DNA from: Psammoneis japonica
Taxonomy: Eukaryota
Assembly (NCBI GenBank): GCA_008632985.1
Contig: QPGO01000034.1
Coordinates: 511,311 to 575,310 of the forward strand
Length of the DNA: 64,000 nucleotides
Direction of reading: 5' to 3'
Program-made: the position numbers and the translations under genes
Shown here: piece after piece, positions 1 through 64,000 of the stretch
How the letters are laid out: each line of letters starts with the position of its first letter
Position numbering within the stretch: position 1 is the first letter of the stretch
Notes under the pieces: model-generated
Told to the model about the DNA's origin: nothing
Seen by the model: only the letters and a program-made list of their open reading frames with translations
The model's database searches: none

Positions 1-1311
1 TTGCTCCCCGCAAATGCATTGAGCGCATGGTTGACAACTGCACGTGGCTCTTTGGGGAGAAGCCCTGCACTGATGTGCTTTCACCCCTTGACAAGGGAGA
101 CCACCCTGAGCTTGACACTTCCTAATTACTCAAACTGGATGGCATCCACCCACTCCAATCCTTGATTGGTTCCCTGCAATGGGCCGCATCCCTTGGTCAC
201 ATTGACATCACTGCAGCTGTCATGTCTCTGTCTAGCTTGCATGCAGTGCCCCGCCAGGGCCGCCCAGACCGTGCCAAACGTGTCTGCAGATTCCTCTCCA
301 AGATGTGTCATGGTGCCCTTTGATTGCTCACCAAGGAGCCCAAATGTTCAGACCTTCCCAAGCCCGTGTGTGACTGGGCCCAGTCTGTGCATGGGGAGGT
401 AGAAGAGCTGCTCCCGCAAGATGCACCTGAGCCACTTGGCAAGTTCGTCACCACAACACACTGCGTCAATGCAAACTTGTTCCATTGCATGCTCACTGGA
501 TGCTCTGTCACCGGCATCCTCCATTTCCTCAACAAGTTTCTGGCTGATTGGTTCTCTAAGAAACAAGCAACAGTCAAGACTGCCATGTGTGGATCCGACA
601 AGTTTGTTGCCGCAAGGACGTGCATTGAGCAGATCATTGACCTGCGCATCACTTTACGTTGCCTTGGCATCCCCATTTGCAAAACATGTTGCATGTTTGG
701 GGACAACAAGTTGGTTGTGGACAGTGCTGCCATCCTGCACTCCAAGCCACACAAGCAACACACTGCCCTCTCATTCCATCATGTGTGTGAGGCAACTGCC
801 TCCAGTTTCCTTGAGTTTCATTTCATCAAAAGTTCCCACAACCCAGCTGACATCCTCAGCAAGCATTGGGGTCACTCCCAAGTCTGGAGCCTCCATCCTC
901 TAATGTTTTGGAACTTCGATCCCAAGGCTTTCAACCAATCTGACCTCAAATCTGTTGCTGTTGACCCCTCAAGCAAACTGGGGAGTGTCAGGATTTGAAC
1001 AAGATTTCAGTTCATCACACACAATTACATGCATGCTCTTAGTTCCGCGCGGGTCACGTGATGCAGTTTGCTTTCAAGCCACTCAGCTCACAAGAACAAT
1101 GACAGCAGTGCCGACATCACAACACCAGTCTTTTGGCTCCTGCAACAGTCTCTGCATGGAGACTCATCTGCCATTTGGACAGCAGCAAGGAGTTGTTGTT
1201 TTCTTCCACCCAGTCATCTTCAATTTCTGTCACATGACAGTCGTGAGACCTGTTTGTTCTTTGTGATGTCAGAAAAGAGCTCTGATGCATGTTGCTGAAA
1301 GATCCCTGACA
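1..1311 (+). mobile_element. Ty1/Copia (diatom CoDi-type) LTR retrotransposon, 3' part: decayed RT C-terminus/RNase H, polypurine tract and 3' LTR; truncated by the window start
   Basis: ORF 324-998 keeps Copia RNase H motifs (DWFSKKQATV-T...GS.FVAAR, MFGDNK.VV, NPADILSKHW). Purine tract GGGGAG at 980-985 directly precedes the LTR start TGTCAGG at 986. Confidence 0.92.
986..1311 (+). repeat. Copia 3' LTR (~326 bp) with inverted termini TGTCAGG...CCTGACA
   Basis: TG...CA ends with a 7-bp inverted repeat, immediately after the PPT. Confidence 0.8.
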
Positions 1312-2820
1312 ACTCAACATTCAGCACAAACATGAAGTGAGAGAGCCTCAAGACCCACACACATCAATTGTGCTGAAAGAACAACAAATTTGGAAGAGCA
1401 TGTTGTCAATGCAACCCATCCCAGTGCTGCATGGCTTGAGCCCATCAAAAACAGAAGTTGCTGAATGATTGCTGGCTGTGTTTCCTTGAGTTAAAGGCCT
1501 GGTGCAATTGCCAATGACCAAGACACCAAGCAAAATGAGCCTGCACCCAGTGCATCTCCAAGCAGCAGTGCAAAGTTTTGCATTTAGGACAGACAAACTC
1601 ATGTGGTGGTTGGCAAGCAACAAGACATCACTGTGCGTTGACCCACACTTGAGATGGGATGCTGCTGATTTGCATCAATTGATGGTGTCAACATGGACAA
1701 AAGACACAATGTGGTTGGAGACATGCTGTGTGTGGAGATTGAGAAACTTCAGCCAGTGTGGGTGGGATTGTGGAAGCAAAGACACTGCACCACCATGAAA
1801 AAGTTTTGTGACAAGAAAGAATTTTGTGACAAGACAGCAAGGCACTGGACATGCAGTTGGTGCCAAGGTGTGTGTCCACTGCCACACCAATGTTCCCCAC
1901 ACACATGATGACAAGAGTGTCATGGACAAAGCTGAGCTGTGCAGAATGAATGTGCACAAGACCAGCAAGTGCTGGCGTGTTTTTGGTTTGTGAATGCCAA
2001 ACTGCAGGGCAAGATGTTGTGTTGCCAAAACCACAAGAAAGATGACAAGTTTGAGAAGAGCTTGCTGGACCAGTGGGTTGCTGGATCTAGGAACAGGAAT
2101 CTTCAACTTGCACTGGACAGATGAGATGTTCTCATGCTGATGGACACGTCAAGAGCCAGCTGTCCTGCACATGGCATGGACAACAATGGGGTCTGTGGCC
2201 CACTTGTGAAGCTCAGTTTGAAAGACAATGAGTGTGACAAGGTCCATCATGGACTGGCTTGAGACAAGAGTTGGCTTGTCTTCAAAATGTGCACAAGCTG
2301 GCACTGTTTTTATTTTTGTTGCAACATCATCAAGGCAGGGTCCCACACAAAGTGGACTGGCGCAAAGATGGAGCTCTTTGTGTCAGATCCTGAGGTGGTT
2401 GACGGTTGGAGAGCATGGGTTGATTGGTTGGCCCTTGCAAGAGAAGCTCAGTGGAACAGAGTGTTGCTGTGCCTGCATTGCCAAGTTCATGGAGTGTGCT
2501 CAAGTTGTTGCAGATGCACTCAATGAGATGTTGGATTTTCCCAAAATGAAAGACAACAACAAGAACCAAGAAAGATGGCCAGCCGCGCTCTCGCTCCTCT
2601 CAGCACACAATCGTCGTGCTTTTCATCAGCATCACCAACTCCAGTCTTTCACTGTGGCACTCTGACCAGCACAAAATGCAGCACGACACAACAACTGATG
2701 AACAAAAAAGATCACTGCGCTTCACACATGATGGATGCAGGCAACCATCAAAGGCCAAAGGCAGTGAATCATCTTCTCACAGGTTTGAGAACAGGCATTG
2801 AGCATGCGATCTAAGCCACA
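1312..2820. mobile_element. Unidentified decayed repeat-derived sequence (probable host of the Copia insertion)
   Basis: Same TpA/CpG depletion as the Copia, with fragmented Cys/His-rich + strand ORFs. Composition returns to normal at ~2820. No family recognised. Confidence 0.5.
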
Positions 2821-3058
2821 TCTTTTACACAAACATAATATATATATTCAAAGTCTGCTATATAGATTGATATTATTTATCTTAGTGATTGGAGGTTGGT
2901 AAATATGCGGCGAATTTGCCGTTGATGGGTGCACCCAGCACTTTTTTTGAATTTTCTGCACAGACCCTATGTGTGATGAACCATGGCGATAACTGTACTC
3001 GCGAGGAGAATCAGTCACCTTTCAATCCAAGCTTGTGAACGTAGGACATTTACAACCC

Positions 3059-5179
3059 ATGTCTATATCCAATCACAAAAGCCATAAGCTTGACACTGTG
3101 AATAGGCGACCAAACGCAGCAACCAAGCCGATTTTGTGCATACTTCTGCTTTCCGTGGTTTTCTTTGTCGCGTGTACCATATCGTTCCACATCAGTGCAA
3201 AGTATCAACTGGAAACCGACCGCGTATATCTATCCCAACAAACCCATCAACACCCGGCTAGGGAGGAGTCTTTGTACGATTCGTCAAAAACGAGCAGCCA
3301 CGCAGCTAGGGAAGTATCTTGCCTTCAACAGAACTCTCCATCTTGGATAAATGGTAATAGAATTGGGAATTTGAGAGATCCGCTAATCAAAGATGATTTT
3401 GCAATGAAGATGATCCTTGATGACCCGCCTGTGTTGTCAATTGATGGGTCAATGTCAACTTTATTGCAACAAAGTCTGTGTCACAAGGATTCTCGATTTT
3501 TGAACTGGACTGATGATGGGAGCGGCGAGAAGAGTTTGCATTTCTGGGGTCTTCGTCTCATCTATTTGGCCTTTCACGTCCATCAACATCGTCCTGCACG
3601 AGCGGAAGCGACAAGACGACGGCTAAGCCAAGGAACCTGCAAGGAGGAATTAAAAGTGCACAGTGTTGGTAACTTTGACTATGAGTGTCGTGAAGCAAAG
3701 TTTCTCGTTGTTCCAATGGCACAGACAGGATTAGGAGCTGCGGTGAGGCTTGGAGCAGTAAACGCACTTATTGCTGGAGTAGCGACGAATCGTTCCGTTC
3801 TGTTTGTAAACAATGCGCCGTCAGGTCCGAGATTTTTGAAGAAGCCTGTAAGTATGGCATGTGTGATTCAGGTCTGGCACCACTACTACACTCATCTTTT
3901 CACGTTACATTCTTTTCAACGGTTGACAACTAATACTTCGTTTGCTCTGTTTTCTTCTGTCACCACTACTGCACTCATCTTTTCACGTTACATTTTCTTC
4001 GGCACAAAAAAAAAAAAAGTGGAACCATGCAAGCTGTGATCGCCGTGATTTTCAGTGTTTCTATCTTCCAATAAGTCCTTGCGTAACTACTGAGCAAGAG
4101 CTTACTGATGCGTACGTGTTGCAAAGGGGTGAGCAACGACGTGTGTTCAAGTTTGGAGACCTCCCCGAAGAGGCGAACGATAGAAGGGTGATTCTAGCCG
4201 ATTTTGCGAACAGACCACAGCGCGTGCCAGAAACCTTTCGTCCCAATATGCTAAAAGTCATATCAGGAATTATCGACAAACTAAGAGAGGCGAGCAAAGA
4301 CGACTCAAGAATATCCATGCTTCAACAAGCCGCGCAGTTGGTGCTAGAGACGGATCAAGAGGATCCGCTACGACCGTACTATTACAGTGGGGGCGTTTCT
4401 AAAGTACACCATGCAGCCGTCTTTTATACAATGAGGCCAAACCCGCACGCGGCCGAAAAGTTGGAAGAAGTCATGAGCAACCTTTTCCCTGACGACTTCA
4501 ATCCAGAGCTTGCATTTGGGCTACCCATTCGAGGTAAGAAGACCCTATTTCTTTTGCTTCCACCTAGTGTTCGTTCCGTTGTGTTCCGCGCGCTCTCACC
4601 TCCATTGCTCATGGTTATCGTTCAGCCTCTGATAAATGTCTGGTGGAAAGCGAATGTCTGTCTTTTGATCTATACATGAAGCTACTGGGACAGACATGGA
4701 TGAAGAATGATGCTCTGATAAAGTCGAGCACTGAAATGAGTGGAAGGAAGCCCCTTGGGAACATTGTGCTGACTAGCGAATCTCAAAGTATGCTTTCGGC
4801 CCGATTGGCGTACGAAACTAACACGACGTTGAAAGATTCTGTCCCATTTCCGTTTCGGTTTATCACAAACAAAGGTGACATTATGCAAGGAACTGGTTTG
4901 CCGTCTGAGTATAATACTCAAGCAAATGTTACTGCTGACGATATCATGCTTTCTACAGTGAGTTCCTTGAAGACCCAGCTCATGGCGAAGTTCACTGTGA
5001 GTAATTGTTGCTCGAATTTTCATCTACTTATTAACGATTTTTTAAGAGATGGTTGTGGTGCAGCTTCCGACAATATCGGTCAGTGTCTGCAGGAGAATGA
5101 AGACCCCAAATTCCGCGTTTGCTGTCAATGGAGCAAAACTGAAGAGTGCCTTGAAAAGAAGCAATCTGCGGCGCAATGA
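3059..5179 (+). CDS. Alpha-1,6-fucosyltransferase-like (GT23/FUT8-NodZ-like) type II membrane glycosyltransferase; exons ~3059-3847, 4020-4533, 4626-5179
   Basis: N-terminal TM helix (ILCILLLSVVFFVAC), GLGA..R motif, CFYLPISPC, spliced LPIR|ASDKC..ESEC motif. GT-AG introns 3848-4019 and 4534-4625 restore the frame. Confidence 0.7.
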
Positions 5180-5190
5180 GAATGAACCGA

Positions 5191-5811
5191 TCACTCAGAG
5201 TCACGCGGTACATTGTAAACGTAAGCATTCACGCCATTATGTCGACCTGGTACCGTAAAGGTATTCTGAAAGCCAGGTAGTTGAAAGCCAATGCTCACGA
5301 TCTGCAAACTAGTGGCAGAAACTACTTTACGCCGTTCCTGCAATGTGTCGCTGATTTGTTGCATCGCCTCCCGAAACATGTACACAATAATCACATTCGA
5401 CTCATCGACAAATGGCGAATTCCGTAGAAACACGAGTGCGTCTTCCTGAAAGAGCTGGATTCGTTGGCCGAACCCTTGCTCTCGAATCTTCTCGTGTGCG
5501 AGAGCGAGTCGCTCCGCATCCACATCGCACCCGACGCCGCGGCACTTTGTTTGTTCACATGCTTGAATTAACCACCTCCCGTCTCCGCATCCGACGTCCA
5601 ACAAAAGTGATTGCGATGTAAGCTTCAGCGCAGAGACAACATCTGAGATCAAATCGATCGGCGTTGGACTTATCGGTGCAAGTAACGTGAAAGAAGATGC
5701 ATCGTGGTGCCTTTGTTGCATTTCATGAAAGCGTGCCTTTGCTGCCACGAGCAATGCCTGGCGAACGCGTGCTCGCTTCTGCCTATCGACCGAAGTTTCT
5801 AACGACGCCAT
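5191..5811 (-). CDS. Class I SAM-dependent methyltransferase (FAM173/ANTKMT-like)
   Basis: SPTP motif, motif I LLDVGCGDGR, GVGCDVD, FQEDAL; intact 206-aa ORF. Confidence 0.8.
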   Translation of the reverse strand: MASLETSVDRQKRARVRQALLVAAKARFHEMQQRHHDASSFTLLAPISPTPIDLISDVVSALKLTSQSLLLDVGCGDGRWLIQACEQTKCRGVGCDVDAERLALAHEKIREQGFGQRIQLFQEDALVFLRNSPFVDESNVIIVYMFREAMQQISDTLQERRKVVSATSLQIVSIGFQLPGFQNTFTVPGRHNGVNAYVYNVPRDSE

Positions 5812-6068
5812 TTCGTCACGATTTCTTAGAGAGGTTTAGAACAATACAATGCGCCTTATATAGGACGAAAAGTCATGTAGGCTTATTTTTTAAGCGAACA
5901 GCGGCAATCTGAATCACACCATGGTTGTTGTTATGGTTTTTTGAGTTGGAGAAATGAGAAATAGAATTTGCGTACCGGGTGGCAGCAAGACGTCCCCATC
6001 ATACTGTTGCGTTGCGTTCAGTGTCTCCAAACAATGAAGAGTACGTTTAGACGATTATATTCGGTATC

Positions 6069-9000
6069 ATGAAGCCTTCTGTGCTAGAGCAACAACTTCC
6101 GAATGAGGATGTGACCAAGGGTTCTTTCTCCCGATCAATGCGGTATGCAGATACCTTGACTCGAGATGCGTGTCGCTGTCCGCATCTTCAAGAATTTCTC
6201 CCGCATTCACTAGATCTGGATTGTGTTCCCGACGGGAAAATGTGGAAAATAGCGAATCCAGTCCATGCCCTTCACTTGTTATCCCACACCAATCCAGATG
6301 GCACAGTAGTCAGTTTAGCAGAGACGGACTTCCCGGCTCTTTATGGCGACGAACAACGGCGTTTGACGGCGATGCAACAGGGAGGTATTGCTGCTTCACA
6401 CTACCCCGCCGAGCTGCCATTCAAGAAAAAGTCACTGGCTATTAGTGACAAGAAAGCCCCAGTGGCAGAGGACTCTACGAGCGCAATGGATGTTGAAAAA
6501 ACAACCGAATCTAATGGCAATTCTGCCCCAAATCCAGTTCAACACGATCCGCTCAAATCACAGACTTCGACTCAAGATAGAGAGGCAGTTTCTACCTCTG
6601 GTAACAAGGGATTTACTTCACCCGAGTCATCTGCACACCCTTCTCTAGGGCCAGTAATAACAAGTAGTGCTCCGCCCGGATCACAGGAAACTAAGATCGA
6701 GGATTCAATGAGTACGGTTCCGCGATTAGAAAACACCGCTGCGACGGACAACGCCAATGTCGTCCCGGAAGAGCTCGGGCGATCCAGCGGAAACGCACCG
6801 AACGTGTCCAACGAGCCGGCGGGAGAGGGTGCCACTGTTGTAGGGATTGAAAGAAAAATGGAGGTTGTCGAGAAAGACCTGCCATTCATCACTGCCAGTC
6901 AAAACACAAGTACAGCGATCACGGCCAGAGTCACCGAAAAGACTAAAGCCAGGGCGATCACAACAGACACCGTACTTTCAAATGAGGCCAATCCGGTGGA
7001 AGAGGGTAAAGAAACAAAGCTTACGACGCCAAGTTCTGAATCGACGTTGGTAAGCGTAGGTGCTATTAATGCATTGCCGACGAATGAAATAAGTCTCAGC
7101 GTTCCTGAGCATCCTCGTTCCGCGGCTACGGAAGCAATAGAAAATTGCTTCGCAGAAAAAAACATCGATCAAACGTTGCAAGCTAAGCCGGCTGTCGTTG
7201 CTCGTGCGGAAGTGGCGGTGACACCGCCTGTACAAGAGTATTGTTTGCCAGTCGGTCGATATCAGCAACTTAAACAGGCTGAAGACCAAATACTCAAAGA
7301 GAGAAAGGCTCTATCAGCTAAAAGGAAAATGAAAGTCGAGCAAGTCGATAAAAAGAAAGCGAGCTCGTCGCAGTCGAAGAAGCGCAAAGACGGAGGAACC
7401 CCAAAAAAGATGGAGTCTGGCGACCAAAAGAACGCAAGCGGGGCTAGATTGTCTACATTGTCCCGGCTATGGTATAGCTCTAATTCAGCATCGGTAAGCT
7501 CCGATCCCATTGACGTTGTACGATGGGAACAGGATGCATTGCGTGCAAAAGCTAAAGTAGAAGCATGGATGGACGCGATCCGGTTGAATCGCAAGGTGTA
7601 TTGGGGTTCAAAACAGGGAACTAGAAATCAAAACCAAAACATGCGTGTGCGTCAAGCCGGATTTGGGGGCTTGTCCCCTTATCCTTGTGTGGAACACCAG
7701 TGCGACTGTGCGAATGCAAAGGACTCTCTGGGGTTTGGTGAAATCTTTGTACAAACACCGTGTGCCGAGGCCAGGGATGACGAGCTCATTCAATGCCTGG
7801 ATTGCTGTTTTGTTGGCTGCGCCCCGTGTTCTGTGTTTCCGGCATCGGAGCAGCACATTCTTCAGCACTTCCTTCAAACAGGCCATTGCTATGGTGAGTG
7901 TGTCGTTGTTTGTGCTGGTTTTCTCTAAAGTTTTCTCATTCGGCCCTTTTTCATGTGTGAATTCAACGACCATAATATCACACAGGAATTAGTTGCGGAG
8001 CAAGAGCTGACTTATTTTGCTTCCGTTGTGGGGATTTTGTCTACCATGAGCTCTTTGAACAGGAAATTGAGCGCGTAGCCATAGCTCAGCGTACTCCGTG
8101 GATAGGATGGAAAGAACATGCTGTCCAACGATCTTTCGATGCATTGAACTTTGTGACGACGCCTGATCACGGCGTAGTTTGGCGGGGCTTAGTGGCGGCT
8201 TACCCTCGCACCATCACTAAGGATTTGCTTCTATCGACGCGCTCGATTACAAAGCGACTTTTATTGTTTCGAGGACAAGTTGGGGACCGTTCCTCTCTAG
8301 CTTGGGGTCCAAAAGCTTTGGACTTCGCTTGTCGCCAAGCCTTACGGCGTGAGTACAACGATCTTAAGTTCTCATTTCTCCTTGTTTTCGCACCTCATCT
8401 TGTTCATTTTTGAATGCCTCGTTCGTCGTTAATTGTCGAAGACAAAATAAGCTGGAAGATTTCTGCACCGATCGGACTGTACAATTTAGGAAATACGTGC
8501 TTCATGAGCGCAGTGCTGCAATGTCTGGTTCACTGCCTTCCGCTGCAGCGTCATTTTCTTCGTGACGTTAGTCATCACTACGAATCATGCCAGATACTTC
8601 GAAAAGCATTCGAAAACGCTCGCTTGAGTGACGCAGTTGGGCTAGCGGGACGGAGTGAAAAGACATTGAATTCGATTGATAGGTCAACCGCCGACGATAC
8701 TTGCCTTGCTTGTGAGATGGATTTGTTTTTCCTGCGGTACTTTGGAAGTGGGGTCGGTCTTAATGTTATTGAAGCGATTCGTGAACCAATGGCAGCACCA
8801 AATGTCGTCAAGACGGCGAAATCTGAACATGTCACCGCCGAAGTCAAAGGCGAGCCACTAGAAGCTTCAAGGTTGTTGACTGCTGCGTGGAGGAGCGGCA
8901 GTATGGACCACCTTGCTGGCTACGAGCAACGCGATGCGCACGAATTTCTTAACTCCTTCCTCGAGACAATGGGAAAACATGGCATTCGGCATCGGAACCA

Positions 9001-9886
9001 AGTACAGTGTCTCCTGAAGGAGGATTTCTCGGCAAAACTGAGGGGAAACAAGCAATCGGCAGACGTGGCTAGTGGTGGTAAGTTTTCCAGCATAATCTGT
9101 CGCTCGTCTTTACAGTAGATCTTGTGTCTCACGCCATTTCAACCAGACATGGCGAAATCTCTTTTTGAGGGCACTCTTAGATCTGTTCTCATATGCGGGG
9201 AATGCGGGTGCAAGCGCTCTCAATTAGAGCCGTTTCTCAACATCTCACTGTCGCTATCTCCGTCGAAGGAAATTGAACGGCCGGCAGTAACAGCTGGGAC
9301 TCGGAAAAATTCGGGCATATCCGGGCTAAATGTGCTTCATTGTTTAAAACGATTTACAGCACCGGAAGCGCTGGGTGATCCGGTTCATTGTGGTTCTTGT
9401 CTAAAGAAGACACTAACGAAAAAGCAACACACGTTTGCCAAGCTTCCAAAAGTGTTGTGTATGCACCTCAAACGATTCGACGCCGCAGAGAACAAGAAAA
9501 TTGAAGATTTTGTTGCCTTCCCTGCTCGTGGCTTAGAGATGGGACCTCATTTGCCTCACTGGTATGTTATTTTTCTCTGATTCTAGAATTTTGCATGTTC
9601 TTTCTCGTCCGACGCGTTCCACGCTTGTTTGCGCTCTCTGTTCAGGTGCGAGTTAAATCAAGGCGCGGACGCTTCCACCGGACAGAGTGACAACAGTCCC
9701 AGAATTCTGTATGATCTCTTTGGAACCGTCAACCACACCGGTACTCTTAACCAAGGGCACTACGTGTCGAACGTAAAAAGTGATGGGAAGTGGTACCATT
9801 GTAATGACGCAGTTGTGTGTGACACGACGGAAGAAGACGTTCTTAAGAGCGACGGCGCATACGTTTTGTTTTATATCCGAAGATAG
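6069..9886 (+). CDS. Ubiquitin carboxyl-terminal hydrolase, USP22/Ubp8-like (ZnF-UBP + peptidase C19); multi-exon
   Basis: ZnF-UBP (CLDC..GC..H..H..H|GISCG..LFCFRCGDFVY across intron 7894-7985), Cys box GLYNLGNTCFMSAVLQ, EQRDAHEF, His box HTGTLNQGHY..WYHCNDA, AYVLFY. Confidence 0.9.
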
Positions 9887-9968
9887 ATTCACCGAGGTTC
9901 ATTTTAGATTCAGTCTATGTAAGCCTTAGCGTGATATTATTGTTGGCAAGTAACATGCCAAAGCAATG

Positions 9969-12900
9969 TTAAATCTCTAGTCCAACGTTGCTGTTGAAGC
10001 TTGCTGCAGCGCCGCCGAACCAGCTGCTTCTAGGAAACGACGTCCCGCTCTGTCCAGCTGTAGCGACTGGGGTAGAGAAATCAACGTTTACCGTTGCGTT
10101 ACCTTGAACGTTAGCTAGCATTTCATTCGCAATTTGAAGAGTCTGGGCGCCAACGTTTGCGGGGCTAAAGGCCAGCTTTGCGTAATCTGCCAACGCCATT
10201 GCAACGTATGTGAACGAAGGCCGTTTGTGGCTGTCTTGATCCCAGCATGCACATACAATTTCCTTAAGTCGTCTGGGCATGGACGCAGGGATCTCCGGTC
10301 TTCGTCCCTCGGCAACTGCCCACGCCGCCTGAATGGGCGTCATTGTGGCAAAGGGCACTTCTCTGGTGATCAACTGCCAAAGCCTACGATGCAAAACAGT
10401 GAAATAGAAGTTGTGGTGAGAAGTAGACACTAAAAGAAAGTCTGTGCAAGATATAACTCTGGGACGTACACAATGCCAAAAGAGTACACATCTGCGTTGC
10501 TGGAATACGATTCATGTTTGATAACTTCCGGTGCCATGTATCTATACGTCCCCGTTTCGGCTGTAAGCTCTTGGCCAGTGTCAGTGGCAGACATGCCAAA
10601 ATCGGCAATCTTCGCCCGGTGGTCCATCGAAAGCAAAATGTTGCTTGGTTTTAGATCTCGGTGAATGATGTGGCGGTGATGGAGGTACGCCATCCCGTTG
10701 GCGATATCCAGGGCGATTGGTAAGTACTCATAGTAACGTGTAGTATCCAGGAGCAAAGACAGAAGACTGCCCCCCTCACAGTATTCATAGGCTAAGCAAA
10801 AGCACTCCGAATCAGCCGCGACACCAACGAGATCACATACGTTGGTATGCTGAAGCATTGCCGCAATATCTGCCTCACGACGCAATTCATCCACATGTGA
10901 AGAATCACCAGTATCTGGGTTGACGCTGGCCACCTTCAAGGCCACCATTTTGACGTTCGTTGTTGGGTTCGCTTCCGTTTCGTGGTGTTGCCATGCGGCT
11001 CGGTAAATTGTGCTCACTCTACCGGTTCCTAATGTTTCGATCAACATCAACTCTTCAAAAGGAATACAAGGAATTGTCCGTGTTTCCAGTCCGTCCAACG
11101 GAGACCACGAAGCGCTGTTGACATCGGTGCTGTCTAGTCCCATTCTACCGAAGTCAGAGGCTTCTCGGTTTTCAAGAGGCCGACGCTGCCGACGCGAACT
11201 GCTCTCTTTGGCGCCTTCACCGGGGTTATCACTTTTTGTCTTGGAACCTGAAACGTCTGCAGACGCCCGAGGAGACGCTTCAACATGTGACTGCGACAAG
11301 ATACGTCTTGGTGGATTCGGCAAACTGTGCTGTCGGATAAGCCTTTGCTGCTGCCCTCTACCCGGAGCCGCAAGGGCATTTATACTAGAATTCGAGGCCA
11401 GAACCTGTGAAAGAGGTACTGCATCCATAATTTCCTCTTCGATCTCACGAGGCGATCCTTTGTCCGGACTGGGAGGGTGAAAATAGACTGGACCGGAAGC
11501 TTGTGCCGCCGTTACTGGCGTTTCCGTCTTCACTGCGGTAACCGATGGCGTTTCCGCAGATTCAGATTCTTGAGCATGCTTCAAGAACGCCTCTATTCCG
11601 TTGGCGAGCTTATCAAGTCTCAGTCTGCCATTCATTTCCACCACGAAGCGGTCTAAAACGATATTATCCGACGTAAGCATCACGTCGGCGTCGATAACAC
11701 GAGAGCCTCCAGTTGACAACATGTTAGTGATGTATTCGAGCAGCCCCCTTGCATCCTTACAGGCAATGGTAACTAAACGGATGACCGTTTGAGGCCTAGT
11801 ATGGATGGGGGCAGTCGTTTTCTCATTCCCGTGGTTGACAATGTGAACCACCGCCCGGGAATCATTTGATCTTGCGGCAGCCATTAGACGCATATGGAGC
11901 AAAACTTCCGAGGGCGTGTCCACCCCAAGCGCATAACGTGGAGGGAGCGCCGCAAGAAACTGCTGGACGCTCAGGAAAACGTGCTCTCGCTGGAGAGATG
12001 ATTGTACACCATAGCTCGAAGGGTTCAGTAACTTGGACTCGGCGACGAATAAATCCGTGACAATGTCGCAAAGATCTCGAATGACTGCCCGGCTGTGCTC
12101 GGCGCGACGACGGTTTCTTGCTTCATTGGTTAGCCTGCTGCTCGGTAATGTCTTCCGTCTTGGTTCATCAGGTAAGCTTGAATTGTCTTGTGGGGCGGGA
12201 GATGGTGTGAATGAGCGACTGGTAGAGTTTACTGATTCTCGAACAGCCATCAGGCGCTGCTGCATTTCGACCTCGAGAATCTCCTTCTGGTACAACATGT
12301 ATGCGTAAGGAGACCCAGAGGGTGGTACAAGCGCCCCCAGCTCTTTGCTTGACATGCATCTGTATTTGTACGATAGATTGAAAAACTTGAGTGGATCGGC
12401 GAAAATTCTCAAGACGAGAAGAAAGGCGACATAGGAGCGTTTCAAATCAATATATGACAATGACACAAACTCACCTCCTTACACTTTCGCTACGTACACC
12501 AATACCTGCCGGACGCGTTTGCAGTGGCGTTTCGCTCCACGAAGAGCGCCTCGTCATGTCATTTGCATAGCTGGGACAAGATGATGGGGTGCTCAAAGGT
12601 GGTGGAGCATCTAATCTTGGTGGCTCCATATCGCTCCTGTTGTTTGAGGGTGTCCGCGTTTGAACTGGTCCCGACGCTGAGTCAGCCTCAAACACATGTG
12701 ACGGACGCTTCAGGATACTTTGACTGGAGGATGGACCGTCGCCAGAGCCTCTTGTTTGTGTGCTAGTATGATGGGAATATTCTTGTGGTAAGGTATTAGC
12801 ATTTGTGTTCTGACCAATGCTGTTTGGCGCGCCCTGTGGCTCTAGCAATGCGGTAAGATTTGAGCGACGAGGTCTCACCTCTGAAGATTGTCGAACCGCT

Positions 12901-13346
12901 CCAGCCGTACCGGTAGCATCACGTTCATCCGGTTGTCCCGACGATGTATTTCCCATCAGTCGAATCTCTTGGTTGTCTGACTGTGCGGAATCGTTTTCTC
13001 GTCCCAAACAATGACGGGCGGGAGGAATGAGCAAATTTTCTTTTGTACGTTGTGCGTTGTCTCTCTGCTGTTGATAGTCGTTTGCGTTTGGTGCATCAAT
13101 AGAGCATCCGGCTGCCATGGCATCTGAGAGCGAGATCGAGCGACTAGTAGCTTCACCAGCGACGCTTCGCTGGGTTTGTTGTCGAGGTTGAGTGCCTTGC
13201 TCGTTCGTGTCACGTGGAGCAGCCAAGATTGTGACACCAGATGTCAGGTGTCGTACAGGCCTACGTGGGTCAGTACTGGACGAAGATTCAGCCATTGATT
13301 TTTTTCGCTCCGTCCGCCAGTCCCGCGTCGGCGGATGGCCACTCAT
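9969..13346 (-). CDS. ACT-domain Ser/Thr/Tyr (TKL/Raf-like, STY8/17/46-type) protein kinase; introns 12360-12474 and 10384-10469
   Basis: LPPRYAL..EVLLHMRL motif, ACT-like segment (VTIACKDARGLL..I..LS..G..VIDADV), kinase motifs VALK, HRDLKPSN, DFG, TAETGTYRYMAPE. Start could be Met 13346 or the downstream MAESS Met. Confidence 0.88.
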
Positions 13347-15146
13347 TGCGTATTCTAACGAGCAACTTTCATCCAGTTCGCTTCGTACAGGTCAAAATGG
13401 TAGCAGCTGCGACAAATAAAAGGCATGAAGGATGAAGAAACTCCTGAGTCCCTTGCGACCGTACCGTAATCGAAGTCGAACACGAGGCGAGGTGGTGATA
13501 GATGGAATGAGAGAATGCGATGGCGTCGATGTCGTGTGACCCGAACATGACCGTAAACAACTACTTACTTAGAGATTCCTACAGGGCGTTATCCATAATC
13601 AATGGCTCACGATGACAAAAGAAAACCAGATGACTCAGTAGAAACAACGCAGATTCATGGTACTGTATGTACATACTGATGCATTTTCAGATTTATTCAT
13701 TTATTCAAGTTTGTAGTATTTTCAACAAGTTCTTTGGACAATGATCGTTAACTAACTTTGGAAAAGGGCAATTGTAATTGGCTCTTCACGACCAAACGCC
13801 GAACACCTCGCATACAATACATCATATACCGGTACGTACCTACCGGTACTTACTTCCAAGGATTTATAAGTCTGTCAGGATGTACAAGCTGCGTAGAACG
13901 CGTGTTGCCATGCGTGGTCACCAGCCTCTAAGTAATCTTGACGGTGCGAACTCCGCCGTTAAAATATATCAATTTATGTATATTTTGTATATCCTCATTT
14001 TTTCAAGGGATCGCGCATCATTTTCATCAAAGCACCACACACCATGATAATCGGAGCGCCGCTTATTAGACTATTGACGATCCTTTCAACAGTACCAACG
14101 CTATCTGCTAGTCTTTATCTCCATATAGAAACAGCTTATGTTGCTTTTTCGAAGGTAAGCGGCCAATTGTAAGGTGAAAAAAGGATTTTGTATTGACACC
14201 ACGGTTCGAGACTCATTATCGCTCTCTGTCGCAATCGAATTATATTGTGCTTTTGTTTCGGCATCTCACTCATTTTGTTTGACATGTTCGTCTTTATAAC
14301 TCATATAGAGAAGCTGTTGAGCAACGTATCACCCCTACGGACGAACAATATCTCATAGTTTCGTGTCGGTGTCGACACCATTTCTTTTCAACTCATGTTC
14401 TTCCTTATATCGGAACGGGGCTGTGGTGTGTCCTACGCTCTCTTTTGGACTGAACCAAGCAAGCTACAGTTGATACTTTCACGAATAATGACAATTATAA
14501 TGTGCAATGGGTTGGATATTGACGTCCATGACCTTGCCGAGTGCCGGTTAGTAGTACTCCCTCGTTCGGGGTTCGGGGACCGAAAACTGGGGTAAATCTT
14601 GGTGGCGTGGAGACTCTGCGATTGGAATGCGAGCGAGCGGGCTGGAATCTCGTGCAGTTTACTTCTGAAGGATGTGTACAATAAGGTATGTTTACATTTA
14701 AAGCAGTATTGATGCATCATGCATTTACAGTACCGGCATGACAAACAAACTAACAATATCATTCTCCATCTCTATCTTTCCCATCTAGGTGGTGTCTTAT
14801 TTTTGATTCTTGGCCAGTGATGAGGGGCAATGCATAAAATTTTAGTGCTTCTCTCGGGCTTCAAGTAATGGACAATGCTTTGGACGAGACGCTTGCATCG
14901 TGTGTTTTGCGTCACGCGTATCCTTGCCAGCGGGCGACCCCAAAGTGGATCATTAGCGTGAATCAGCGCTTGTCGAAACACATGACAATTTGGCGAAATA
15001 CAGCAGCATACATCATCACTCATTGTTACAACAATCAATCAGTCATTGGGTTGATTGGCAATCGGCGGCAGATTTTAGAGCTATGATTTTTGAAATTCCA
15101 TTTCGTGTCTCTGTCTTCATCCACGCCACGCACCTACCGTACCATA

Positions 15147-15229
15147 CCATCACATTTCGTGCCGTCTGTTATCCCCCCTCCATCACGTTTCGTGTGCCGT
15201 CTGTTTTCTCCCCTCCATCACGTTTCGTC
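15147..15229 (+). repeat. ~2.5 imperfect tandem copies of a ~35-bp unit (CCATCACRTTTCGTG..CCGTCTGTT..CCCCT)
   Basis: Direct repeats visible in the intergenic sequence. Confidence 0.7.
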
Positions 15230-15868
15230 TTCGAGGTATCTATGATATTTGTGCATGGATATTTATAAATGATAAGTTCGTCCCGTCAGAAGCCCTACGT
15301 AGACTGCCGTAAAACGAAGTACAAATTTTAACGGTGTTCGTACCACGCATGGCAACAGGCTCGTGCGTAGATTTGTACCGGAGCTTGTACGGTACATCCT
15401 GACAGACTTATAAATCCTTGCTTACTTCCCCATCCATATGAATGAAAGCGCTCGGGGCGGGGCTTAGAGAGTACTGTGTATGTTATGAATAGAATCTTTT
15501 TTAGCCCTGAGAGTAGTACACTTAGAATGACGAATGGACCAACAACTCGCCGTAGATACAAGTCATTCCGCGGAGCTGCATTGTGTGCTATTTGCTACCA
15601 CACGCACCCTTGTCATGTGTGCTGTTTGCTACAGTACCACGCGCACACTAGGCATTGGAATGCCGTCGAATGCTTCAATAGAACATATGCGGCTCCTACT
15701 ACCGACACGCGGGACACTTTTCAACTATCCTTAACTGGCAAGATGTCGACAGTAAAAGTAGCTTGCAGCACTTCCGAGGTTTACTTATAAAGGTGCAGCA
15801 GTTATGCAATGTCACGAGAGCAATGTTCCCGCGCCAAAGCAACGTCGTTATTCGAGGAGAAACTAAAA

Positions 15869-16910
15869 TCACTCCTTCGCCTTATCTGCGGCTGCCTTCT
15901 TTTCCGCTCGCTCTGCTTCGTCTAAAGCCAGTCCTTTTTGGCACTGCTCGAGGCCCGCAACGATTACTTTAATATCTGGTGTTTTGCTCACCACCACCAC
16001 CGCAGCGACCGATTTAGCCTCCATCACCCCATCCTCGGTTTCCTCTTCAATTTCTTCAATCGCATACCCCGCAAACTCCTCTTCTGTTCCTTCCAAAACG
16101 TAGGCAGTAATTGGCTGACTCGGCGGTGGCTCCGTTCGCGGAGCACGATCCAAGTACGCTACCAAATTTGGGGCCAGGGTTGCCGAATTAGAAATGACAC
16201 GAACACCAGTGTGCGTACCGGGCACGTGGCCCTCTGGACAATACAAGTGGTCAGACAAAGACAGGAGATCCTTGGTCCGTTGTGCCACTTCGTCGAATGT
16301 ATCAAATGAGAGGGCGTCTGAGCCAGCCTCCGGCATATTCTTTGCCGCAGCGGCCTTGACCTAGGGAACAACAACAAAGCATTGCATTCTGCAAAGTTAG
16401 AGAATTACAAAGCCCCGAGTACATTTTCGTGGGAGAGACATTCACGTCGTACCTTGAGTGGATTCTTCTTTGGTTGTTCTAAACCGGCAATCTTCAAGTC
16501 TAGAGGCTTCATGATGCGCCATGAAGATCTCTTGAGTGGCGTGACGCCATCACCATTCAGTGCCCAATTAAAAGCATAGTTTTGTCCTGGATATTCATTG
16601 GGAACCTTCGTAGCGGCACCCACTCGCTTGATGCTGTCCGGAAGCCCTTCCGATGTGGCTGCTTAGACGACGGAGGAAAAGTTAATAGGTCAACCGTTAA
16701 TACAAAAGAATGCAAATTTATATAAGTTGAATACGAAAAAAGGATGAAAACAAATAAGCGAGCTCACTCCTGCCTCACGCTTTGATTTGCAGTATTCTCT
16801 ATTGATTGCTTACCGAAAAGACGAACAGGCGTCCCAGTTGTCCTTTGTATTCCCTGGTGTGATGCTTTCAGTGAGCGCCGCCCAATCAAGAGGAGAGCCG
16901 AACGGCCCAT
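15869..16910 (-). CDS. Small (~265 aa) predicted mitochondrial protein with a PEPCK-N-terminal-like segment; 3 exons (16910-16814, ~16661-16452, ~16360-15869)
   Basis: Arg/Ser-rich acid-free N-terminus MGRSALLLIGRRSLKASHQGIQR. GT-AG introns join ORFs 16405-16623 and 15869-16336 in frame. Confidence 0.7.
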
Positions 16911-17101
16911 GGTCAATCGACGACAGCGTCAAGATGGGAAGCAGTTTCTGGATGCAGTGTGATGGTACGTGTCCGTCGGTACTACTTCTACGTACGTGAC
17001 ATCATGACGAACGTGATGGGAATCTGGAATCTCGGCGCGGGGAGCGCGGCAGCCAAATTAAGAAGACAAAAAGTGGCAAGCCGCAAGCCGCCATTGCGAC
17101 C

Positions 17102-18016
17102 ATGCTGTTTCGACGTTGCTGTGCTCAGAGATGTTTGTCGGTTTCTCTCACTATGCCACGTTTTCGAGCCCCCCTTGTCGGCTCGTGTCGACGTCTGTCA
17201 GTTGAATCAAAGATCCCATTCTACGGTGCTCCCAGACCGAACGCCGGAGAAGAACCACCTCCGCTGTTGAAACGAGCCGTGATTGCCGTGCATTCAGCCA
17301 CCACCGCATTCTCAGACCCGACACGAGCAGACGCGGTAGCGACACTGGGTGAGGTAACAGGAAGTATCGCACTTTCGGGCATGTACGATCGAATGAATAG
17401 AGATCAGACTGGAAAACGAATTCTTCGTGACAAGCCCGTCGTCAACAAATCATCCATTGCGTTTGAGAGCATGCTGTCACCAACCAACGAAAGATCTTTA
17501 GAGGATGCAACATTCGGACAAGCGTATGCTTTGTTTATGGAGAAGCATGGGTTTGATCCAGACCATCGAAGTGAAGTTACCCTCATATCCGATCCTGAAC
17601 TTGCTTTTGTGATGTTGCGTTATCGGCAGGTAAGAAGCAGAGAGAATGTTGCTATACAGTACTTGCATTACTCTGTGTTTGGAAACGAAACAATTCTCTT
17701 ACCATATGTTCTGAAGTGTCACGATTACTGGCATACTCTGACAGGTCTGCCGCCAACAGTATTGGGAGAATTGGGACTAAAATGGCTTGAGCTTCTACAA
17801 ACCGGACTTCCGGTCGCTGCTCTCTCCGCCACAGTCGGTTCTCTTCGCCTCGATGTCAGGGAACGACACATTCTGAAAGAGAAGTATCTGCCATGGGCAA
17901 TAAGAATGAGTAAGCAATCAGAATACCTTCTTAACGTATACTACGAGGAGGAATTCGATACCAACCTCCAACAACTTCGAGAAAGGCTTAGAATAGAAGA
18001 AGCACCACAAGTTTGA
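17102..18016 (+). CDS. COQ4: Ubiquinone biosynthesis protein COQ4, mitochondrial; in-frame intron ~17630-17716
   Basis: DPTRADAVATLGEVTG, TGKRILRDKP, RYRQ|CHDYWH..LGELGLKWLE..QTGLP (HDxxH-x11-E motif), VYYEE. Confidence 0.95.
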   Translation: MLFRRCCAQRCLSVSLTMPRFRAPLVGSCRRLSVESKIPFYGAPRPNAGEEPPPLLKRAVIAVHSATTAFSDPTRADAVATLGEVTGSIALSGMYDRMNRDQTGKRILRDKPVVNKSSIAFESMLSPTNERSLEDATFGQAYALFMEKHGFDPDHRSEVTLISDPELAFVMLRYRQVRSRENVAIQYLHYSVFGNETILLPYVLKCHDYWHTLTGLPPTVLGELGLKWLELLQTGLPVAALSATVGSLRLDVRERHILKEKYLPWAIRMSKQSEYLLNVYYEEEFDTNLQQLRERLRIEEAPQV

Positions 18017-18114
18017 TATAATTTTGTTTTCTACACTTGAACAAGAAACCATACCATACACGCCCTTCCAACCAAAACACAAAACATACACACAGAAATC
18101 AATCACTAGCGCAT

Positions 18115-19909
18115 CTACCATCCATGCCAGATAACCTTCTTCTTCATCCCGTACCAAGCCTCGTTGTTGCCATCGTATGCTTCTTCGATCTTGCTACGCT
18201 TGATCTTTTGGGTTGGAGTGAGAAAGCCATTTTCGGGAAGCCACTCATCCTTCACGATAGCGATGAAATCGAGCTGCTCGTGTTGATCCAACTGAGGGTT
18301 GACCTCGGCCATGAGAGCCTCAATCTCCTTCTCAATCACATCCTTCTTTCCGCTGTCGGCCGCAATTTCGTCCTTGGCCTCCTGACTCAACTGGATTACC
18401 GCATGCGGCTGCGGAAAACCAGAACCACCAACACAAGCAAGCTCGATACGAGGATGAATGATGAGCTTGTTTTCAATTGGGGCCGGTGCGACATACTTGC
18501 CCTTGGATGTCTTGAAAATCTCCTTGGTCCTGCCAGTGATCTTGAGACGACCCTGACTATCAATCTCGCCTCTGTCTCCGGTACGAAGCCATCCATCTTC
18601 CGTCATGGTCTCCTTGGTGGCCTCTGGATTCTTGTAATAACCCATCATCTGTCCAGGAGACTTGACCTGAATCTCTCCGTCGTCAGCAATGCGATGTTCG
18701 ACGTCATCGTAAGTATTCCCAACATAACCGACACGCGTTTTGCCCGGCTTGCTAATGTGAGAGTAGTTGAAGTTCTCCGTCATTCCGTATCCCTCCAATA
18801 GCTCCAAGCCCAACTTACGGTACCACTGAATGAGCTCCTTAGGCATAGGAGCTGAGCCAGAACCAGCAAAGCGAACAGAGTCAAGCCCCAAACCCTTTAG
18901 AATCTTCCTCTTGATGAGTATGTTGAGAATGGGGATGCTCATCAAAACATTTAGTTTCTTCGGTGGCATCTTCTTGAAGACTCCCTGAATGGAGAGTTTG
19001 AGGAGGAAAAGTACAAAAGGGGCAGTCAGTATGATGCTCAATGCAGAGAACGCACAAGATTTATCAGTAGCGCGCAACGAAGTTACTCACCTGCTGAAAC
19101 TTGGTCCACAACCTGGGAACACTCAAGAACAGCGTAGGCCTGGCCCTCACCAAGTCATTCACAAAGGTCGGTAAGGCCTCAGCAAAGAACAAATGCATAC
19201 CCGATACAAGCGCTCCGCACTCTGCACACCAGCGCTCCATACCATGCGCCAAGGGCAAGTAGGATAGCAATCGATCGTTGGAATTGACGTGCAAAACCTT
19301 GACCAGCCCCTCGGTCGTGACCCTCATCGTCTTAAAGTCGTGCATGACTCCTTTAGGACGACCAGTAGATCCTGACGTGTAGATAATCGTGGCCATTTCT
19401 TCGGGCTTGCGCGTCGCAATCTCCGAGATGGGATCAAACTTCTTGAGAATGTCATCCCACGAGTCCGTGTATTGCCCTTCTGGAGAAAGAGGGAACGACA
19501 CGGTGGGCATGTCTGCAGGTACCCCCTTCTTCATCTCATCCCACGGATGTTTGTCGAGCTTTCCGACAAATAGGAGCTTCGATTCAGAGTGCTCCAGAAT
19601 GTACGACACGGTATCAGCCGTGAGCGTCGGGTAGATCGGCACTGAAACAAGGTCGGCAAACCAGACGGCAAGGTCCGAAATGATCCACCATGCGCAGTTC
19701 TTGGAACAAATCGCAACAGCAGATCCCTTGGGAAGGCCCTTGCTCTTAAGGTACGCGGCTACACGCTTGGCCTCGTCGAACACGTCCTTGAACGTCCAGT
19801 CCTTGACATTGTCGTTCCCACCACCAAGCGGCTGCGTAAAAAGCACCTTGTCAGGCGTCTTTTCGCAGTGCTCCAAGAAATAGTCGATAACCGTGTTCTT
19901 CTTCGACAT
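18115..19909 (-). CDS. Long-chain acyl-CoA synthetase (AMP-binding, bacterial FadD15-like); intron 18985-19090
   Basis: IIYTSGSTGRPKGVMH, SYLPLAH, SVPRLWTKF, EGYGMTE, GWLRTGD, ITGRTKEIFKTSKGKYVAP, LTPTQKIKR. Confidence 0.93.
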
Positions 19910-20973
19910 GGCAGTTCTTTGTAAGCGTAACAACTCGTTGGCGCGTGACTTAAAAGTGATCTCTCTATGTTGTTTATTTGCGTTCTTGCACTCTTGATTG
20001 AAGCTCACACCCAACGCACGATCGATCAGCGTGTTGGAAGAATCCCTACCAGGAATTCCAGTATAAAACTCACGTAGAAGCGACATATCTTTTGTTATCA
20101 ACCGCCACGTCACAAAAGGCAGAAAAAAGAAAAAACATTCAAAAAGGCCTGCATCGGGGGTTCTTGTACTCGTAGAACGCATCCGTCTCATACAAAAATG
20201 CCAGTAGTAACTATGTATGATCAATGTTGAGAGGGGGACACAAATTGAATAATTTATCTCGCGCCGCACCTTCCGCAGAAAGCGCGACCATCGAGGATCC
20301 AAAATCTGCAAGGAGCACAGCAAGACATCACCTCTGGGCGGGCCATGCGCTGCCAATCCGAAACAGACAACATCACCTGTTCCTTTGAGCACTATAAGCC
20401 CATTCAGTTCAAAAAACTTTGGCTTTTTTTGCACTTTGTTGGCTTCTCACACCCATGCCCGCCTGAACAACATTGTTGCACAGCTCGCCAGCCTTTGTTT
20501 GTGGGGGGCACCCTGCCCACTTTTTGAAATTTCCCCAGCCTTTCGGCAACACAGAGTGCGGCATGACTTTGTGTTTTCAAGGGGTAAGAGACATTGTGAG
20601 TTTGTGCACAGCTTCATTACTTTTTAGTTGATTGTTGATTTGATCAAGAAAACATGCTCCCTTGTTTGTCTTGAGTCTTCACATCTCACATCACATCGGC
20701 TGATGTTTCCGAAGTTTGAGTCGAGTTATTCACACATGATGCACTTTTTTAGTTCAAGGTGCCATAAACAATGATGTCACATCAGAAATCGTAGTGACGT
20801 CGAAAAATTCCAAACAAACTGCGGACTGCGGACTGCGGACAGCTTTCCCGTTCTGAGAATTCTGCTCCTGACATTTTGTTGGCATCTGTTGCTGGCATTG
20901 GAGCCATCACAATCCAGCGCAAAGACAAGCAGTTCTCCTGTTCACAACCACTTCCTATTGCTAGGTTGCTAAA

Positions 20974-22949
20974 ATGACGAGACAGGCTCTATTATCGATA
21001 TGCGCATTTGTCTCTTTGGGATACGGTTCGACTTTTGTCAATCGACCGGTAAGTATCGAAAAGCAAAAACGGTGCTCTGATGCCAATGGCCAATGACACC
21101 CACCCACTTCTAGCGATCACGAGTCGAAATAAACGGGACTAGAACTTCCAAAAGCTAACAGATGCTTCTGGTATCTCCTTCCTCTGTAGTCTTTTCACCC
21201 TATGAAAGCATTTACCCGACGCCAGGCGAGTCGCCGGAGTAGCATGACGATGTACTTCGACGACGTGTCGAGAAGCCCCAAAGACACAATCGGTTGGACT
21301 CCCACAGGAAATGAGTTGGCTGGCATTGGCGCACCTGTATCGAAAGAGCAGCAGAAACAGATTGATTTTGAAGCAAAATTAGCAAACGAGAAACTGGATG
21401 CTATCAAGAGGTTACTGCTTGGATATGATGCGGAATCGGCATCGCTTCTTTCAGAACAAGAAGGTAAGGAGTGTTTCGTGGTCGCAATGACGTATTCTTC
21501 TGGTAAAAAAGTGGAGTTCGTCTCACGTAACTTTCCCTATGTTGATAGTGATGGAACAATTGCAACTCTGGGCTGAAAAATCTGGAGTGGTCGGGGATGC
21601 TTTGGGCGACGAATTGTACATTTCTCTATTGGGTATGAACGTGTGTACGTCTTCGACTCTCGTCGGCTGTCTTGCTCACTACTGGAAATCCATAGTGGAT
21701 GTCATACACGAATACTCTGACGAACACAATCCAGTGGATCGGTGGACTATAACCAAGTCGGTTCGTCCTCAGATTTTCATGATGGCCTTTCCCAACTGTA
21801 AGGAATTGTACGACTACAAGCAAATGACGACCCTCACAACGGCCACAGAGTTTTGTAAGGACCTGTGTCTCCACCTCGGTAAACGGTTTTCATTAACACT
21901 CTTTCACCCAAAGTACAAGAATTCTCCCAAAATGTTGAGCCCCGCTCGTCATTCTCCGTTTCCTTGCTCTGGTTTGCATTTTGAGGGAGAGGACGACGAA
22001 TTCATTGAACGTTTGATGGAGCGGGCCAAGCCAAGAAGGGGTTACGTGACCAACGATCGTAATGGCGATGACGATTCTGTACCCAACCTAAAAGAAAGAC
22101 GCGTACATTTGGAAGTCCTCTTTAACAGTGCAGCAGCTTCGTCGACTGCAGACGACCTAACGCGGGATACGGCTTCACGAAACATGAGCCAGCGTTATCC
22201 AAAGGAAGTGGTGGTGGAGATGTTGAAGTTGTGGATTGATTCAAATCGATTTACACATACAGACGACTCCTCAAGAGTAGTTAACCGTGCTTTGCAGTTT
22301 GCTGACTCGGTGGAAGAGCGTTGGCATGTTTCAGAGTCGAAGATTGCGGAGGAGGTCTACGCGGAAATCTGGCAGTTGATCAGCGATGTATACGAGCAAG
22401 GGGGTGCAATAGACAAGGAACTTGTAGCTGAAAGCAAAAACGAGGTGAGAAACGCGAATCATAATGAATCGCGTTTGACTTATCTTGTCTTTATTCTTAC
22501 AATGACGTTGCCTGCTCACTCCTTCTTAGAAACCGGTATCAAAGAAGATAAGTCACACAGACATGAAAACTGTGGTGCCGCCCATCAAAGTTACCAGTGC
22601 CATGTTTGTGTCGACAAAGTTCTGTGCCTTCAATGCACAAAGTTTCAAACGGTTCGCAATTACCGTAAATGCTGCCCTTAAGCGACTTACATATGGAAAG
22701 GTACGAGACACCAAACGTATCTGCTTATATCCTTTTCTGCTTGTATCGCTCATTTTTTCCCTTTTCATTCACGTCTTGTAGATGTTCATTGAGGTCTTTC
22801 ACCCAGAATACGTTGGGAACAATGGGTACAACAATACTCTGCGTCGTTCACCTTTTCCTGCAATCCAAATTTGTTACGAACTTCAGAAACCTCTTCCACT
22901 CAAGACGGACGACGCGAAAGCAAAGGAGGAATCCAGTCCGAAGGAATAA
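20974..22949 (+). CDS. Predicted plastid-targeted hypothetical protein with two DUF1415-like FHP...RxSPFP motifs; multi-exon
   Basis: Signal peptide MTRQALLSICAFVSLGYGS-TF, intron to 21190, Arg/Ser transit region. Motifs LFHPKY..RHSPFP and VFHPEY..RRSPFP; stop TAA at 22947-22949. Confidence 0.65.
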
Positions 22950-23060
22950 TGTCGCTCGAGCATAGGACTGCTTCTAAAAGAATCATTTGCACAAACGGCA
23001 CATCCCATCTAGCGGTATGAAACCATAACCCCTAGATCAATGGTGAAAAGAAAATGCGAT

Positions 23061-24305
23061 TTACAATTTAGGCTTTTTCCTTGAGCCTTTCTTTTGAAAG
23101 TCTCTCCAATTCCCAATTCTCTTTTCCACTCTCGTGTCTTCCCTCCATTTTTTGTCGAATTCATGCTTCTTCTTTTCCTTTTGGATCTCTTCATCCTCTT
23201 GGTCGCGTTCTCTTTGCTCCTGCTTTTGCTGTCGTCGCTGCACCTCTCGTCGTTTGTGTTCGACTTCCGCAAATATTTTTTGAACACATTTCGCTTGGAA
23301 TTCTTCCAATGACTCCCCATTATTCGCCTTTTCTGGCCACTCGTGCCTACCCTTCTTCAATCCTTGTTCCACCAACTGCTTCGCATGCCTTGCCTTATCT
23401 TGATCGTCAAGCAATGTCTTTGCCCGTTGCACCTCGTCGTATGCTTCCTTTGCCCGTTCCAAGTCTCTGCATTTGTCAGGATGCAGTAACAGACTTAGTG
23501 CCTTGTATCGACGAGACACATCATCCATGGATGCGGTATGGGGCAAATCTAACACCAAAAAAGGATTCAAGTTTCGCCACTCGTAACGAGGCACTAGGAG
23601 GCGCTCAATCTGCGACGCCGCGTTCCCCAAGTCTGTTTTCTGCACACTAATTACATTTTCCCGATTTTCTTCGGTAGACTTGGTGCTTTCGTCCTGCACC
23701 GGCTTCTTTTTCGTTGTTGCAGTTTCAACCTCAGAAAAGAAATCATTCAACAAGTCATCTTCTTCGGTTTTCGGCTCACTGGGCTTTTGCTCTTCCTCTT
23801 TCTTCTCGTCGTTTTTCTTTTTTTCTTCCTCTTTGTCTTGCTGTTCTTTTTTCTGAAGCTCCTCCTGCATGCGTTTGAATTCTTCCTGCTCCTTAGCGCG
23901 TATTCTCTTTGTGCAGTCTTCCAATCCCTGCTTCGCTACTTGGTTGTCGGCATCGAGATCCAGTACCTTGGCATACGCCGACTTTGCTTGCTCCCAACGC
24001 CCCAAACTAGATAGAGCCGCTGCAAGCCGAGAGTGCCCCTTAGCAAATGTAGGTTCGGCCTCAATACAAGAACGAGCATCCTGTAACGCCTTGGATTTGT
24101 TTCCCTGCTTCAGTTCGGCCGCACTCCGGTTCGAGAGAATAATGTGGTTGGCCGGATCGACCGACAATGCCTGTGTGTACTGGGCCACTGCTGCGCTGAA
24201 GTCACCTGATCTAAACGCATCGTCTCCCTGTTGCTTGTAAGCATCTCGTTGAACCTCCCATTCCTCGGGTTGCTTCTCCGCGGTCGGCGTTGTCTCGTCC
24301 GACAT
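23061..24305 (-). CDS. TPR-repeat + J-domain co-chaperone (Sti1-like TPR fused to a DNAJC8/Spf31-like C-terminus)
   Basis: Three TPRs (KQQGDDAF..AVAQYTQAL..SNRSAA..KGHSRLAAA), NLNPFLVL..HPDK J domain, C-terminal WREDTRVEKRIGNWRDF. Confidence 0.9.
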   Translation of the reverse strand: MSDETTPTAEKQPEEWEVQRDAYKQQGDDAFRSGDFSAAVAQYTQALSVDPANHIILSNRSAAELKQGNKSKALQDARSCIEAEPTFAKGHSRLAAALSSLGRWEQAKSAYAKVLDLDADNQVAKQGLEDCTKRIRAKEQEEFKRMQEELQKKEQQDKEEEKKKNDEKKEEEQKPSEPKTEEDDLLNDFFSEVETATTKKKPVQDESTKSTEENRENVISVQKTDLGNAASQIERLLVPRYEWRNLNPFLVLDLPHTASMDDVSRRYKALSLLLHPDKCRDLERAKEAYDEVQRAKTLLDDQDKARHAKQLVEQGLKKGRHEWPEKANNGESLEEFQAKCVQKIFAEVEHKRREVQRRQQKQEQRERDQEDEEIQKEKKKHEFDKKWREDTRVEKRIGNWRDFQKKGSRKKPKL

Positions 24306-24461
24306 GGTGGGTTTTTATGAGCGCTGAAAGCTGAACGCTGAACTTCCAGAACGTCTTTGTCGGCGGCGCCGGGGGGCGGGGGGGCGGCGGCATGGTCCAT
24401 GGTCCATCACTCTCTGGTGAGGTGGACAGACCAGAAAATCTTTCCACAAAAATAAATCAAG

Positions 24462-26710
24462 CTACCGGCGGCCTCAACCGGTCCCGGCGTCCGTGACTGA
24501 AATTTCACCACGGTGAAGTACGACAATCGAATAATTCGATTGGACTCAACCGGTCCCGATTTTGCATTAAGGCGGGTCATCCCCGCGTTTATCCTAGAAA
24601 TTATCGTGGCATTTGAATAAGGATATTTATAGTGTTTATTTTTGAATACAAAAATTATTTACATTCACCCCCGATCGCGCACGAAAACGAGAACATCAGG
24701 CACCGTGCTCGAAGCACGACGATGACGGTAATATCGACATAAGTCCAAAACGTAGTGGTCCGTGCGCAAACATTTGATGTATATGTGACCTTAGATACAC
24801 AACAAGCATAAAATAAATGAAAGTTGACGCACGGCCCACCTCCGTCACAGACTTATGGCTTGATGTTTTCACCACGGTGAAGCACGGTGAAATTCAAGAA
24901 AAATCATGCAAATCACGAGCTATTCGGCCAAATTCGAGCTAAAAAAAGTGGGGGATGACCCGCCTTAAAAACGGCATGTTGTACTTTGATGCATCTCGCC
25001 ATGGCATACGTCGTGATGACGATGCGTTATGCAGGGGGGATCTTTTTCTACCATTGTTTTAAAGAGGTTGATATGTTGGTTTGGTTTCCTGGGGTGCTTT
25101 GGTTGCTACACATGCTATAAACGGTTGCGTGCCTCGACTCGTGACTCGATTACGGCACGGTGCTGGTAACATCTGAATGGTCGACAACGTTGCGTGGTAA
25201 GTTCTTTCCATATTTTCTCATTTTATACCGTTTATGCGCTCACTAAAGATGTTGTTGGTGCTTTGTTATAGCTTCATAGGTTCATTGATCGTCTCGTACG
25301 GTTGATTATCGCTTCTGCAATATTGGCATCTTGTTCACGGCGTTTGCACCGCATCAGCGCTCCAAGTAAGGAGCCTTTCGCTTGCTCCCACGCAATGATC
25401 TTTTGTGGAAAGTTTCATATAATATTGTTGGGCTTGTGACACTCTTGGCTTGCTTCTAAGGGACTTGATCGGCTCTTAATAACGGCATTTCGTTTTTCGG
25501 CCATCACAATTTCTGAAAAGTGCATGCATTCAGAATGAAACGATGCGAAGGAGCATCGAGGACACCTATGACGTTGGTATTTGTCAGACAGACGTACCAT
25601 AAACCAAAGAAGCTTTCCCTGTGAGTATGTTGTGATTGATTGAGTTTTGGTCTCGTTTTGACGAAACTCGCATGCCTCACTAGCGTTTTTTGGTGTCTTC
25701 AGTTCATGCGTCAGGCATGTGGTCTATAATGACCCTTTCTTCCTACTCTGCAATGGCATTATCATCACTATCTAAGAAATTATATCGCCCACGCTATTTT
25801 GGGAGATCTTGGTAGTGTATCGACTAGTCTAGGCTTTGCAATGGGTAAAATGGGGAGGTGGAGGCTTTTATGGCCGGGCTCCTCGCCTACTCTTGGATGC
25901 GTGGATGCAACGAACAGCTGGTGGTACTTGATGCAATGAAATTTGGTAATGCAACTCAGAACTACCTCTGAAAGGTGCACTAGTGAGTATACTGTGATTT
26001 GTGTCCTCATTGGCTTATTGTTGTGTGCTTTGTTCCGCTCATATTTTCATTTTGCCTGTCATTTTTTCAGCATGGATATCTAGGACTGCGAGCGCTTAAA
26101 GTGGCCTTTCCATGCCAATGCTCTACACAACTGAAGTCCTTTGATAATAGTTGTTCCTTTGGGGAATCAGATTGTGGATCTTTCAGTATCTAGTGGGGTC
26201 TAGAGAGGTACGAGTTATGGATGCACTGTACCGCTAGAGTGCGCGTGCGCGTGCTTCGCCATTGCGAATGATGACTAACCGATCTTACAGATCTTAGGTG
26301 GAGACAATTGTCCTGGTCTTGCATCCGTGAGGCAACTGTGGAAGTATCAAGGAAACTATCGAATGCATTGTCCATTTGTGATCTTCTACGGGTACTCGAA
26401 GCGGCGTTTTCGGCATTTTCCGTCGACGACGAAAAGCTTGATAATCCATTAAAACGACTCATGGTATTTTGTCATTCTTTGGAGGTATGATAGTATAACT
26501 CTTGGTATTGTAGTTTTCTTTAGTGGTATGATTGTATCGCTTGTCCGTCGGAACAAACTACCGGTATCTTGCGTTGTCATTGCGCTGTGGGGTTGATGCG
26601 GCGCAGCGGCGCTCGGAATTCAAATCGAGCGAGCGTCCGTCAGTCAGCCGGCGGGACCGGCCGGTTGAGGCAGCGGGACCGGTTGAGATATGAGGCCGCC
26701 GGTATGGTAG
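24462..26710. mobile_element. Putative non-autonomous TIR element (~2.25 kb) with imperfect GC-rich TIRs
   Basis: Left CTACCGGCGGCCTCAACCGGTCCCG; right end (reverse complement) CTACCATACCGGCGGCCTCATATCTCAACCGGTCCCG. CAAG flanks both sides (24458-24461, 26711-26714). No intact ORF inside. Confidence 0.55.
24571..24964. mobile_element. 394-bp MITE with 14-bp perfect TIRs and TTAA flanks (Kolobok-like termini)
   Basis: TTAA|GGCGGGTCATCCCC ... GGGGATGACCCGCC|TTAA. Confidence 0.8.
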
Positions 26711-26832
26711 CAAGCGACAAGCGACGCGTCAACAATGAGATGATCATCTTCAGTCTCTAGCTAGTAGAGAGTGGGAGGTTTCTCGTGGAGTCATCATCTG
26801 ATAAAAAGATCCTTCAAAAGCTCACCACCACA

Positions 26833-29265
26833 ATGCTTATGAATACCTCAAGTTTCCTTTGCATCGCAGTACTTTTAATGGCGAGTTGCCACGCTTTCGT
26901 TACGAACTGGAACTCTGATGTTTGTCGGCGGTCTTTATGCAGTTCAGATCCGTCTCAAATCAATTCAATGCTAAAAATACGCAGCATCTGCGAGTGTCTA
27001 CCGCTAGTAAGCTTGGTCACACCATCTTTCAGAATGAGCAACAATCGAATGAGGGTGTTTTATTCCGAGAATGATGAAGACATGGATGATGACGAAGCCC
27101 CAGACGTTGACATTTCAGACTTTGTACCGCCAAGGTCTATATCATTCGGTTATAATCGTGGTCGCTCAGCTCCCTCACAGCGCAAAGCGATGGGAACTTC
27201 TCGATCCGGTTCTACCTCGGTTTACGTTTGCACAAATTGTGGAAGCGAATATGTCAAGTATTACGGTAGATGTGCGAACGTAAGTACGAGTCTTGTATAT
27301 AACAAATGAATCGTCTCTAACACATCTGGTTCCTATCATGCTATGCTATATTCTTACAGTGTCGAAAATGGAACACATTGCAAGAGTTCCAAGTGCAACG
27401 AGGAGTTCAAGCTCCGCCCGGACGTCCCAGTTTCCAATCCAGCACCTCGTTTTCTAATCGACCCATGTCATGGCTTGATGACGCCCAGGACAGCTGTGGC
27501 GGTGCTTTAAACCAGCCAATTCGTGTAACAGATGTCTACAAGGAAATCATTCCGGCGGGTGACAGCAAGAAGCGTCAAGGAAATTTTGCGCAAAGCGAAC
27601 GGAGAGTGCGTGTCCCGGGAGACGAGGAACTGAACAATGTCATGGGTGGAGGAATCATGTCGGGTTCCTTGACGCTACTTGGTGGAGATCCAGGGGTGGT
27701 AAGAAACAGCTGTCGAACAATCTGGCTGCAGACTTACCGGTATGCCTGCAGTGACTTACTCGACTTTTGTGACTGAACAGGGCAAGAGTACGTTGTTGCT
27801 ACAGACCGCGGGAAGCATTGCCTCAATGTCAGCCCCGACTCGTGGGATTGGGATGGGGTCTGAACCAGAGGATTCTTCGCAAAGAAGTTTAGGACCTGTC
27901 TGGTACGTGTCTGGAGAAGAGAATGCCGAGCAAATTGCAGCCCGAGCTGTTCGACTAGGCATTGATGAATCGGAACTGTGGCTACACAGCGAAATCCACG
28001 CTGACACCCTTGCCGATCAAGTGGTCGCCTCCTACCAACAGCCCATCACAACGGAGGATGGCGAGATCATTCCTGGACAAGCGCCAAAACCCCCAACATT
28101 GGTGGTAATCGACAGTATCCAAACTATGATTTGTAATGCTGGTGGAACTTCTGCAGCTGGTGGGGTTACCCAGGTGAGATCACGTCGTATCGTTTCGGGC
28201 TGCTTCGAATCTCCTGTAGCAATAATTTCTTACCGTACTCGCGCTTTTGCGACACGTACACGATAGGTTCGAGAATGTGTTGCTCTCTTTCTTCGGCTAG
28301 CCAAATCCACGGGAATACCCATATTCCTAGTTGGGCACGTGACAAAGAGCGGAGATGTGGCGGGACCGCGCACTGTCGAACACATGGTGGATTGCGTGCT
28401 GTATCTGGAAGGTGGAGATAGTTTGGGTGGGGCCCACTTGCGCATGCTTAGAGCATCAAAGAATCGTTTCGGTTCTTCTGATGAAGTGGGAGTTTATGAA
28501 ATGTCGAGTGGAAGACTCTGTCCCGTATCGGATCCCTCCTCCCTTTTTCTGTCCAACAGGATTGACACTCGAGATTCAGAAGGTTGCGCAGTCTCGCTAA
28601 TACTGGAGGGGCATAGATCAATGACAGTGGAAGTGCAAGCACTTGTGACTCCAGTTAGCTCCATGGGTAGCGGATATGGTCGACGAACTGTTGGAGGTAT
28701 TGCCGTTTCGCGTGTCTTGTTGCTTCTTGGGGTGCTGCAGAAAAGATGCGGCATGTACTTTGCACGACAGGATGTTTACGTCAACGTCGTTGGAGGAATT
28801 CAGCTTCACCGGGGATCACAAGAAGGCAGTGCTTCTGACCTTTCAGCCGCATTGGCACTTGTAAGTAGTTTGACTGCGATCCCGGTGCGCTCTGATACGG
28901 CCTTTGTTGGGGAGGTCGGCTTGTTGGGAGAGCTACGACCAGTTTCAGCGATTGAGAAGCGCCTCGGTGAAGCTCGCCGAATGGGATTCTCCCGGATTGT
29001 TACTCCGAGAAGTGGTTCAAAGAAAGGTTCCAAGTGTGATGAATTTCAATCAATGAGAAAGTCTGTGGTGAACGGAATTGAATGGCTTGAATGTGAGACG
29101 CTCATGGATGCAATCAAAGTTGGCCTTGTTAGGGAGATACCAAAACGTAGAAAAGGCGGCAAGAGAAACACAAAGGAGGGGACCGAAGCACCGGGAAACC
29201 TTCAAGAACTAATGCTGGACGAGATATATGACGACCGTGATGACGATGAAGAAGGGTTTGAGTGA
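26833..29265 (+). CDS. radA: DNA repair protein RadA/Sms (bacterial type), predicted plastid-targeted; multi-exon
   Basis: Zn finger YVCTNCG..GRCAN|CRKWNT, Walker A GGDPGV|GKST, YVSGEE, VIDSIQT, GHVTKSGDVAGPRTVEHMVD, KNRFG, Lon-like GEVGLLGELR. N-terminal signal ...ASCHA-F. Confidence 0.93.
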
Positions 29266-29331
29266 CCGATACACAGCTTTAATAGCATCAAAAGTTGCTA
29301 TGAGTACATGATTTTGAGCCACAACAGAGCC

Positions 29332-30645
29332 TTAGGTCTTTCTTCGTTTCCGCGCAATCTCGTCTTCTGAGCTTGTGTCCATGTCGGAAGAGTTTTGTCG
29401 TTTATTTGATGGGTTGCTGAAGGAACGGGAGGTGGCCAATACTTTCGCACTGCGCTTCCACCTAGCTCGTTGCGTCATTTCAATGGTTGGAGGCAAGATT
29501 GGCGCCAACTTGGACACAGAAGGAAGCATTGGACGAGATAGGTGCGCAAGAAGTACCCTGAAGGCAGTTTCAAAGGACCGCTGAACCGTTTGCATTCGAA
29601 ATGACGCCCGTCCCACGTCCGCGGTAGGCTCCAATGGGTTCTCAAGTGCAAGAGAAAATGGTCTTGACGGCTGCCAGAAGTTCTCGATTCGGTCTTTTTG
29701 TCCTTTCGGGAAATAGTAGCCATCCCGCTGTACCGATATGCCCGTAGTAACATAATTAAAGTCAATTCCGTAAAGTTCCAGGAACTCCACCAACAGACAA
29801 CCCAAATTGGCAAGGCACGGTCTCTTGAAATTATACCCATCACGTTCGCGGTGCTGCAAGAACGACACAATCATGAGCTGAAGCATAAAAGAGCCAACTC
29901 CGCCGGTGTATGGCTCATTCATGCCACGCGCGTCCATAAAGTATTTGAGAACAAAAGTGAGAGGACGAAGAGGTGGGAGTGCTTCCATATATGTTTTCAT
30001 AAGCTCCGCCGCCTTCGGTCCCGTCTCTTGATCCACACAGATATCAATCTGTATGTTCGACTTAGCGTGAACAAATTTGACGATGGGAATTCTTGTTTTT
30101 TCAATAGCCTCGAGATAGGATAAGTCGTGTCGCCACTCGTTGCGCAATAACTCTGCAATTTGAGCTATTGGAGAACCTACCGGCGCATCCCAAGCATCCA
30201 TTTCATCTTTCTCCGCCGCCTTCTTTTTTGTGTCAGCGTCTGTCTTTTGATCCTCTGCGTGGTTTGTGAATTGAACAACCAGGTCAATATCAGAGTTTGG
30301 AAGACATAACCCTGTTGCTTGTGAGCCAAAGACAACAACTCGACACTTGTCTGGGCCCCACATTTTGTGTATTAATGCTCTTACTTTCTCCACGAGCTCG
30401 TTGCGTTGCTTCATCTCCTCAGGTAGAGGTTCCATAAGCTCACAAAATCCAACAATTTCATTGTGCAGTGCAACCAATGGGTTGATTCCAAATGTTTCAC
30501 GCTCCATCCATGGCGGAATCATCTGCGGACCGCGGATAAGCTGCTCTTTCGGTGTGCTTGCCGTGCTGGGAGGCGTTTCCTCTGACTCTGCGTCCTTGCC
30601 AAAAGAGAGGAAATCAGCATTCTTCCAGCTTTCACTCGAATCCAT
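29332..30645 (-). CDS. Non-canonical poly(A) polymerase, Trf4/PAPD5 (TENT4) family
   Basis: LHNEIVGF, VFGSQATGLCLPNSDIDLVV, RIPIVKF, NEPYTGGVGSF, NLGCLLVEFLELYG, LENPLEPTADVG. Confidence 0.92.
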   Translation of the reverse strand: MDSSESWKNADFLSFGKDAESEETPPSTASTPKEQLIRGPQMIPPWMERETFGINPLVALHNEIVGFCELMEPLPEEMKQRNELVEKVRALIHKMWGPDKCRVVVFGSQATGLCLPNSDIDLVVQFTNHAEDQKTDADTKKKAAEKDEMDAWDAPVGSPIAQIAELLRNEWRHDLSYLEAIEKTRIPIVKFVHAKSNIQIDICVDQETGPKAAELMKTYMEALPPLRPLTFVLKYFMDARGMNEPYTGGVGSFMLQLMIVSFLQHRERDGYNFKRPCLANLGCLLVEFLELYGIDFNYVTTGISVQRDGYYFPKGQKDRIENFWQPSRPFSLALENPLEPTADVGRASFRMQTVQRSFETAFRVLLAHLSRPMLPSVSKLAPILPPTIEMTQRARWKRSAKVLATSRSFSNPSNKRQNSSDMDTSSEDEIARKRRKT

Positions 30646-31161
30646 GTCGGCGTCGGTATTCTCCGTGGTTTCAAATCCTATCTACGTTGCCCCATTGTCA
30701 TTCCGGTAGATAAGCACAAGGCCCACACCAAGCAACACAACGACGAAGTGTGTGTGAAGTGTGAATAAGGCAAAAAAAGCATAAAAATCCATTAAACATT
30801 GGTACAGTAAACCAAATTTGAATGCTTTTTAATCAGTTTTTCGACATATTTTTTTCAACTTTTGATCCTATTTCTTTATTTTTTGCTCGTTTTGTAGAGC
30901 TCGAAAAGCGCGTACTTTACGTGGGCAAATGTACTGAACAAGCGCGATCTCTGTTGCGTAAAATTCGGAAGAAGCAAAAAGTCACAGCAAGATCAGTTTC
31001 TACGCGCATGCCACGTGCGGTAGGGCCCTACTCATTCACGTATTTCTACGAAGAACGGCATTGCAAGCGGTGTGTTGCGGTTTTGATCGATCTCGTGGTC
31101 ACTTCAGTACTTCTTACCTTATCCTTAGTTGCGTCTCTTGTCTGTTTACTTATTCGTCGCC

Positions 31162-31909
31162 ATGTTCCTCGTCGACTGGTGGTACAGCGCTCTTGCGAGC
31201 TTAGGTGCGTTTTCGATTGACGTGACAATGAGACGGTGTTTTGCTTCGCGTGCCGAGGATGAGTGTTTTTCCTACGTGGGAAACGTACGGACGTCTACGC
31301 GACGCTGCATCCGACCGACTTCATCATCATGCCGAACGATCTTATCCACTTTCCTCTGCCTTTTGCTGTGCAGGTCTCTATCATAAAAATGCCAAGATCC
31401 TATTTCTTGGTCTGGACAATGCCGGAAAGACTACGCTGCTCCATATGCTGAAAGAGAACCGCGTTCAGGCGCATGTGCCCACACTCCACCCCAACACGGA
31501 CGAGTTGATTATTGGAAAGATCAAGTTCAAGACCTTTGACCTGGGAGGACACGAGACGGCGCGACGTTTGTGGCAGGATTACTTTACCACCGTCGACGGT
31601 GTTGTCTATCTAGTAGATGCCATTGATCGTGAACGTTTCCCCGAGGCCAAGAAGGAACTCGATGCCCTGCTGACTTCGGATGAACTCTGTGACGTGCCAT
31701 TTTTGGTCTTGGGTAACAAGATTGATATGCCTACTGCTGCGTCAGAGGAAGAACTGAAATACGCATTGGGATTGGTCGATACTTATGGAAAAGATACAAA
31801 GCCTGATAAGGATTCTGGCGTTCGTCCCATTGAGCTTTACATGTGTTCTGTTATCAGACGGATGGGGTATGCAGACGGATTCAAGTGGTTGTCCCAGTTC
31901 CTTTCGTAA
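31162..31909 (+). CDS. SAR1: Small GTPase SAR1 (COPII); intron 31205-31373
   Basis: [63 protein letters not shown]. Confidence 0.97.
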
Positions 31910-32127
31910 CTTGCTTGCGCTCAAGGCTGGCTTGTACGAAAGGACTGAATGGCTTATAGAGTATTGCTGTCGTGAAGTCAGATCACAGTACACCCTGTCT
32001 TGAAAATTCAACACCAGTTTGGCGTCTCTCACAAAAGATGTTAATGCTAATGAATTGTTGATGGTGTATGAAGCAACCAGCTTTTCGAATACCTGATTGA
32101 TAAAATTATGCTGTCGAAATGACAAGT

Positions 32128-35100
32128 CTATTTATTTTGCCATTTACTCCTGTTCAGACTTATCATGTCGAACTGATCGTCGACTTTGCTGTACAGGAAA
32201 ACAGTCATATGCGATCTCGAGGCGTGCTTATTGTTCCCGTCACTCTGCGACGGCCTTCTAACAATGCTGTCCATGGCCATTGACAAATTTTTGAGTATAC
32301 GCTTGTGCTTTGGGTAAGTTTCGGTGGTTTCCATGGCAGCTCCTTGAGAACTGGGTTCTCCCCTTCTCATTACACAAGTTCCAAAATCACGGAGCACCCA
32401 AAACGGCAAATCAGCAGCAATAACAGGTGTGGCCTCCCCTCCCTTCCGTTTGCTCGCATCTGCAAGCTCGTCCAAAAAAGATTCGCTTCGCTGAGTGATT
32501 CCTTTCAACGCCTTCAGGACTGACTTGTGCCTCGGATCGTTCTTCTGCGTCTGCTTCTCGCTACTGTAATACTGGTCGTGGTCCACGAAAATACACTCGA
32601 CGACCGCTTTTCGCACAGAACCTACTTCCTCCGGCAGTGCAGACCGCTGTTGCGATTCGATTTGCTCGGATGTAAAAACTTCGGCATCACCAGTCAAAGT
32701 CTTTGAATGATCTTTAATGGTAGAGGCGAGCTTGTCCAGCAATACGACTTCCTCGCTTGACGCAGTGCCCATGGTGGACGCTGTTTGATCAGAAAACACA
32801 CGCCTTAGCCGCACGGCCCCTTTATCCTTTAGAAGATGAGGCTGCACAATAACAACAAAGGGTATCTTCAGAATAGCACATACGCCATAGAGCTCGTCAA
32901 GTGACCAGTCCTGGAATTAGGTATGACAGAGACAATCCTAAGAAAGGATTCGTGCAAAACGGAAAGGAAAATGCACACATCGTGACCTACGCTTTCTCGC
33001 GTCCCTATCCAACCGGATTCTCTCCGTTGCTGTCCAACTAAGCTCATAATGACACCACTCTGTGGCATGTACTCGGCTGCAATCGAGTTCGCCCATAGTC
33101 TTGATGCGACCAAAAGACGCTCCGACGAGCTCCCAGCATCCATTCCATCCCCGGATGCGACTATGCACGTTACCGTCGAGAGGTGCGACAACGGATGTCC
33201 CAGCCCTCGTCGAATTATCTCCATTCCCTGCGAGGACGGGTCCGTTGTATTCCAGCTTTCGCCCTGACCCGTCGACCCGTGATGAAAAGATGCATCAACA
33301 TACACTTTCTCGACAAATCTGCCGACAAAGAATCTCACACCGACGCACTATTATTTGAAGGGAATGGGGAAACAATATTAAGAAACAGAGTAATGACCTT
33401 AGAAGAGAGAAAAATGAACAGTTGCTTACCATAGGGAGATATGCAGTCGTGTAATGGTTAAAAAATGCCGTACCAAAGTTCCCGGGCGGTTTGTACCTTC
33501 GCACCAGATCATCGTAGCGCCCTCCTTCGGCAACCTTGGTTCCTACTCCAACGTTTGACAATAGCACATCATTTGTTTCAAAAGCAGCTTCATCGGCATT
33601 TTGGAAATAGTCGTCTGGAAGTACGACAGCCTGAAAGTAGACGTGTCCATGAAAATGCTTTCGTCGCTGCCTTAAGCCCAGATCCAATGAGGCATAAAGA
33701 GGTCTGTTGACCCCTTCATCATCGTCGTCAGACGAGATTTCTGTTGAAGAATATCGAGGTGCGATTCTCAAATCGTCCATTTTCTGGGAGAGATTCCTTA
33801 AAGATTTGATACTTCTTACAACGTCTTCGTAGCGTTTGAATATTCGCGAATCCTCCTTCTTCTTCTTCTCTGCGTCTAAATTCTTCAACTTTCCCGTTGC
33901 CGAAATAATGTTGTCGAGAGCTTTGTTCATATCAAGAGGTAAGGGAAGGCAGCCATTCGTCAGGAAGAGAAGCAGCCGATCAGCGGCATTTCGTGGAAGT
34001 CCATCGTCCTGTACAATAAGTTCAATTTGTTGGGAGACATCAGACACAATCTGTTGCGACCGCGAGGTGTAAGAGTCCCTCTTGCAGCTAGTAACGCTGT
34101 TTGATCTAGTCCTCCTCGTAGAAATTGACTGTGACAGAAAAGCTGGTGGACATGCCGAAAAGCGCGTGAATAATTGAAGACAAATCTTTCTGAGAGATTC
34201 CTTTTGAGGTACACCGCAGATTTCCAGTATCGCGTCCGCAAGACGCGTGTGAGTAAGCCTGAGAAACCAAAGAGGCGTCCGCAGTTTCTTACACTGAACC
34301 TCGGCTCTTTTCCCTGTACATGGCGGAATAGTAGAAAGAAGCAAGAGCTGCTAAAGTTAGGCGGCCGCCAGTTCTTCGGAGAACAAGAAACGGGAGTCAC
34401 GAAGTATACGCTTTACCTTGCGTTGAGACTGATGCCAAGATTTGGTTCAACACCATCAAAGCCTCTCCTTCAAGTTGGTCGCTCTTTATGCTGTAATCCT
34501 CACATACAATGTCGAATGTTGCCTCAAGGCTTTCTCTGGGATGGCCTCCTACAAGAGACTTGTGGTAGACACGGTCAATGTCATACCTCTTGAGATGCGA
34601 TGTAGCGGCCCCACCTCTACCTACGGAGCGAGCAAACGACGCTGTCAAATCTTCCGGGAGGAGCACCACTGTCCCTCTCGAGTTCAAAATCTCAGCAGGC
34701 CCTCCCATTGTTGCCTGTGTGGAAGCACTCCAACGCGGTCGGAGCAGCGGGCTTCGCAGGTGGACTGCGCCGTGGGACTGAAACACCGACGCCATTACAG
34801 AACAAATGGATTCAACAACCCGAGGATCAGCTCCGTGAATACCATCAGCAGTTCCTGTAACTGCTGCGGACGTTGCGGCATTCATTGACAGAATACCAGC
34901 CGTTCTTCTCGACGACCGCTTCAAGACTCCCTTACCGGCAAATTTTCCAGTGGGTTTGGCACGGGTGAGAGAATTTGCCGCTGCAATCATCGAAGAAGCA
35001 CTCATTGCCAAAGAACGGATAGACTCCATATCTGTTGCCACACGAACCTCACTGATTGCGTGCACAAGTCTTTCCATCGGCGTAGGACTTCGTTTGCGTC

Positions 35101-37696
35101 CGACGGTACTCCCAACATTGTGAGCCTTCGCTGCGACATCAGTATCAAAGGTAACTTCGATGGAGTACGGTGTGGACCGCGCGAACATGGCTCGAAGAAT
35201 TTCCATGTAACTATCAGATTGAGGGTTTGCCAGTGTCTGTAATGCTTCCTCGAGATATTTTTGCTCGAGCTCGATCTTTCGAGGGAGGGCATCGCTATGA
35301 AGAAGATCTTCGGCTGAAGGACGCTTCGAAGGGTTTCGTTCAAGGCACCAAAGAATCATCTTCTGAGCACTTTCCGGAGCCACTTTTAGAAAAGACTCAG
35401 GAAATCTCCGTGCTGCTCTTTCGGTCCAGCTAGATTCGTTGTAAAGTGACGAGAGCGGAAGTTTCTCCCCGGCTGTATGTTCGGCAAAAGTGTCTTCTGA
35501 GACATCCTTCGACCCCTGAAAGGGTATGGCGGCAATGTTGCCGTGATCGCCTCGGATCCTTGTAAGGATTTCAGCCCTTTCCATGTACGTAGCAAAAGGC
35601 GGATGAAACATCTCAAATAGAATGATGCCGAGGCTGAATATATCTGCTTTCATATCATATGAAGTGTCCCCTTTCGTAGCGACTCCCTCCTGCTCGGGGG
35701 CCCTATAGAAAGTAGTGCCGACTCCACCAGTCATTGATTCTGCATTTGAAGAATGATCCAGTTCCTGTGTAGACCCAAGCAACCCGCTGATATCTTCGAT
35801 TGCGTCGTACAGGTTGGCTTGGGAAGCCTGTGCATGATCTTCTTTCGCATTTTCCGCCTTCACTCTATTCGTCGTTGCAAGACCAAAGTCTCCGAGGCGA
35901 ACATTCCCCTCGTACATAAAGAGATTCGAAGGCTTGAGGTCCCTGTGGATCACTTTCCTACTGTGAACGTACACCAGTGCCTCTAAAATTTGCCGTACCA
36001 TTCGCCAAACTTCGTTCTCCCCCATATTTGCTACAGCGGAAGTGTCGATAAGATTTCGAAGAGTGGTAGAACAGTACTCCATTTGGATGTACAAAATGCG
36101 TTGGTTCCCTGCTGGGTTAATTTTCTGCGAGGACTCGTCCCAAGTGGCTGAGGCCGACTCATCAGTTGTTTCATTTCGCCTTGTCGTGTCAGAAACAAGC
36201 CCTTGAAGTTCTGGTGTGTGGATCCCAATACCCGCCAAAGTCGGGCTTCCGAAAGCAAAGTCGCTTTCATGCTCGAGATAGTCCACTGTGGATTCTCCCC
36301 GTCGGCTCCGTCTTTTCTTGTCACCTACGAACGGGTTGCTCAAGTCGATTGAATCATCGATTTCGTTTTCGTTGTCCCAGCTACCACTATCGAAGGAATT
36401 CGAGGATTCGTCGCTACTAGTCATGCTCTTTTCACTAGATGCTGCTTCCTTTTTTGCTGAGCCAGCTAGTTTGGTCAACAGAAAATCTTCTGACGGAGAA
36501 TTGGTCCACCACCCAGCGCTAGAATCAGCATCGGAAATGCTTTGTCCATCGTCCTCCACGGACTGCTCCTGATCAACCGGGCCACCTATCTCTAAACTAT
36601 CACGATCGCCTCCTTCTACCCAAGCTTGATAATACCGAACAATATTTTTATGTGTCATTCGAGAAATCGTGGTAACTTCTCTGCGCAACTTCCGGTTTTG
36701 AGCCGCTCCCACGCTCTCTGGCAGAAGCAGAACTTTCTTAACAGCATAAAGACGTCGATCAAGCCGATTTCGAACTTTCACAACTTCTCCACCACCGCCC
36801 CTGCCCAAAAGACCTAGTTCGATAAAATCTGTCTGATATCTGGAGCCGATTAAGGGTGCTGGAGCGTCCTGGTCGTCATCAAACTCGTCCTCGTCGTCAA
36901 GTTCAAACATGTCTTCTTCCCCACTTTCATTAAAAAGAGATCTACCGTCGATTTCTCCCATCTGTCCCTGTTGCCGACTAACGGCTGCCAAAGCTTCCAT
37001 TTGACGAGCGATCTCGCGCTCGACCTCATTTCCTTCTCGTTGGTGCATGTTTGCATTGTCACCTACGTCGCTTGGCCTCGCCGAAAAACTGTGATTGCGA
37101 CTATCATGCAGAATCTTTTTAATTTCATCTTCTCGTTCTATCTTCATCCTGTTCTCCATGTCCTTTTCTTCAGCTTCCCTGGCCTTCATCTTTTCCCAAG
37201 CCGACATTTTCGCTTCTGCGGGATCTTTGTTGTGACTAAGTAGGAAATCCTCGGTGACCTGAACGAGCTCACATATCATAAGAGAGCCGGTCTGTGCACA
37301 ATCCTTTGCGCGGGCCAAAAGATTCACAAGCAGCTGTTTTGTTTCTTCCGGGTGCAATCCTTTCACGTTCTGTATCTCAATTGATGGAACGACATATGGG
37401 TATTGTTTTCCAAGCTGAACAGAAATAGTAAGCTCGCTCCCCACGCGTTCCCTTTCGATGTCTGGTGGACGAACGTGAACAGCAAATTTCGCACACCCCC
37501 AAACTCCAGTTTGTCGCGTGAAGTCATCACCATACACAGCTTTTAGAACCGTCTCTTCATCGGTACGTAAAACTGACAGGTCTTCGAAAGAGGGAACAAC
37601 AATCTGATGTGACGCCTCTTGCTTCTCTGCGAGCTCGCTGCTTTCGCTACCACTGCTAACGTCATCTTGCAACGCATCAAAACGACCGGCTTTCAT
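32128..37696 (-). CDS. GCN2: eIF2-alpha kinase GCN2 (RWD, kinase with insert, HisRS-like domains); multi-exon
   Basis: RWD (L..VYG..YPYVVP), SRYQTDFIELGLLGRGGGG, RLYAVKK, LYIQMEYC, HRDLKPSN, GDFGLA, GVGTTFYRAPE, HisRS-like DLTASFAR..GGHPRE..FDIV..AEGGRYD. 3' exon boundaries approximate. Confidence 0.93.
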
Positions 37697-37975
37697 GGAG
37701 CCAAAGTGATGCAAGACAACGCCAGAGAAAAGTCGAACAAGAACAATGTTGCAACGTGAATCATCAATGTCATCGTCGTGGGATCATGCATGCCTTTCCT
37801 CTGCATGTTGTGTTAGAATGTCGTGCTGACGGTTGTCGTGGTTCTCGTGCAACTGTTGGGTCTTTCTGCCTGCACGCCATGTATCCATACATACACAGTG
37901 CCAATCGCGGCCAAAAAGCAAAAGAAGCCACTTCCATTCTCCTTCGTCCCCGAGTTCCGACGGATGCAAGATGCA

Positions 37976-38799
37976 ATGATGGCTCCAACGACGGGATGGA
38001 TCCTTTTTGCTGCTTTTTTCTTTCTTGAATTAGCTGAAAGTTTCAGTTTTCTTTCGATGGATCCGCAGAGAACGTCATCCATTCGAAGAAACCGCGACGT
38101 GGCACTGTTGCAATTGTCATCACGTGCGGAAGACGAGGCGAGAAAGCTTCGTAAACAAGCAGACGAACTTCGCAAAGAAATTTCTACATTTGAAACAAAG
38201 AAAGACGATATTGTGAAAGAAGAAATGGAAACCCAAAGGCAAATGCAAGCCGAGAAGCAGCAGACACGCATGCGGTATTCCGCTGAAGTTCCAATTCTCA
38301 AAGGCAACGGCGAAGCAGTTTTGGAACGTGTGGACTTCCCCCCTCGCTTCGACAACGGTATGTTGAATTTTGTTCCTTTAAGGGATGGTAAAAAGAGTCG
38401 GATGTGCTCACTATATCGTTGTTTATTGATTCCTGACTTTTGAAAGGAGAATCAAGAATAGAAACCTGCGAGGCGACTCTGCCTCTTGGCATTATTCTAG
38501 GCGAGGATGAGGACATTGCGGGGGCAACTCGGGTAGATGAAGTTGTGCAAGGTGGGAATGGGGAATTGGCTGGTGTAAAGGAGGGAGATTTGCTTCGGGC
38601 CTGTACAGCTTGTCAAGTAACGATGGAAACTCCAACGTGGCAGCTTTTAGCAGGAGGTATTGGTCAGCCCAAAACGAAAAGGTTTATGTATTCCGTTGAC
38701 GGGAGACCATTCGAGGAAGTAATGGATGCGATAGGTTCAAATCGAATGGATCCAGAAGAGCGTCCAGTTGTACTTGTGTTGGAACGACTGGATGGTTGA
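37976..38799 (+). CDS. Predicted plastid-targeted protein with coiled coil and PDZ-like domain; intron ~38358-38446
   Basis: Signal WILFAAFFFLELAES-F; PDZ-like LPLGIILGE..RVDEVVQGGNGELAGVKEGDLLRA..PVVLVLER. Confidence 0.7.
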
Positions 38800-39251
38800 A
38801 GTCTTTGAGAACTTGATGTACGTGCTAATAGAGAGCTTTTCTGTCGATAACCGCTCATCCTCTTTTCTTAGAAATACAAACGCACCTTTTTGGCAAATCC
38901 TCGAGGTGCCCTCTGGAGAGGATTCCATTCGAAAACCAGACTCGACGGAACAGCAAGTACATGAGTTCAAGCCATGGGATGCCCCATTGCGAACATCAGC
39001 GTAACCTCAACGGCAAGTTGCAGTGCCTCACCCCGGTTCTTGTACCATTGTAAGATCGAGGATTTGAAAAACATCGCGATGATTCATACTTGTAGCAAAT
39101 CGTATTTAACAATTCATTCAGCCGCCCTGTACGAAAAGAAATAGAATTGGGTTTTGCGCGCAATTTGCCATTTTAACCCATGATTTGAGCGGACTCTGGC
39201 GCCGGGGTCCACTCTTGCGATGGGGTTTTGGCTGTCCTGACGGACTGTTAT

Positions 39252-39365
39252 ACGATTGACACCATGAAATGGGTCTTTGACATTTGGTCTCAACACGTAG
39301 ATTCGTCACGATTGACACCATAAAATGGGTCTTTGACATTTGGTCTCAACACGTAGATTCGTCAC
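39252..39365. repeat. Two tandem copies of a 56-bp unit just downstream of the CRE ORF end
   Basis: 39252-39307 and 39308-39363 are identical except G39266/A39322. Confidence 0.95.
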
Positions 39366-39369
39366 TTTT

Positions 39370-41200
39370 GGCTTGATCTAGCAATTGTGCAGGGATGGAT
39401 CATCAGCACCGTCTTCCCATGAAGGATGTCTGGCACCACTCTGAAATTAATGATGGGATTCGCGAGCCTCATGGGCAAATGTGGGTTGCCCTCACTGTCG
39501 TGACGACTCGTGACACTCATTCTTGCATTGACAAAACTGCACAATTCCAAGTGTGGCTTTTGCCATTTGTCAGCCAGTCATGCTGCCATCATTCGCAGGG
39601 TTGCCTTGGCCTCTTTGTCAAGCAGTCCATTGTTTCGTGATGCCATGAAAGCAGAAGGTGTGAAATGATGATGTTGCTCAAGGCATGGCTTGAGACACAT
39701 GCATTTTTTCTTTTTCTTTGTGGTCCAGTGGAACAATTTCTGGAGTTTCCTGGACAAGTGTGACTTGACATCCGTGTCAGCTGCTCTGAGGACATCCATG
39801 ATGGCATCAGCCATTCTTTCCCACACACCACAGACTGAGATGTCTCTGCATGATGGTTGCCATCTCTCAACTTGCATGAGTTTGTGGCCACACTCAGCAA
39901 ACCATGAGATTGATTCTTTTTGGCATTTGGACTTGCTGATGCAGGGGTTGATGACAGGGATGATGAGCTCCAAGGAAAGCTTCATTGCCTTGATCAATGT
40001 GGTCATTGAGCTTCTCACGAATCTCATCTTGTCATGAGATGCTGAGGAGCAGCCCACCCTTCTTGAATTGAAGGGCATGATGGGTGGAAAACTTGTGTCC
40101 ACACCCACCCCAGCACTTTGGCAGAACAGGGGGGTGCAACTGCACTGCAGTCAGCGATCATTGTGCAAAGAAGTTGAAATTGACCACTGAGTCAAAAGTC
40201 TCCCCATGAAGGGCAAGCAAATTCAATCTTCATGAACCCTTGTTGTCACTCTTTGCAACCACCCTTTCATGAGTTGGCCCATCTACAATTCACTGCAACT
40301 GAACATTTTGACATCTTTGCAAAGCTCTTGACAAGGGAATTCAGCACCATTCAGCACCAACAGGTGTGATGATCACCATGGCCATGTGCCAGTCTTGGTG
40401 CTGCTGAGCTTCCCAGCACAGCTCAGGCCATCACTTTGGACAAAGTTTTGAGAGAGCTGTTTTGAGTGTTTCCTTGTGCACTTGCACTTTCCTCAGCCAT
40501 TTCTCACCTCACTTCTCAAATCATGTTCTTGCAGCTGGCTAAGGCAAACTTTTTGTGTGTGCAGCCATCCAGAGTGATTTGATCTTGCAAGAGTGTGAGC
40601 ACTCACTTTGGTGCAGCTGGTGTGCACAGCAAGCTCCATCAGATGAGGAATGGACAGCACTGCAGACTTTTTTCAACAAGGCCATTCTCAGGCTGTCATC
40701 TGCCAGAGGGTTTTGCTGATCAGTGCAGGAAGAAATTGACATTTTGCTTTGACTGCATCTTCTGCTTTCTCAAACAATTTGTCACAGGCCTTGGCTGCTG
40801 CATGCATTGTGAGTGCTGCCACTCATGCTGAAGGGACTTTTGAAAACCAGCACAAGCAGTTTGCAGGTGCCAGTGAGTCAACATTTTGGCAAGCCTGCCA
40901 ACCCTCAAGGACTGTGCCTTGGGTGTTTCAACTGTGCACTGCTGCTGGTCTTGTGCTCCTGTTGCTCACACCAACATGATGCCTCTTCCTGGCTGGGGGC
41001 ATCTGTTGGGACAAAAAGAACATTTTTGTTGGAGTTGTGGGCAGGGCAGCACTCATGCTTGGGACCTTGGTCTTGGGATTTCATGACTTGCTGGCTGGCC
41101 ACACTTGGTTCTTGCCAATCCCCAACTCACCACATGGGCTGCAAACACATTTCCATTGCTGCACCAACCATTGCCATGTGTCAACTGGGTGCAAAAGCTG
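39370..41200 (-). mobile_element. Decayed CRE-clade non-LTR retrotransposon (RT C-terminus/thumb + restriction-like endonuclease)
   Basis: Minus-strand fragments: QGPKHECCP..NKNVL (cf. GP.YGY.P..KS.L), HLQTACAGFQKSLQHEWQH (cf. YPQTAYAG.QKSLQ.EWQ), KTGTW..LNGAE, DISVCGVWERMADAIMDV..DTDVKSH, CLEQHHHFTP, GLLDKEAKATL..LADKWQKPH..FVNARMS, IVRATHIC. Confidence 0.82.
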
Positions 41201-44200
41201 GAAAGTGAGCACAAAAACCACTGCTCACAGGAGTTCTTGTGAGTGAAAATTCACCATGTCATCAACAATCATCAATGCATCCTTCACTGCAATGTTGTCT
41301 GTCCTGCAAAGTCTGTCTTGTGGCACCCCAATGTTCCAACACACTCCTTTGCATGAGCCATCAATTGATTGACCATGCCGCCCAATGCCACTTTGACCTC
41401 TCCACCAATTCCCGTGGCACTCATCATCATCTGGTTCCACCAATGAACAATGACCATCATCATTGAGCAAAGGACAGTCTTTTTTGAATTGCCCAACCTT
41501 TTTGCATTTCCAGCATTGGATCTGCTTCTTCCTTTTTGCACAAAGCTTGTGCTCTCTGGTTTCCTCTGTGCAGGTCTTTCACTTTCTACCTCAGATTCAT
41601 GGCGCCACACCCCCTCTGCATGTTTTTCTGTGCAAGCTCTGGTGCAGATGTCACCTTTCTCTGATGGTGCAATGATGGTTCCCACCTGCCTGTTCAGACC
41701 ATTCTTTCTTCTGATGATGTGCCTTTGTTCCAAGATCATTGGCAATCTCATGCAGCAGAGATTGTTTGGTGTTGACCCCCTTTGGTCATTTGCTTGTCAC
41801 TCTTCTTGGCATTTTTCCGTCTTGTGTGCAAAATTTCTGCACAAATTTCAGTGCTGGAAACTCTGCATGTCCAGCAAGCCATTTCAGATGGACAACTTGC
41901 CAAACTGTCAACTGCTCTCTCTCCACACCTCTCAAGTGTTGAAGACCCCCCTTCCACCTGTTGTCAATTTAAGCTCCATGCTTCATGCAGTGAACAATCT
42001 TCTGTCATTGCTGCTCTCAGAAATTTGAATTTGAGACCAACTCAGTGCACATTGTCCTTTCCTTCTGTGTGCGGACCATTTCTCACAAGTTTCAGCAAAC
42101 TTTCTGTGTGTCTTGAAGGTCATTTCTCAGATGATCAACTTGCCAAACTGTCAACTGCTCTTGGTCCATGCCTCTCTGGTGTCTGTGACTCCCCTTCCAC
42201 CCATTGTCTGTTTGAGTTCTCTGCCCCATGTGGCAAACAGTCCTCTGTTGTTGCTGCTGCTGTGAGTTTGAATTCAAGACTGGCTCAGCATGAGTTGGTG
42301 GCCAATTTGTGCTCTGCTCTTTCTCATGTTGCAACCATTTCTAGACTGCCAGTTTTGCCTTTGCCACCAGATCCAGTCCCAAGGAGAAGACGTGATTGCA
42401 GTGTCAAGTGCTTTGATCTTGAAGTCTCATTTTGTTGGCCCTGCATTTGTTGCTTCCAGCTGTTTCTGGTGGGTGCCACAGCCTTGTGGCATCAATCTTG
42501 ACCAGCTGTTGTGCACCCCTGCTGCATCACATGATGTGATGTTCTGGGGCAGTGTGGGTTGGCTTGTTGCTGGAGCTGCAGGGTGGAAGTGCAGCAGCAC
42601 TTTAAATGCAGAATTTGGGTTTTGTTTTAACTGTGCAGGTTTTTCAAGACATGCCAACATTCCTTGGTGCCTTCCATTGGCAGTGCCGCTGACAACATGT
42701 TTCTTTCTTCCTTCCTTCTGGGTGTCACCAGCATCCTTCCTGGCCTGAACCAATTTTCTTTCTTGGCAATTTCTTCTAGGATGAGACTGCTGCACCAGGA
42801 CCCTTTTGCCACATTGGCAATGCTCATGAGCCAATCACAACAATCTTGAAGCCCTCTCCTTCATTTGGACAAATGAGCACCAACTGAGTCCAAGTGTCAA
42901 CTGCCTGGACATGTGCGCAAGCAGATGATTCTCTCTCACTTGCACCAAACAGGGTTGACTTGAAAATTTCCAATGGCGCCACCATGCCCCACTCCTTTGG
43001 GATGCTCTTGAGCTCTGTCACTCCTCCCTCAGGCTTTGTGATGGACAGATTTTGTGCACTGTCCCATGATTGTGTCAAACACCTTTGCCTTCTGCATTTT
43101 GTGGATCATGCCCTGTTTCACACAGTGTTGTGCTGTTTCTCCCAGACAGCCTTGTCCTTCTTCTCTGATGCAATGTCACCCCAATGGATGTCCTGGCTCC
43201 TCCAGTTTGTTCTCCTGCTCCAGAGACACCAGCACCTGCATCTCCAGCCTGAACATTCTCTTTTGTTTTTCTCATGGTCTTTGTGCAACCAACTGCTTGG
43301 TGACCCAACTCTGCAATGGCGCCATGCACCTGCTCCTTTGCTTGGATCTTCTGTGCTCTTTGCTTGGCTGTGTCCCATTGCCCACATTGTCCCAGCCCAA
43401 CACAACCTTGCCTCACCCTCTTTGCCTCAATGACATGGTCAACTTGCATTCACAACTCATGTTCAGTTGTGAGTCTTGGCTGTGCTCACTTTTCAGCTTC
43501 TGCACTCAGCCAACATGCATCAGAGAGGCAAAAAGGCTGCACAAATCACAGGCCATGTTCCCCTGCCTTCAAGTGGTGTGCACACTGCTTCACTTGTTGC
43601 GTTGACCCACCACTGACTGAATTTCACAGTTGTTTGTTGGTGTCTCGCCTTCTTTGTTTGTTTGCATGTGTCCTTGTTTGTCCTTTGCTCAATTGTTGTC
43701 CCACATCCAGAACGTGTCATTTTCCACATTCTGACTTTAACTCAACAATCAACAAGCCTGGCCAGCATGTGTTTGTGCATTTCCCAGCAACTGCACCAGT
43801 TTTCTTCTTGCTTCACTTGCGTTCAGTGACATTTCCAATGCCCGATTGAAACATGTGCATTGAAACATGTGCACTTGATGCAATCATGTTGTTTGTTGAC
43901 ACAATGTGTTGTGGTGGCAGCAAGAACAGCAATGCAATCACAAACGCACACTGTGCATTGAGTGAACCAACTTGCATTGAAAAAACTTCATCCGTTCTGT
44001 AACATTTCTGCAGGAATTTCACTGCATCAACTGTTGTTCACTGTGTCTGGACCAAAGTTGACAGGGGGGGATTTGTGCAGCCTTCATGGCACCTTTTTGT
44101 TGCAACAATGTGGCCAATTGCATCACCTCCACTTCTTCATCCCACCCAAGACAAGCCGGTTGACTCCACTGATGAGATGGTTCTGAAAACAGCAACAGCA

Positions 44201-47200
44201 GCATTCTTGATGCTCCATTGTGTGATGACCCAAGTGTGAGTGCTGCTGTTGGCATGCCATTAACATCTGTGGAGAAAGTGTGCATCCGTGCACTGTGGGT
44301 GCTCCCTTGAGCACTCTCTTGCTCATGCAGACATCAACAACAAAGAGGAAGAATCATCTGACTTCTTCTGGAGTGGTGCTGATGGTGGCACTGAAGTGTC
44401 CTCTGGTGATGACATGCACTCCATTGGTTCAGCAGATTCTGGCAGCACAGAACTGCTGCTGGAGGTCATTCCTCTTGCAAACAATGAGTTTGTCAAAGGT
44501 TTGCATGATGAGAGTGCCCATGCTGATGATGATGATGACAACAATGATGATGATGCCACCAAAACCAAGTCAGTCACTCCCAGAAAAACCAGTGCAGTGA
44601 AAAGATGCAGTGCGCCACTGCTGACTCTTTTTGCATTTCCCGGTTGTTTGTTGAGTTGCCAATCTCCTTTTTTCTTTTTTTGCAAGTCATCAAGATGGAT
44701 GGCTGTGTGACTGTGCTCACAAGTGGCAATTGTCAATGTTGCATTGCCAAACATTGATCTAAGAGGACAATGGAAATGCAACAGGCAAGGAAGGCCTCCC
44801 TTCCCAGTCTCAATTGGAGGCCCACCCCTTTCTTTCTGGCACTGCCTTGTTTGTGGTGCAATTCTAAGAATGGATTGTGTCACTTTTTTGAGCAAGCAAC
44901 CACTGTCAATGATGTCACATTTTTGTCACATGCTGCAGTGAGTTCTGCTTCCACCACTCATCTTTGTGCTGTCTTCCTGCTTTCAACATCCAACCCATGC
45001 ACCTGGTTGTTGTGCTCTTCCCACAATTCCCACCATCATTTCCAAATGGAGGATTCGATCTGCACAGTCCAGTCTGGGGGTGTTTGTTTTCTCCTTGACA
45101 CTGGTGCAGGAGTCCTGAGTCGTGGAGACATCTGGGCTGGAGCAAGTTCCACAGAGTGGAGAAGCAATGCTGAAATTTGATGCCACCCCATGTCTGTCTG
45201 AGCCTTCCACAAAGCTCAACATCTGCAATCAACATCCTCTTGACAAGCCACTTCATCATTGAACCATGTTTACAATGAAGAAAGCAAGAAGTCCCAAAGA
45301 CATGGCATCACATCAAGTTGATCACAATGCTTTTGGAGGCATTGTAAAGATTTGTGGCACAGACTCAGAGCTTTGCCATGTCCACAGTGGAGACTCCTCT
45401 TTTCCTCCCTTGCATTGAGTTCAAAAAAGGCAACACCCACCACTGGTGCAAATTGGTCTTTTCTCAATGCTCAAAACCAAAGATGTTTTTGTGGTTGCAG
45501 CAAAAAATCTTCTGCAAGACATCGGCACCAGCACAAAAGTTCAATCCGGCAACATGGTGAAGAACATGCTTAAGACAGGCCTGGGCACCATCAGGGACAT
45601 TGTCTCTGACAAGGCCCGTGGTGAAAAAAGCTGCCCATTGTTCTGAGCTTGTGGAAGAGCAAATGTGCAATGCATTTTCAAGGACATGCAAGAATCTCAA
45701 CCACCAGAAAATGAAGAATTTGGCAATCATCTGCTTGAGGGTTCATGACTTGATGTGCCGGCACCTCAAGCCAAAACAGAAAAAGAAAAGTTCACCTTTT
45801 CCACAAAAGTCCCATTTTTCCATGTGGGGCAGTCTGCCTGGGAATGGTCAGAAGAAGAACGGTTCTGGATCTGCCAAAGGCCAGTCTTTTGTCCAACCCT
45901 GCCAGTCCCTGACTTGAACTCCATTTCAAACTGTGCTGCACTGTTGTTGTTGTCATTGTTGTTGTTGTTGTTGTTGTTTGAAATGAGGATCCCTTGTGCC
46001 CTCCAAAAGAAAGAAGGATGTGGAACAGCCATCCCATCAACACTCTCATTGTCCCTCCACAGCCATCCCAACACCCCCCTCCTCATGCAACTTGTGCAGG
46101 ACCTGGATGGCAACAGTGGCAACATCTCCATTGCTGATGGCAAGTGCACCCCTGGAATCTGAGTTCATTGCTGAACAATGACCCCCATCTCCATTGCTTT
46201 GGAGGACTGGGAAACTCATTTCCCACAAGAGTGCCAACATGTCCCACCCCCGGCTTGCAAAAAATTGCCAAGGTCGCTCCTTGCATTCACGCATTTTGCA
46301 ATGGGGTCAACAAAGATGGCAACATCAACAAGGACAAGTTCAACCATGAGCTCATTCTGCATCACTCCCCATTGGATTTCTGCCTGCTCATGGACCTCTG
46401 CATTTCAACACATTCATTTGAGTCAGAGAGGCCACTTCTCAATCCAATGTTGCACTCTTGTGAGTTGAGCACTGTCCCTTCCCAAGCAACCAAGATCTCA
46501 GCCAGTCAAACCACACTCCATTCCAATGGCAAGCTGTTTGAAAAGCATTTTTCTGGGCTCAAAGTCCACTTTGGTGCACTGACCTGTTTTGTTTTGGAGC
46601 ATGGCACCAGCAATGAGAGGCATGACAAAAAATGTCCTGGAGGGCCGATGCACAATTGTTGAGTCAACTTGGTTGCAGTGGACAGAATTGTGTTGTTGGA
46701 GCCAATGGCAAAGCAGAGCTGGCACCACATCTCCTTTGCATGGCTTGCTTCAACAAATTCAAAATGAATGATGAGGAAGAATTTTCCCTCCAAGTGAAGG
46801 CCATGTCAGCTGATGCATTCAATTGCACACAGCTCTGCCAGGATGAGTGGCACATTGAATGTTTTGATTTGCCAACTTCTTGCAACAACAACAAGGAGCA
46901 GACACATAAAGTTTGGCCAACAAGTGCAGGAGGAACTTGGTGCTGAATGTGCTGGGAACAAGAATTGCATGATCCAGCTGAAGAACATGAGCCAAGGTGG
47001 CAGGACATGTGAGCATGAGGGCAACCAGGACTGCATTGGATGTCTCAGCTTGTTTGGGATGGACAAGGTTGGAGACTTTTGAAAATGTTGTCCAACAGCC
47101 ACCATGGCAAGGCAGGAAATTGCTGCATCAGCAAATTTGGAATGAGAGACCTCAAGGCAAAGGTTGGTGTTTTTGCTTGTGCCATTGACCACAACTGCAC

Positions 47201-50200
47201 CAGGTTCACAGGGAGTGCTCTGGTCCACTTTGTTTCTGCAAGGGTGATCTGTCCCATTGTCACCAAGAAAAGTTCTTCCTTGATGTGGAGTCTTTGGCTT
47301 TCTCTGGTCAAGACCCTGCTTGTGCACAACATTCATGATGACTTGGGTGTTTGTGGTTGTATGCAGCTGGCAATCATGGCAAGTTGTCAGACTGGCTTCA
47401 ACTGGCTCTTCTACATGGCCACCAGGAACTTGGACAAGCTGCGCGGAGCTTCAGACACTGCCACACTCATTTGTTTCCACAACGCCATTGAACTTTTTGG
47501 AAGAGCTGCTGGGGACATTGGAGCAACCCCTCATCACATGAACCCAAGTGGGCACAATTTCATCAATGTGCACTGCAATGATGCAAACAACAATGACAGT
47601 GGGGATGATGAAAGTGTTGGATCTGCTGCCAAGGACAGTGGCAAGAAGCACCACCACACCTGCACCAATGAATCCAGCTGCAATCCTCTTGGAAAGAGGC
47701 AATGCATCAAATCACCAAATGAGATGATTGCCAATGGTCAGTGTCAAGGGGTGAACTCAAAAATTTGGTTGTGAACCTGAGAATCAACAACATGACATTG
47801 GACGTCATTGCCCTGCCAGAGTGGATTGTGCAAAAACAGGCACTCAAGTGCAAAACTTCTGTCACACTCTCTTGCACCAGTTGAAGAAAACATCTGTGCA
47901 AAATGTTTGCTGGCTGGTCTTGTGAAACCAACATCACCAAGTTCCAGTGATGACAATTCTGCAAATGCTTGCCAGATGTGGCACAATCATTCTGGGACAC
48001 AAAGAAGATCTGTGGGACTCAGTTTGTCTGGCAACAAACCTTGGTGCTGCAAAGCAACTTGCTCACCTGATGAACAATTAAAGGGTGGAAGCATTGGAGA
48101 TCATTGTGCAAAATTTTGGAGCTGCCTGTCACAGCAACAACTGCAAGGAGTGTGTCACCTGTGACAGCCACAGAGACAGAATCAAAGATTTGACAAAGAA
48201 ACATTTGTCAAGAATCAACATCTCTTCTCTCCCTCATTGGTGCAGATGGCATTGCTGGCATTTAAAAACATGGGATGTGACACTGGGAGAAGACACCAAC
48301 TCTGCCAGAAAAGCCTGTGCCGATGAATCTTGGGCAGACAAGAAAGTTGATGTTGCTGCCAATTCAATTGACAACAAAGACAAAAACCGACAGCACCAAT
48401 GTTGAGGCTGGTGGGATTGGGGACACTCCCTCAGATGATTTCATTTTTGACAGTGCTTTGACACAGGAAAAAGGAGGAGACCAAATGGATGCAAGCAATG
48501 ACAAGGCACTGATTTGCTGATCTGCCAACCAAAGACACCATTGTCAACATCCCCCCCCCCCCCCAGGAGGTGCAAATTTGACAGTGAGTTGGATGGAGCA
48601 AATGAAGCAATCCTTTGAAAACCTTCCAGGATCAAGGTCAAGAAGGTGCTTTTCTTGTGCATGACACAGACCAAAGACATTGACGTTGCACCACAATGTG
48701 CTGGATGGTGCCAATGATCATTTTTTGTTTTGTCATGACACCAAGCTGCAATCCAGCGCAACTGGGCTGCCAGCATGGCAGCAATTGTTGTGCAACTGTG
48801 GCCACTCCAGGCACAAAGATTGCAAATTTTGCACAGCATCTCTCAGCAATGGACATAAAGAACAACACCTGAGCTGCAACAAGTGTGGCCCCAACTTTCT
48901 AAATCAAATGCTGAGCAAGTTTGGAGGCAATTTTGTGGAAATCAACATGGACTTTTTCTGGTTGCAAAAGGGCTGGTTGAGCAATCAACTCAGAAAAAGC
49001 TTCTCTTCAGCAAGATGACACCAGATCCAGGGGTCGCAATGAAAAAGAAGATGGAGCCTTCTTTGTGCCTTTTAACATTGAGACATTTGCTGGTTGCACC
49101 AAACACAAAAACACAATGCAGTTCTTCATTTTGTCACCCCCACAACTGGAAACAAAAGTTTTGCTTCACAAGCCACGCTGTTGCAGTTGCTTGGATGAAT
49201 GGTTGTGTCACAAGAAACTGGGGCTGGACTGCCAATGCCAGGTGGAGAAGCACCTCACTGATGTCTTGCACCAGGAAATCAGGGAGTTCACCACAGAACA
49301 CATGTGTTCTTGGGCTGTTGAAGTGTGGGCTGGACCAAGGAGCAAGCCCCAGCAGGTCAACATTTGTCAACAAATTTTCTTAGGAAGAGGCAACACATGT
49401 GACAACAGTCATTGGTGTCTTTGCCAGCCAGAGACCAAAATGAGCAATCTGACCATTTGGTGAGATTCCTGGGTGCTGTCCCTGACAGGAACAGACAAAA
49501 CTTGGCCGTGACGGCATGACAAACAACAGTGTCACTCAAATGGGTCAAAACACCAAGAGTGCAGTGACGCACATCAAGGTCAACTTCCACTGTGCATTGC
49601 TGTGTTTCTGTTGCACATTTTCCCAAACTTTTTCCCAAATGAAGTTCCTTGTTCACCATGTTGGACAATGTGGATTTTCCTCTGAGGTTTCCTGACAAGC
49701 AAGACAATTGCACTCTTGCCCAGCTGATGGATGCAAGGCAAAAACTGCAGGAGGGTGAGTGGCACATCTGCCCAGCTGCTGAGAGCATCACATTTGCCAC
49801 CTCAGCAACTTTGGAACAACTCAAGATAAAATTGACACTCTTTTGCCCCATGAGGGAAACTGGCTGCATTGGTTGCCATCATGTTGAACAGAACCAACAA
49901 ATGTGCAATCACTGCGTTGGGCTGGCAGACCAACTGGGACACCACATTTGGGGAAGTTTCCCAATGTGCAAGCCATCACAACTTGTTGCTGCCAGTGCTT
50001 CATCAATGCCCACTTTTTTTGAGAAAGCAGAAGGATGGTGCATGGAGCTTGACATCAAAGACACTCCTTTTCAAGGAGAGGATGGACCCATGCACTTTCA
50101 AAGCCAAGGCCCCTTCAACATTGTTGACATGCCAACAGCTGACAAGAAGCTGCAACAAAAGAACAGATTGATGGCAAAGAGAAGCAATCTGAACATTGCT

Positions 50201-50600
50201 TGCAAAGGCCCTCATTGTCAACTGCACTCAGTTGATGTGTGGTGACTTGTGTGCTGCTTGGCTGTGTCCAGAGATGCACAACCAGCTGCAAGTTGTTGAC
50301 AACTTGCCACCAATCATGCAAAAAAAATCATCCATGATTTCCTTGAGGTTGTGGCAGTGCCTGCATCAATTCCAACTGACAAAAATCATTGACAATTTGC
50401 TGCCAATCATTCCTGAAGGAAAACATGGTGTGTTGGGGCCCAGTTTGTGTTTGTCAGCACAAGAAGCAAGACACACAGAAACCTCTGCTGAGTGATGCAA
50501 AACGGCCCAGCTCCATGTCAAACTCACAGTTCTTTACATGTTGTGTGGGAGCCACCTTGTCCCTGCCCAAAAGCTGCACTTGTGTCCTTTGCCATTGGAC
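41200..50600. pseudogene. Series of decayed transposon-cargo-like coding remnants (mostly + strand), families not securely identified
   Basis: Extreme TpA/CpG loss. Residual protein-like frames at 41782-42501, 44288-44620, 46144-47774 and 49065-50245. Confidence 0.5.
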
Positions 50601-50619
50601 TCGCCTGTCTGTTGTGCTG

Positions 50620-53100
50620 TCATCTCTCTTGCCCACTTGACAAAGACCTCAGCCCACTTGATTTGGGGGGCAAACTGCCATGACTGTGTGCTCTTTCCTT
50701 CCATTGGGTGGGAACATCCAAGAGGGGACAGGGTCTGAGCAATGTTTCATCTGAAACACAGAGGGCCACTCTTTGTGCAGGAGATGGCAATGTGATGCAT
50801 CGACAGATTGCCATTGCTCTGAAATTCTTGTTGGCAATGTGTGAACAGCCCAGTGTCTTCATGGGTTGACTGACAGCTGCAAGCTTGCAATCAACAGAGT
50901 GAACAATGGCCTTCACATCACCAGTCTCCTCCTTGCAAATTCCAGTGGCTCTTGCCGGGTGCATGTCTTGTTGGAGTTGCCGTCCATGTCAAAGTTGACT
51001 GCAGCCCAATCACACCGGGTGATTGAAAAGTGTGTGCAGCTGGGCATGATTTTTCCCAGTGTTGCTGTCAATGGCAGAGTTGCCACAACAAATTGTGGTG
51101 TCCATGCATGACACAACTCTCTTTGTTCCAAAAACAAGGGCTTTGTTGTCAAGCTGCATTTCCTCTTGGGAAGAAGCAGACAGGAACAGCGACAATGCAT
51201 GTGACAATGAAGAGCACATTCAAAAGGAAGCAAAGCTGGGCATTTTGGAAAGCATCAAGCCAGCACACCCATCACCCCTTCATCAGTTTTTTTTCACTGG
51301 GCAGGAAAACTGACATGGGTTGTTGAGGTCTTGCACAACATTGGCAGATTCGGGTGTGGGTGACTCCACTTTTTTCTTTGCCATGGTCTTTCTCAACCTG
51401 TCATGGACACACTTCTCAATGTTGGTCTCAACCTCTTTGCAAAGCAGGCCTTGGCACCTGTCCTGTGGGGCGAGACATGCAAGGGATTTGATGCATTCAT
51501 GGGAGGAGCATGAGATGGATTGCTTGCCATTGATGGCCTTCAGAATCTTTCACCACAATTCAACAAACAGCTGGTCCATCTGGAAATCATCAAAGTCGTC
51601 TTGCAACAAAAAGCCAAAGCCATGCAACTGGAGGTTCTTGAAGACAAGTTGGATTGCAGAAGGTTTTTGGTCAAATGCATCACTTTTGTGTCATGGTCTG
51701 TGGTGCAGGCAAATCTTTCTTTGAAGGGAAAGGCACTGGGTGGCAAGGCTGCTTTTTTTTTTTGTAGAAGATTCCTCAGGTGCTCCACCATTGGGAGTGT
51801 TGGATGGTCTTTTCCTTTTCTGTCTGCACCAAGCAGAAGCTGTTTGATGGGACTGCTTTTTCCCAGAGGTTGTGTTGCCCGATTGGCTGCCATTGGACCC
51901 TGCACAAGGAGAGAGCACATTGGCTGACATTGCCCACCCAAGTTTGCCATCCTTCTCCTGGGTGAGTGTTTCTGAAGATGCTTCAAATCCTTCAACAAAA
52001 AAAAGTGTGTCATGGTGTGCCTGCATGTTGGTGGACAAATCATGTGGTGCTGCATCATCCTTGAGGGAGTCGCCATTTCATTGGTGCAACCAAACAAACC
52101 ACCTCCACATCTGTGCTTGGCATGAAACCCAAATGACACCAGAAGAAAGAGTGTTCACGAGCTTTCCTCTTCACAATGAGGGTGCAGAACAGCCAGGGTT
52201 CAAGTGGATGTTGTTGACAGGAATTGGTTCCTGTCTGGTCTGTGCACAAGCCTGTTGGAAGAAGGAGGTCCTTCTCTGGATCAAAATCTTTGGGGAGATT
52301 GTTGCAAGTGTCTGTTTCTCTGAGGCCACAGTCATCTGTGGGAACAAACTTGTGGAGCTGTTCCTGCATTGATTTGTTGACATTGAGATTGTGATGGTCT
52401 TTGAAAAGGGAGCAAGCAAGCAATTCCCTCAACATGTCCTTCATTTGGAAACGAGCCACTTGGTGCCCACAAATGATGCATGTGTCTGGCTTTGGCATGT
52501 GCACCTTCTTGTGAAGGCTCCTCACCAACTTTTGTGCCAAAAAGCTTTGGATGCATCAAATTCACTCTTCTTGTAGAGCCATCACAGCAGGGTGAGCAGT
52601 GAATCATAAAACCCTCCAGCAGCACCAGAGTTGTCACACAGTGTGATCAGCTGAAGAGAAGCTTCCTCAGCCAACAAAAAGCTGCACCCAAGCAGAGAGG
52701 ATGACTGTTCCTTGCCAACATCAGAGGCCTCCACTGGCAAAACATCATCTTCATTGATGTCACATTTGTGGGTGGAGTTGGTGCTGGGAAACATCTCAAA
52801 AAGAGACAGGTTGTGCCCTTGTTGTCTTCATTGGAGTGAGAATGTTGGCATCATTGGAGTCATCATCTTGTTCATCAGATGCACCACTCTTGAAATCAAA
52901 GTTGGCAGCAGCAAACTTGACATTGCGTCCCGCCATTGCACCAGGCAGGGGATGAAAGGGAGGGAAGAGCTGAAGTGCCGGTGGGGGAACTGATGCTGGA
53001 GAGATGTGTTGACAGTGTTTCCAGAGGTGCCAGCAGAGTTTGAGCAAGATTGGCAGGAGGATGACAGGAAGGGCTCCTTGTCCCATTGATGATGAGCAAG
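50620..53100 (-). mobile_element. Decayed, rearranged Plavaka-type (CMC/CACTA-related) transposase gene
   Basis: N-part LQLITLCDNSGAAGGFYDSLL; core DLLLPTGLCTDQTG..QQHPLEPWLFC..RKAREHSFFWCHLGFMP (cf. LPI.LY.D.T..YPLEP..W..LG.IP); C-part RCDWAAVNF..HPAR..AIVH. An unrelated fragment interrupts at ~51300-51900. Confidence 0.72.
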
Positions 53101-53559
53101 CAACACAGTGGCTTGGGACAGTGTGCCTGGATCACTGGCTGCAACATTGACACAACTGATTTGGTTTTGGGCTTGTGGCAGAAATGGCGGGCATGAACCA
53201 TGTGCAAGGATCAAATTGCAGGGGGGGGAACCAAGATTGATGCAAACAAAGGGAAATTTGTTGGAAGCAAGCAAACTGATTGATTTCAAATTGGACTGTT
53301 GAGCAAGCACGGGTGCTGATTGAGAAAGCACATGTCTCAAAGCTGGACAGACACAAATGCCAGAGAAAATGGAATTTGAAAATTTTGGACATTGAGGCAT
53401 TGTTCAGTCACAAGCAATTGCGTTGTTTTTGAAACTCAGGTGAGTGAATTCAAATTGCATTGGCAAACATCAGAGAATGCATGAAATCAATGACAGCCAA
53501 ATGCTCAAATCAGAAAATTTGCAAATGCAGAAATTCCAGCTTGCAATGGCAAACAGCCA

Positions 53560-55035
53560 GGCAACAATGCATGCATGACCTGTGCTGCTGAGAGGAGCAC
53601 TGGGAAAACAAACCACACAAAAAATGGCATGGAGACATGGCAACCATGGTGCCCCCAGAGGCAGCAGATCAATCCAGCCATTTGGATGAACAATGACAAG
53701 AAGGTGGGCAGAGACATGGTCAAGGTGAAAGACCATGTCAAAGAAAAGGTGTTTCTCAGTGTCACAATTGTGTTTGATGCAAGGCAGCCAGAGGAAACTG
53801 GCATGCTGTGCAGAGACTGTACCCAGAATTGTGCACCAATGCTGATGGATGGAATGCTTGTGGAGCTTCCAGAGGCTGAACAGAAAACACACCCAAATGA
53901 AACAAAACAGGTTGCAGCCACCAGAGTTGGCAGGCAATGAAGCAATCCAATGCATGTCAGGCCCAGCAAGACAGATTTCACAGCAAGTTCTGTTGCTGAG
54001 GATTGTTGTGAATGAGGAAAAAACAAACCAACATTGGCGTTGTGTTGTTGCTGACAATGCAGTGCTTTGTGCATGCTGCAGCAAGAACAATTGCATGTTG
54101 TCTTTGCCAGAACATTTCCAGGTCAACAGTCAAATCCACCATTGCACGGACAGCACTCTGCAGCCACTTGTTGCAACCGGTCATGGGAGAAATTTGTTGG
54201 AAGAAGAGCCTCTCCGAAAACACAAGGTTGGGCACATTGTGTGCCAAGGCATTTGCCCACATGCTCTAGAAATTTTTTTGTTGCGTGGCTTGCAGTGCAG
54301 CACAAGAGCAAGAACAAGGACACAGCTGTTTGATGACAGACTGCAATGTGGGGGGTCAATGACCAAGAAAACCCCACTGGAGGAAGGGAAGACTTGTGTG
54401 AAATTCTGATGCTGCCAGATGTTGCCATTGCCAAGCCAGAGGATGCAAACAGATCAAGCACATTTTTGAAATTTTTGAAAAAGACCCTGAAGAGCCCACA
54501 GAGCAAGGAATGCACAAGGAGACAGCAAACAAGTCTAAGGAGGTGTGGGAGAAGTCCCTCAAGAGCTGCAATGAATGCATCAAGAAGGTGAGAACAGAGC
54601 AAATGACACACAGGAGCAGCCAGTTTTGATGGAGGTCATGACCAAGCTGGAAAGCAACAAAAACCTGCCAGACAAAAGGAGCATGGGGTGCTGAGAAGAG
54701 AAAGTGCATGAGACGCCCAAAGTGCTTCATCGCAAGAGACTCCAAGAATGGAGCTGAAGAAGGTGCATCCAGGAGATGACACAAGGTGCCTGGGAAGTGC
54801 AAAGGATGGTTGCTGAGGGCAAACAAGTTCTTTGAGCAGCTGGTGAGGGAAATGAAACAAGACATTGCAAGCAAACAATTGGGCCAATGGGAAGATTTGC
54901 ACAAGAAGACAGTGGCTGAGCACAAAGAGAAAGAGGAGGAAAAGAATGATGAGTCAGGGGACAAAAGCAACTGCATGGTGAGCTGTGCCAAGACACATGA
55001 ACTGGAGGAGTTGATGCGAGTTTGGCAGAGATGAC
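53560..55035 (+). pseudogene. Decayed accessory gene divergent from the Plavaka transposase
   Basis: Fragments VKDHVKEKVF, LLQPVMGEICWKK..AKAFAH..NFFVAWL (cf. EAFA..LEN..W), KCKGWLLRANKFFEQLV (cf. GWS..F..L). I recall these motifs from diatom TE-linked hypothetical proteins. Confidence 0.55.
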
Positions 55036-56091
55036 AAAAAAGCAGCACCCACATTGTCACAAATGACATTGCATGCAAAGTGCACAAAGCAGCACCCACA
55101 TTGTTGCAAACAAATGATGCTGCAAAGTGAGCCCAAACTGTCAAACTAAATTCGAGCATGCTGCTGCCAAATGGCAATTTGGGAAACCAGTCAACCAGTC
55201 AACTGCAACTGGGTTGCAACAAACATGTTGGTTTGCACATCATTGATGTGAACCCACGGACATTTGTTGGAGGTGCAGGACATCCATTTGTTTGGGCCTA
55301 GGACAAATCTGACTGATTCAGTCACAAATAAATTGATGTGCTTGCACTCACACATGTTGGGGCAGACTGAGGCATTGTCGTCCGCAGATGGGGCAGCGGC
55401 AACGGCAATGGCGGCAATTGTGGAGAGGAGGTGTGTTGGCCTTTGCAGCCCATGTGGTGTGGCAAGTTCAGTGATCAGTGAGACCAAGCATGTGCAAGCT
55501 GGTGAGCCATGAAATCTTAACACAGAAGCTAAAAAGGCTGGCTGGGAAGTCATCAAGAGTCCAAAGGTGCAGCTCGAGTCAGACAGTGGATTGCAGCAAA
55601 CAAGCTGCTGGCTCGATGAAGGCAAAGAAACAGTCTCTGCGGCTGTGAGGAAACTGTTGAGGGTCTGCTGAAGTGGGGAGTCGAGCATTGGTCCCAGTCC
55701 GTGTGCCACCATGCCTCTGGTGGATCGCCTTGAACGACATCTTCCTTGCTGCTCCTAAAAAGGGAAGCGACCGTTCCGAAGCGTCATGTCATTTTACTGC
55801 ATGCCGTGAAAGAAAAGGTGGCAACGACACTAATAAACATGCATAGCTTACAGACTTGAATATAAGTTTATATTGGGTCATCTCAGTTTCGTGACTGTTC
55901 GTTTGGCCGTCGTCGCGTGGATGTGCGAGAGCACGGGTGAGGGAGTGAGGGAACGGACAACACACGCAATTTCACCACAACCCAGCCACAACACACAGCG
56001 TGAGAAGGGTGCTGTTGTTGAAGTGAGTCACGTCGTTTCAACCTATTAAGAGACTTTCGTTTCAAAGCCTTTGCCTTGATTACTGTGCATC

Positions 56092-58203
56092 ATGCCGACG
56101 TTCAGTAAGAAGAAGAGGGGGAAGTCAAAAAAGAAAGCTGCCGAGCTGCCTCTTCGTAAGCTCGTTCAGAAGCGGCTGCTGACTGACGTCTTCCACAATA
56201 CAATGGGTACGTAAGGAACTTACCAGCTGCTTTGACCTGCACTTTTCAACTCGAGCTCATTTTCATGGGATTTTGTCTTTTGTTTGCTAATGGCGTATGC
56301 AGAGAAAAGTACCGGATGGAGTGTGCTGATCGTTGACCATGCCGCAACGCGTGTCATGTCTTCTGCTGTCGGGATGTACGACCTAATGGAGCAGAAGGTC
56401 TGCGGAGTTGAGGATTTGTCCAAGGCCCGGGCCCCTTTTAAGGATATGAATGCGATTTATCTGATATCGCAGAAAGAAGACAGCGTCAATCGAATGATTG
56501 CTGATTGGACGCGGTCTGACCCACTGTATGGCGCGAGTGTCTTTGTGTACTTCTTGGGGCGAATCCCAGACAACCTACTGGAGAGGATCAAGCAGTGTAA
56601 GCCTCTCCTTCGAAGGCTTAAGGCTCTTGGGGAACTCAATGTTGACTTTCTTGCTAAAGAAGAAAGAGCCTACCATTTCGACATGCGGTCGTCCTTCACC
56701 CAGCTTTTTCTCCGTACAGGACCCACCGTGCCGGAACTCGACATCGTTGAGAAACTTGTAACTGTGTGCGCCACCCTCAACGAGTATCCACACATTCGGT
56801 TCAGGTCAACCTCAGCCTTGTGTTCGAGTCTTGCAAATATGTTTCATCTTAAAATGAACGAATTTGTGGGGACGAACGAAAAGTGGTGGTATCATGGTGA
56901 TGCCGCGCATTCGGACAGGGACCGTTCGACCCTCCTTCTTCTCGATCGGTCTGATGACTGCCTTTCACCGCTTATGCATGAATTCACCTACCAAGCCATG
57001 GTCACTGACTTGCTCCCTATGGAAGATGATGTGATCACATTTCAATCTGAAACATTCGATTCTGGCGGAGACGGAACTATGGCGAAGGATGTTATCCTGA
57101 ATGACAATGATGAAGTATGGGTTGAACTTCGTGGAAAACACATTGCCGATGTGGTCCAGATTCTGAGCGATCGCATTCGGGCTGTCGTCAACTCCGGGAC
57201 AGGTGCGAATATGAATAAGAAGGATAAAGGAACCATGAGTTTATCCCAGATGGCAGATACTCTCAAACAGTTGCCAGAGTATCGTGAAGTCATGTCCAAG
57301 CTTTCGCAGCACATGCACATTGCTCACCAATGTCTTGATATATTCAAGAAGCAACAGCTCCTTGATTTGTCTGAATTGGAGCAAACACTCGCTACCGGTC
57401 AGACCGACGAAGGACGAAAGCCCAAGCTGGCTGAAATGGTATCGCAGGTCGAAGGCAAGCTTCGAGAGTTACGCAATCCGACGGACAAAATTCGTCTGCT
57501 TTCTATCTTCACCACGAGTCAAAAAGGCCTGAAGCGCGCTGATCGCGATCGACTCCTCAGAGCAGCGCAGCTTCCCCCCAGCGAGCAGAAGGGGATTGAC
57601 AATCTGGAGATTATGGGCGTTCCGCTTGTGGCGACAGGGGACAGTAAGCGTATCTCTTCCTTTTTCGGGTAAGGAAGCGAAACACCACCTTTCTTCTTGT
57701 ACATGTTTTCATTGATCTAAAGTTTTCCTCTCTTTTATTGTGACAATCTAAATCTCTCTAGACAAAAAATATCGTCCTCTGGAGCAATCGACGAAGGCAG
57801 CGAATATGCGGGAAGTCGCTATCAGCCACCTCTCAAGAGTATTCTGGAAGACATCGAGGAGAGCAAATTGAGCATTGACGATTACCCTAGCGTTTTGCCT
57901 CTCCCAGAAGTTGGCGGAAGCACAGGCACTGCAGTAAGCGCAAGGTCCGCGAGGGGGTCAGGAAGCGCCCGGAGGGATGACCGCGCATCATCGCGATGGA
58001 AACGAAGCGACAACTCGAAGCCTAAGAAAGCTGTGTTCTCGGGCGGACGGCAGCTAATATTCATGGTTGGCGGCATGTGCTACTCAGAGCTGCGTACCAT
58101 TCGGGAGGCAAACAGAACTGGATCTAAAGAGATCGTCGGTGGATCTACGCATTTCGTCAAGCCCGCCGAGTTTGTAAGTGACCTGAAGAGTTTGAGTGGG
58201 TAG
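56092..58203 (+). CDS. Sec1/Munc18 (SM) family syntaxin-binding protein; introns ~56207-56303 and ~57669-57761
   Basis: WSVLIVD, VCATLNEYPHIRF, LLLLDRSDDCLSPLMHEFTYQAMVTDLL, DEVWVELRGKHIADV, LEQTLATG, SRYQP, LIFMVGGMCYSELR, GGSTH. Confidence 0.95.
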
Positions 58204-58252
58204 AGGAAACGTTGGTTGTATTAGGTACACTGTAATGATTTGTTAGTCAATT

Positions 58253-59641
58253 TCACGGTGCATTTTCTCGTTGTTTTCGGCGTAAATGCACCAAACTCTC
58301 GACAGAGTCGGTTCGCGGAAACAAGTCAAGAAGCGTGCAGTCCACAACTTCAAAGCAACCGTCCAGTCTTTGTAAATCTGTTTTCAGAGCGTCTCTACCA
58401 CAGGAAATGTACAACACATCAATGAATGAACCGCTGCGAATCATTTCGCACACACCTTCGCCTAGCCCCGCTCGCGGTGGATCTACTAATAATATGTCAT
58501 AGTTTTGGTCGTACCAAGACTTGTTTTTAGACGGCGACAATATCCCCTCTCTCTTTCTTCGACGAGTTTGTATAGACTTGCGTGCCCATTCGCTAGCGTC
58601 ACCTTTAAAGGCAACAACTGGCGTCGCAGCATATGGGCTCGTTTCTTTCTTCGCGCGACCCTTTGACAACACATTTGGTATCTCATCCTTGGGGCAGTAG
58701 CAATCATTTGCACGGCAGTTGGATTCGCAGGCCTCCACCAAACGACCGTCGTACTCAACAGCAACAATCAACTCAAGCATTGATGATCTTGCCAGAGCAA
58801 CAGTATGTGCACCGCAACCGCAATACATTTCCAAAAGTCGTGCTGAGCTCTTCTCGGTCGTTACCGACTTTATGCGGCCAATCATCCATTGCAAAGCTTG
58901 TAACATGACCCGCGAATTAGGATGGAAGAAGGCTGTTGGTGGCTTTGAATACCGAACCGGTATATTCTCATTTTCTTGCTCATCCGCGTCAGGCACTGAT
59001 GCTGCCCGGTCGATTTTTCCTGTCTTTCGGTGACGGATCAACCAGATTGTGTCGTTTATCCGGTCTTTTCCTTCACAATTAATTGTCAGACACCGTTTCC
59101 TAGATCGACCATCTATTTGAGACAAATTTAAAGCTTTGCATAGGTCCAGCGCCTGTTCCTTCCAGCTTGCTTCGTCCTCAAGAGCCTGGCTGTAGTTTAA
59201 AGCTACAAAACAGTCTGAAGATGGAGTATCATGCCAAGAAGACGCAAAAGTGACACTTTCCAGATTCTTGTTCAGCACGCCATCGTCACTGTTCAATCGC
59301 CGGAGCAGATCTGTCATTGAGTTTTGTATTCTCCGGTTGGCAATCGGGAAGAAACTGCCCCCTAGCAGGACCGGTTCATTCTTTCGGCGCATGGCATAGT
59401 TCAATACTCCAGTTGAGTCCCTTACTAACTGAAAGCTACAAATACATCGGTACGCCCAGGTTTCTTCTTCAGTTTGGCAGGGACGAACGACGGAGATGCA
59501 ATCCTGAACCCATGGTCTTAGGTCGTCGGCGGCATTCCGGAGTTTTCGGAGAGAATGACAAACCCCACTGTCTTCTGGCTGAGCCTCGTAGCCAGGAAGA
59601 ACGCAGTGCTTTAGAGGCAGTAGTGAATCTTCATCGTTCAT
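58253..59641 (-). CDS. RNA (uracil-5)-methyltransferase, TrmA/Trm2-like
   Basis: FFHPN, LLEMYCGCGAHT, VAVE, LVDPPRAGL, LYISCG (catalytic Cys), DLFPRTDSVE. Start Met uncertain. Confidence 0.88.
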   Translation of the reverse strand: MNDEDSLLPLKHCVLPGYEAQPEDSGVCHSLRKLRNAADDLRPWVQDCISVVRPCQTEEETWAYRCICSFQLVRDSTGVLNYAMRRKNEPVLLGGSFFPIANRRIQNSMTDLLRRLNSDDGVLNKNLESVTFASSWHDTPSSDCFVALNYSQALEDEASWKEQALDLCKALNLSQIDGRSRKRCLTINCEGKDRINDTIWLIRHRKTGKIDRAASVPDADEQENENIPVRYSKPPTAFFHPNSRVMLQALQWMIGRIKSVTTEKSSARLLEMYCGCGAHTVALARSSMLELIVAVEYDGRLVEACESNCRANDCYCPKDEIPNVLSKGRAKKETSPYAATPVVAFKGDASEWARKSIQTRRRKREGILSPSKNKSWYDQNYDILLVDPPRAGLGEGVCEMIRSGSFIDVLYISCGRDALKTDLQRLDGCFEVVDCTLLDLFPRTDSVESLVHLRRKQRENAP

Positions 59642-59838
59642 TTCGGAATGGAAGCTGACTATAAACACAGGGATGGAAGACAAATTGTTGGTGGAAGTGG
59701 GTAAAATGCTCTAACAGTCTAACAGCGGTGCGGCGCCCGATGCTGACAAGAACACAAAACAACACCTCCCCAGCTCAGGGATGCTTCTTGCAAAAGCGAT
59801 CAACGCTTAAGTGGAGTCGTGAACCACGACTACCCCAA

Positions 59839-59917
59839 AAAATGCCAGGTTCTAGCCCAAAAAATGCCAGGTTAAACCTGCAGAAAATGCCAGGTTCTAG
59901 CCCAAAAAATGCCAGGT
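59839..59917 (+). repeat. Four copies of AAAATGCCAGGT at 22-23 bp period in a divergent promoter
   Basis: Copies at 59839, 59861, 59884 and 59906; spacers TCTAGCCCAA / TAAACCTGCAG / TCTAGCCCAA. Confidence 0.9.
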
Positions 59918-60105
59918 GAAACGTTCGCAACACCGTTCGTCGTCACGCAACGTTACCCCCTTGCAGCGACAATAGCGCGCTTTCGCACGCCCTCCGTTGG
60001 ACGTATTATCGTTAGGCGCTCGAACTGTGAATCCAAGACATTTATTTCATTTGAGGAGGCGGGAAGCAAGGCAGACTGGATGTGCTGGGAGCGACCGACA
60101 ATGTC

Positions 60106-61110
60106 ATGATGCCCCGTCAAAGCAAAACTATGTCGTCGTTCAGCTCCCGTTCTAAGCTCTCCTTCGCCTTGATCGCGGTATTATTCTGTACGAATAGTAT
60201 TGGTGCGGTAGCTGGCAGCGAAGCTAACGAGGTTGCATCATCCAAGTGCCCACCATCTGAGGACGGTGAATGCGTTGAGATTGAACGTTCTTGCAATGTG
60301 GATGCCAGATGCCATGGTGCTGGGGGGCCAATTTATCGTCATGGAGGTTCGGCACAAGCATACAAGCCTGATGCACCCATTAAACAGAGTGTTTGTGACA
60401 TTACCAAACAGTCGAAATCACGTGTTGCGTCGTGGCCCTTTTCACGCGCCAGTCTCAGCGGGGCGCAGCCGACACTTCACGTGAAAGGAAGGCTTTGGTC
60501 TTGTTCAGAAGAACAGAGTCAGTGTTGCTGCGATGCCCTTACAGATGTCGTATCTCAAGAAGCTTTTGTAGAGGTGTGGCAAGCCCGACCCGATGGGACC
60601 TACGCATCGTTGTCTTCTGCGGGAAATGACGGCGACTGTCGTGCCTCTGTACCAGTTTCTCGCTCGTCCTTTGAGTTTGAAACTCTTCTTCCCGGGTCAA
60701 CTGGTGCTTTCAGTGGTCTAGGGCCCTTTGGATGGGATAATTTTCCATATGGACCGCCCGTTCTTCACTTTCTTGTCAACACACCCGATCATGATGCGCT
60801 TCTGCTTGACATTCCTCTCGTCGTGGATCGATCGTTGCAGCTTACCTCTTTCTGGGGGCCCGACTTTCGTGGTCGATCATTAGCATCTCCTAAAATTACG
60901 GATGGTTCAAGATACGAAGTATCTTCATGGGATGTCAAAGGGAACGACATCCAACTGAATCTTGATTTCTTCGTAACAAGAAACGAGGAGCCTTCCGGGA
61001 GTTTAGAGGAGGCGTTTTGTCCTTCATTGGTATACGGACTACCTTCATCCTTCTTCTTACAGCCGATCTCAATATGTGCACCATCAATGTTGGATTTTCT
61101 GAAGTTGTAG
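60106..61110 (+). CDS. Secreted Cys-rich intradiol ring-cleavage dioxygenase-like protein
   Basis: Signal-like LSFALIAVLFC..VAG; LHVKGRLW, VEVWQARPDGTY, CRA, FEFETLLPG, PPVLHFLV. Confidence 0.72.
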   Translation: MMPRQSKTMSSFSSRSKLSFALIAVLFCTNSIGAVAGSEANEVASSKCPPSEDGECVEIERSCNVDARCHGAGGPIYRHGGSAQAYKPDAPIKQSVCDITKQSKSRVASWPFSRASLSGAQPTLHVKGRLWSCSEEQSQCCCDALTDVVSQEAFVEVWQARPDGTYASLSSAGNDGDCRASVPVSRSSFEFETLLPGSTGAFSGLGPFGWDNFPYGPPVLHFLVNTPDHDALLLDIPLVVDRSLQLTSFWGPDFRGRSLASPKITDGSRYEVSSWDVKGNDIQLNLDFFVTRNEEPSGSLEEAFCPSLVYGLPSSFFLQPISICAPSMLDFLKL

Positions 61111-61502
61111 GTTTGTCTGGGGTGTACTACCGGTAGGAAGAGATGAATAGCTGAAAAGCAACCCAAAGCCTCCATGTTTGGATGGCCAGCGACTGCCGTT
61201 GCGAATAGGACCCGTTAACGAAAAATAATAACGCGGTGTAACGCTTTGTGCTTTGTTGATGGAACATATTGCCTACCGGTACCATATAATTTATCGGCAT
61301 TATCAAGACACTACCGGTATCTCGGGGTTGTAGTTTGAAGGTTCTGTACAACAGAGCTTTCCTCCACTACTACCTCCTCGTAGTATTCGATACTGCCGAT
61401 CTGATGCAAAATAAAATGATAAAACATGATTTAGAGTAGACTGAACGATTTATCTCTTTTCGTCGTGAAATTGCCAGATGATTAAGTGTTTGATCACCTC
61501 CT

Positions 61503-62034
61503 TTACTCGTCTTCTTCCTCCTCCTCCTCGTCTTCATCCTCCTCTTCATCCTCGTCATCTTCATCATCGTCGTCGTCTACTTTGAACTTTGTCCAGTCTA
61601 CTGAATCGTATGTCTTGCCGCGGTTGATTGAATTCCAAATTGCATCACCGCCATACCCAGTAACACCTTCAGCGACAACAATTCCAACAACCAACCATGA
61701 TGCATAGGCGCCGGTGCTTTTACCAAATCTACAAACGAAGAGAAACAAATCGATTTATTAGGTTCGAATGAGCATCATAGAAAGCAAAGGCAACAGACTG
61801 ACAAAGCGTGGAAGTACATTCGAGACACTAACAAGAGCAACACGGCCGAGAACACCCGCCGTAGATTGCAGTACGAAAGCTACGCAGAAGTAACAGACGT
61901 ACAGGAACAACTTACAGGTTGTACCAACTCCGAAGAACGTTCGGTGGAATAGCTCCTGCTGTACTCTGTTGACGAGAACCCGCCACAGCGGCTCTCTGAA
62001 GGCCAGAACGAACAACCGACGCTCTGAATATCAT
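61503..62034 (-). CDS. QCR9: Cytochrome bc1 complex subunit 9 (QCR9/UQCR10); intron 61729-61915
   Basis: [43 protein letters not shown] matches the QCR9 pattern (Y..F..S.Y..E..D.IW..N.GK.W/Y). Confidence 0.82.
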
Positions 62035-62309
62035 GGTGACGCCCAACGAACGGCAGGTGAAAATGGCGAAAGAGAAGGCGACACGCGACGCACGCACGCA
62101 CGGACGGATACACGTACAGTAGTACGTACGTTACGTACGTACTGTACATACAGCGACGGACGGACGGATCAAGGGATTATGGCATGTAGTACAGTGCTTG
62201 TACTCGCTCTCTACTCTCTAGGCCCTAAAGCTAAAGCAGTAATCCCTTGGACGAATGAAGGAAAGATCATCTAGCCCTGTCGCATCAGGTATGCTCTACT
62301 CTCGCTAGC

Positions 62310-62906
62310 TAGAGAGTAGAGTAGAGAGAGAGAGAGAGAGAGCAGCACCAGCTGTTGTGCTGTGAGCTCTCTCTTGTCACATTTGACGGCAAATTGGCTT
62401 CGCCAATTTTGATCGTTCGTTTCATCCGCCTGGAGTGCTCACCGGCCTTGTCATGGGCATGCTCTTTCGCTTCAAAAACCTCTGCTCCGACACTGATGAT
62501 GCCAAAGCAAAAATGAGACTGCTCTGCCTTCGACTTCAAGCTCGAGGCTGCAAGCCCAGCAAACTACAACCGCTCTTCCACAAGGCACATGACCGCATCT
62601 TTGGCAATGCCACCGGAACAATCCAAGCACCTCAGTCGAACCCCATCTTTCTGCACATCCCCTGTCATCCGAATGATCCGCCATCAAGTGAACTGCAGCA
62701 AATTTGGAAAGGTGCCATGGCCACCCCTCCCCACTCACAACCCCTCTCAAACCTTCGAAATCACGCTCGACAACGCATCGGCCTTGACCGCATGATTGTC
62801 TGTCACAGCCGCTCACACAACCTCGGAAACCTTCTGTCTTATCGCAAACTTTGCATCTCCCATGGCCCCCCAGTTTCGTCCTACCGGATTACAAATAGGG
62901 AGGCCC

Positions 62907-62941
<35 letters not shown>

Positions 62942-63235
62942 GGTGATTTGAATTAATCAATCGAGTCAACTCGCCTGTCCTCCACCACTCGGATTTTTTA
63001 ACGCAACAACCTCAACCACGTCAACAACAACAGCCGGCCGCTGATGAAGCCACCGCGAAAGTCTCATTCTCCTGACTTCGGCCAACGTTGTTGTGCCTGC
63101 TATTTACCGAAATAGTTGGATAAATATCCGATTAAGTAGCTCTACCTTAGCTACTTGTATTCTTTGTTTGTCACATTTGACGGAGAATCGGCTGCGCCGA
63201 TTCGTTCGTTCGTTCGAGAGAGAGAGAGAGAGCAG
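62310..63235 (+). mobile_element. 5'-truncated Penelope-like retroelement (RT thumb/C-terminus, 3' region with hammerhead) embedded in (GA)n/TAG microsatellite
   Basis: HPPGVLTGLVMG..R..LCSD..RLQARGC..L.PLF.KA, FLHIPCHPNDP.S..Q.W, MIVCHSRSHNLGNLLSYRK (PLE thumb). A ~45-bp direct repeat at 62374 and 63168; (GA)n at ~62325, ~62910 and ~63217. Confidence 0.8.
63025..63093 (+). ncRNA. Type I hammerhead ribozyme motif
   Basis: Stem I GGCCG(63036-40)/CGGCC(63079-83), extended by CAACAAC/GTTGTTG. Core CTGATGA(63041-47); short stem II GC-CACC-GC; GAAA(63057-60); stem III GTC/GAC; cleavage triplet CUU. Confidence 0.8.
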
Positions 63236-63251
63236 CTCTCTCCAATGGCAG

Positions 63252-63678
63252 CTGTGCCGCCCCCCGCGCGGCGACATGAACTGAGAAACAGCTGGATCCG
63301 CCTCTATTCTCCAATAGAGTGGGGCCTATACTAGAGTAGAGAGTAGAGTAGCTAGCTAGAGCTACTTCTACTAGCTAGTGCAGACAAACAGAAGTAGATC
63401 TCTGGCTAGCTCAGCCACACACGGCAGCTGCAGAGCTGATCTAGAGTAGAGAGAGAGAGAGAGTAGCTCTCTCTCTCCCTAGTAGTTCCTGTGCCGACGC
63501 CCCCCGCGCGGCAACATGAACTGAGAAACAGCTCGATCCGCCTCTATTCTCCAATAGAGTGTGGCCTTTACTAGAGTAGAAAGTAGAATAGCTGGCTAGG
63601 GCCGCTTCTGCTGGCTAGTGCAGACAAACAGAAGTAGAACTCTAGCTAGCTCAGCTACATACGGTAGCTGCAGAGCTG
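63252..63678 (+). repeat. Two copies of a 240-bp-period CTAG/GA-rich tandem unit
   Basis: 63261-63438 aligns without gaps to 63501-63678 with 17 mismatches. Confidence 0.95.
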
Positions 63679-63751
63679 CCGAAAAAGTAGTGAACGGTTT
63701 ATTCCCTTTAATCTAGGGCATCGTAGACTCCTTAGCGTTAGCGCACTGCGT

Positions 63752-64000
63752 TCAGTCTTCCTCCACCACTCGACCATCCTTGTCGAACGCCATGTATTTC
63801 AACGGGGCAAATGTCCGTCGATGAATTGGAGATGCTCCATGCGTCCGAACTGCAGCCATGTGAAGTGCTGTAGGATAGCCCTTGTGCTTTCCAAGTTGGT
63901 ACGCTGGGTACATGATGTCGTAGTCTCGCATGAGGCGATCCCTAGTCACTTTTGCCAGGATGGACGCAGCTGCAATCGAATACTCTCTCGAATCGCCTTT
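63752..64000 (-). CDS. rnhB: Ribonuclease HII (bacterial type), C-terminal part; truncated by the window end
   Basis: [27 protein letters not shown]....HKGYPT..H..A...[11 protein letters not shown]. Confidence 0.92.

Follow-up and report, generated by a model that had tools for sequence, protein, structure and literature searches.

Separable losses of TpA and CpG in sharply bounded tracts that include a Ty1/Copia pol pseudogene

Introduction

To our knowledge, few sequence-specific mutators that are aimed at mobile DNA are known outside repeat-induced point mutation (RIP) of fungi and APOBEC/ADAR of animals. RIP changes CpA to TpA and thereby enriches TA. It is dinucleotide-specific, acts on both strands, riddles mobile DNA with missense and stop codons, and forms sharp tracts that can reach the flanks. 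The transposons of diatoms are methylated. RIP of Neurospora and other ascomycetes (PMC2621366, PMC7296669) and the decay of methyl-CpG in silenced transposons by deamination of 5-methylcytosine (PMC7140373) are used for comparison in this study.

Another system is that of Bigelowiella natans, in which hypermutation restricted to TpA strikes the integrated DNA of giant viruses and virophages (Mettrop et al., bioRxiv 10.64898/2026.01.13.699255). In the accessible text of this preprint, mutation rates are measured, TpA is the only target, adenine deamination is proposed, and neither diatoms nor CpG are mentioned. In the open-access literature and bioRxiv, this 2026 preprint on a chlorarachniophyte is the single report found of an A:T-to-G:C mutator at TpA and the sole description found of TpA erasure, and no description for a diatom was found there.

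This study concerns a window, by which we mean the whole stretch of 64,000 nucleotides that was analysed. The initial annotation described at its left end a Copia RNase H in which every conserved Tyr is converted, and ascribed this to a context-specific process rather than to general ageing.

Results

Identification of the Copia fragment

The left end of the window contains the following features.

3..998, + strand: Ty1/Copia pol pseudogene, C-terminal ~330 codons (end of RVT_2 plus RNase H), from homology and fold
324..998, + strand: Tyr-free ORF of 224 amino acids, from translation
999..1235 (right limit approximate), + strand: high-copy 3' end of the element, with a probable polypurine tract and 3' LTR, from contig depth

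The pseudogene at 3-998 is in frame 3, is clipped by the start of the window, and is collinear with the C-terminus of the Ty1/Copia polyprotein. It contains two in-frame stops, TAA at 123-125 and TGA at 321-323, in addition to the natural stop at 996-998. A search of 5.8 billion proteins gives 458 homologues at E≤1e-3, the best with 66% identity and the E values reaching down to 1.5e-79. PF07727 (RVT_2) is present in most of these 458 proteins, and the closest relatives of the fragment are RVT_2-bearing polyproteins of ~1,850-1,950 amino acids. When compared with the window by tblastn, residues 1541-1850 of the protein P0001, in which RVT_2 occupies 1338-1554, correspond to 3-932, and the matches of four full-length Copia proteins are confined to 3-935. 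One Copia-type polyprotein of 1886 amino acids, P0030, is 62% identical to the ORF, and its source names a Bacteroidota MAG, probably because a eukaryotic contig was wrongly binned with bacterial DNA.

The 224-residue ORF and the two upstream frame pieces give nothing meaningful when compared with Pfam, and a sequence search of the PDB with the ORF profile gives no match. The AlphaFold model of the ORF (pLDDT 74.9, pTM 0.72, built on a 30-sequence alignment) was compared with the PDB by Foldseek. The top match is RNase HI 3aly_A (E 2.9e-5, TMt 0.72), the top four matches are all RNase HI/H1 or RNase H-domain chains, and below them stand the RNase H domains of foamy-virus, Ty3 and HIV RT. The label of Copia RNase H is correct, as judged from the homology and this predicted fold.

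Asp, present in 120 of 120 homologues, is replaced by Asn at 468, and Glu, likewise present in 120 of 120, by Lys at 576. We take these invariant acidic residues to be the catalytic ones of RNase H. The fragment does not present an open frame with intact conserved acidic residues. The high-copy segment stops near 1235, and a unique contig of 2714 bases begins at 1205. Self-BLAST detects no LTR pair within the window, which holds the 3' side of the element only.

Changes of conserved residues

The 224-residue ORF contains no Tyr, as had been noted, and the same stretch in the relatives contains 3.0-6.2% Tyr. Cys amounts to 5.4% in the ORF against 0.5-2.0% in the relatives, and Arg to 1.8% against 3.0-7.7%. 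An earlier hand count of 7 TA and 19 CG in 1-960 is exact. The observed/expected (o/e) ratios in 1-998 are 0.12 for TA, 0.29 for CG, 1.85 for TG and 1.66 for CA; host 1-kb bins contain 23-64 TA each.

All six codon changes quoted in the initial annotation hold, at columns that are 80-100% conserved among 120 homologues. Tyr is replaced by His at 390 (CAT; Tyr in 117 of the 120) and at 873 (CAC; 111), and by Cys at 462 (TGC; Tyr in 96 and Phe in 22), at 588 (TGT; 114) and at 660 (TGC; 116). The codon at 747 is CCA for Pro where 119 homologues have Leu, that at 585 is ATG for Met where 118 have Thr, and that at 468, with Asn, is AAT. At least 80% of the homologues have Tyr at 13 columns, ten of which are covered by the window, where the residues are C, C, L, F, C, H, C, C, C and H. 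The claim that every conserved Tyr is converted is therefore correct for the eight columns with Cys or His, but one column has Leu (CTC at 153) and one has Phe (TTC at 291). Fifteen conserved Arg columns are covered, and nine of them are changed, three to His, three to Cys, and one each to Gln, a stop and Leu.

The loss of the Tyr codons (TAY to TGY for Cys or CAY for His) would follow from a nearly complete erasure of TpA. CpG-type changes account for the stop codon at 321 (TGA), for D>N at 468 and for E>K at 576. Active relatives with the same Cys, His and Pro residues are not found among 120 database relatives; the carriers of most such residues that were examined, P0048 and P0004, are themselves Tyr-free, hypermutated copies. 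These two proteins are predicted from TA-erased DNA.

Substitution spectrum and dinucleotide context

In the first of two tests, 196 columns with at least 80% consensus were used, and the ancestral codon was chosen to be the one most favourable to context. The window differs at 49 of them. Single TA- or CG-context transitions account for 28 of these 49 differences (11 and 17, respectively), and the remainder consists of 2 other transitions, 13 transversions and 6 multi-step changes. In the second test, the ORF was codon-aligned with 76 distinct relatives, whose DNA was taken from metagenome contigs, and each sequence was compared with the nucleotide consensus of the others (leave-one-out), so that no choice of ancestral codon is involved. 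The window shows 44 differences at 336 conserved sites, which are 9 of TA-type, 11 of CG-type, 13 other transitions and 11 transversions. The corresponding medians of the 76 relatives are 24 differences in total, 1 of TA-type, 1 of CG-type, 10 other transitions and 11 transversions. This result shows that the excess in the window lies wholly in the TA and CG contexts and that the rest represents lineage divergence, because the other classes are at the level of the relatives. None of seven conserved TA dinucleotides is kept in the window (five are changed to TG and two to CA), the median of the relatives being 86% kept. Conserved TG is kept at 13 of 16 sites and conserved CA at 13 of 13 in the window.

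The highest DNA identity of the window to any of 80 metagenome loci is 69%, and the polarity of the changes is read from the consensus of these distant relatives and from the best 40 of 160 variable places among the same-sample copies described below. The direction proposed previously, TA to TG and TA to CA on both strands, is confirmed by a ratio of TA>TG to TA>CA of 5:4 in the leave-one-out test or 7:4 in the codon columns. The process is context-specific rather than general ageing, as had been proposed, because 9 TA-type and 11 CG-type changes stand against medians of 1 and 1 with the other classes at background. Classified by dinucleotide context against the 76 environmental relatives, the spectrum is not flat. 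CpG-type changes, which had been mentioned as occurring alongside, are present, but they are no side note, amounting to 11 against 9 in the leave-one-out test and to 17 against 11 in the codon columns. The statement that other substitutions are few holds after lineage divergence is subtracted, but 21 of the 49 differences at conserved columns are other transitions, transversions or multi-step changes.

Limits of the tracts

The dinucleotide profile of the window defines the following features. No strand is assigned to them, except for the duplication.

1..2811: left tract with TA erased, made up of the Copia fragment and ~1.6 kb of low-copy DNA, with 13 TA in 2810 bases
2584..2811: left edge zone with 0 TA and normal CG (8 in 228 bases), from change points
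39449..55756: 16-kb TA-erased block with a CG-poor core at 39510-55379, from dinucleotide profile and change points
55379..55755: right edge zone of the block with 2 TA and normal CG (12 in 377 bases), from change points
41800..42295, + strand: tandem duplication, 72% identity by self-BLAST, copies differing by CA<->TG swaps

The tract edges were determined as maximum-likelihood change points, which are at 2812, 39449 and 55756 for TA and at 2584, 39510 and 55379 for CG. The TA-poor zone overhangs the CG-poor zone at three of three edges, by 228, 61 and 377 bases, and the overhang zones hold 0, 0 and 2 TA and 8, 7 and 12 CG, respectively. Per kb, the o/e ratios in the tracts are 0.01-0.12 for TA, 0.03-0.3 for CG and near 1.9 for TG and CA. 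Those of the 16-kb block are 0.01-0.06 for TA, 0.03-0.15 for CG and 1.5-2.1 for TG/CA, with 1-4 TA and 2-8 CG per kb. The DNA between the tracts has o/e ratios of ~0.5-0.8 for TA and ~1 for CG and bears host genes (UCH, kinases, Coq4, AMP-binding, Arf, Sec1 and others). Wherever an organism is named for a relative of the Sec1 gene, it is a diatom, and the best identity is 63%.

The initial annotation had tied the process to the Copia element. This has to be abandoned, because the same signature fills both 1-2811 and 39449-55756. The left tract passes the high-copy element by ~1.6 kb into DNA of 1-2.5x single-copy depth. The signature is a property of the tracts and not of the Copia element. 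The 16-kb block has no similarity to the four Copia proteins by tblastn, and self-BLAST detects none between the left tract and the block. None of 111 ORFs of at least 80 amino acids (101 in 39300-55900 and 10 in 999-2900) matches Pfam at E≤0.01. The block contains no recognisable gene, and the long ORFs in all six of its frames are spurious, since TAA and TAG are missing.

The two copies of the duplication at 41800-42295 differ by 85 mismatches. Of these, 63 are transitions, 28 of which form 14 adjacent CA<->TG double differences. These swaps indicate that one ancestral TA or CG was resolved on opposite strands in the two copies. The totals of TG and CA are balanced, 317:335 in the left tract and 1837:1799 in the block. 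The order of TG and CA along both tracts, examined for processivity, is random (runs z -0.45 and +1.13), and there is thus no sign of same-strand runs at saturation.

The left tract is directly followed on its right by a TA-rich stretch with a short (TA)n run at 2812-2904. At 39252-39365, ~85 bases outside the left edge of the block, there is a 58-base direct tandem repeat of 98% identity, and two tandem copies of ~230 bases, 87% identical, are present at 63217-63678 in TA-normal host DNA. Because the TA-rich stretch at 2812-2904 adjoins a sharp tract edge, the mutator would appear to stop within tens of bases.

TA sites that survive in the tracts

In 1-2810 and 39450-55300 together, 48 TA dinucleotides survive, 28 of which are flanked as Y-TA-R, 18 are mixed and 2 are R-TA-Y. 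The corresponding fractions of host TA are 19%, 50% and 31% (chi-square p 6e-12 against the tracts), and those of the flanks of the tracts' own TG/CA are 24%, 52% and 24% (p 7e-8 against the surviving TA). The bias to Y-TA-R agrees in both tracts. It is unconfirmed in the partly mutated relatives, where p is 0.19 for the locus L015 and 0.07 for L032, and L031 offers only 3 sites, so that this bias is an observation on the present window alone. The main text of the preprint of Mettrop et al. (10.64898/2026.01.13.699255) contains, in its accessible part, nothing on the wider context of TpA.

Copies of the fragment in the same sample

Of three sequencing runs found for a single sample, two contain the stretch or part of it, and no RNA run was found to contain it. 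The contigs of one run (X1) were used as same-sample evidence, and pieces at least 85% alike were placed on the window. On 1-~1400, 2429 pieces are at least 85% alike, and 860 are at least 95% alike. The summed contig depth on this region, which is not a copy number, is 3,800-117,000 (15,000-117,000 within 1001-1400), against 63-68 for the single-copy DNA to its right; it is 68-165, or 1-2.5x single-copy, in 1401-2800. The Copia family is therefore very abundant, its summed contig depth being far above the single-copy level.

Transitions make up 140 of 160 variable places among the same-sample copies, and 71 of them are C>T or G>A. The dinucleotide context was read from the best 40 of these 160 places, taken with the strongest disagreement first. 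Among these 40, the window has TG/CA where other copies have CG at 17 places, among them 321 (CGA in the others) and the sites of the changes D>N (468), E>K (576) and R>C (501 and 786); the reverse type, CG in the window and CA in the others, occurs once. At two places, 1177 and 748, the latter part of the codon in which Leu became Pro, TG/CA in the window corresponds to TA in the others, and at one place (656) the window has TA and the others TG. Six more represent three CA<->TG double differences, one of which is at 873-874 in a Tyr codon that reads His in the window and Cys in most other copies. The remaining ones are 8 other transitions and 5 transversions. For six of the eight Tyr codons that became Cys or His, the same 40 of 160 places show no alternative shared by most other copies.

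This comparison would miss sites at which the window agrees with approximately half of the copies, because the places of strongest disagreement dominate the best 40 of 160. Restriction to contigs at least 85% alike also favours kin that are already mutated. Part of the TA-derived states may be inherited, because most of the differences among the best 40 are of CpG-type and six of eight Tyr codons are without a majority alternative. Thus, some of these states may come from an already mutated, later duplicated copy rather than from change in place.

Separation of TA loss from CG loss in environmental relatives

The RNase H region has a TA o/e ratio of 0.45-1.12 in 77 of 80 metagenome loci, and the three outliers have 0.00 (L031), 0.24 (L015) and 0.30 (L032). 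Over its whole length of 2766 bases, L031 has a TA o/e ratio of 0.02 and a CG o/e ratio of 0.44. Many related loci have CG o/e ratios of 0.11-0.25 with normal TA. At the protein level, eight of the 13 Tyr columns hold Cys or His in P0004, in which a single Arg change is of CpG type and two further Arg columns hold Lys and Ala; Tyr is intact in P0054, in which six Arg are changed; and P0048 has both the Tyr- and Arg-type changes. The Copia fragment in the window keeps 19 CG and only 7 TA in 1-960. The two losses are separable. The offset edges, together with relatives that show either loss alone, argue for TpA erasure and CpG decay as distinct, though co-located, processes.

The process exists in other organisms or populations, since environmental contigs hold TA-erased Copia copies, complete in L031 and partial in L015 and L032. 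Hypermutated copies can be found in protein databases because Tyr becomes Cys or His, and P0048, P0004 and L031 were found through this read-out.

Discussion

Proposed mechanism and alternatives

The signature of the tracts is probably the result of mutation in place of silenced DNA, in which A-to-G change at TpA is combined with methyl-CpG decay; this explanation is drawn from the sequence. As part of it, the fragment would be a dead member of a Ty1/Copia family that is very abundant in a diatom-like genome, which we consider a fairly likely origin. The copy may have died and come to lie in transcriptionally silent DNA, where two context-specific transition processes would then act in place on double-stranded DNA. 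One of them would change TpA to TpG or CpA, by A-to-G on either strand, and run near completion; its chemistry would most simply be the conversion of adenine to inosine by a DNA-acting deaminase. The other would change CpG to TpG or CpA, most simply by deamination of 5-methylcytosine, and would be less complete in the fragment; its outcomes would be D>N, E>K, the stop codon TGA at 321, and the replacement of Arg by Cys, His or Gln. Both may be targeted by a silent-chromatin or repeat state. A mark of this kind, and not the sequence of the element, is the likely target, because the sharp-edged tracts exclude the neighbouring housekeeping genes. The adenosine deaminases of tRNA act on A34, which follows a nearly invariant U33. 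By analogy, a TadA/ADAT-like origin of the enzyme would fit the TpA rule.

It is improbable that one machinery, for example a deaminase that accepts both the A of TpA and the C or 5mC of CpG, causes both losses. The TA and CG signatures share tracts almost exactly and have the same products, TG and CA, and reports that ADAT2-type enzymes deaminate A as well as C in DNA are cited in the accessible text of the Bigelowiella preprint. However, the change points for TA and CG are 61-377 bases apart at three edges, 19 CG but 7 TA are kept in the Copia fragment, L031 and P0004 are TA-erased with much CG kept, other relatives are CG-depleted with normal TA, and the main text of the preprint, in its accessible part, is silent on CpG. 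An equally unlikely possibility is that most Tyr-to-Cys/His states were inherited from a hypermutated source copy whose later multiplication took place by trans-mobilisation or through segmental duplications in heterochromatin, with the CpG changes alone being private. The best 40 of 160 differences hold 17 private CpG-type but only 2 private TA-type changes, and 860 of 2429 placed pieces are at least 95% alike, as such multiplication would predict. However, independent resolutions of TA may be hidden by the restriction to pieces at least 85% alike and by the places of strongest disagreement, and the 71 C>T or G>A changes among the 160 variable places are enough for most ancestral TA sites. 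The codon at 873-874, with Cys in other copies and His here, and the 14 opposite resolutions in the duplicated pair at 41800-42295 also speak against inheritance. Inheritance would in any case alter the timing, but not the nature, of the process.

Editing of RNA, in which ADAR-like A-to-I and C-to-U changes of a transcript or cDNA are fixed by reverse transcription, is very unlikely. Retroelements have an RNA stage, but ADAR is a metazoan family, and editing of the plus strand predicts TA>TG only, whereas TA>CA is nearly as common (5:4 and 7:4). A>G is not confined to the transcribed strand within the element. ADAR prefers U before the edited A, according to the discussion of Mettrop et al. 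in its accessible part, which would agree with editing at TpA; however, the tract goes ~1.6 kb past the element, the 16-kb block is without retroelement signal, and the tandem duplicates show opposite resolutions. Systematic base-calling or polishing errors at modified bases of methylated DNA are still less probable. Modified bases cause systematic errors on some platforms, and the DNA that carries the signature is probably methylated, but over 1205-6000 the X1 contigs, possibly the very data from which the assembly was made, show 0 differences from the window at an even depth of 63-68, and the 2714-base contig among them (depth 68) is identical to 1205-3918 with 0 differences. TA-erased relatives are present in other assemblies (L031, L015, P0048 and P0004), and CA<->TG swaps between copies are not expected from errors. 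It is hardly credible that a pseudogene simply aged neutrally in a genome already low in TA. The TA o/e ratio of the host is just ~0.55, but the transitions outside these contexts and the transversions are at the level of intact relatives, the tract edges are sharp within tens of bases beside the TA-rich stretch at 2812-2904, and the TA o/e ratio of 0.01-0.12 is far below the 0.45-1.12 of 77 of 80 relatives.

Mutation of silenced DNA in place by two processes leads to a broader and more tentative proposal. In diatoms, silenced mobile DNA and the DNA next to it may possibly lose TpA through a chromatin-targeted mutator of DNA adenine ("reverse RIP"). This mutator would differ in mechanism from CpG methylation decay, would reach slightly further than it, and would erase R-TA-Y while Y-TA-R resists. 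If this is true, the reading of repeat age and composition in diatom genomes would change, and an enzyme, if responsible, would be a natural double-stranded-DNA adenine editor.

Comparison with known systems

Diatom Ty1/Copia elements go by the name CoDi, which we take to be that of Maumus et al. 2009. The fragment resembles them in that RVT_2-bearing polyproteins are its closest relatives and the RNase H fold is common to both. It differs from them in that this copy is without Tyr, has two in-frame stops, and carries Asn and Lys at two invariant acidic positions.

The signature shares with RIP the dinucleotide-specific transitions on both strands, the sharp tracts, and mobile DNA ridden with missense and stop codons. 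However, chemistry and product are opposite: TA is destroyed and CA/TG doubled here (o/e ~1.9), and, in place of C>T at CpA with TpA enrichment, the tracts have a TA o/e ratio of 0.01-0.12. Methyl-CpG decay accounts for the change of CG to TG/CA, with a CG o/e ratio of 0.03-0.3 in the tracts, and is common among the relatives (down to 0.11), but it cannot explain why TA, the more completely lost of the two dinucleotides here, is gone.

The hypermutation of Bigelowiella, as far as the accessible text of the preprint describes it, is similar in that TpA is changed to TpG or CpA on either strand, windows poor in TA and rich in TG+CA are clustered, and the target is foreign or mobile DNA. In the present window as well, TA depletion with TG+CA enrichment occurs in clusters, and A>G and T>C occur at TpA on either strand. 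The two systems differ in that the host here is a diatom-like stramenopile and not a chlorarachniophyte, and in that the target here is a retrotransposon, low-copy DNA and a block without recognisable gene, whereas the accessible text of the preprint describes viral insertions. The TA o/e ratio of 0.01-0.12 here is near saturation, whereas that given there for its viral region is 0.45. Strong CpG loss is coupled to TA loss here, and the spectrum is not near-exclusive to TpA (11 CG-type against 9 TA-type changes). The window adds TpA and CpG footprints that are separable, a tract that is not bounded by the element, and survivors biased to Y-TA-R. If "reverse RIP" is true, it would, together with the Bigelowiella system, make A-to-G editing of DNA a genome defence across distant algal lineages.

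Follow-up and report, generated by a model that had tools for sequence, protein, structure and literature searches.

Positions 39450–55755 of the window (the 64,000-nucleotide stretch of Psammoneis japonica DNA analysed here) hold a nest of degenerate, repeated elements, and TG or CA now stands there in place of TA and CG. The compositional observation is real and appears in both the assembled sequence and the reads. We think it probable that the block consists of nested, dead mobile elements in the diatom chromosome whose DNA was itself rewritten, in place, by two context-specific transition processes superimposed on each other. The first would be a targeted hypermutation of TpA to TpG or CpA (A:T to G:C), acting on either strand independently and site by site. 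The second would be a slower decay of CpG to TpG or CpA. Jointly, they would remove Tyr codons, CGN Arg codons and TAA/TAG stops, and so inactivate the elements. The footprint suggests a TA-targeted DNA-editing defence that has so far been reported only once before, in an unrelated alga.

Dinucleotide composition of the block

TA occurs 38 times in 39450–55755, where 666 are expected (Poisson P = 1.6e-227), and CG 98 times, where 960 are expected (P = 3e-279). Thus, 94% and 90% of the expected sites, respectively, are gone, which for the TpA process would mean near saturation. Across 1-kb windows between 40001 and 55000, observed/expected ratios were 0.01–0.06 for TA and 0.03–0.15 for CG, with TG and CA at 1.5–2.07; 1-kb windows in the flanks gave about 0.5–0.8 for TA and about 1.0 for CG. 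An earlier sequence-only reading had described TpA as nearly absent over some 16 kb, and these counts bear it out. Its hand count for 46021–46980 was exact (one TA, at 46907, and four CG, at 46251, 46275, 46290 and 46646), and its estimate of roughly two to three TA per 60-nt line of flanking genes matches the flank frequency of 0.041, or 2.4 per 60 nt (block, 0.0023).

The YpR total hardly changes between flanks (0.2390) and block (0.2372), and the gain in TG+CA matches the shortfall in TA+CG: TG+CA is 0.229 in the block, to be compared with the sum of the flank values for TG+CA (0.140) and TA+CG (0.099) less a residual 0.008. The 12 other dinucleotides have block/flank ratios of 0.81–1.12. 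The TA loss (ratio 0.06) is specific to TpA, and the remaining A- or T-containing dinucleotides stay near flank level (AA 1.12, AT 0.95, GA 0.91, AG 1.06, TT 1.07). Error-prone repair by Pol eta at WA hotspots, one of the mechanisms offered by the earlier reading, is contradicted by the ratios of AA, which is not depleted, and of AG, which is raised only slightly. The block is strand-symmetric (TG 1891, CA 1841), and the order of TG and CA is free of strand tracts (runs test z = +1.08; chi-square 137.7 over 162 bins of 100 bp). Residual TAs are over-represented in TTAA (9 of 36; observed/expected 5.7), which suggests a wider sequence context for the TpA process. The CGs left are scarcest in TCGA and ACGA contexts (observed/expected 0.41 and 0.35).

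Fungal RIP changes C to T mainly at CpA, creating TpA and lowering GC, and basidiomycetes have a RIP-like hypermutation at TCG. The block resembles a product of RIP in that DNA of mobile or repeated sequences is affected, with sharp edges near host genes, and in that the changes are dinucleotide-specific, limited to transitions and destructive of ORFs. It differs in losing TpA, in gaining CpA (1.66-fold), in its steady GC content (0.474 versus 0.480 in the flanks) and in the lack of strand-specific tracts. The destroyed TpA, the raised CpA and the unchanged GC are at odds with RIP. In RIP, duplicated sequence sets off the process, which requires an enzyme of the RID/DNMT4 type; the block is repetitive, and 31 of 60 diatom species are reported to have DNMT4 (PMC9998398).

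Reads, edges and flanking genes

Read-derived 31-mer contigs of run X1 match the block with 0–2 differences in each of the long pieces listed (0.7–2.8 kb, records 2–8; word depth 59–78, which is flank-like), and no two-strand conflict was seen in the X1 contigs across the block. The sequence-only reading had pointed to raw reads as a check for an assembly or polishing artefact; these contigs exclude one, with the proviso that X1 may be the assembly's own sample and so not an independent isolate. Four of the 38 residual TAs (40541, 44760, 45345 and 55299) are TG or CA in the X1 contigs. Among the listed differences between the window and single X1 contigs, seven of eight fall at sites that are TA or CG in one and TG or CA in the other, which hints at recent change or allelic difference and gives no rate. 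We regard it as extremely improbable that the block is an artefact (of assembly, polishing or base-calling at modified bases) or has a native composition, for example through avoidance of TA and CG. The possible identity of X1 with the assembly's sample and the four differing TAs speak for an artefact; the reproduction of the block at flank-like depth, free of two-strand conflict, speaks against it. Native composition is opposed by the conserved YpR total, which selective avoidance does not require, and by the state of the elements described below.

Summed word depth was 82–1914 in 26 bins inside the block versus 60–62 in four flank bins, and the TA edges (~39450 and 55756) lie in the same bins in which it changes. 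Differences among genomic copies occupy 62–70 places per transition type versus 10–19 per transversion type. The 40 listed of 385 differences between this copy and other genomic copies include at least two swap pairs (46503/4 and 52413/4).

At the left edge, the final flank-side TAs are at 39354, 39379 and 39448, and the next is only at 40284; at the right edge, TA occurs at 55530 and then from 55756 onward. The sharp boundaries claimed earlier are therefore true for TA. CG recovers gradually inside the block, across the outer 200–300 bp, where TA is already lost, and it persists in this way at three of three block edges. We propose that the TpA process ceases no more than ~100 bp from where the mobile DNA ends and that the CpG process tapers towards the block edges. 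Flanking DNA has normal TA and CG right up to the edges, and the adjacent host genes are spared, as the sequence-only reading had stated. The left gene (38014..39129, minus strand; TA and CG normal to ~39380) is covered on the minus strand by a contig from run X2 with an 89-nt GT..AG gap, so this contig probably represents spliced RNA. The right gene (56034..58200, plus strand; TA and CG normal from 55756) belongs to the Sec1 family (Pfam Sec1 matches of 3.5e-88 and 1.2e-17) and is covered by an X2 contig with a 96-nt GT..AG gap.

Elements within and outside the block

The best-identified element is the remnant of a Plavaka-like (KDZ-type) DDE transposase gene on the minus strand (50588..52790), recognized from its relatives and by tblastn, which placed relatives' residues ~160–420, ~750–1020 and ~1160–1320 along 52790–50588. 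It carries an internal deletion, six in-frame TGA stops and frame shifts. The ORF at 52058–52555 (minus strand) has 161 relatives at E ≤ 1e-3 (best 2.3e-25). A Pfam scan of the ORF itself gave no match, and three of the eight relatives scanned match Pfam Plavaka (PF18759; P0005 at 53.1 bits and two others at 23.7 and 23.2, the cut-off being 26.3). The ORF and its relatives have an LY.D...RYPLEP block in common. The motifs LCTD (52238–52249) and HPLEP (52196–52210), which the earlier reading had interpreted as altered Plavaka motifs, were found on the minus strand and align to LY.D and (R)YPLEP, with Tyr in 95% and 78% of 41 full-length relatives.

Columns with a Tyr or Arg majority were defined on these 41 relatives and are small samples (five Tyr and nine Arg). 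The Tyr columns read C, C, C, H and F in the remnant, with Tyr in none and Cys or His in four of five; the leave-one-out control gave 68% Tyr, 1.5% Cys and 3.1% His (binomial P = 2e-5). The Arg columns read R, R, C, C, Q, Q, H, K and G, with Cys, Gln or His in five of nine (control, 78% Arg; P = 2e-5). As judged from the aligned sequences, the direction of change is from Tyr to Cys/His and from Arg to Cys/Gln/His. The family is not natively TA-free: TA observed/expected is 0.42–0.87 in 80 of 80 metagenome loci of relatives, and the median Tyr content of Plavaka-like relatives is 2.9%. Native composition is contradicted by these TA-normal relatives, by the replacement of conserved Tyr and Arg, and by the stops and the deletion in the remnant. 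Two other assignments made earlier were not confirmed. The motif HLQTACAG, which had been ascribed to a "CRE" element, is present (40846–40869, minus strand), but the 367-aa read-through piece matches nothing in Pfam, and near-length proteins include no homologue of it. No relative was found for the "accessory" element said to show DY changed to DH, and an Atlas search of 53846–54406 was empty.

Self-BLAST and arm alignment identified the highest-copy segment of the nest (41185..43509), which has imperfect inverted repeats at both ends (arms 41185–41262 and 43430–43509, 76% identical) and lies in a region, 41171–43706, with summed depths by bin of 1028, 518, 1914 and 303. The segment may be one single, non-autonomous DNA element. 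An internal tandem duplication (41814..42288, plus strand), found by self-BLAST and copy alignment, pairs 41814–42045 with 42058–42288 at 72% identity. The two copies differ by 10 CA/TG swaps in 224 aligned positions, other double-difference classes occurring at most three times each; 32 of the 48 remaining single differences are transitions. Since adjacent copies carry these swaps, they were mutated in place, after the duplication.

The swaps also bear on a possible RNA-level origin, through ADAR-like A-to-I hyperediting of element transcripts followed by reverse transcription or by spread from an edited master copy. Two observations fit such a route: ADARs prefer a U 5' of the edited A, according to the Discussion of Mettrop et al. 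(bioRxiv 10.64898/2026.01.13.699255), and transitions predominate among the differences that separate genomic copies. However, editing of transcripts would be expected to change TA to TG on the sense strand alone, whereas TG equals CA in the block, without strand tracts. The best-identified element is a DNA transposon, the depletion runs unbroken over different elements and non-coding DNA to one shared edge, and CA/TG swaps separate adjacent tandem copies. We therefore consider an RNA-level origin very improbable.

Two further depleted stretches lie beyond the one in the earlier reading, the first in both TA and CG (1–2811) and the second in TA only (62323–62839). The first (1..2811), recognized by composition, begins before the window start and is less complete than the main block, with 13 TA versus 115 expected, 38 CG versus 166, 317 TG versus 203 and 335 CA versus 191. 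At its edge, TA is back abruptly at 2812 and CG already from ~2584. Four of four tested ORFs of at least 150 aa in this block lacked a Pfam domain.

The second (62323..62839, plus strand), recognized by composition and relatives, is a 5'-truncated copy of a multi-copy family of ~750-aa ORFs, with an ORF at 62387–62953 and (GA)n runs at either end. It has 36 relatives at E ≤ 1e-3 (best 9e-49), and the alignment covers residues 586–751 only of a 752-aa relative. TA is depleted (1 versus 21 expected, P = 1.5e-8) and CG is kept (24 versus 30 expected, P = 0.14), with TG+CA at 92 versus 72 expected. In a small sample of conserved columns, all three Tyr positions before 62840 are Cys, Cys and His (TGC, TGT and CAC), and two of two past 62840 are still Tyr; eight of nine conserved Arg positions, likewise a small sample, are kept, all with CGN codons. 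Since this stretch has lost TA and retains CG, CpG decay and the TpA process can be separated. The TA-free zone stops at 62839, within the element's ORF, and this counts against the reading of the two processes given at the outset.

A single machinery, either a dual-specificity deaminase or one recruited complex, could instead deaminate both the A of TpA and the C or 5mC of CpG within marked DNA, turning every YpR step into CA or TG. TA and CG are indeed lost together over 16.3 kb and at 1–2811, with similar completeness (6% of TA and 10% of CG left), and ADAT2 enzymes reported to deaminate both A and C in DNA are cited by Mettrop et al. We nevertheless judge it unlikely, given the retention of CG and of CGN Arg codons in 62323–62839, the survival of CG in the outer 200–300 bp of blocks from which TA is gone, and the larger B. 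natans region of that preprint, where 210 of 211 mutations are A to G or T to C. The sequence-only reading had proposed a second, strand-symmetric A:T to G:C process directed at TpA in mobile DNA, distinct from 5mC decay and opposite to RIP. Its proposal is supported by the conserved YpR total, the near-equal TG and CA, the Tyr to Cys/His replacements, the TpA-only fragment and the CA/TG swaps between copies.

Comparison with known systems and wider occurrence

The same TpA to TpG/CpA signature was found in mutation-accumulation lines of Bigelowiella natans, in integrated NCLDV and virophage DNA (Mettrop et al., bioRxiv 10.64898/2026.01.13.699255, dated 2026-04-14), so this kind of hypermutation is already described. 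According to the preprint, the mutations in two viral integrations were A to G or T to C in 230 of 231 cases, the GC-ward mutations all lay at TpA at ~1000 times the background rate, and in the larger region a C to T excess was essentially absent (1 of 211). The TpA process in the diatom would have the signature measured de novo there. In both organisms, as far as the preprint describes them, TpA alone is targeted and becomes TpG or CpA depending on strand, foreign or mobile DNA is affected while adjoining genes are normal, and over the long term TpA becomes depleted as CpA+TpG increases; in B. natans, this pattern clusters in 1-kb windows in which DDE-endonuclease and reverse-transcriptase domains are over-represented. 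The two hosts belong to different groups, Psammoneis being a diatom (Stramenopiles) and B. natans a chlorarachniophyte (Rhizaria), and the targets in the diatom are transposon remnants rather than viral insertions. The block is near-saturated (TA frequency 0.0023 versus 0.033 reported for the B. natans NCLDV region), and only a footprint in the sequence is seen here, whereas a de novo rate is reported for B. natans. CpG is co-depleted in the diatom, and the word CpG is absent from the preprint's main text on B. natans.

The sequence-only reading had called the process repeat-restricted. The shared bins of depth and TA edges agree with this, but a single-copy target is reported for B. natans, and so the trigger may be something other than repetition. 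It had also been unaware of any description in diatoms, for which the literature that we searched contained no report of TpA hypermutation. What is new here is the diatom case, the saturation, the CpG overlay and the Tyr-less sister copies with Cys/His exchanges among public metagenome proteins.

By analogy with B. natans, for which the preprint proposes adenine deamination and names an ADAT2-like candidate, DNA adenine deamination is the leading idea for the enzyme activity. Most likely, a deaminase of the TadA/ADAT2 type would be recruited to DNA that is silenced or foreign and convert adenine at 5'-TA to hypoxanthine, and the change would be fixed as G on replication. Because TpA is palindromic, A to G on one strand is indistinguishable from T to C on the other, and the choice of adenine follows from chemistry and the preprint's proposal rather than from these data. 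A TET/JBP-type dioxygenase might instead oxidize T at TpA to 5hmU or 5fU in silenced DNA, with T to C arising through mispairing with G or misrepair. 5-Formyluracil mispairs with G, and 5hmU is present in some algae. The data fit thymine oxidation equally well, as it would leave a strand-symmetric footprint on a palindromic dinucleotide. The sole experimental report of the signature proposes adenine deamination, and we hold thymine oxidation to be quite unlikely. Adenine deamination in chromosomal DNA would resemble the activity of ADARs and APOBECs in turning deamination on selfish nucleic acids; as summarized by Mettrop et al., those enzymes, which edit viral and retroelement nucleic acids, act on RNA or single-stranded replication intermediates with a one-strand bias, whereas the pattern here is symmetric and chromosomal and includes a DNA transposon.

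We read the CpG loss in the main block as a second process. The B. natans regions show essentially no accompanying C to T excess, and here only 62323–62839 resembles them in this; the CpG component thus lacks a precedent there. Its simplest source would be CpG methylation of the transposons followed by deamination of the 5-methylcytosine. Transposons of the diatom Phaeodactylum are reported to be CpG-methylated via DNMT5a (PMC9998398). Such decay shares with the block the change of CpG to TpG/CpA in transposons and of CGN Arg codons to TGN/CAN (five of nine columns); it differs in being incapable of removing TpA, covers half of the block's footprint and is absent from 62323–62839.

A broader reading, which we offer tentatively as possible rather than probable, is that an adenine-directed counterpart of RIP is an old and widely distributed genome defence of SAR algae; this estimate extends to the enzyme, the tempo and the CpG-methylation partner. 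If true, its hosts would include diatoms, chlorarachniophytes and further environmental hosts with Tyr-less transposase ORFs. A natural enzyme would recognize chromosomal DNA that is silenced or foreign and, on either strand, deaminate the A of 5'-TA; it would be a naturally occurring editor of adenine in double-stranded DNA. A new insertion would be saturated in roughly 10^5–10^6 cell divisions, and in diatoms the enzyme would act beside CpG methylation.

Public metagenome proteins suggest the same process elsewhere. P0145 (1290 aa) has just one Tyr. Two of its two differences from the sister protein P0331 are Cys/His exchanges, and all 10 differences from the sister P0332 fit independent TA to TG and TA to CA outcomes (Cys/His six times, and Y/H, T/M, A/V and N/D). 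Five of the six distinct Cys/His sites, and the Y/H site, are positions that are mostly Tyr in relatives.

Composition and reality of the depleted blocks

Between 40001 and 55000, TA occurs at 0.01–0.06 and CG at 0.03–0.15 of expectation (observed/expected, o/e, in 1-kb windows), with TG and CA at 1.5–2.07 and a GC content of ~0.47. In the remainder of the window, TA o/e is ~0.5–0.8, CG o/e ~1.0 and GC ~0.48. The block as a whole (39450–55755), a nest of degenerate repeated elements, holds 38 TA against 666 expected from flank frequencies (Poisson P = 1.6e-227) and 98 CG against 960 (P = 3e-279). A count made by hand in an earlier, sequence-only reading for 46021–46980 (1 TA, 4 CG) proved exact on recount. 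A second depleted block at 1–2811, which runs off the window start and is without a recognizable domain, is less complete, with 13 TA against 115 expected (11%) and 38 CG against 166 (23%). The TA edges at 2812, ~39450 and 55756 are abrupt, as that reading had described for the main block; CG recovers 200–300 bp sooner than TA, inside the block, at all three. Just outside the left edge of the main block, TA and CG are normal in a 58-bp direct tandem duplication (39252–39365, 98% identical). A tandem repeat of ~230 bp further along (63217–63438 and 63448–63678, 86.6% identity) also has normal TA and is unrelated to the depleted blocks.

The four pyrimidine-purine steps sum to 0.2372 in the block and 0.2390 in the flanks. 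The TG+CA frequency of the block (0.229) corresponds to that of the flanks (0.140) plus the flank TA+CG (0.099) less the 0.008 remaining, and for the other 12 dinucleotides the block/flank ratio lies between 0.81 and 1.12. Because the pyrimidine-purine total is conserved and the other dinucleotides are flank-like, the block resembles ordinary DNA of the same genome in which TA and CG were each converted; it looks as though each became TG or CA through one transition. GC is nearly constant (0.474 in the block, 0.480 in the flanks), as would be the case if A:T→G:C and G:C→A:T changes roughly cancel. A WA-hotspot polymerase (Pol-eta), one of the mechanisms the sequence-only reading had offered, was rejected: AA is not depleted, and its block/flank ratio of 1.12 speaks against such an enzyme. 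Within 39650–55350, TTAA accounts for 9 of the 36 residual TA (o/e 5.7), ATAT and ATAG are absent and ATAC occurs once; among residual CG, CCGG (o/e 2.6) and GCGC are enriched, and TCGA (0.41) and ACGA (0.35) are scarce. Though the counts are small, such biases may point to a target context wider than the dinucleotide.

Independent contigs, assembled from the reads of one sequencing run (X1), cover the block at a word depth of 59–78 (60–62 in the flanks), and the long pieces listed (0.7–2.8 kb) show 0–2 differences each from the window. X1 may be the sample behind the assembly and is not a second isolate. Its match to the block excludes assembly and polishing errors, an artefact for which the sequence-only reading had allowed, and no strand conflict, which a misread modified base would give, was found in X1 over the block. 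X1 contigs break at 39296/39336, within the tandem duplication at the left edge. The 909 X1 contigs on the window comprise 116 at ≥99% likeness, 94 at 95–99%, 323 at 90–95% and 376 below 90%. Their summed depth is 82–1914 across 26 in-block bins and falls to 60–62 at the bins holding the TA edges. The raised depth and the diverged contigs indicate that the block consists of families with many diverged copies. Against these other genomic copies, the block differs at 62–70 places per transition type and 10–19 per transversion type. Among the 40 of 385 differences listed, seven of the eight from single contigs of unique depth oppose TA or CG to TG or CA. At four of the 38 residual TA (40541, 44760, 45345 and 55299) an X1 contig reads TG or CA, and at 40096, 50920 and 52101 a TG or CA of the window is CG in X1; such mismatches may be allelic, recent mutations or consensus errors. 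A further run, X2, looks like RNA: in each of the two flanking genes its contigs pass over a gap with GT..AG ends. It has no long contigs inside the block, a lack of cover that is not evidence of silence.

Ancestral state and strand distribution of the changes

No Pfam domain was detected in the 34 block ORFs of at least 100 aa, nor in the 130 of at least 70 aa (E up to 0.5; noise only). A full HMMER search with ORF 52058–52555(−) returned 161 relatives (best E 2.3e-25, 44% identity), many of them 1100–1400 aa long. The Pfam Plavaka transposase was matched by three of eight scanned relatives, one above the cut-off and two slightly below, and tblastn placed relatives along the minus strand from 52790 to 50588, interrupted by an internal deletion. 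Together, these results support the Plavaka assignment of the sequence-only reading. Its two other assignments did not hold up: the piece called CRE (40300–41400, minus strand) gave no Pfam family with stops translated as X and no homologue among 201–643-aa proteins, and the identification of an accessory gene was not borne out, Atlas giving no match for ORF 53846–54406. A segment bounded by inverted repeats (41185–43509, arms 76% identical) has the highest depth in the block.

Forty-one full-length Plavaka-like relatives were aligned with the five translated segments of the window as separate fragments. Of 142 columns with a conservation of 50% or more, the window keeps 81 (57%; the leave-one-out median of the relatives is 72%). 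At the five Tyr-majority columns it has Cys (TGC), His (CAT), Cys (TGC), Cys (TGT) and Phe, and never Tyr; four of five thus show the Tyr to Cys or His replacement previously claimed for this element. Left-out relatives have Tyr in 68%, Cys in 1.5% and His in 3.1% of cases at these columns (binomial P = 2e-5). Of the nine Arg-majority columns, two still hold Arg (AGG, CGT); Cys (TGT) and Gln (CAA) occupy two each, and His (CAC), Lys and Gly one each, where the control has Arg in 78% (P = 2e-5). These replacements indicate that the ancestral element carried TA and CG there. Only two Tyr remain in the window fragments (536 aa), against a median of 2.9% in the relatives. Both the replaced conserved residues and that median contradict a composition native to the element; the X1 contigs, reproducing the block free of strand conflict, contradict an artefact. 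That the footprint is either of these is extremely improbable.

The same footprint is visible in metagenome proteins related to this ORF, drawn from assemblies in ENA (P0145, P0331, P0332) and JGI/IMG (P0021, P0333, P0334). Among the 150 Plavaka-like relatives listed, P0145 (1290 aa) and P0021 (391 aa) have one Tyr each. Two differences, both Cys↔His, separate P0145 from P0331, a sister in its cluster, and ten separate it from P0332 (Cys↔His at six, and Tyr/His, Thr/Met, Ala/Val and Asn/Asp); all are pairs to be expected from the conversion of an ancestral TA to TG in one copy but to CA in its sister. Of the six distinct Cys↔His sites, five fall in columns that are mostly Tyr among other relatives, as does the Tyr/His site, and at position 443 Tyr is present in 39 of 40. 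IFCID...QRHPLEP in P0021 corresponds to IFYID...HRYPLEP in its sister P0333. At the protein level, these near-identical copies are resolving independently at TA sites, with little else changing.

Within the block itself, the tandem copies 41814–42045 and 42058–42288 show ten CA↔TG swaps over 224 aligned positions, by far the commonest double difference (other classes, at most three each). Such a swap takes two simultaneous transitions, unless both copies derive from TA or CG and resolved independently. CA↔TG swaps against other genomic copies also occur at 46503/4 and 52413/4 (among the 40 of 385 differences listed). Along the block, TG (1891) and CA (1841) are nearly equal and follow one another at random (runs z = +1.08; chi-square 137.7 in 162 bins of 100 bp each); the two cluster in the gene-rich flanks (z = −3.8). 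Processive strand-specific tracts, as from a single RIP round, were sought along the block with the runs and bin tests, and none was found, which upholds the strand symmetry that had been proposed. The picture is of many independent single-site events on either strand. This counts against editing of a sense-strand RNA followed by reverse transcription, which, given near-equal, interspersed TG and CA without strand tracts, we regard as very improbable.

A fragment that lost TpA alone

A 517-bp fragment at 62323–62839 has one TA against 21 expected (P = 1.5e-8) and 24 CG against 30 expected. Its TG+CA count is 92 against 72, an excess that approximates the missing TA. The fragment overlaps ORF 62387–62953(+), a 5′-truncated copy from a multi-copy family, which corresponds to residues 586–751 of a 752-aa relative. 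The protein search gave 36 relatives (best E 9e-49), and a further 129 stretches were confirmed in contigs from metagenomes. In the TA-free part of the ORF, all three conserved Tyr columns have become Cys, Cys and His (TGC, TGT, CAC). The TA-free zone stops at 62839, inside the ORF, and both conserved Tyr columns after 62840 are still Tyr. Conserved Arg is kept in eight of nine columns, always as CGN. All 80 metagenome loci of relatives that were retrieved have a TA o/e of 0.42–0.87, so the family is not natively TA-poor.

TpA conversion therefore happens without CpG loss. This fragment and the taper of CG at the block edges indicate two separable processes, of which the TpA process is the faster and sharper. 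A single deaminase acting on both A and C would account for the loss of TA and CG together, but the fragment lost TA and kept CG, and we consider such an enzyme unlikely. The converse is also seen: seven of the metagenome loci (L015, L028, L032, L060, L071, L072 and L080) have a CG o/e of 0.20–0.43 with a normal TA o/e of 0.42–0.69, indicating that CpG decay without TpA loss exists in other hosts.

The nature of the family was probed in several databases. Pfam (eight relatives and long ORFs) gave only a sub-threshold DUF3915 match and one at E = 0.55. In PDB sequence searches, the profile had no match and one hit, to an uncharacterized protein, reached E = 0.0033. NCBIfam gave only a sub-threshold match to the Drt3a reverse transcriptase (E 0.01; 15 bits, cut-off 200). 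A precomputed label on relatives is PF26215, and longer relatives have what we take, as an impression, to be an RT-palm-like motif. (GA)n runs flank the fragment at 62321–62343 and ~62915–62945, and in the alignment the relatives likewise finish in Glu-Arg repeats; the GA microsatellite seems to belong to the 3′ end of this family.

Candidate mechanisms and parallels in other protists

The footprint is very probably the work of a genuine process that acts on DNA, targets TpA and is confined to mobile elements. In a full-text literature search, nothing came up on a depletion of TpA in the transposons of diatoms. For targeted A:T→G:C editing of chromosomes, the literature searched contains one report, a 2026 preprint on one chlorarachniophyte, Bigelowiella natans (10.64898/2026.01.13.699255). 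According to its main text, 231 of 302 nuclear mutations in 15 mutation-accumulation lines lie in two integrated viral regions, and 230 of these 231 are A→G or T→C; the GC-ward mutations are all on TpA, at ~1000× background, and in some lines only. That main text does not mention CpG, whereas in our window CpG is co-lost. From the preprint's numbers (211 mutations, 3,132 generations, 6,169 TpA), our own arithmetic gives an estimated rate of ~1e-5 per TpA per generation, at which the 94% loss of TA seen here would need ~3e5 divisions.

The sequence-only reading had proposed a second A→G process at TpA. Its direction, symmetry and separability stand; judged from the preprint, a system of this kind is already described, once, in another phylum. 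What is new is its occurrence in a diatom, the end state at saturation, the overlay of separable CpG loss and the handle provided by Tyr-less ORFs with Cys↔His sisters. On balance, we favor targeted TpA→TpG/CpA editing of the B. natans type overlaid by slower CpG decay of methylated transposons. Editing would convert TpA to TpG or CpA in mobile DNA, and the slower decay of CpG in methylated transposons would be superimposed on it. Adenine deamination is a possible chemistry for the TpA process, which we hold tentatively, at somewhat short of even chances; oxidation of thymine at TpA seems to us quite unlikely. According to PMC9998398, Phaeodactylum that has lost DNMT5a also loses its DNA methylation, and young transposons become de-repressed; 31 of 60 diatom species carry DNMT4 genes, which are related to RID and whose function is unknown.

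The window would be the end state of the B. natans process in a different major lineage, one of key marine primary producers, and it also shows a TpA process separable from CpG decay. The gene could be sought by comparative genomics as one common to B. natans and affected diatoms and missing in unaffected ones. Long Tyr-less ORFs from TA-free blocks, with Cys↔His between sister copies, offer a cheap computational handle across eukaryotes, and public protein sets from metagenomes already contain examples. The effects extend to the annotation and dating of transposons, as edited copies lose Pfam-detectable domains and appear older than their true age. Should the enzyme prove to be a DNA adenine deaminase preferring 5′-TA, nature would have its own counterpart of the engineered adenine base editors. 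As for the host, the window comes from a diatom without close kin among the species named here: the named relatives of the flanking Coq4 ORF are all diatoms, with Nitzschia sp. Nitz4 at 52% identity, N. inconspicua and Fragilariopsis at 46%, and Cylindrotheca, Pseudo-nitzschia, Odontella and a Bacillariaceae metagenome-assembled genome at 46–50%.

Follow-up and report, generated by a model that had tools for sequence, protein, structure and literature searches.

Loss of TpA with retention of CpG in a truncated Penelope-like element of Psammoneis japonica

A truncated remnant of a Penelope-like element (PLE) has, by comparison with its relatives, undergone real conversion of TA to TG and CA without CpG loss, and this over the whole of positions 62323-63100 of the window, as I call the entire 64-kb stretch of Psammoneis japonica DNA analysed here. 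The original prediction concerned 62401..62880 on the plus strand, where a hand count had given 2 TA and about 25 CG in 480 nt. The exact count agrees, with 2 TA (at 62565 and 62840) and 25 CG, and the corresponding dinucleotide O/E values are 0.08 and 0.82. None of 20,000 mononucleotide shuffles of this region contained 2 or fewer TA (mean 26.1, minimum 12), and the local background of 0.0406 TA per nt leads one to expect 19.5 TA per 480 nt. Among the 729 sliding 480-nt segments that lie wholly outside two large erased tracts described below, those starting at 62341 (1 TA) and 62401 (2 TA) have the fewest, and the lowest segment that does not overlap the PLE fragment has 6. The depletion at 62401-62880 far exceeds both chance and local background.

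Three more TA stand just beyond 62880, at 62882, 62890 and 62896, and the whole stretch of protein homology (62417-62896) holds 4 TA and 24 CG. Across the fragment limits used, CG O/E is 0.80-0.82 and TA O/E 0.08-0.15. The full TA-poor, CG-intact zone, 62323..63100 on the plus strand, is 778 nt long, takes in the coding remnant, a (GA)n microsatellite and a 3' UTR with a ribozyme, and contains 39 CG and 7 TA, against 31.6 TA expected at local density. The surviving TA are unevenly placed, four of the seven being clustered at 62840-62896. Non-coding sequence shares in the depletion: at 62897-63100, ribozyme included, TA O/E is 0.18 and CG O/E 0.86, and the equivalent 3' stretch in 16 relatives has TA O/E of 0.41-0.96. 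The zone is bounded by TA-rich flanks, with four TA in 62306-62322 and eleven in 63101-63158. Further out, a tandem at 63258-63678 consists of two 240-nt units, 91% identical and rich in TAG and CTAG, that keep both TA and CG, and about 160 nt upstream of the TA-free zone a palindromic block rich in ACGT and GTAC (62090-62165), itself rich in TA and CG, is likewise untouched.

The coding part of the zone (62417..62896, plus strand) is a 5'-truncated remnant of about 160 C-terminal residues of a Penelope-like reverse transcriptase (RT) of about 640 aa, and would correspond to the thumb/C-terminal domain of that family. Homologs number 708 at E<=1e-3, with the match falling at the C-termini of proteins of 600-700 aa. 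Because tblastn with 11 homologs matched 62417-62896 as the sole piece in the 64-kb window, the copy must be 5'-truncated; its reading frame shows no indels relative to the homologs in the same search. Full-length homologs (alignment A1) carry the RT-like motifs DAxSMYTNIP, GTAMG and RxIDD, read by eye, and the N-terminal motifs LLGLGLKFIP and CDKNLGP, in a region missing from the truncated window copy. GxKF/Y and DKG are among the N-terminal motifs listed for Penelope-like elements in passages of Craig et al. (2021, PMC8557442), and the homologs' LLGLGLKFIP and CDKNLGP match the GxKF and DKG criteria given there. Pfam returned no match for the fragment or for the 11 homologs, a PDB sequence profile search returned nothing relevant, and PF26215 is a precomputed database label on many homologs. 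A search of proteins clustered at 90% held no close paralog of the fragment, the best match being 51% identical. No Pfam match to a GIY-YIG endonuclease was found in the homologs of about 640 aa, whose ends directly follow the C-terminal domain; this absence fits the endonuclease-less (EN-less) PLE clades and would be compatible with PLE membership. The same passages of PMC8557442 describe the EN-less Athena/Coprina elements, which resemble the homologs in having GxKF and DK(N) motifs, no endonuclease and a downstream hammerhead, but which sit at telomeres, whereas the window copy is internal and lies beside (GA)n.

The frame was claimed to be still open, and it is: 62387..62956 on the plus strand runs for 189 codons into the (GA)n, which is read as ERERER, and homologs P0121, P0124 and P0127 likewise finish in ERERER. 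However, an open frame is weak evidence and carries little weight in TA-free sequence, since without TA only TGA can stop it; here the minus strand also has an open frame of 138 aa, and the plus strand another of 92 aa. The microsatellite itself, 62909..62941 on the plus strand at the end of the ORF, is also present in relatives L001, L002, L003, L038 and L041. A 35-nt module at the fragment's 5' junction (62374..62408, plus strand) recurs at 63168-63202 with 86% identity. Association with a microsatellite and insertion in partial tandem are PLE traits, and both are seen here in the (GA)n and in the junction module repeated 794 nt apart. The module contains an inverted repeat, AATTGGC/GCCAATT in one copy and AATCGGC/GCCGATT in the other, and its two copies differ at mirrored positions of this repeat, with CG in one and TG/CA in the other, which reflects either mirrored CpG decay or a kept hairpin.

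A type-I hammerhead ribozyme at 63036..63083 on the plus strand, about 140 nt further downstream, supplies a further PLE trait, that of a hammerhead in the flanking repeat or 3' region. It comprises stem I (GGCCG/CGGCC), preceded by a UU site, a CUGAUGA core, a 2-bp stem II, GAAA and stem III (GUC/GAC). In a scripted three-stem test, 16 of 26 CUGAUGA...GAAA cores from the window and 66 related loci passed, as against 5 of 1300 shuffled controls, and across the window and the related loci stems I and III covary. Ribozymes are borne by L001, L003, L009, L013, L014, L015, L017 and L019, and also by L038, L040, L041, L048, L049, L057 and L058; across the window copy and the loci they stand 140-380 nt downstream of the ORF and have an extra A following CUGAUGA; in most of them stem II is 2 bp long and closed by a tetraloop. 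Rfam reported no family above its gathering score anywhere in the window and, in 62300-63700, only rows at chance level (E<=10); the MAFFT alignment of the ribozyme region was mis-registered, which left RNAalifold uninformative. The homologs' C-termini, the PLE N-terminal motifs and the downstream hammerhead agree with the earlier description of the region as a Penelope-like RT fragment; judged on these sequence features, that is a fair label, the element being probably of the endonuclease-less kind.

For the family comparison, 66 metagenome loci were collected, 19 of which were dropped as partial or containing stops, leaving 47 full-length, stop-free relatives. The locus search profile was built from 9 closer sequences, an earlier alignment of 37 sequences having no sufficiently conserved stretch. 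Per 480 nt, the relatives have 15.8±4.9 TA (minimum 9.0) and 27.5±7.4 CG, and the window copy has 4 and 24, in line with the claim that TA was erased while CpG stayed intact. TG+CA amounts to 64.5±6.5 in the relatives and 83 in the window copy, the largest value among the 47 (82.0) belonging to a copy with decayed CG. Taken separately, TG is 22.4±3.7 in the relatives versus 31 (+8.6) and CA 42.1±6.5 versus 52 (+9.9), so that the window copy is down by about 12 TA and up by about 9 TG and 10 CA. The YpR total, in turn, is 107.8±3.9 in the relatives and 111 in the window copy. Since the YpR total is conserved, TA has been turned into both TG and CA, and not just avoided. The window copy is the poorest in TA among the full-length relatives compared, and the loss amounts to about three quarters of its TA, a family-level figure that assumes a family-typical ancestor for this copy. 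On these counts, the PLE family is not natively TA-poor.

The conserved tyrosines give the same picture codon by codon. The original prediction held that ARGY had become ARGC, YHP had become CHP and YSR had become HSR, and an alignment of 164 homologs bears this out. At the RGY column (62549..62551, plus strand) the window has TGC (Cys) where 77% of the homologs have Tyr; at the YHP column (62663..62665, plus strand) it has TGT (Cys) where 68% have Tyr and 27% Phe; and at the (A/C)YSR column (62804..62806, plus strand) it has CAC (His) where 86% have Tyr. The first two are TAY>TGY changes and the third TAY>CAY, each a single TA-removing transition. Cys is outside the four commonest residues in all three columns among the 164 homologs. 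Another His codon, CAC at 62732..62734 on the plus strand, can be compared with paralogous contigs from the same sample: 17 contigs read T at 62732, and T carries 1725 of 2131 in summed depth. Since the paralogs mostly have T, the C before A in the window is derived, and the paralogous T is compatible with either TA or TG. In all, the fragment shows Tyr>Cys twice and Tyr>His twice. Only 2 of its 173 residues are Tyr, the lowest fraction among 165 sequences; the family median is 4.2%, and none of the 164 homologs has a fraction as low.

These results bear on the simplest alternative, that no special process acted and that the fragment belongs to a natively TA-poor subfamily, shaped by codon usage or UpA avoidance, with its Cys and His due to ordinary divergence. 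A family consensus poor in TA with Cys or His at these sites had been named as what would speak against erasure, and at family level this is not what the homologs have. It is true that TA is low throughout the genome (O/E 0.60 even in the normal sequence of the window) and variable in the family (0.37-1.02), and that 14% of homologs naturally have His at the RGY column. However, ordinary divergence would have had to change all three conserved Tyr columns by exactly the transition that removes TA, to give the extremes of TA and Tyr content just described, and to deplete the non-coding 3' UTR as well. The probability of finding 4 or fewer TA with a mean of 15.8 is 5e-4, under a Poisson model that understates the spread. 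I consider native TA poverty very improbable.

TA loss also occurs on a far larger scale in the same window, together with CG loss. A multi-copy tract of 15.9 kb (39449..55330) contains 36 TA (O/E 0.03) and 86 CG (O/E 0.10), with CA at 1.83 and TG at 1.86, and a second tract of the same kind (234..2811) has TA O/E 0.06 and CG O/E 0.22. In the longer tract, all dinucleotides besides TA, CG, TG and CA are near normal and TG is about equal to CA; the YpR total of the tracts equals that of normal sequence, with TG and CA at about 1.85, and the loss of TA reaches 97%. Both are complex sequence, almost without internal repeats and without similarity to each other in self-BLAST. Pfam matched none of the 85 ORFs of at least 90 aa in the two tracts, and the ESM Atlas gave no usable match for one tract ORF. 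That the long tracts are mobile elements is suggested only by their paralogous contigs. Word depth is about 62 (61.7) for single-copy genes, whereas the summed depth is 126-587 over the long tract and, over the 3' part of the PLE, 725 (62010-62676) and 2195 (62677-63343); depths above the single-copy value indicate that tract and PLE are both multi-copy.

Could the two depleted steps be an artefact, with modified bases (5mC, 6mA, 5hmU) miscalled by a long-read basecaller so that CG and TA were written as TG and CA? A loss that is near total, sharply bounded and limited to the two self-complementary YpR steps is what such miscalling might look like. But strand-mixed miscalls should leave some CG and should create TA. 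Moreover, contigs from run X1, evenly covered at a word depth of about 62, match the tract over 782-4994 nt with 0-2 differences, although X1 may be the assembly's own data; noisy long reads would presumably not yield such 31-mer contigs, and many diverged paralogous contigs exist. I regard this explanation as barely credible.

Contigs from a DNA run of the same sample were also compared with 44001-64000 at 80% likeness or more. Differences between window and contigs are dominated by transitions (A>G 280, G>A 285, C>T 250, T>C 276), each transversion being seen 47-90 times. Some are reciprocal doublets, with CA in the window and TG in the paralog at 54523-4 and the reverse at 54604-5, as would be expected if the copies had resolved ancestral TA or CG independently. 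At 63066-63100, six paralogous contigs run off the window. Comparison by eye shows the consensus of their loose ends to read TG in two places against CG in the window, a hint that CpG may have been lost from other family copies.

Are TA loss and CG loss, then, two processes or one? In the PLE fragment about 25% of TA (4/15.8) and about 87% of CG (24/27.5) survive. If the two were coupled at the ratio of the long tract (k_TA/k_CG of about 1.3), about 9 CG should be left in the fragment; for a family-typical ancestor, 24 or more would be seen with a probability of about 3e-8, and coupling at the big-tract ratio is rejected for the fragment. With the fragment's CG at family level, the claim that TpA loss is independent of CpG decay thus stands. 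The converse is seen in three relatives from other diatoms (L008, L050 and L056), with CG O/E of 0.19-0.34, TA O/E of 0.37-0.66 and TG+CA O/E of 1.33-1.53; because these copies decay CG yet keep TA, TA erasure is no general by-product of methylated-element decay. At three tract borders (2501-2900, 39401-39800 and 55301-55800), it takes TA about 100 nt to go from zero to normal, whereas CG returns gradually across 300-400 nt in which TA is still missing. All CG-free gaps of at least 160 nt in the window are TA-poor (TA O/E at most 0.21), and TA-free gaps with normal CG exist, chiefly two inside the PLE fragment. The sharp steps in TA, the gradual recovery of CG and the lack of any CG-free stretch that keeps TA make the two processes separable. 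The further claim that TpA loss is the faster of the two goes too far as a general rate, the evidence for it being one copy and three tract borders, and it may simply be that the fragment, lying among genes, is unmethylated at CpG. An intergenic stretch at 20396-20955, considered as a second TA-poor, CG-keeping case, is only mildly depleted and was left uncounted.

As for those genes, a Sec1-family ORF at 56236-57672 has its best matches in transcriptomes and genomes of diatoms (52-63% identity; the nearest named species are Odontella aurita and Ditylum brightwellii), which marks the host as a diatom. Contigs of run X2, labelled 'DNA?', skip two introns in this gene, the GT..AG intervals 56206-56301 and 57668-57760, and with this splicing the run behaves as an RNA library would. 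The same run leaves the long tract uncovered. On the minus strand, an RNase HII gene (Pfam PF01351, E 7.5e-13) runs off the window end, its C-terminal part occupying 63752-64000, and the window also holds genes for a GCN2-like kinase, Coq4, a Cid1-type poly(A) polymerase and a tRNA U5-methyltransferase. ARAGORN found no tRNA in the window.

The reading I prefer, though I find belief and doubt in it evenly balanced, is a TpA-directed, strand-symmetric, element-bounded transition process on DNA that would be distinct from CpG decay. What is observed, namely a symmetric and bounded conversion that is separable from CpG loss, would be accounted for if a dead, 5'-truncated, EN-less PLE copy had lost about three quarters of its TpA after diverging from the family's working sequence, by transitions running both ways, TA>TG and TA>CA, in about equal numbers, with CpG staying at family level. 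The process would target TpA steps in mobile-element DNA on both strands and would halt sharply at element boundaries, and CpG loss would be a separate matter, namely deamination of 5mC in the interior of long methylated element islands and nowhere else. I infer that the process works on chromosomal DNA in place; it would probably be enzymatic, and the same process may have emptied the two long tracts of TA. It does not appear to be triggered simply by copy number, given that high-copy, TA-rich neighbours are untouched: the TAG-rich repeats at 62306-62322 and 63101-63158 and the 240-nt tandem at 63258-63678 all adjoin the fragment, and the tandem falls in a bin of summed depth 2195 versus 61.7 for single copy. 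The uneven spread of the surviving TA also counts against the preferred reading, and so does the fact that none of the listed contigs bridges 62311-63243, which leaves this exact copy supported only by a word share of 0.94.

The main rival is that the copy arrived already stripped, in either of two forms which together are possible but rather doubtful. In the first, which on its own I consider unlikely, deamination at UpA/TpA struck the element's RNA, its first-strand cDNA or both while it was retrotransposing, much as ADAR or APOBEC act on retroelements but aimed at adenine; the copy would have arrived stripped, and its CpG would not yet have decayed for want of time or of methylation. Such editing would explain why the TA-poor zone coincides with the element piece 62323-63100 with TA-rich sequence on both sides, and why the neighbouring TA-rich repeats are unaffected, and the intact CG and the frame without indels relative to homologs fit a young insertion. 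The symmetry is harder to reconcile with it: editing of sense RNA alone gives TA>TG, but TG and CA are equally raised, so that RNA and minus-strand cDNA would both need to be edited. In addition, a single passage would have had to remove 75-93% of sites, far more than is generally known of hyperediting, and the 97% loss and the reciprocal CA/TG doublets of the 15.9-kb tract fit repeated action better.

In the second form, TA was erased earlier in a still-transcribed copy elsewhere, which was mobilised in trans, and the fragment is its descendant, so that the decoupling from CpG would reflect history and not a local difference in rate. The paralogs give this some footing. Few high-share differences fall inside the fragment: among those listed, which are the ones with about 0.8 or more of the depth, there are only 62595 and 62732, and only the latter is of the TA kind. 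Judging from these listed differences, most TG/CA sites of the window copy would also occur in one fifth or more of the paralog depth, and such sharing would fit inheritance from an already stripped source. The very high copy number of the PLE 3' region (725 and 2195, against 61.7) likewise indicates that large subfamilies exist. On the other hand, a source in a methylated island should have lost CG too, and the fragment keeps 24 (family mean 27.5). Descent from a stripped source seems to me somewhat less likely even than editing before integration.

How does a TpA-directed process on chromosomal DNA, the preferred reading, compare with known systems? A full-text search, with most subscription journals outside its scope, found no description of TpA erasure in mobile elements of diatoms or other algae. 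To my knowledge, the known forms of element-directed hypermutation (RIP, APOBEC, 5mC decay) all act on cytosine. In animal genomes, retroelement copies edited by ADAR or APOBEC3 have become fixed, with dense, clustered transitions that are strand-specific and partial; the 5' U preferred by ADAR would lead to UA>UG. The density of transitions in such copies is as in the fragment, but here both directions are equal and loss is near complete, and the A>G change restricted to the sense strand that marks A-to-I hyperediting is not what is seen (TG +8.6, CA +9.9). Decay of CpG by 5mC deamination also yields TG and CA, is strand-symmetric, and explains the CG loss in the tracts and in L008, L050 and L056, all three of which bear its signature, but it cannot remove TA, and the fragment, with CG intact (O/E 0.80-0.82) and TA gone (0.08-0.15), lacks that signature. 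Modified bases offer another comparison. In dinoflagellate DNA, 5-hydroxymethyluracil occurs at TpA/TpC, and N6-methyladenine occurs at ApT in ciliates, green algae and early fungi. Modifications tied to one dinucleotide in this way, in some cases on repeats, could make transitions locally more frequent. However, 6mA systems mark ApT rather than TpA, and the tracts have a normal AT content of this dinucleotide (O/E 0.84 against 0.92).

RIP of ascomycetes is the closest in its general behaviour, being, like the pattern in the window, transition-only, element-bounded, near-saturating and destructive of coding capacity. The element hypermutation of basidiomycetes (TpCpG>TpTpG; PMC3318451) is likewise a transition-only, element-bounded mutation of mobile DNA. 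In its chemistry, though, RIP is the reverse of what is found here. It changes C to T at CpA and so creates TpA, whereas in the window TpA is destroyed and CpA and TpG are created, at an A:T pair. Accordingly, the signature of RIP (TpA up, CpA/TpG down) is inverted, TpA being depleted and CpA/TpG raised. Nor does its trigger by duplication apply, as the adjacent high-depth, TA-rich repeats keep their TA and CG. I would tentatively suggest, at somewhat less than even confidence, a genome-defence-like mutator that is the mirror image of RIP, seeking out mobile-element DNA and turning virtually every TpA into TpG or CpA on both strands, with sharper boundaries than the decay of methylated CpG and acting earlier than it. 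Such a mutator would probably work through base modification or deamination at the TpA step, by an adenine deaminase, by thymine hydroxylation or by another modification of T that mispairs with G. The original prediction had argued for a dedicated adenine-directed mechanism, and this part is not established: TA is self-complementary, so that A>G seen from one strand is T>C seen from its complement, and a route directed at thymine, such as a modified T mispairing with G, fits equally well. Diatoms have DNMT4 enzymes which, according to portions of Hoguin et al. (2023, PMC9998398), are related to the RIP factor RID and whose function is unknown; DNMT4 is a lead here and nothing more.

If the proposed process is real, erasure of TpA at A:T pairs that can leave CpG intact would add a new mutational specificity to those of genome defence, and it would give diatom DNA-modification enzymes of unknown function, DNMT4 for example, a concrete target for testing. 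It would also explain why element remnants escape protein-domain searches, as Tyr is turned into Cys or His, and, because the loss of TA leaves no TAA or TAG stops, why long spurious ORFs open in all frames. Finally, the survival of TA relative to that of CG, taken copy by copy, would provide a simple marker that could be applied genome-wide.
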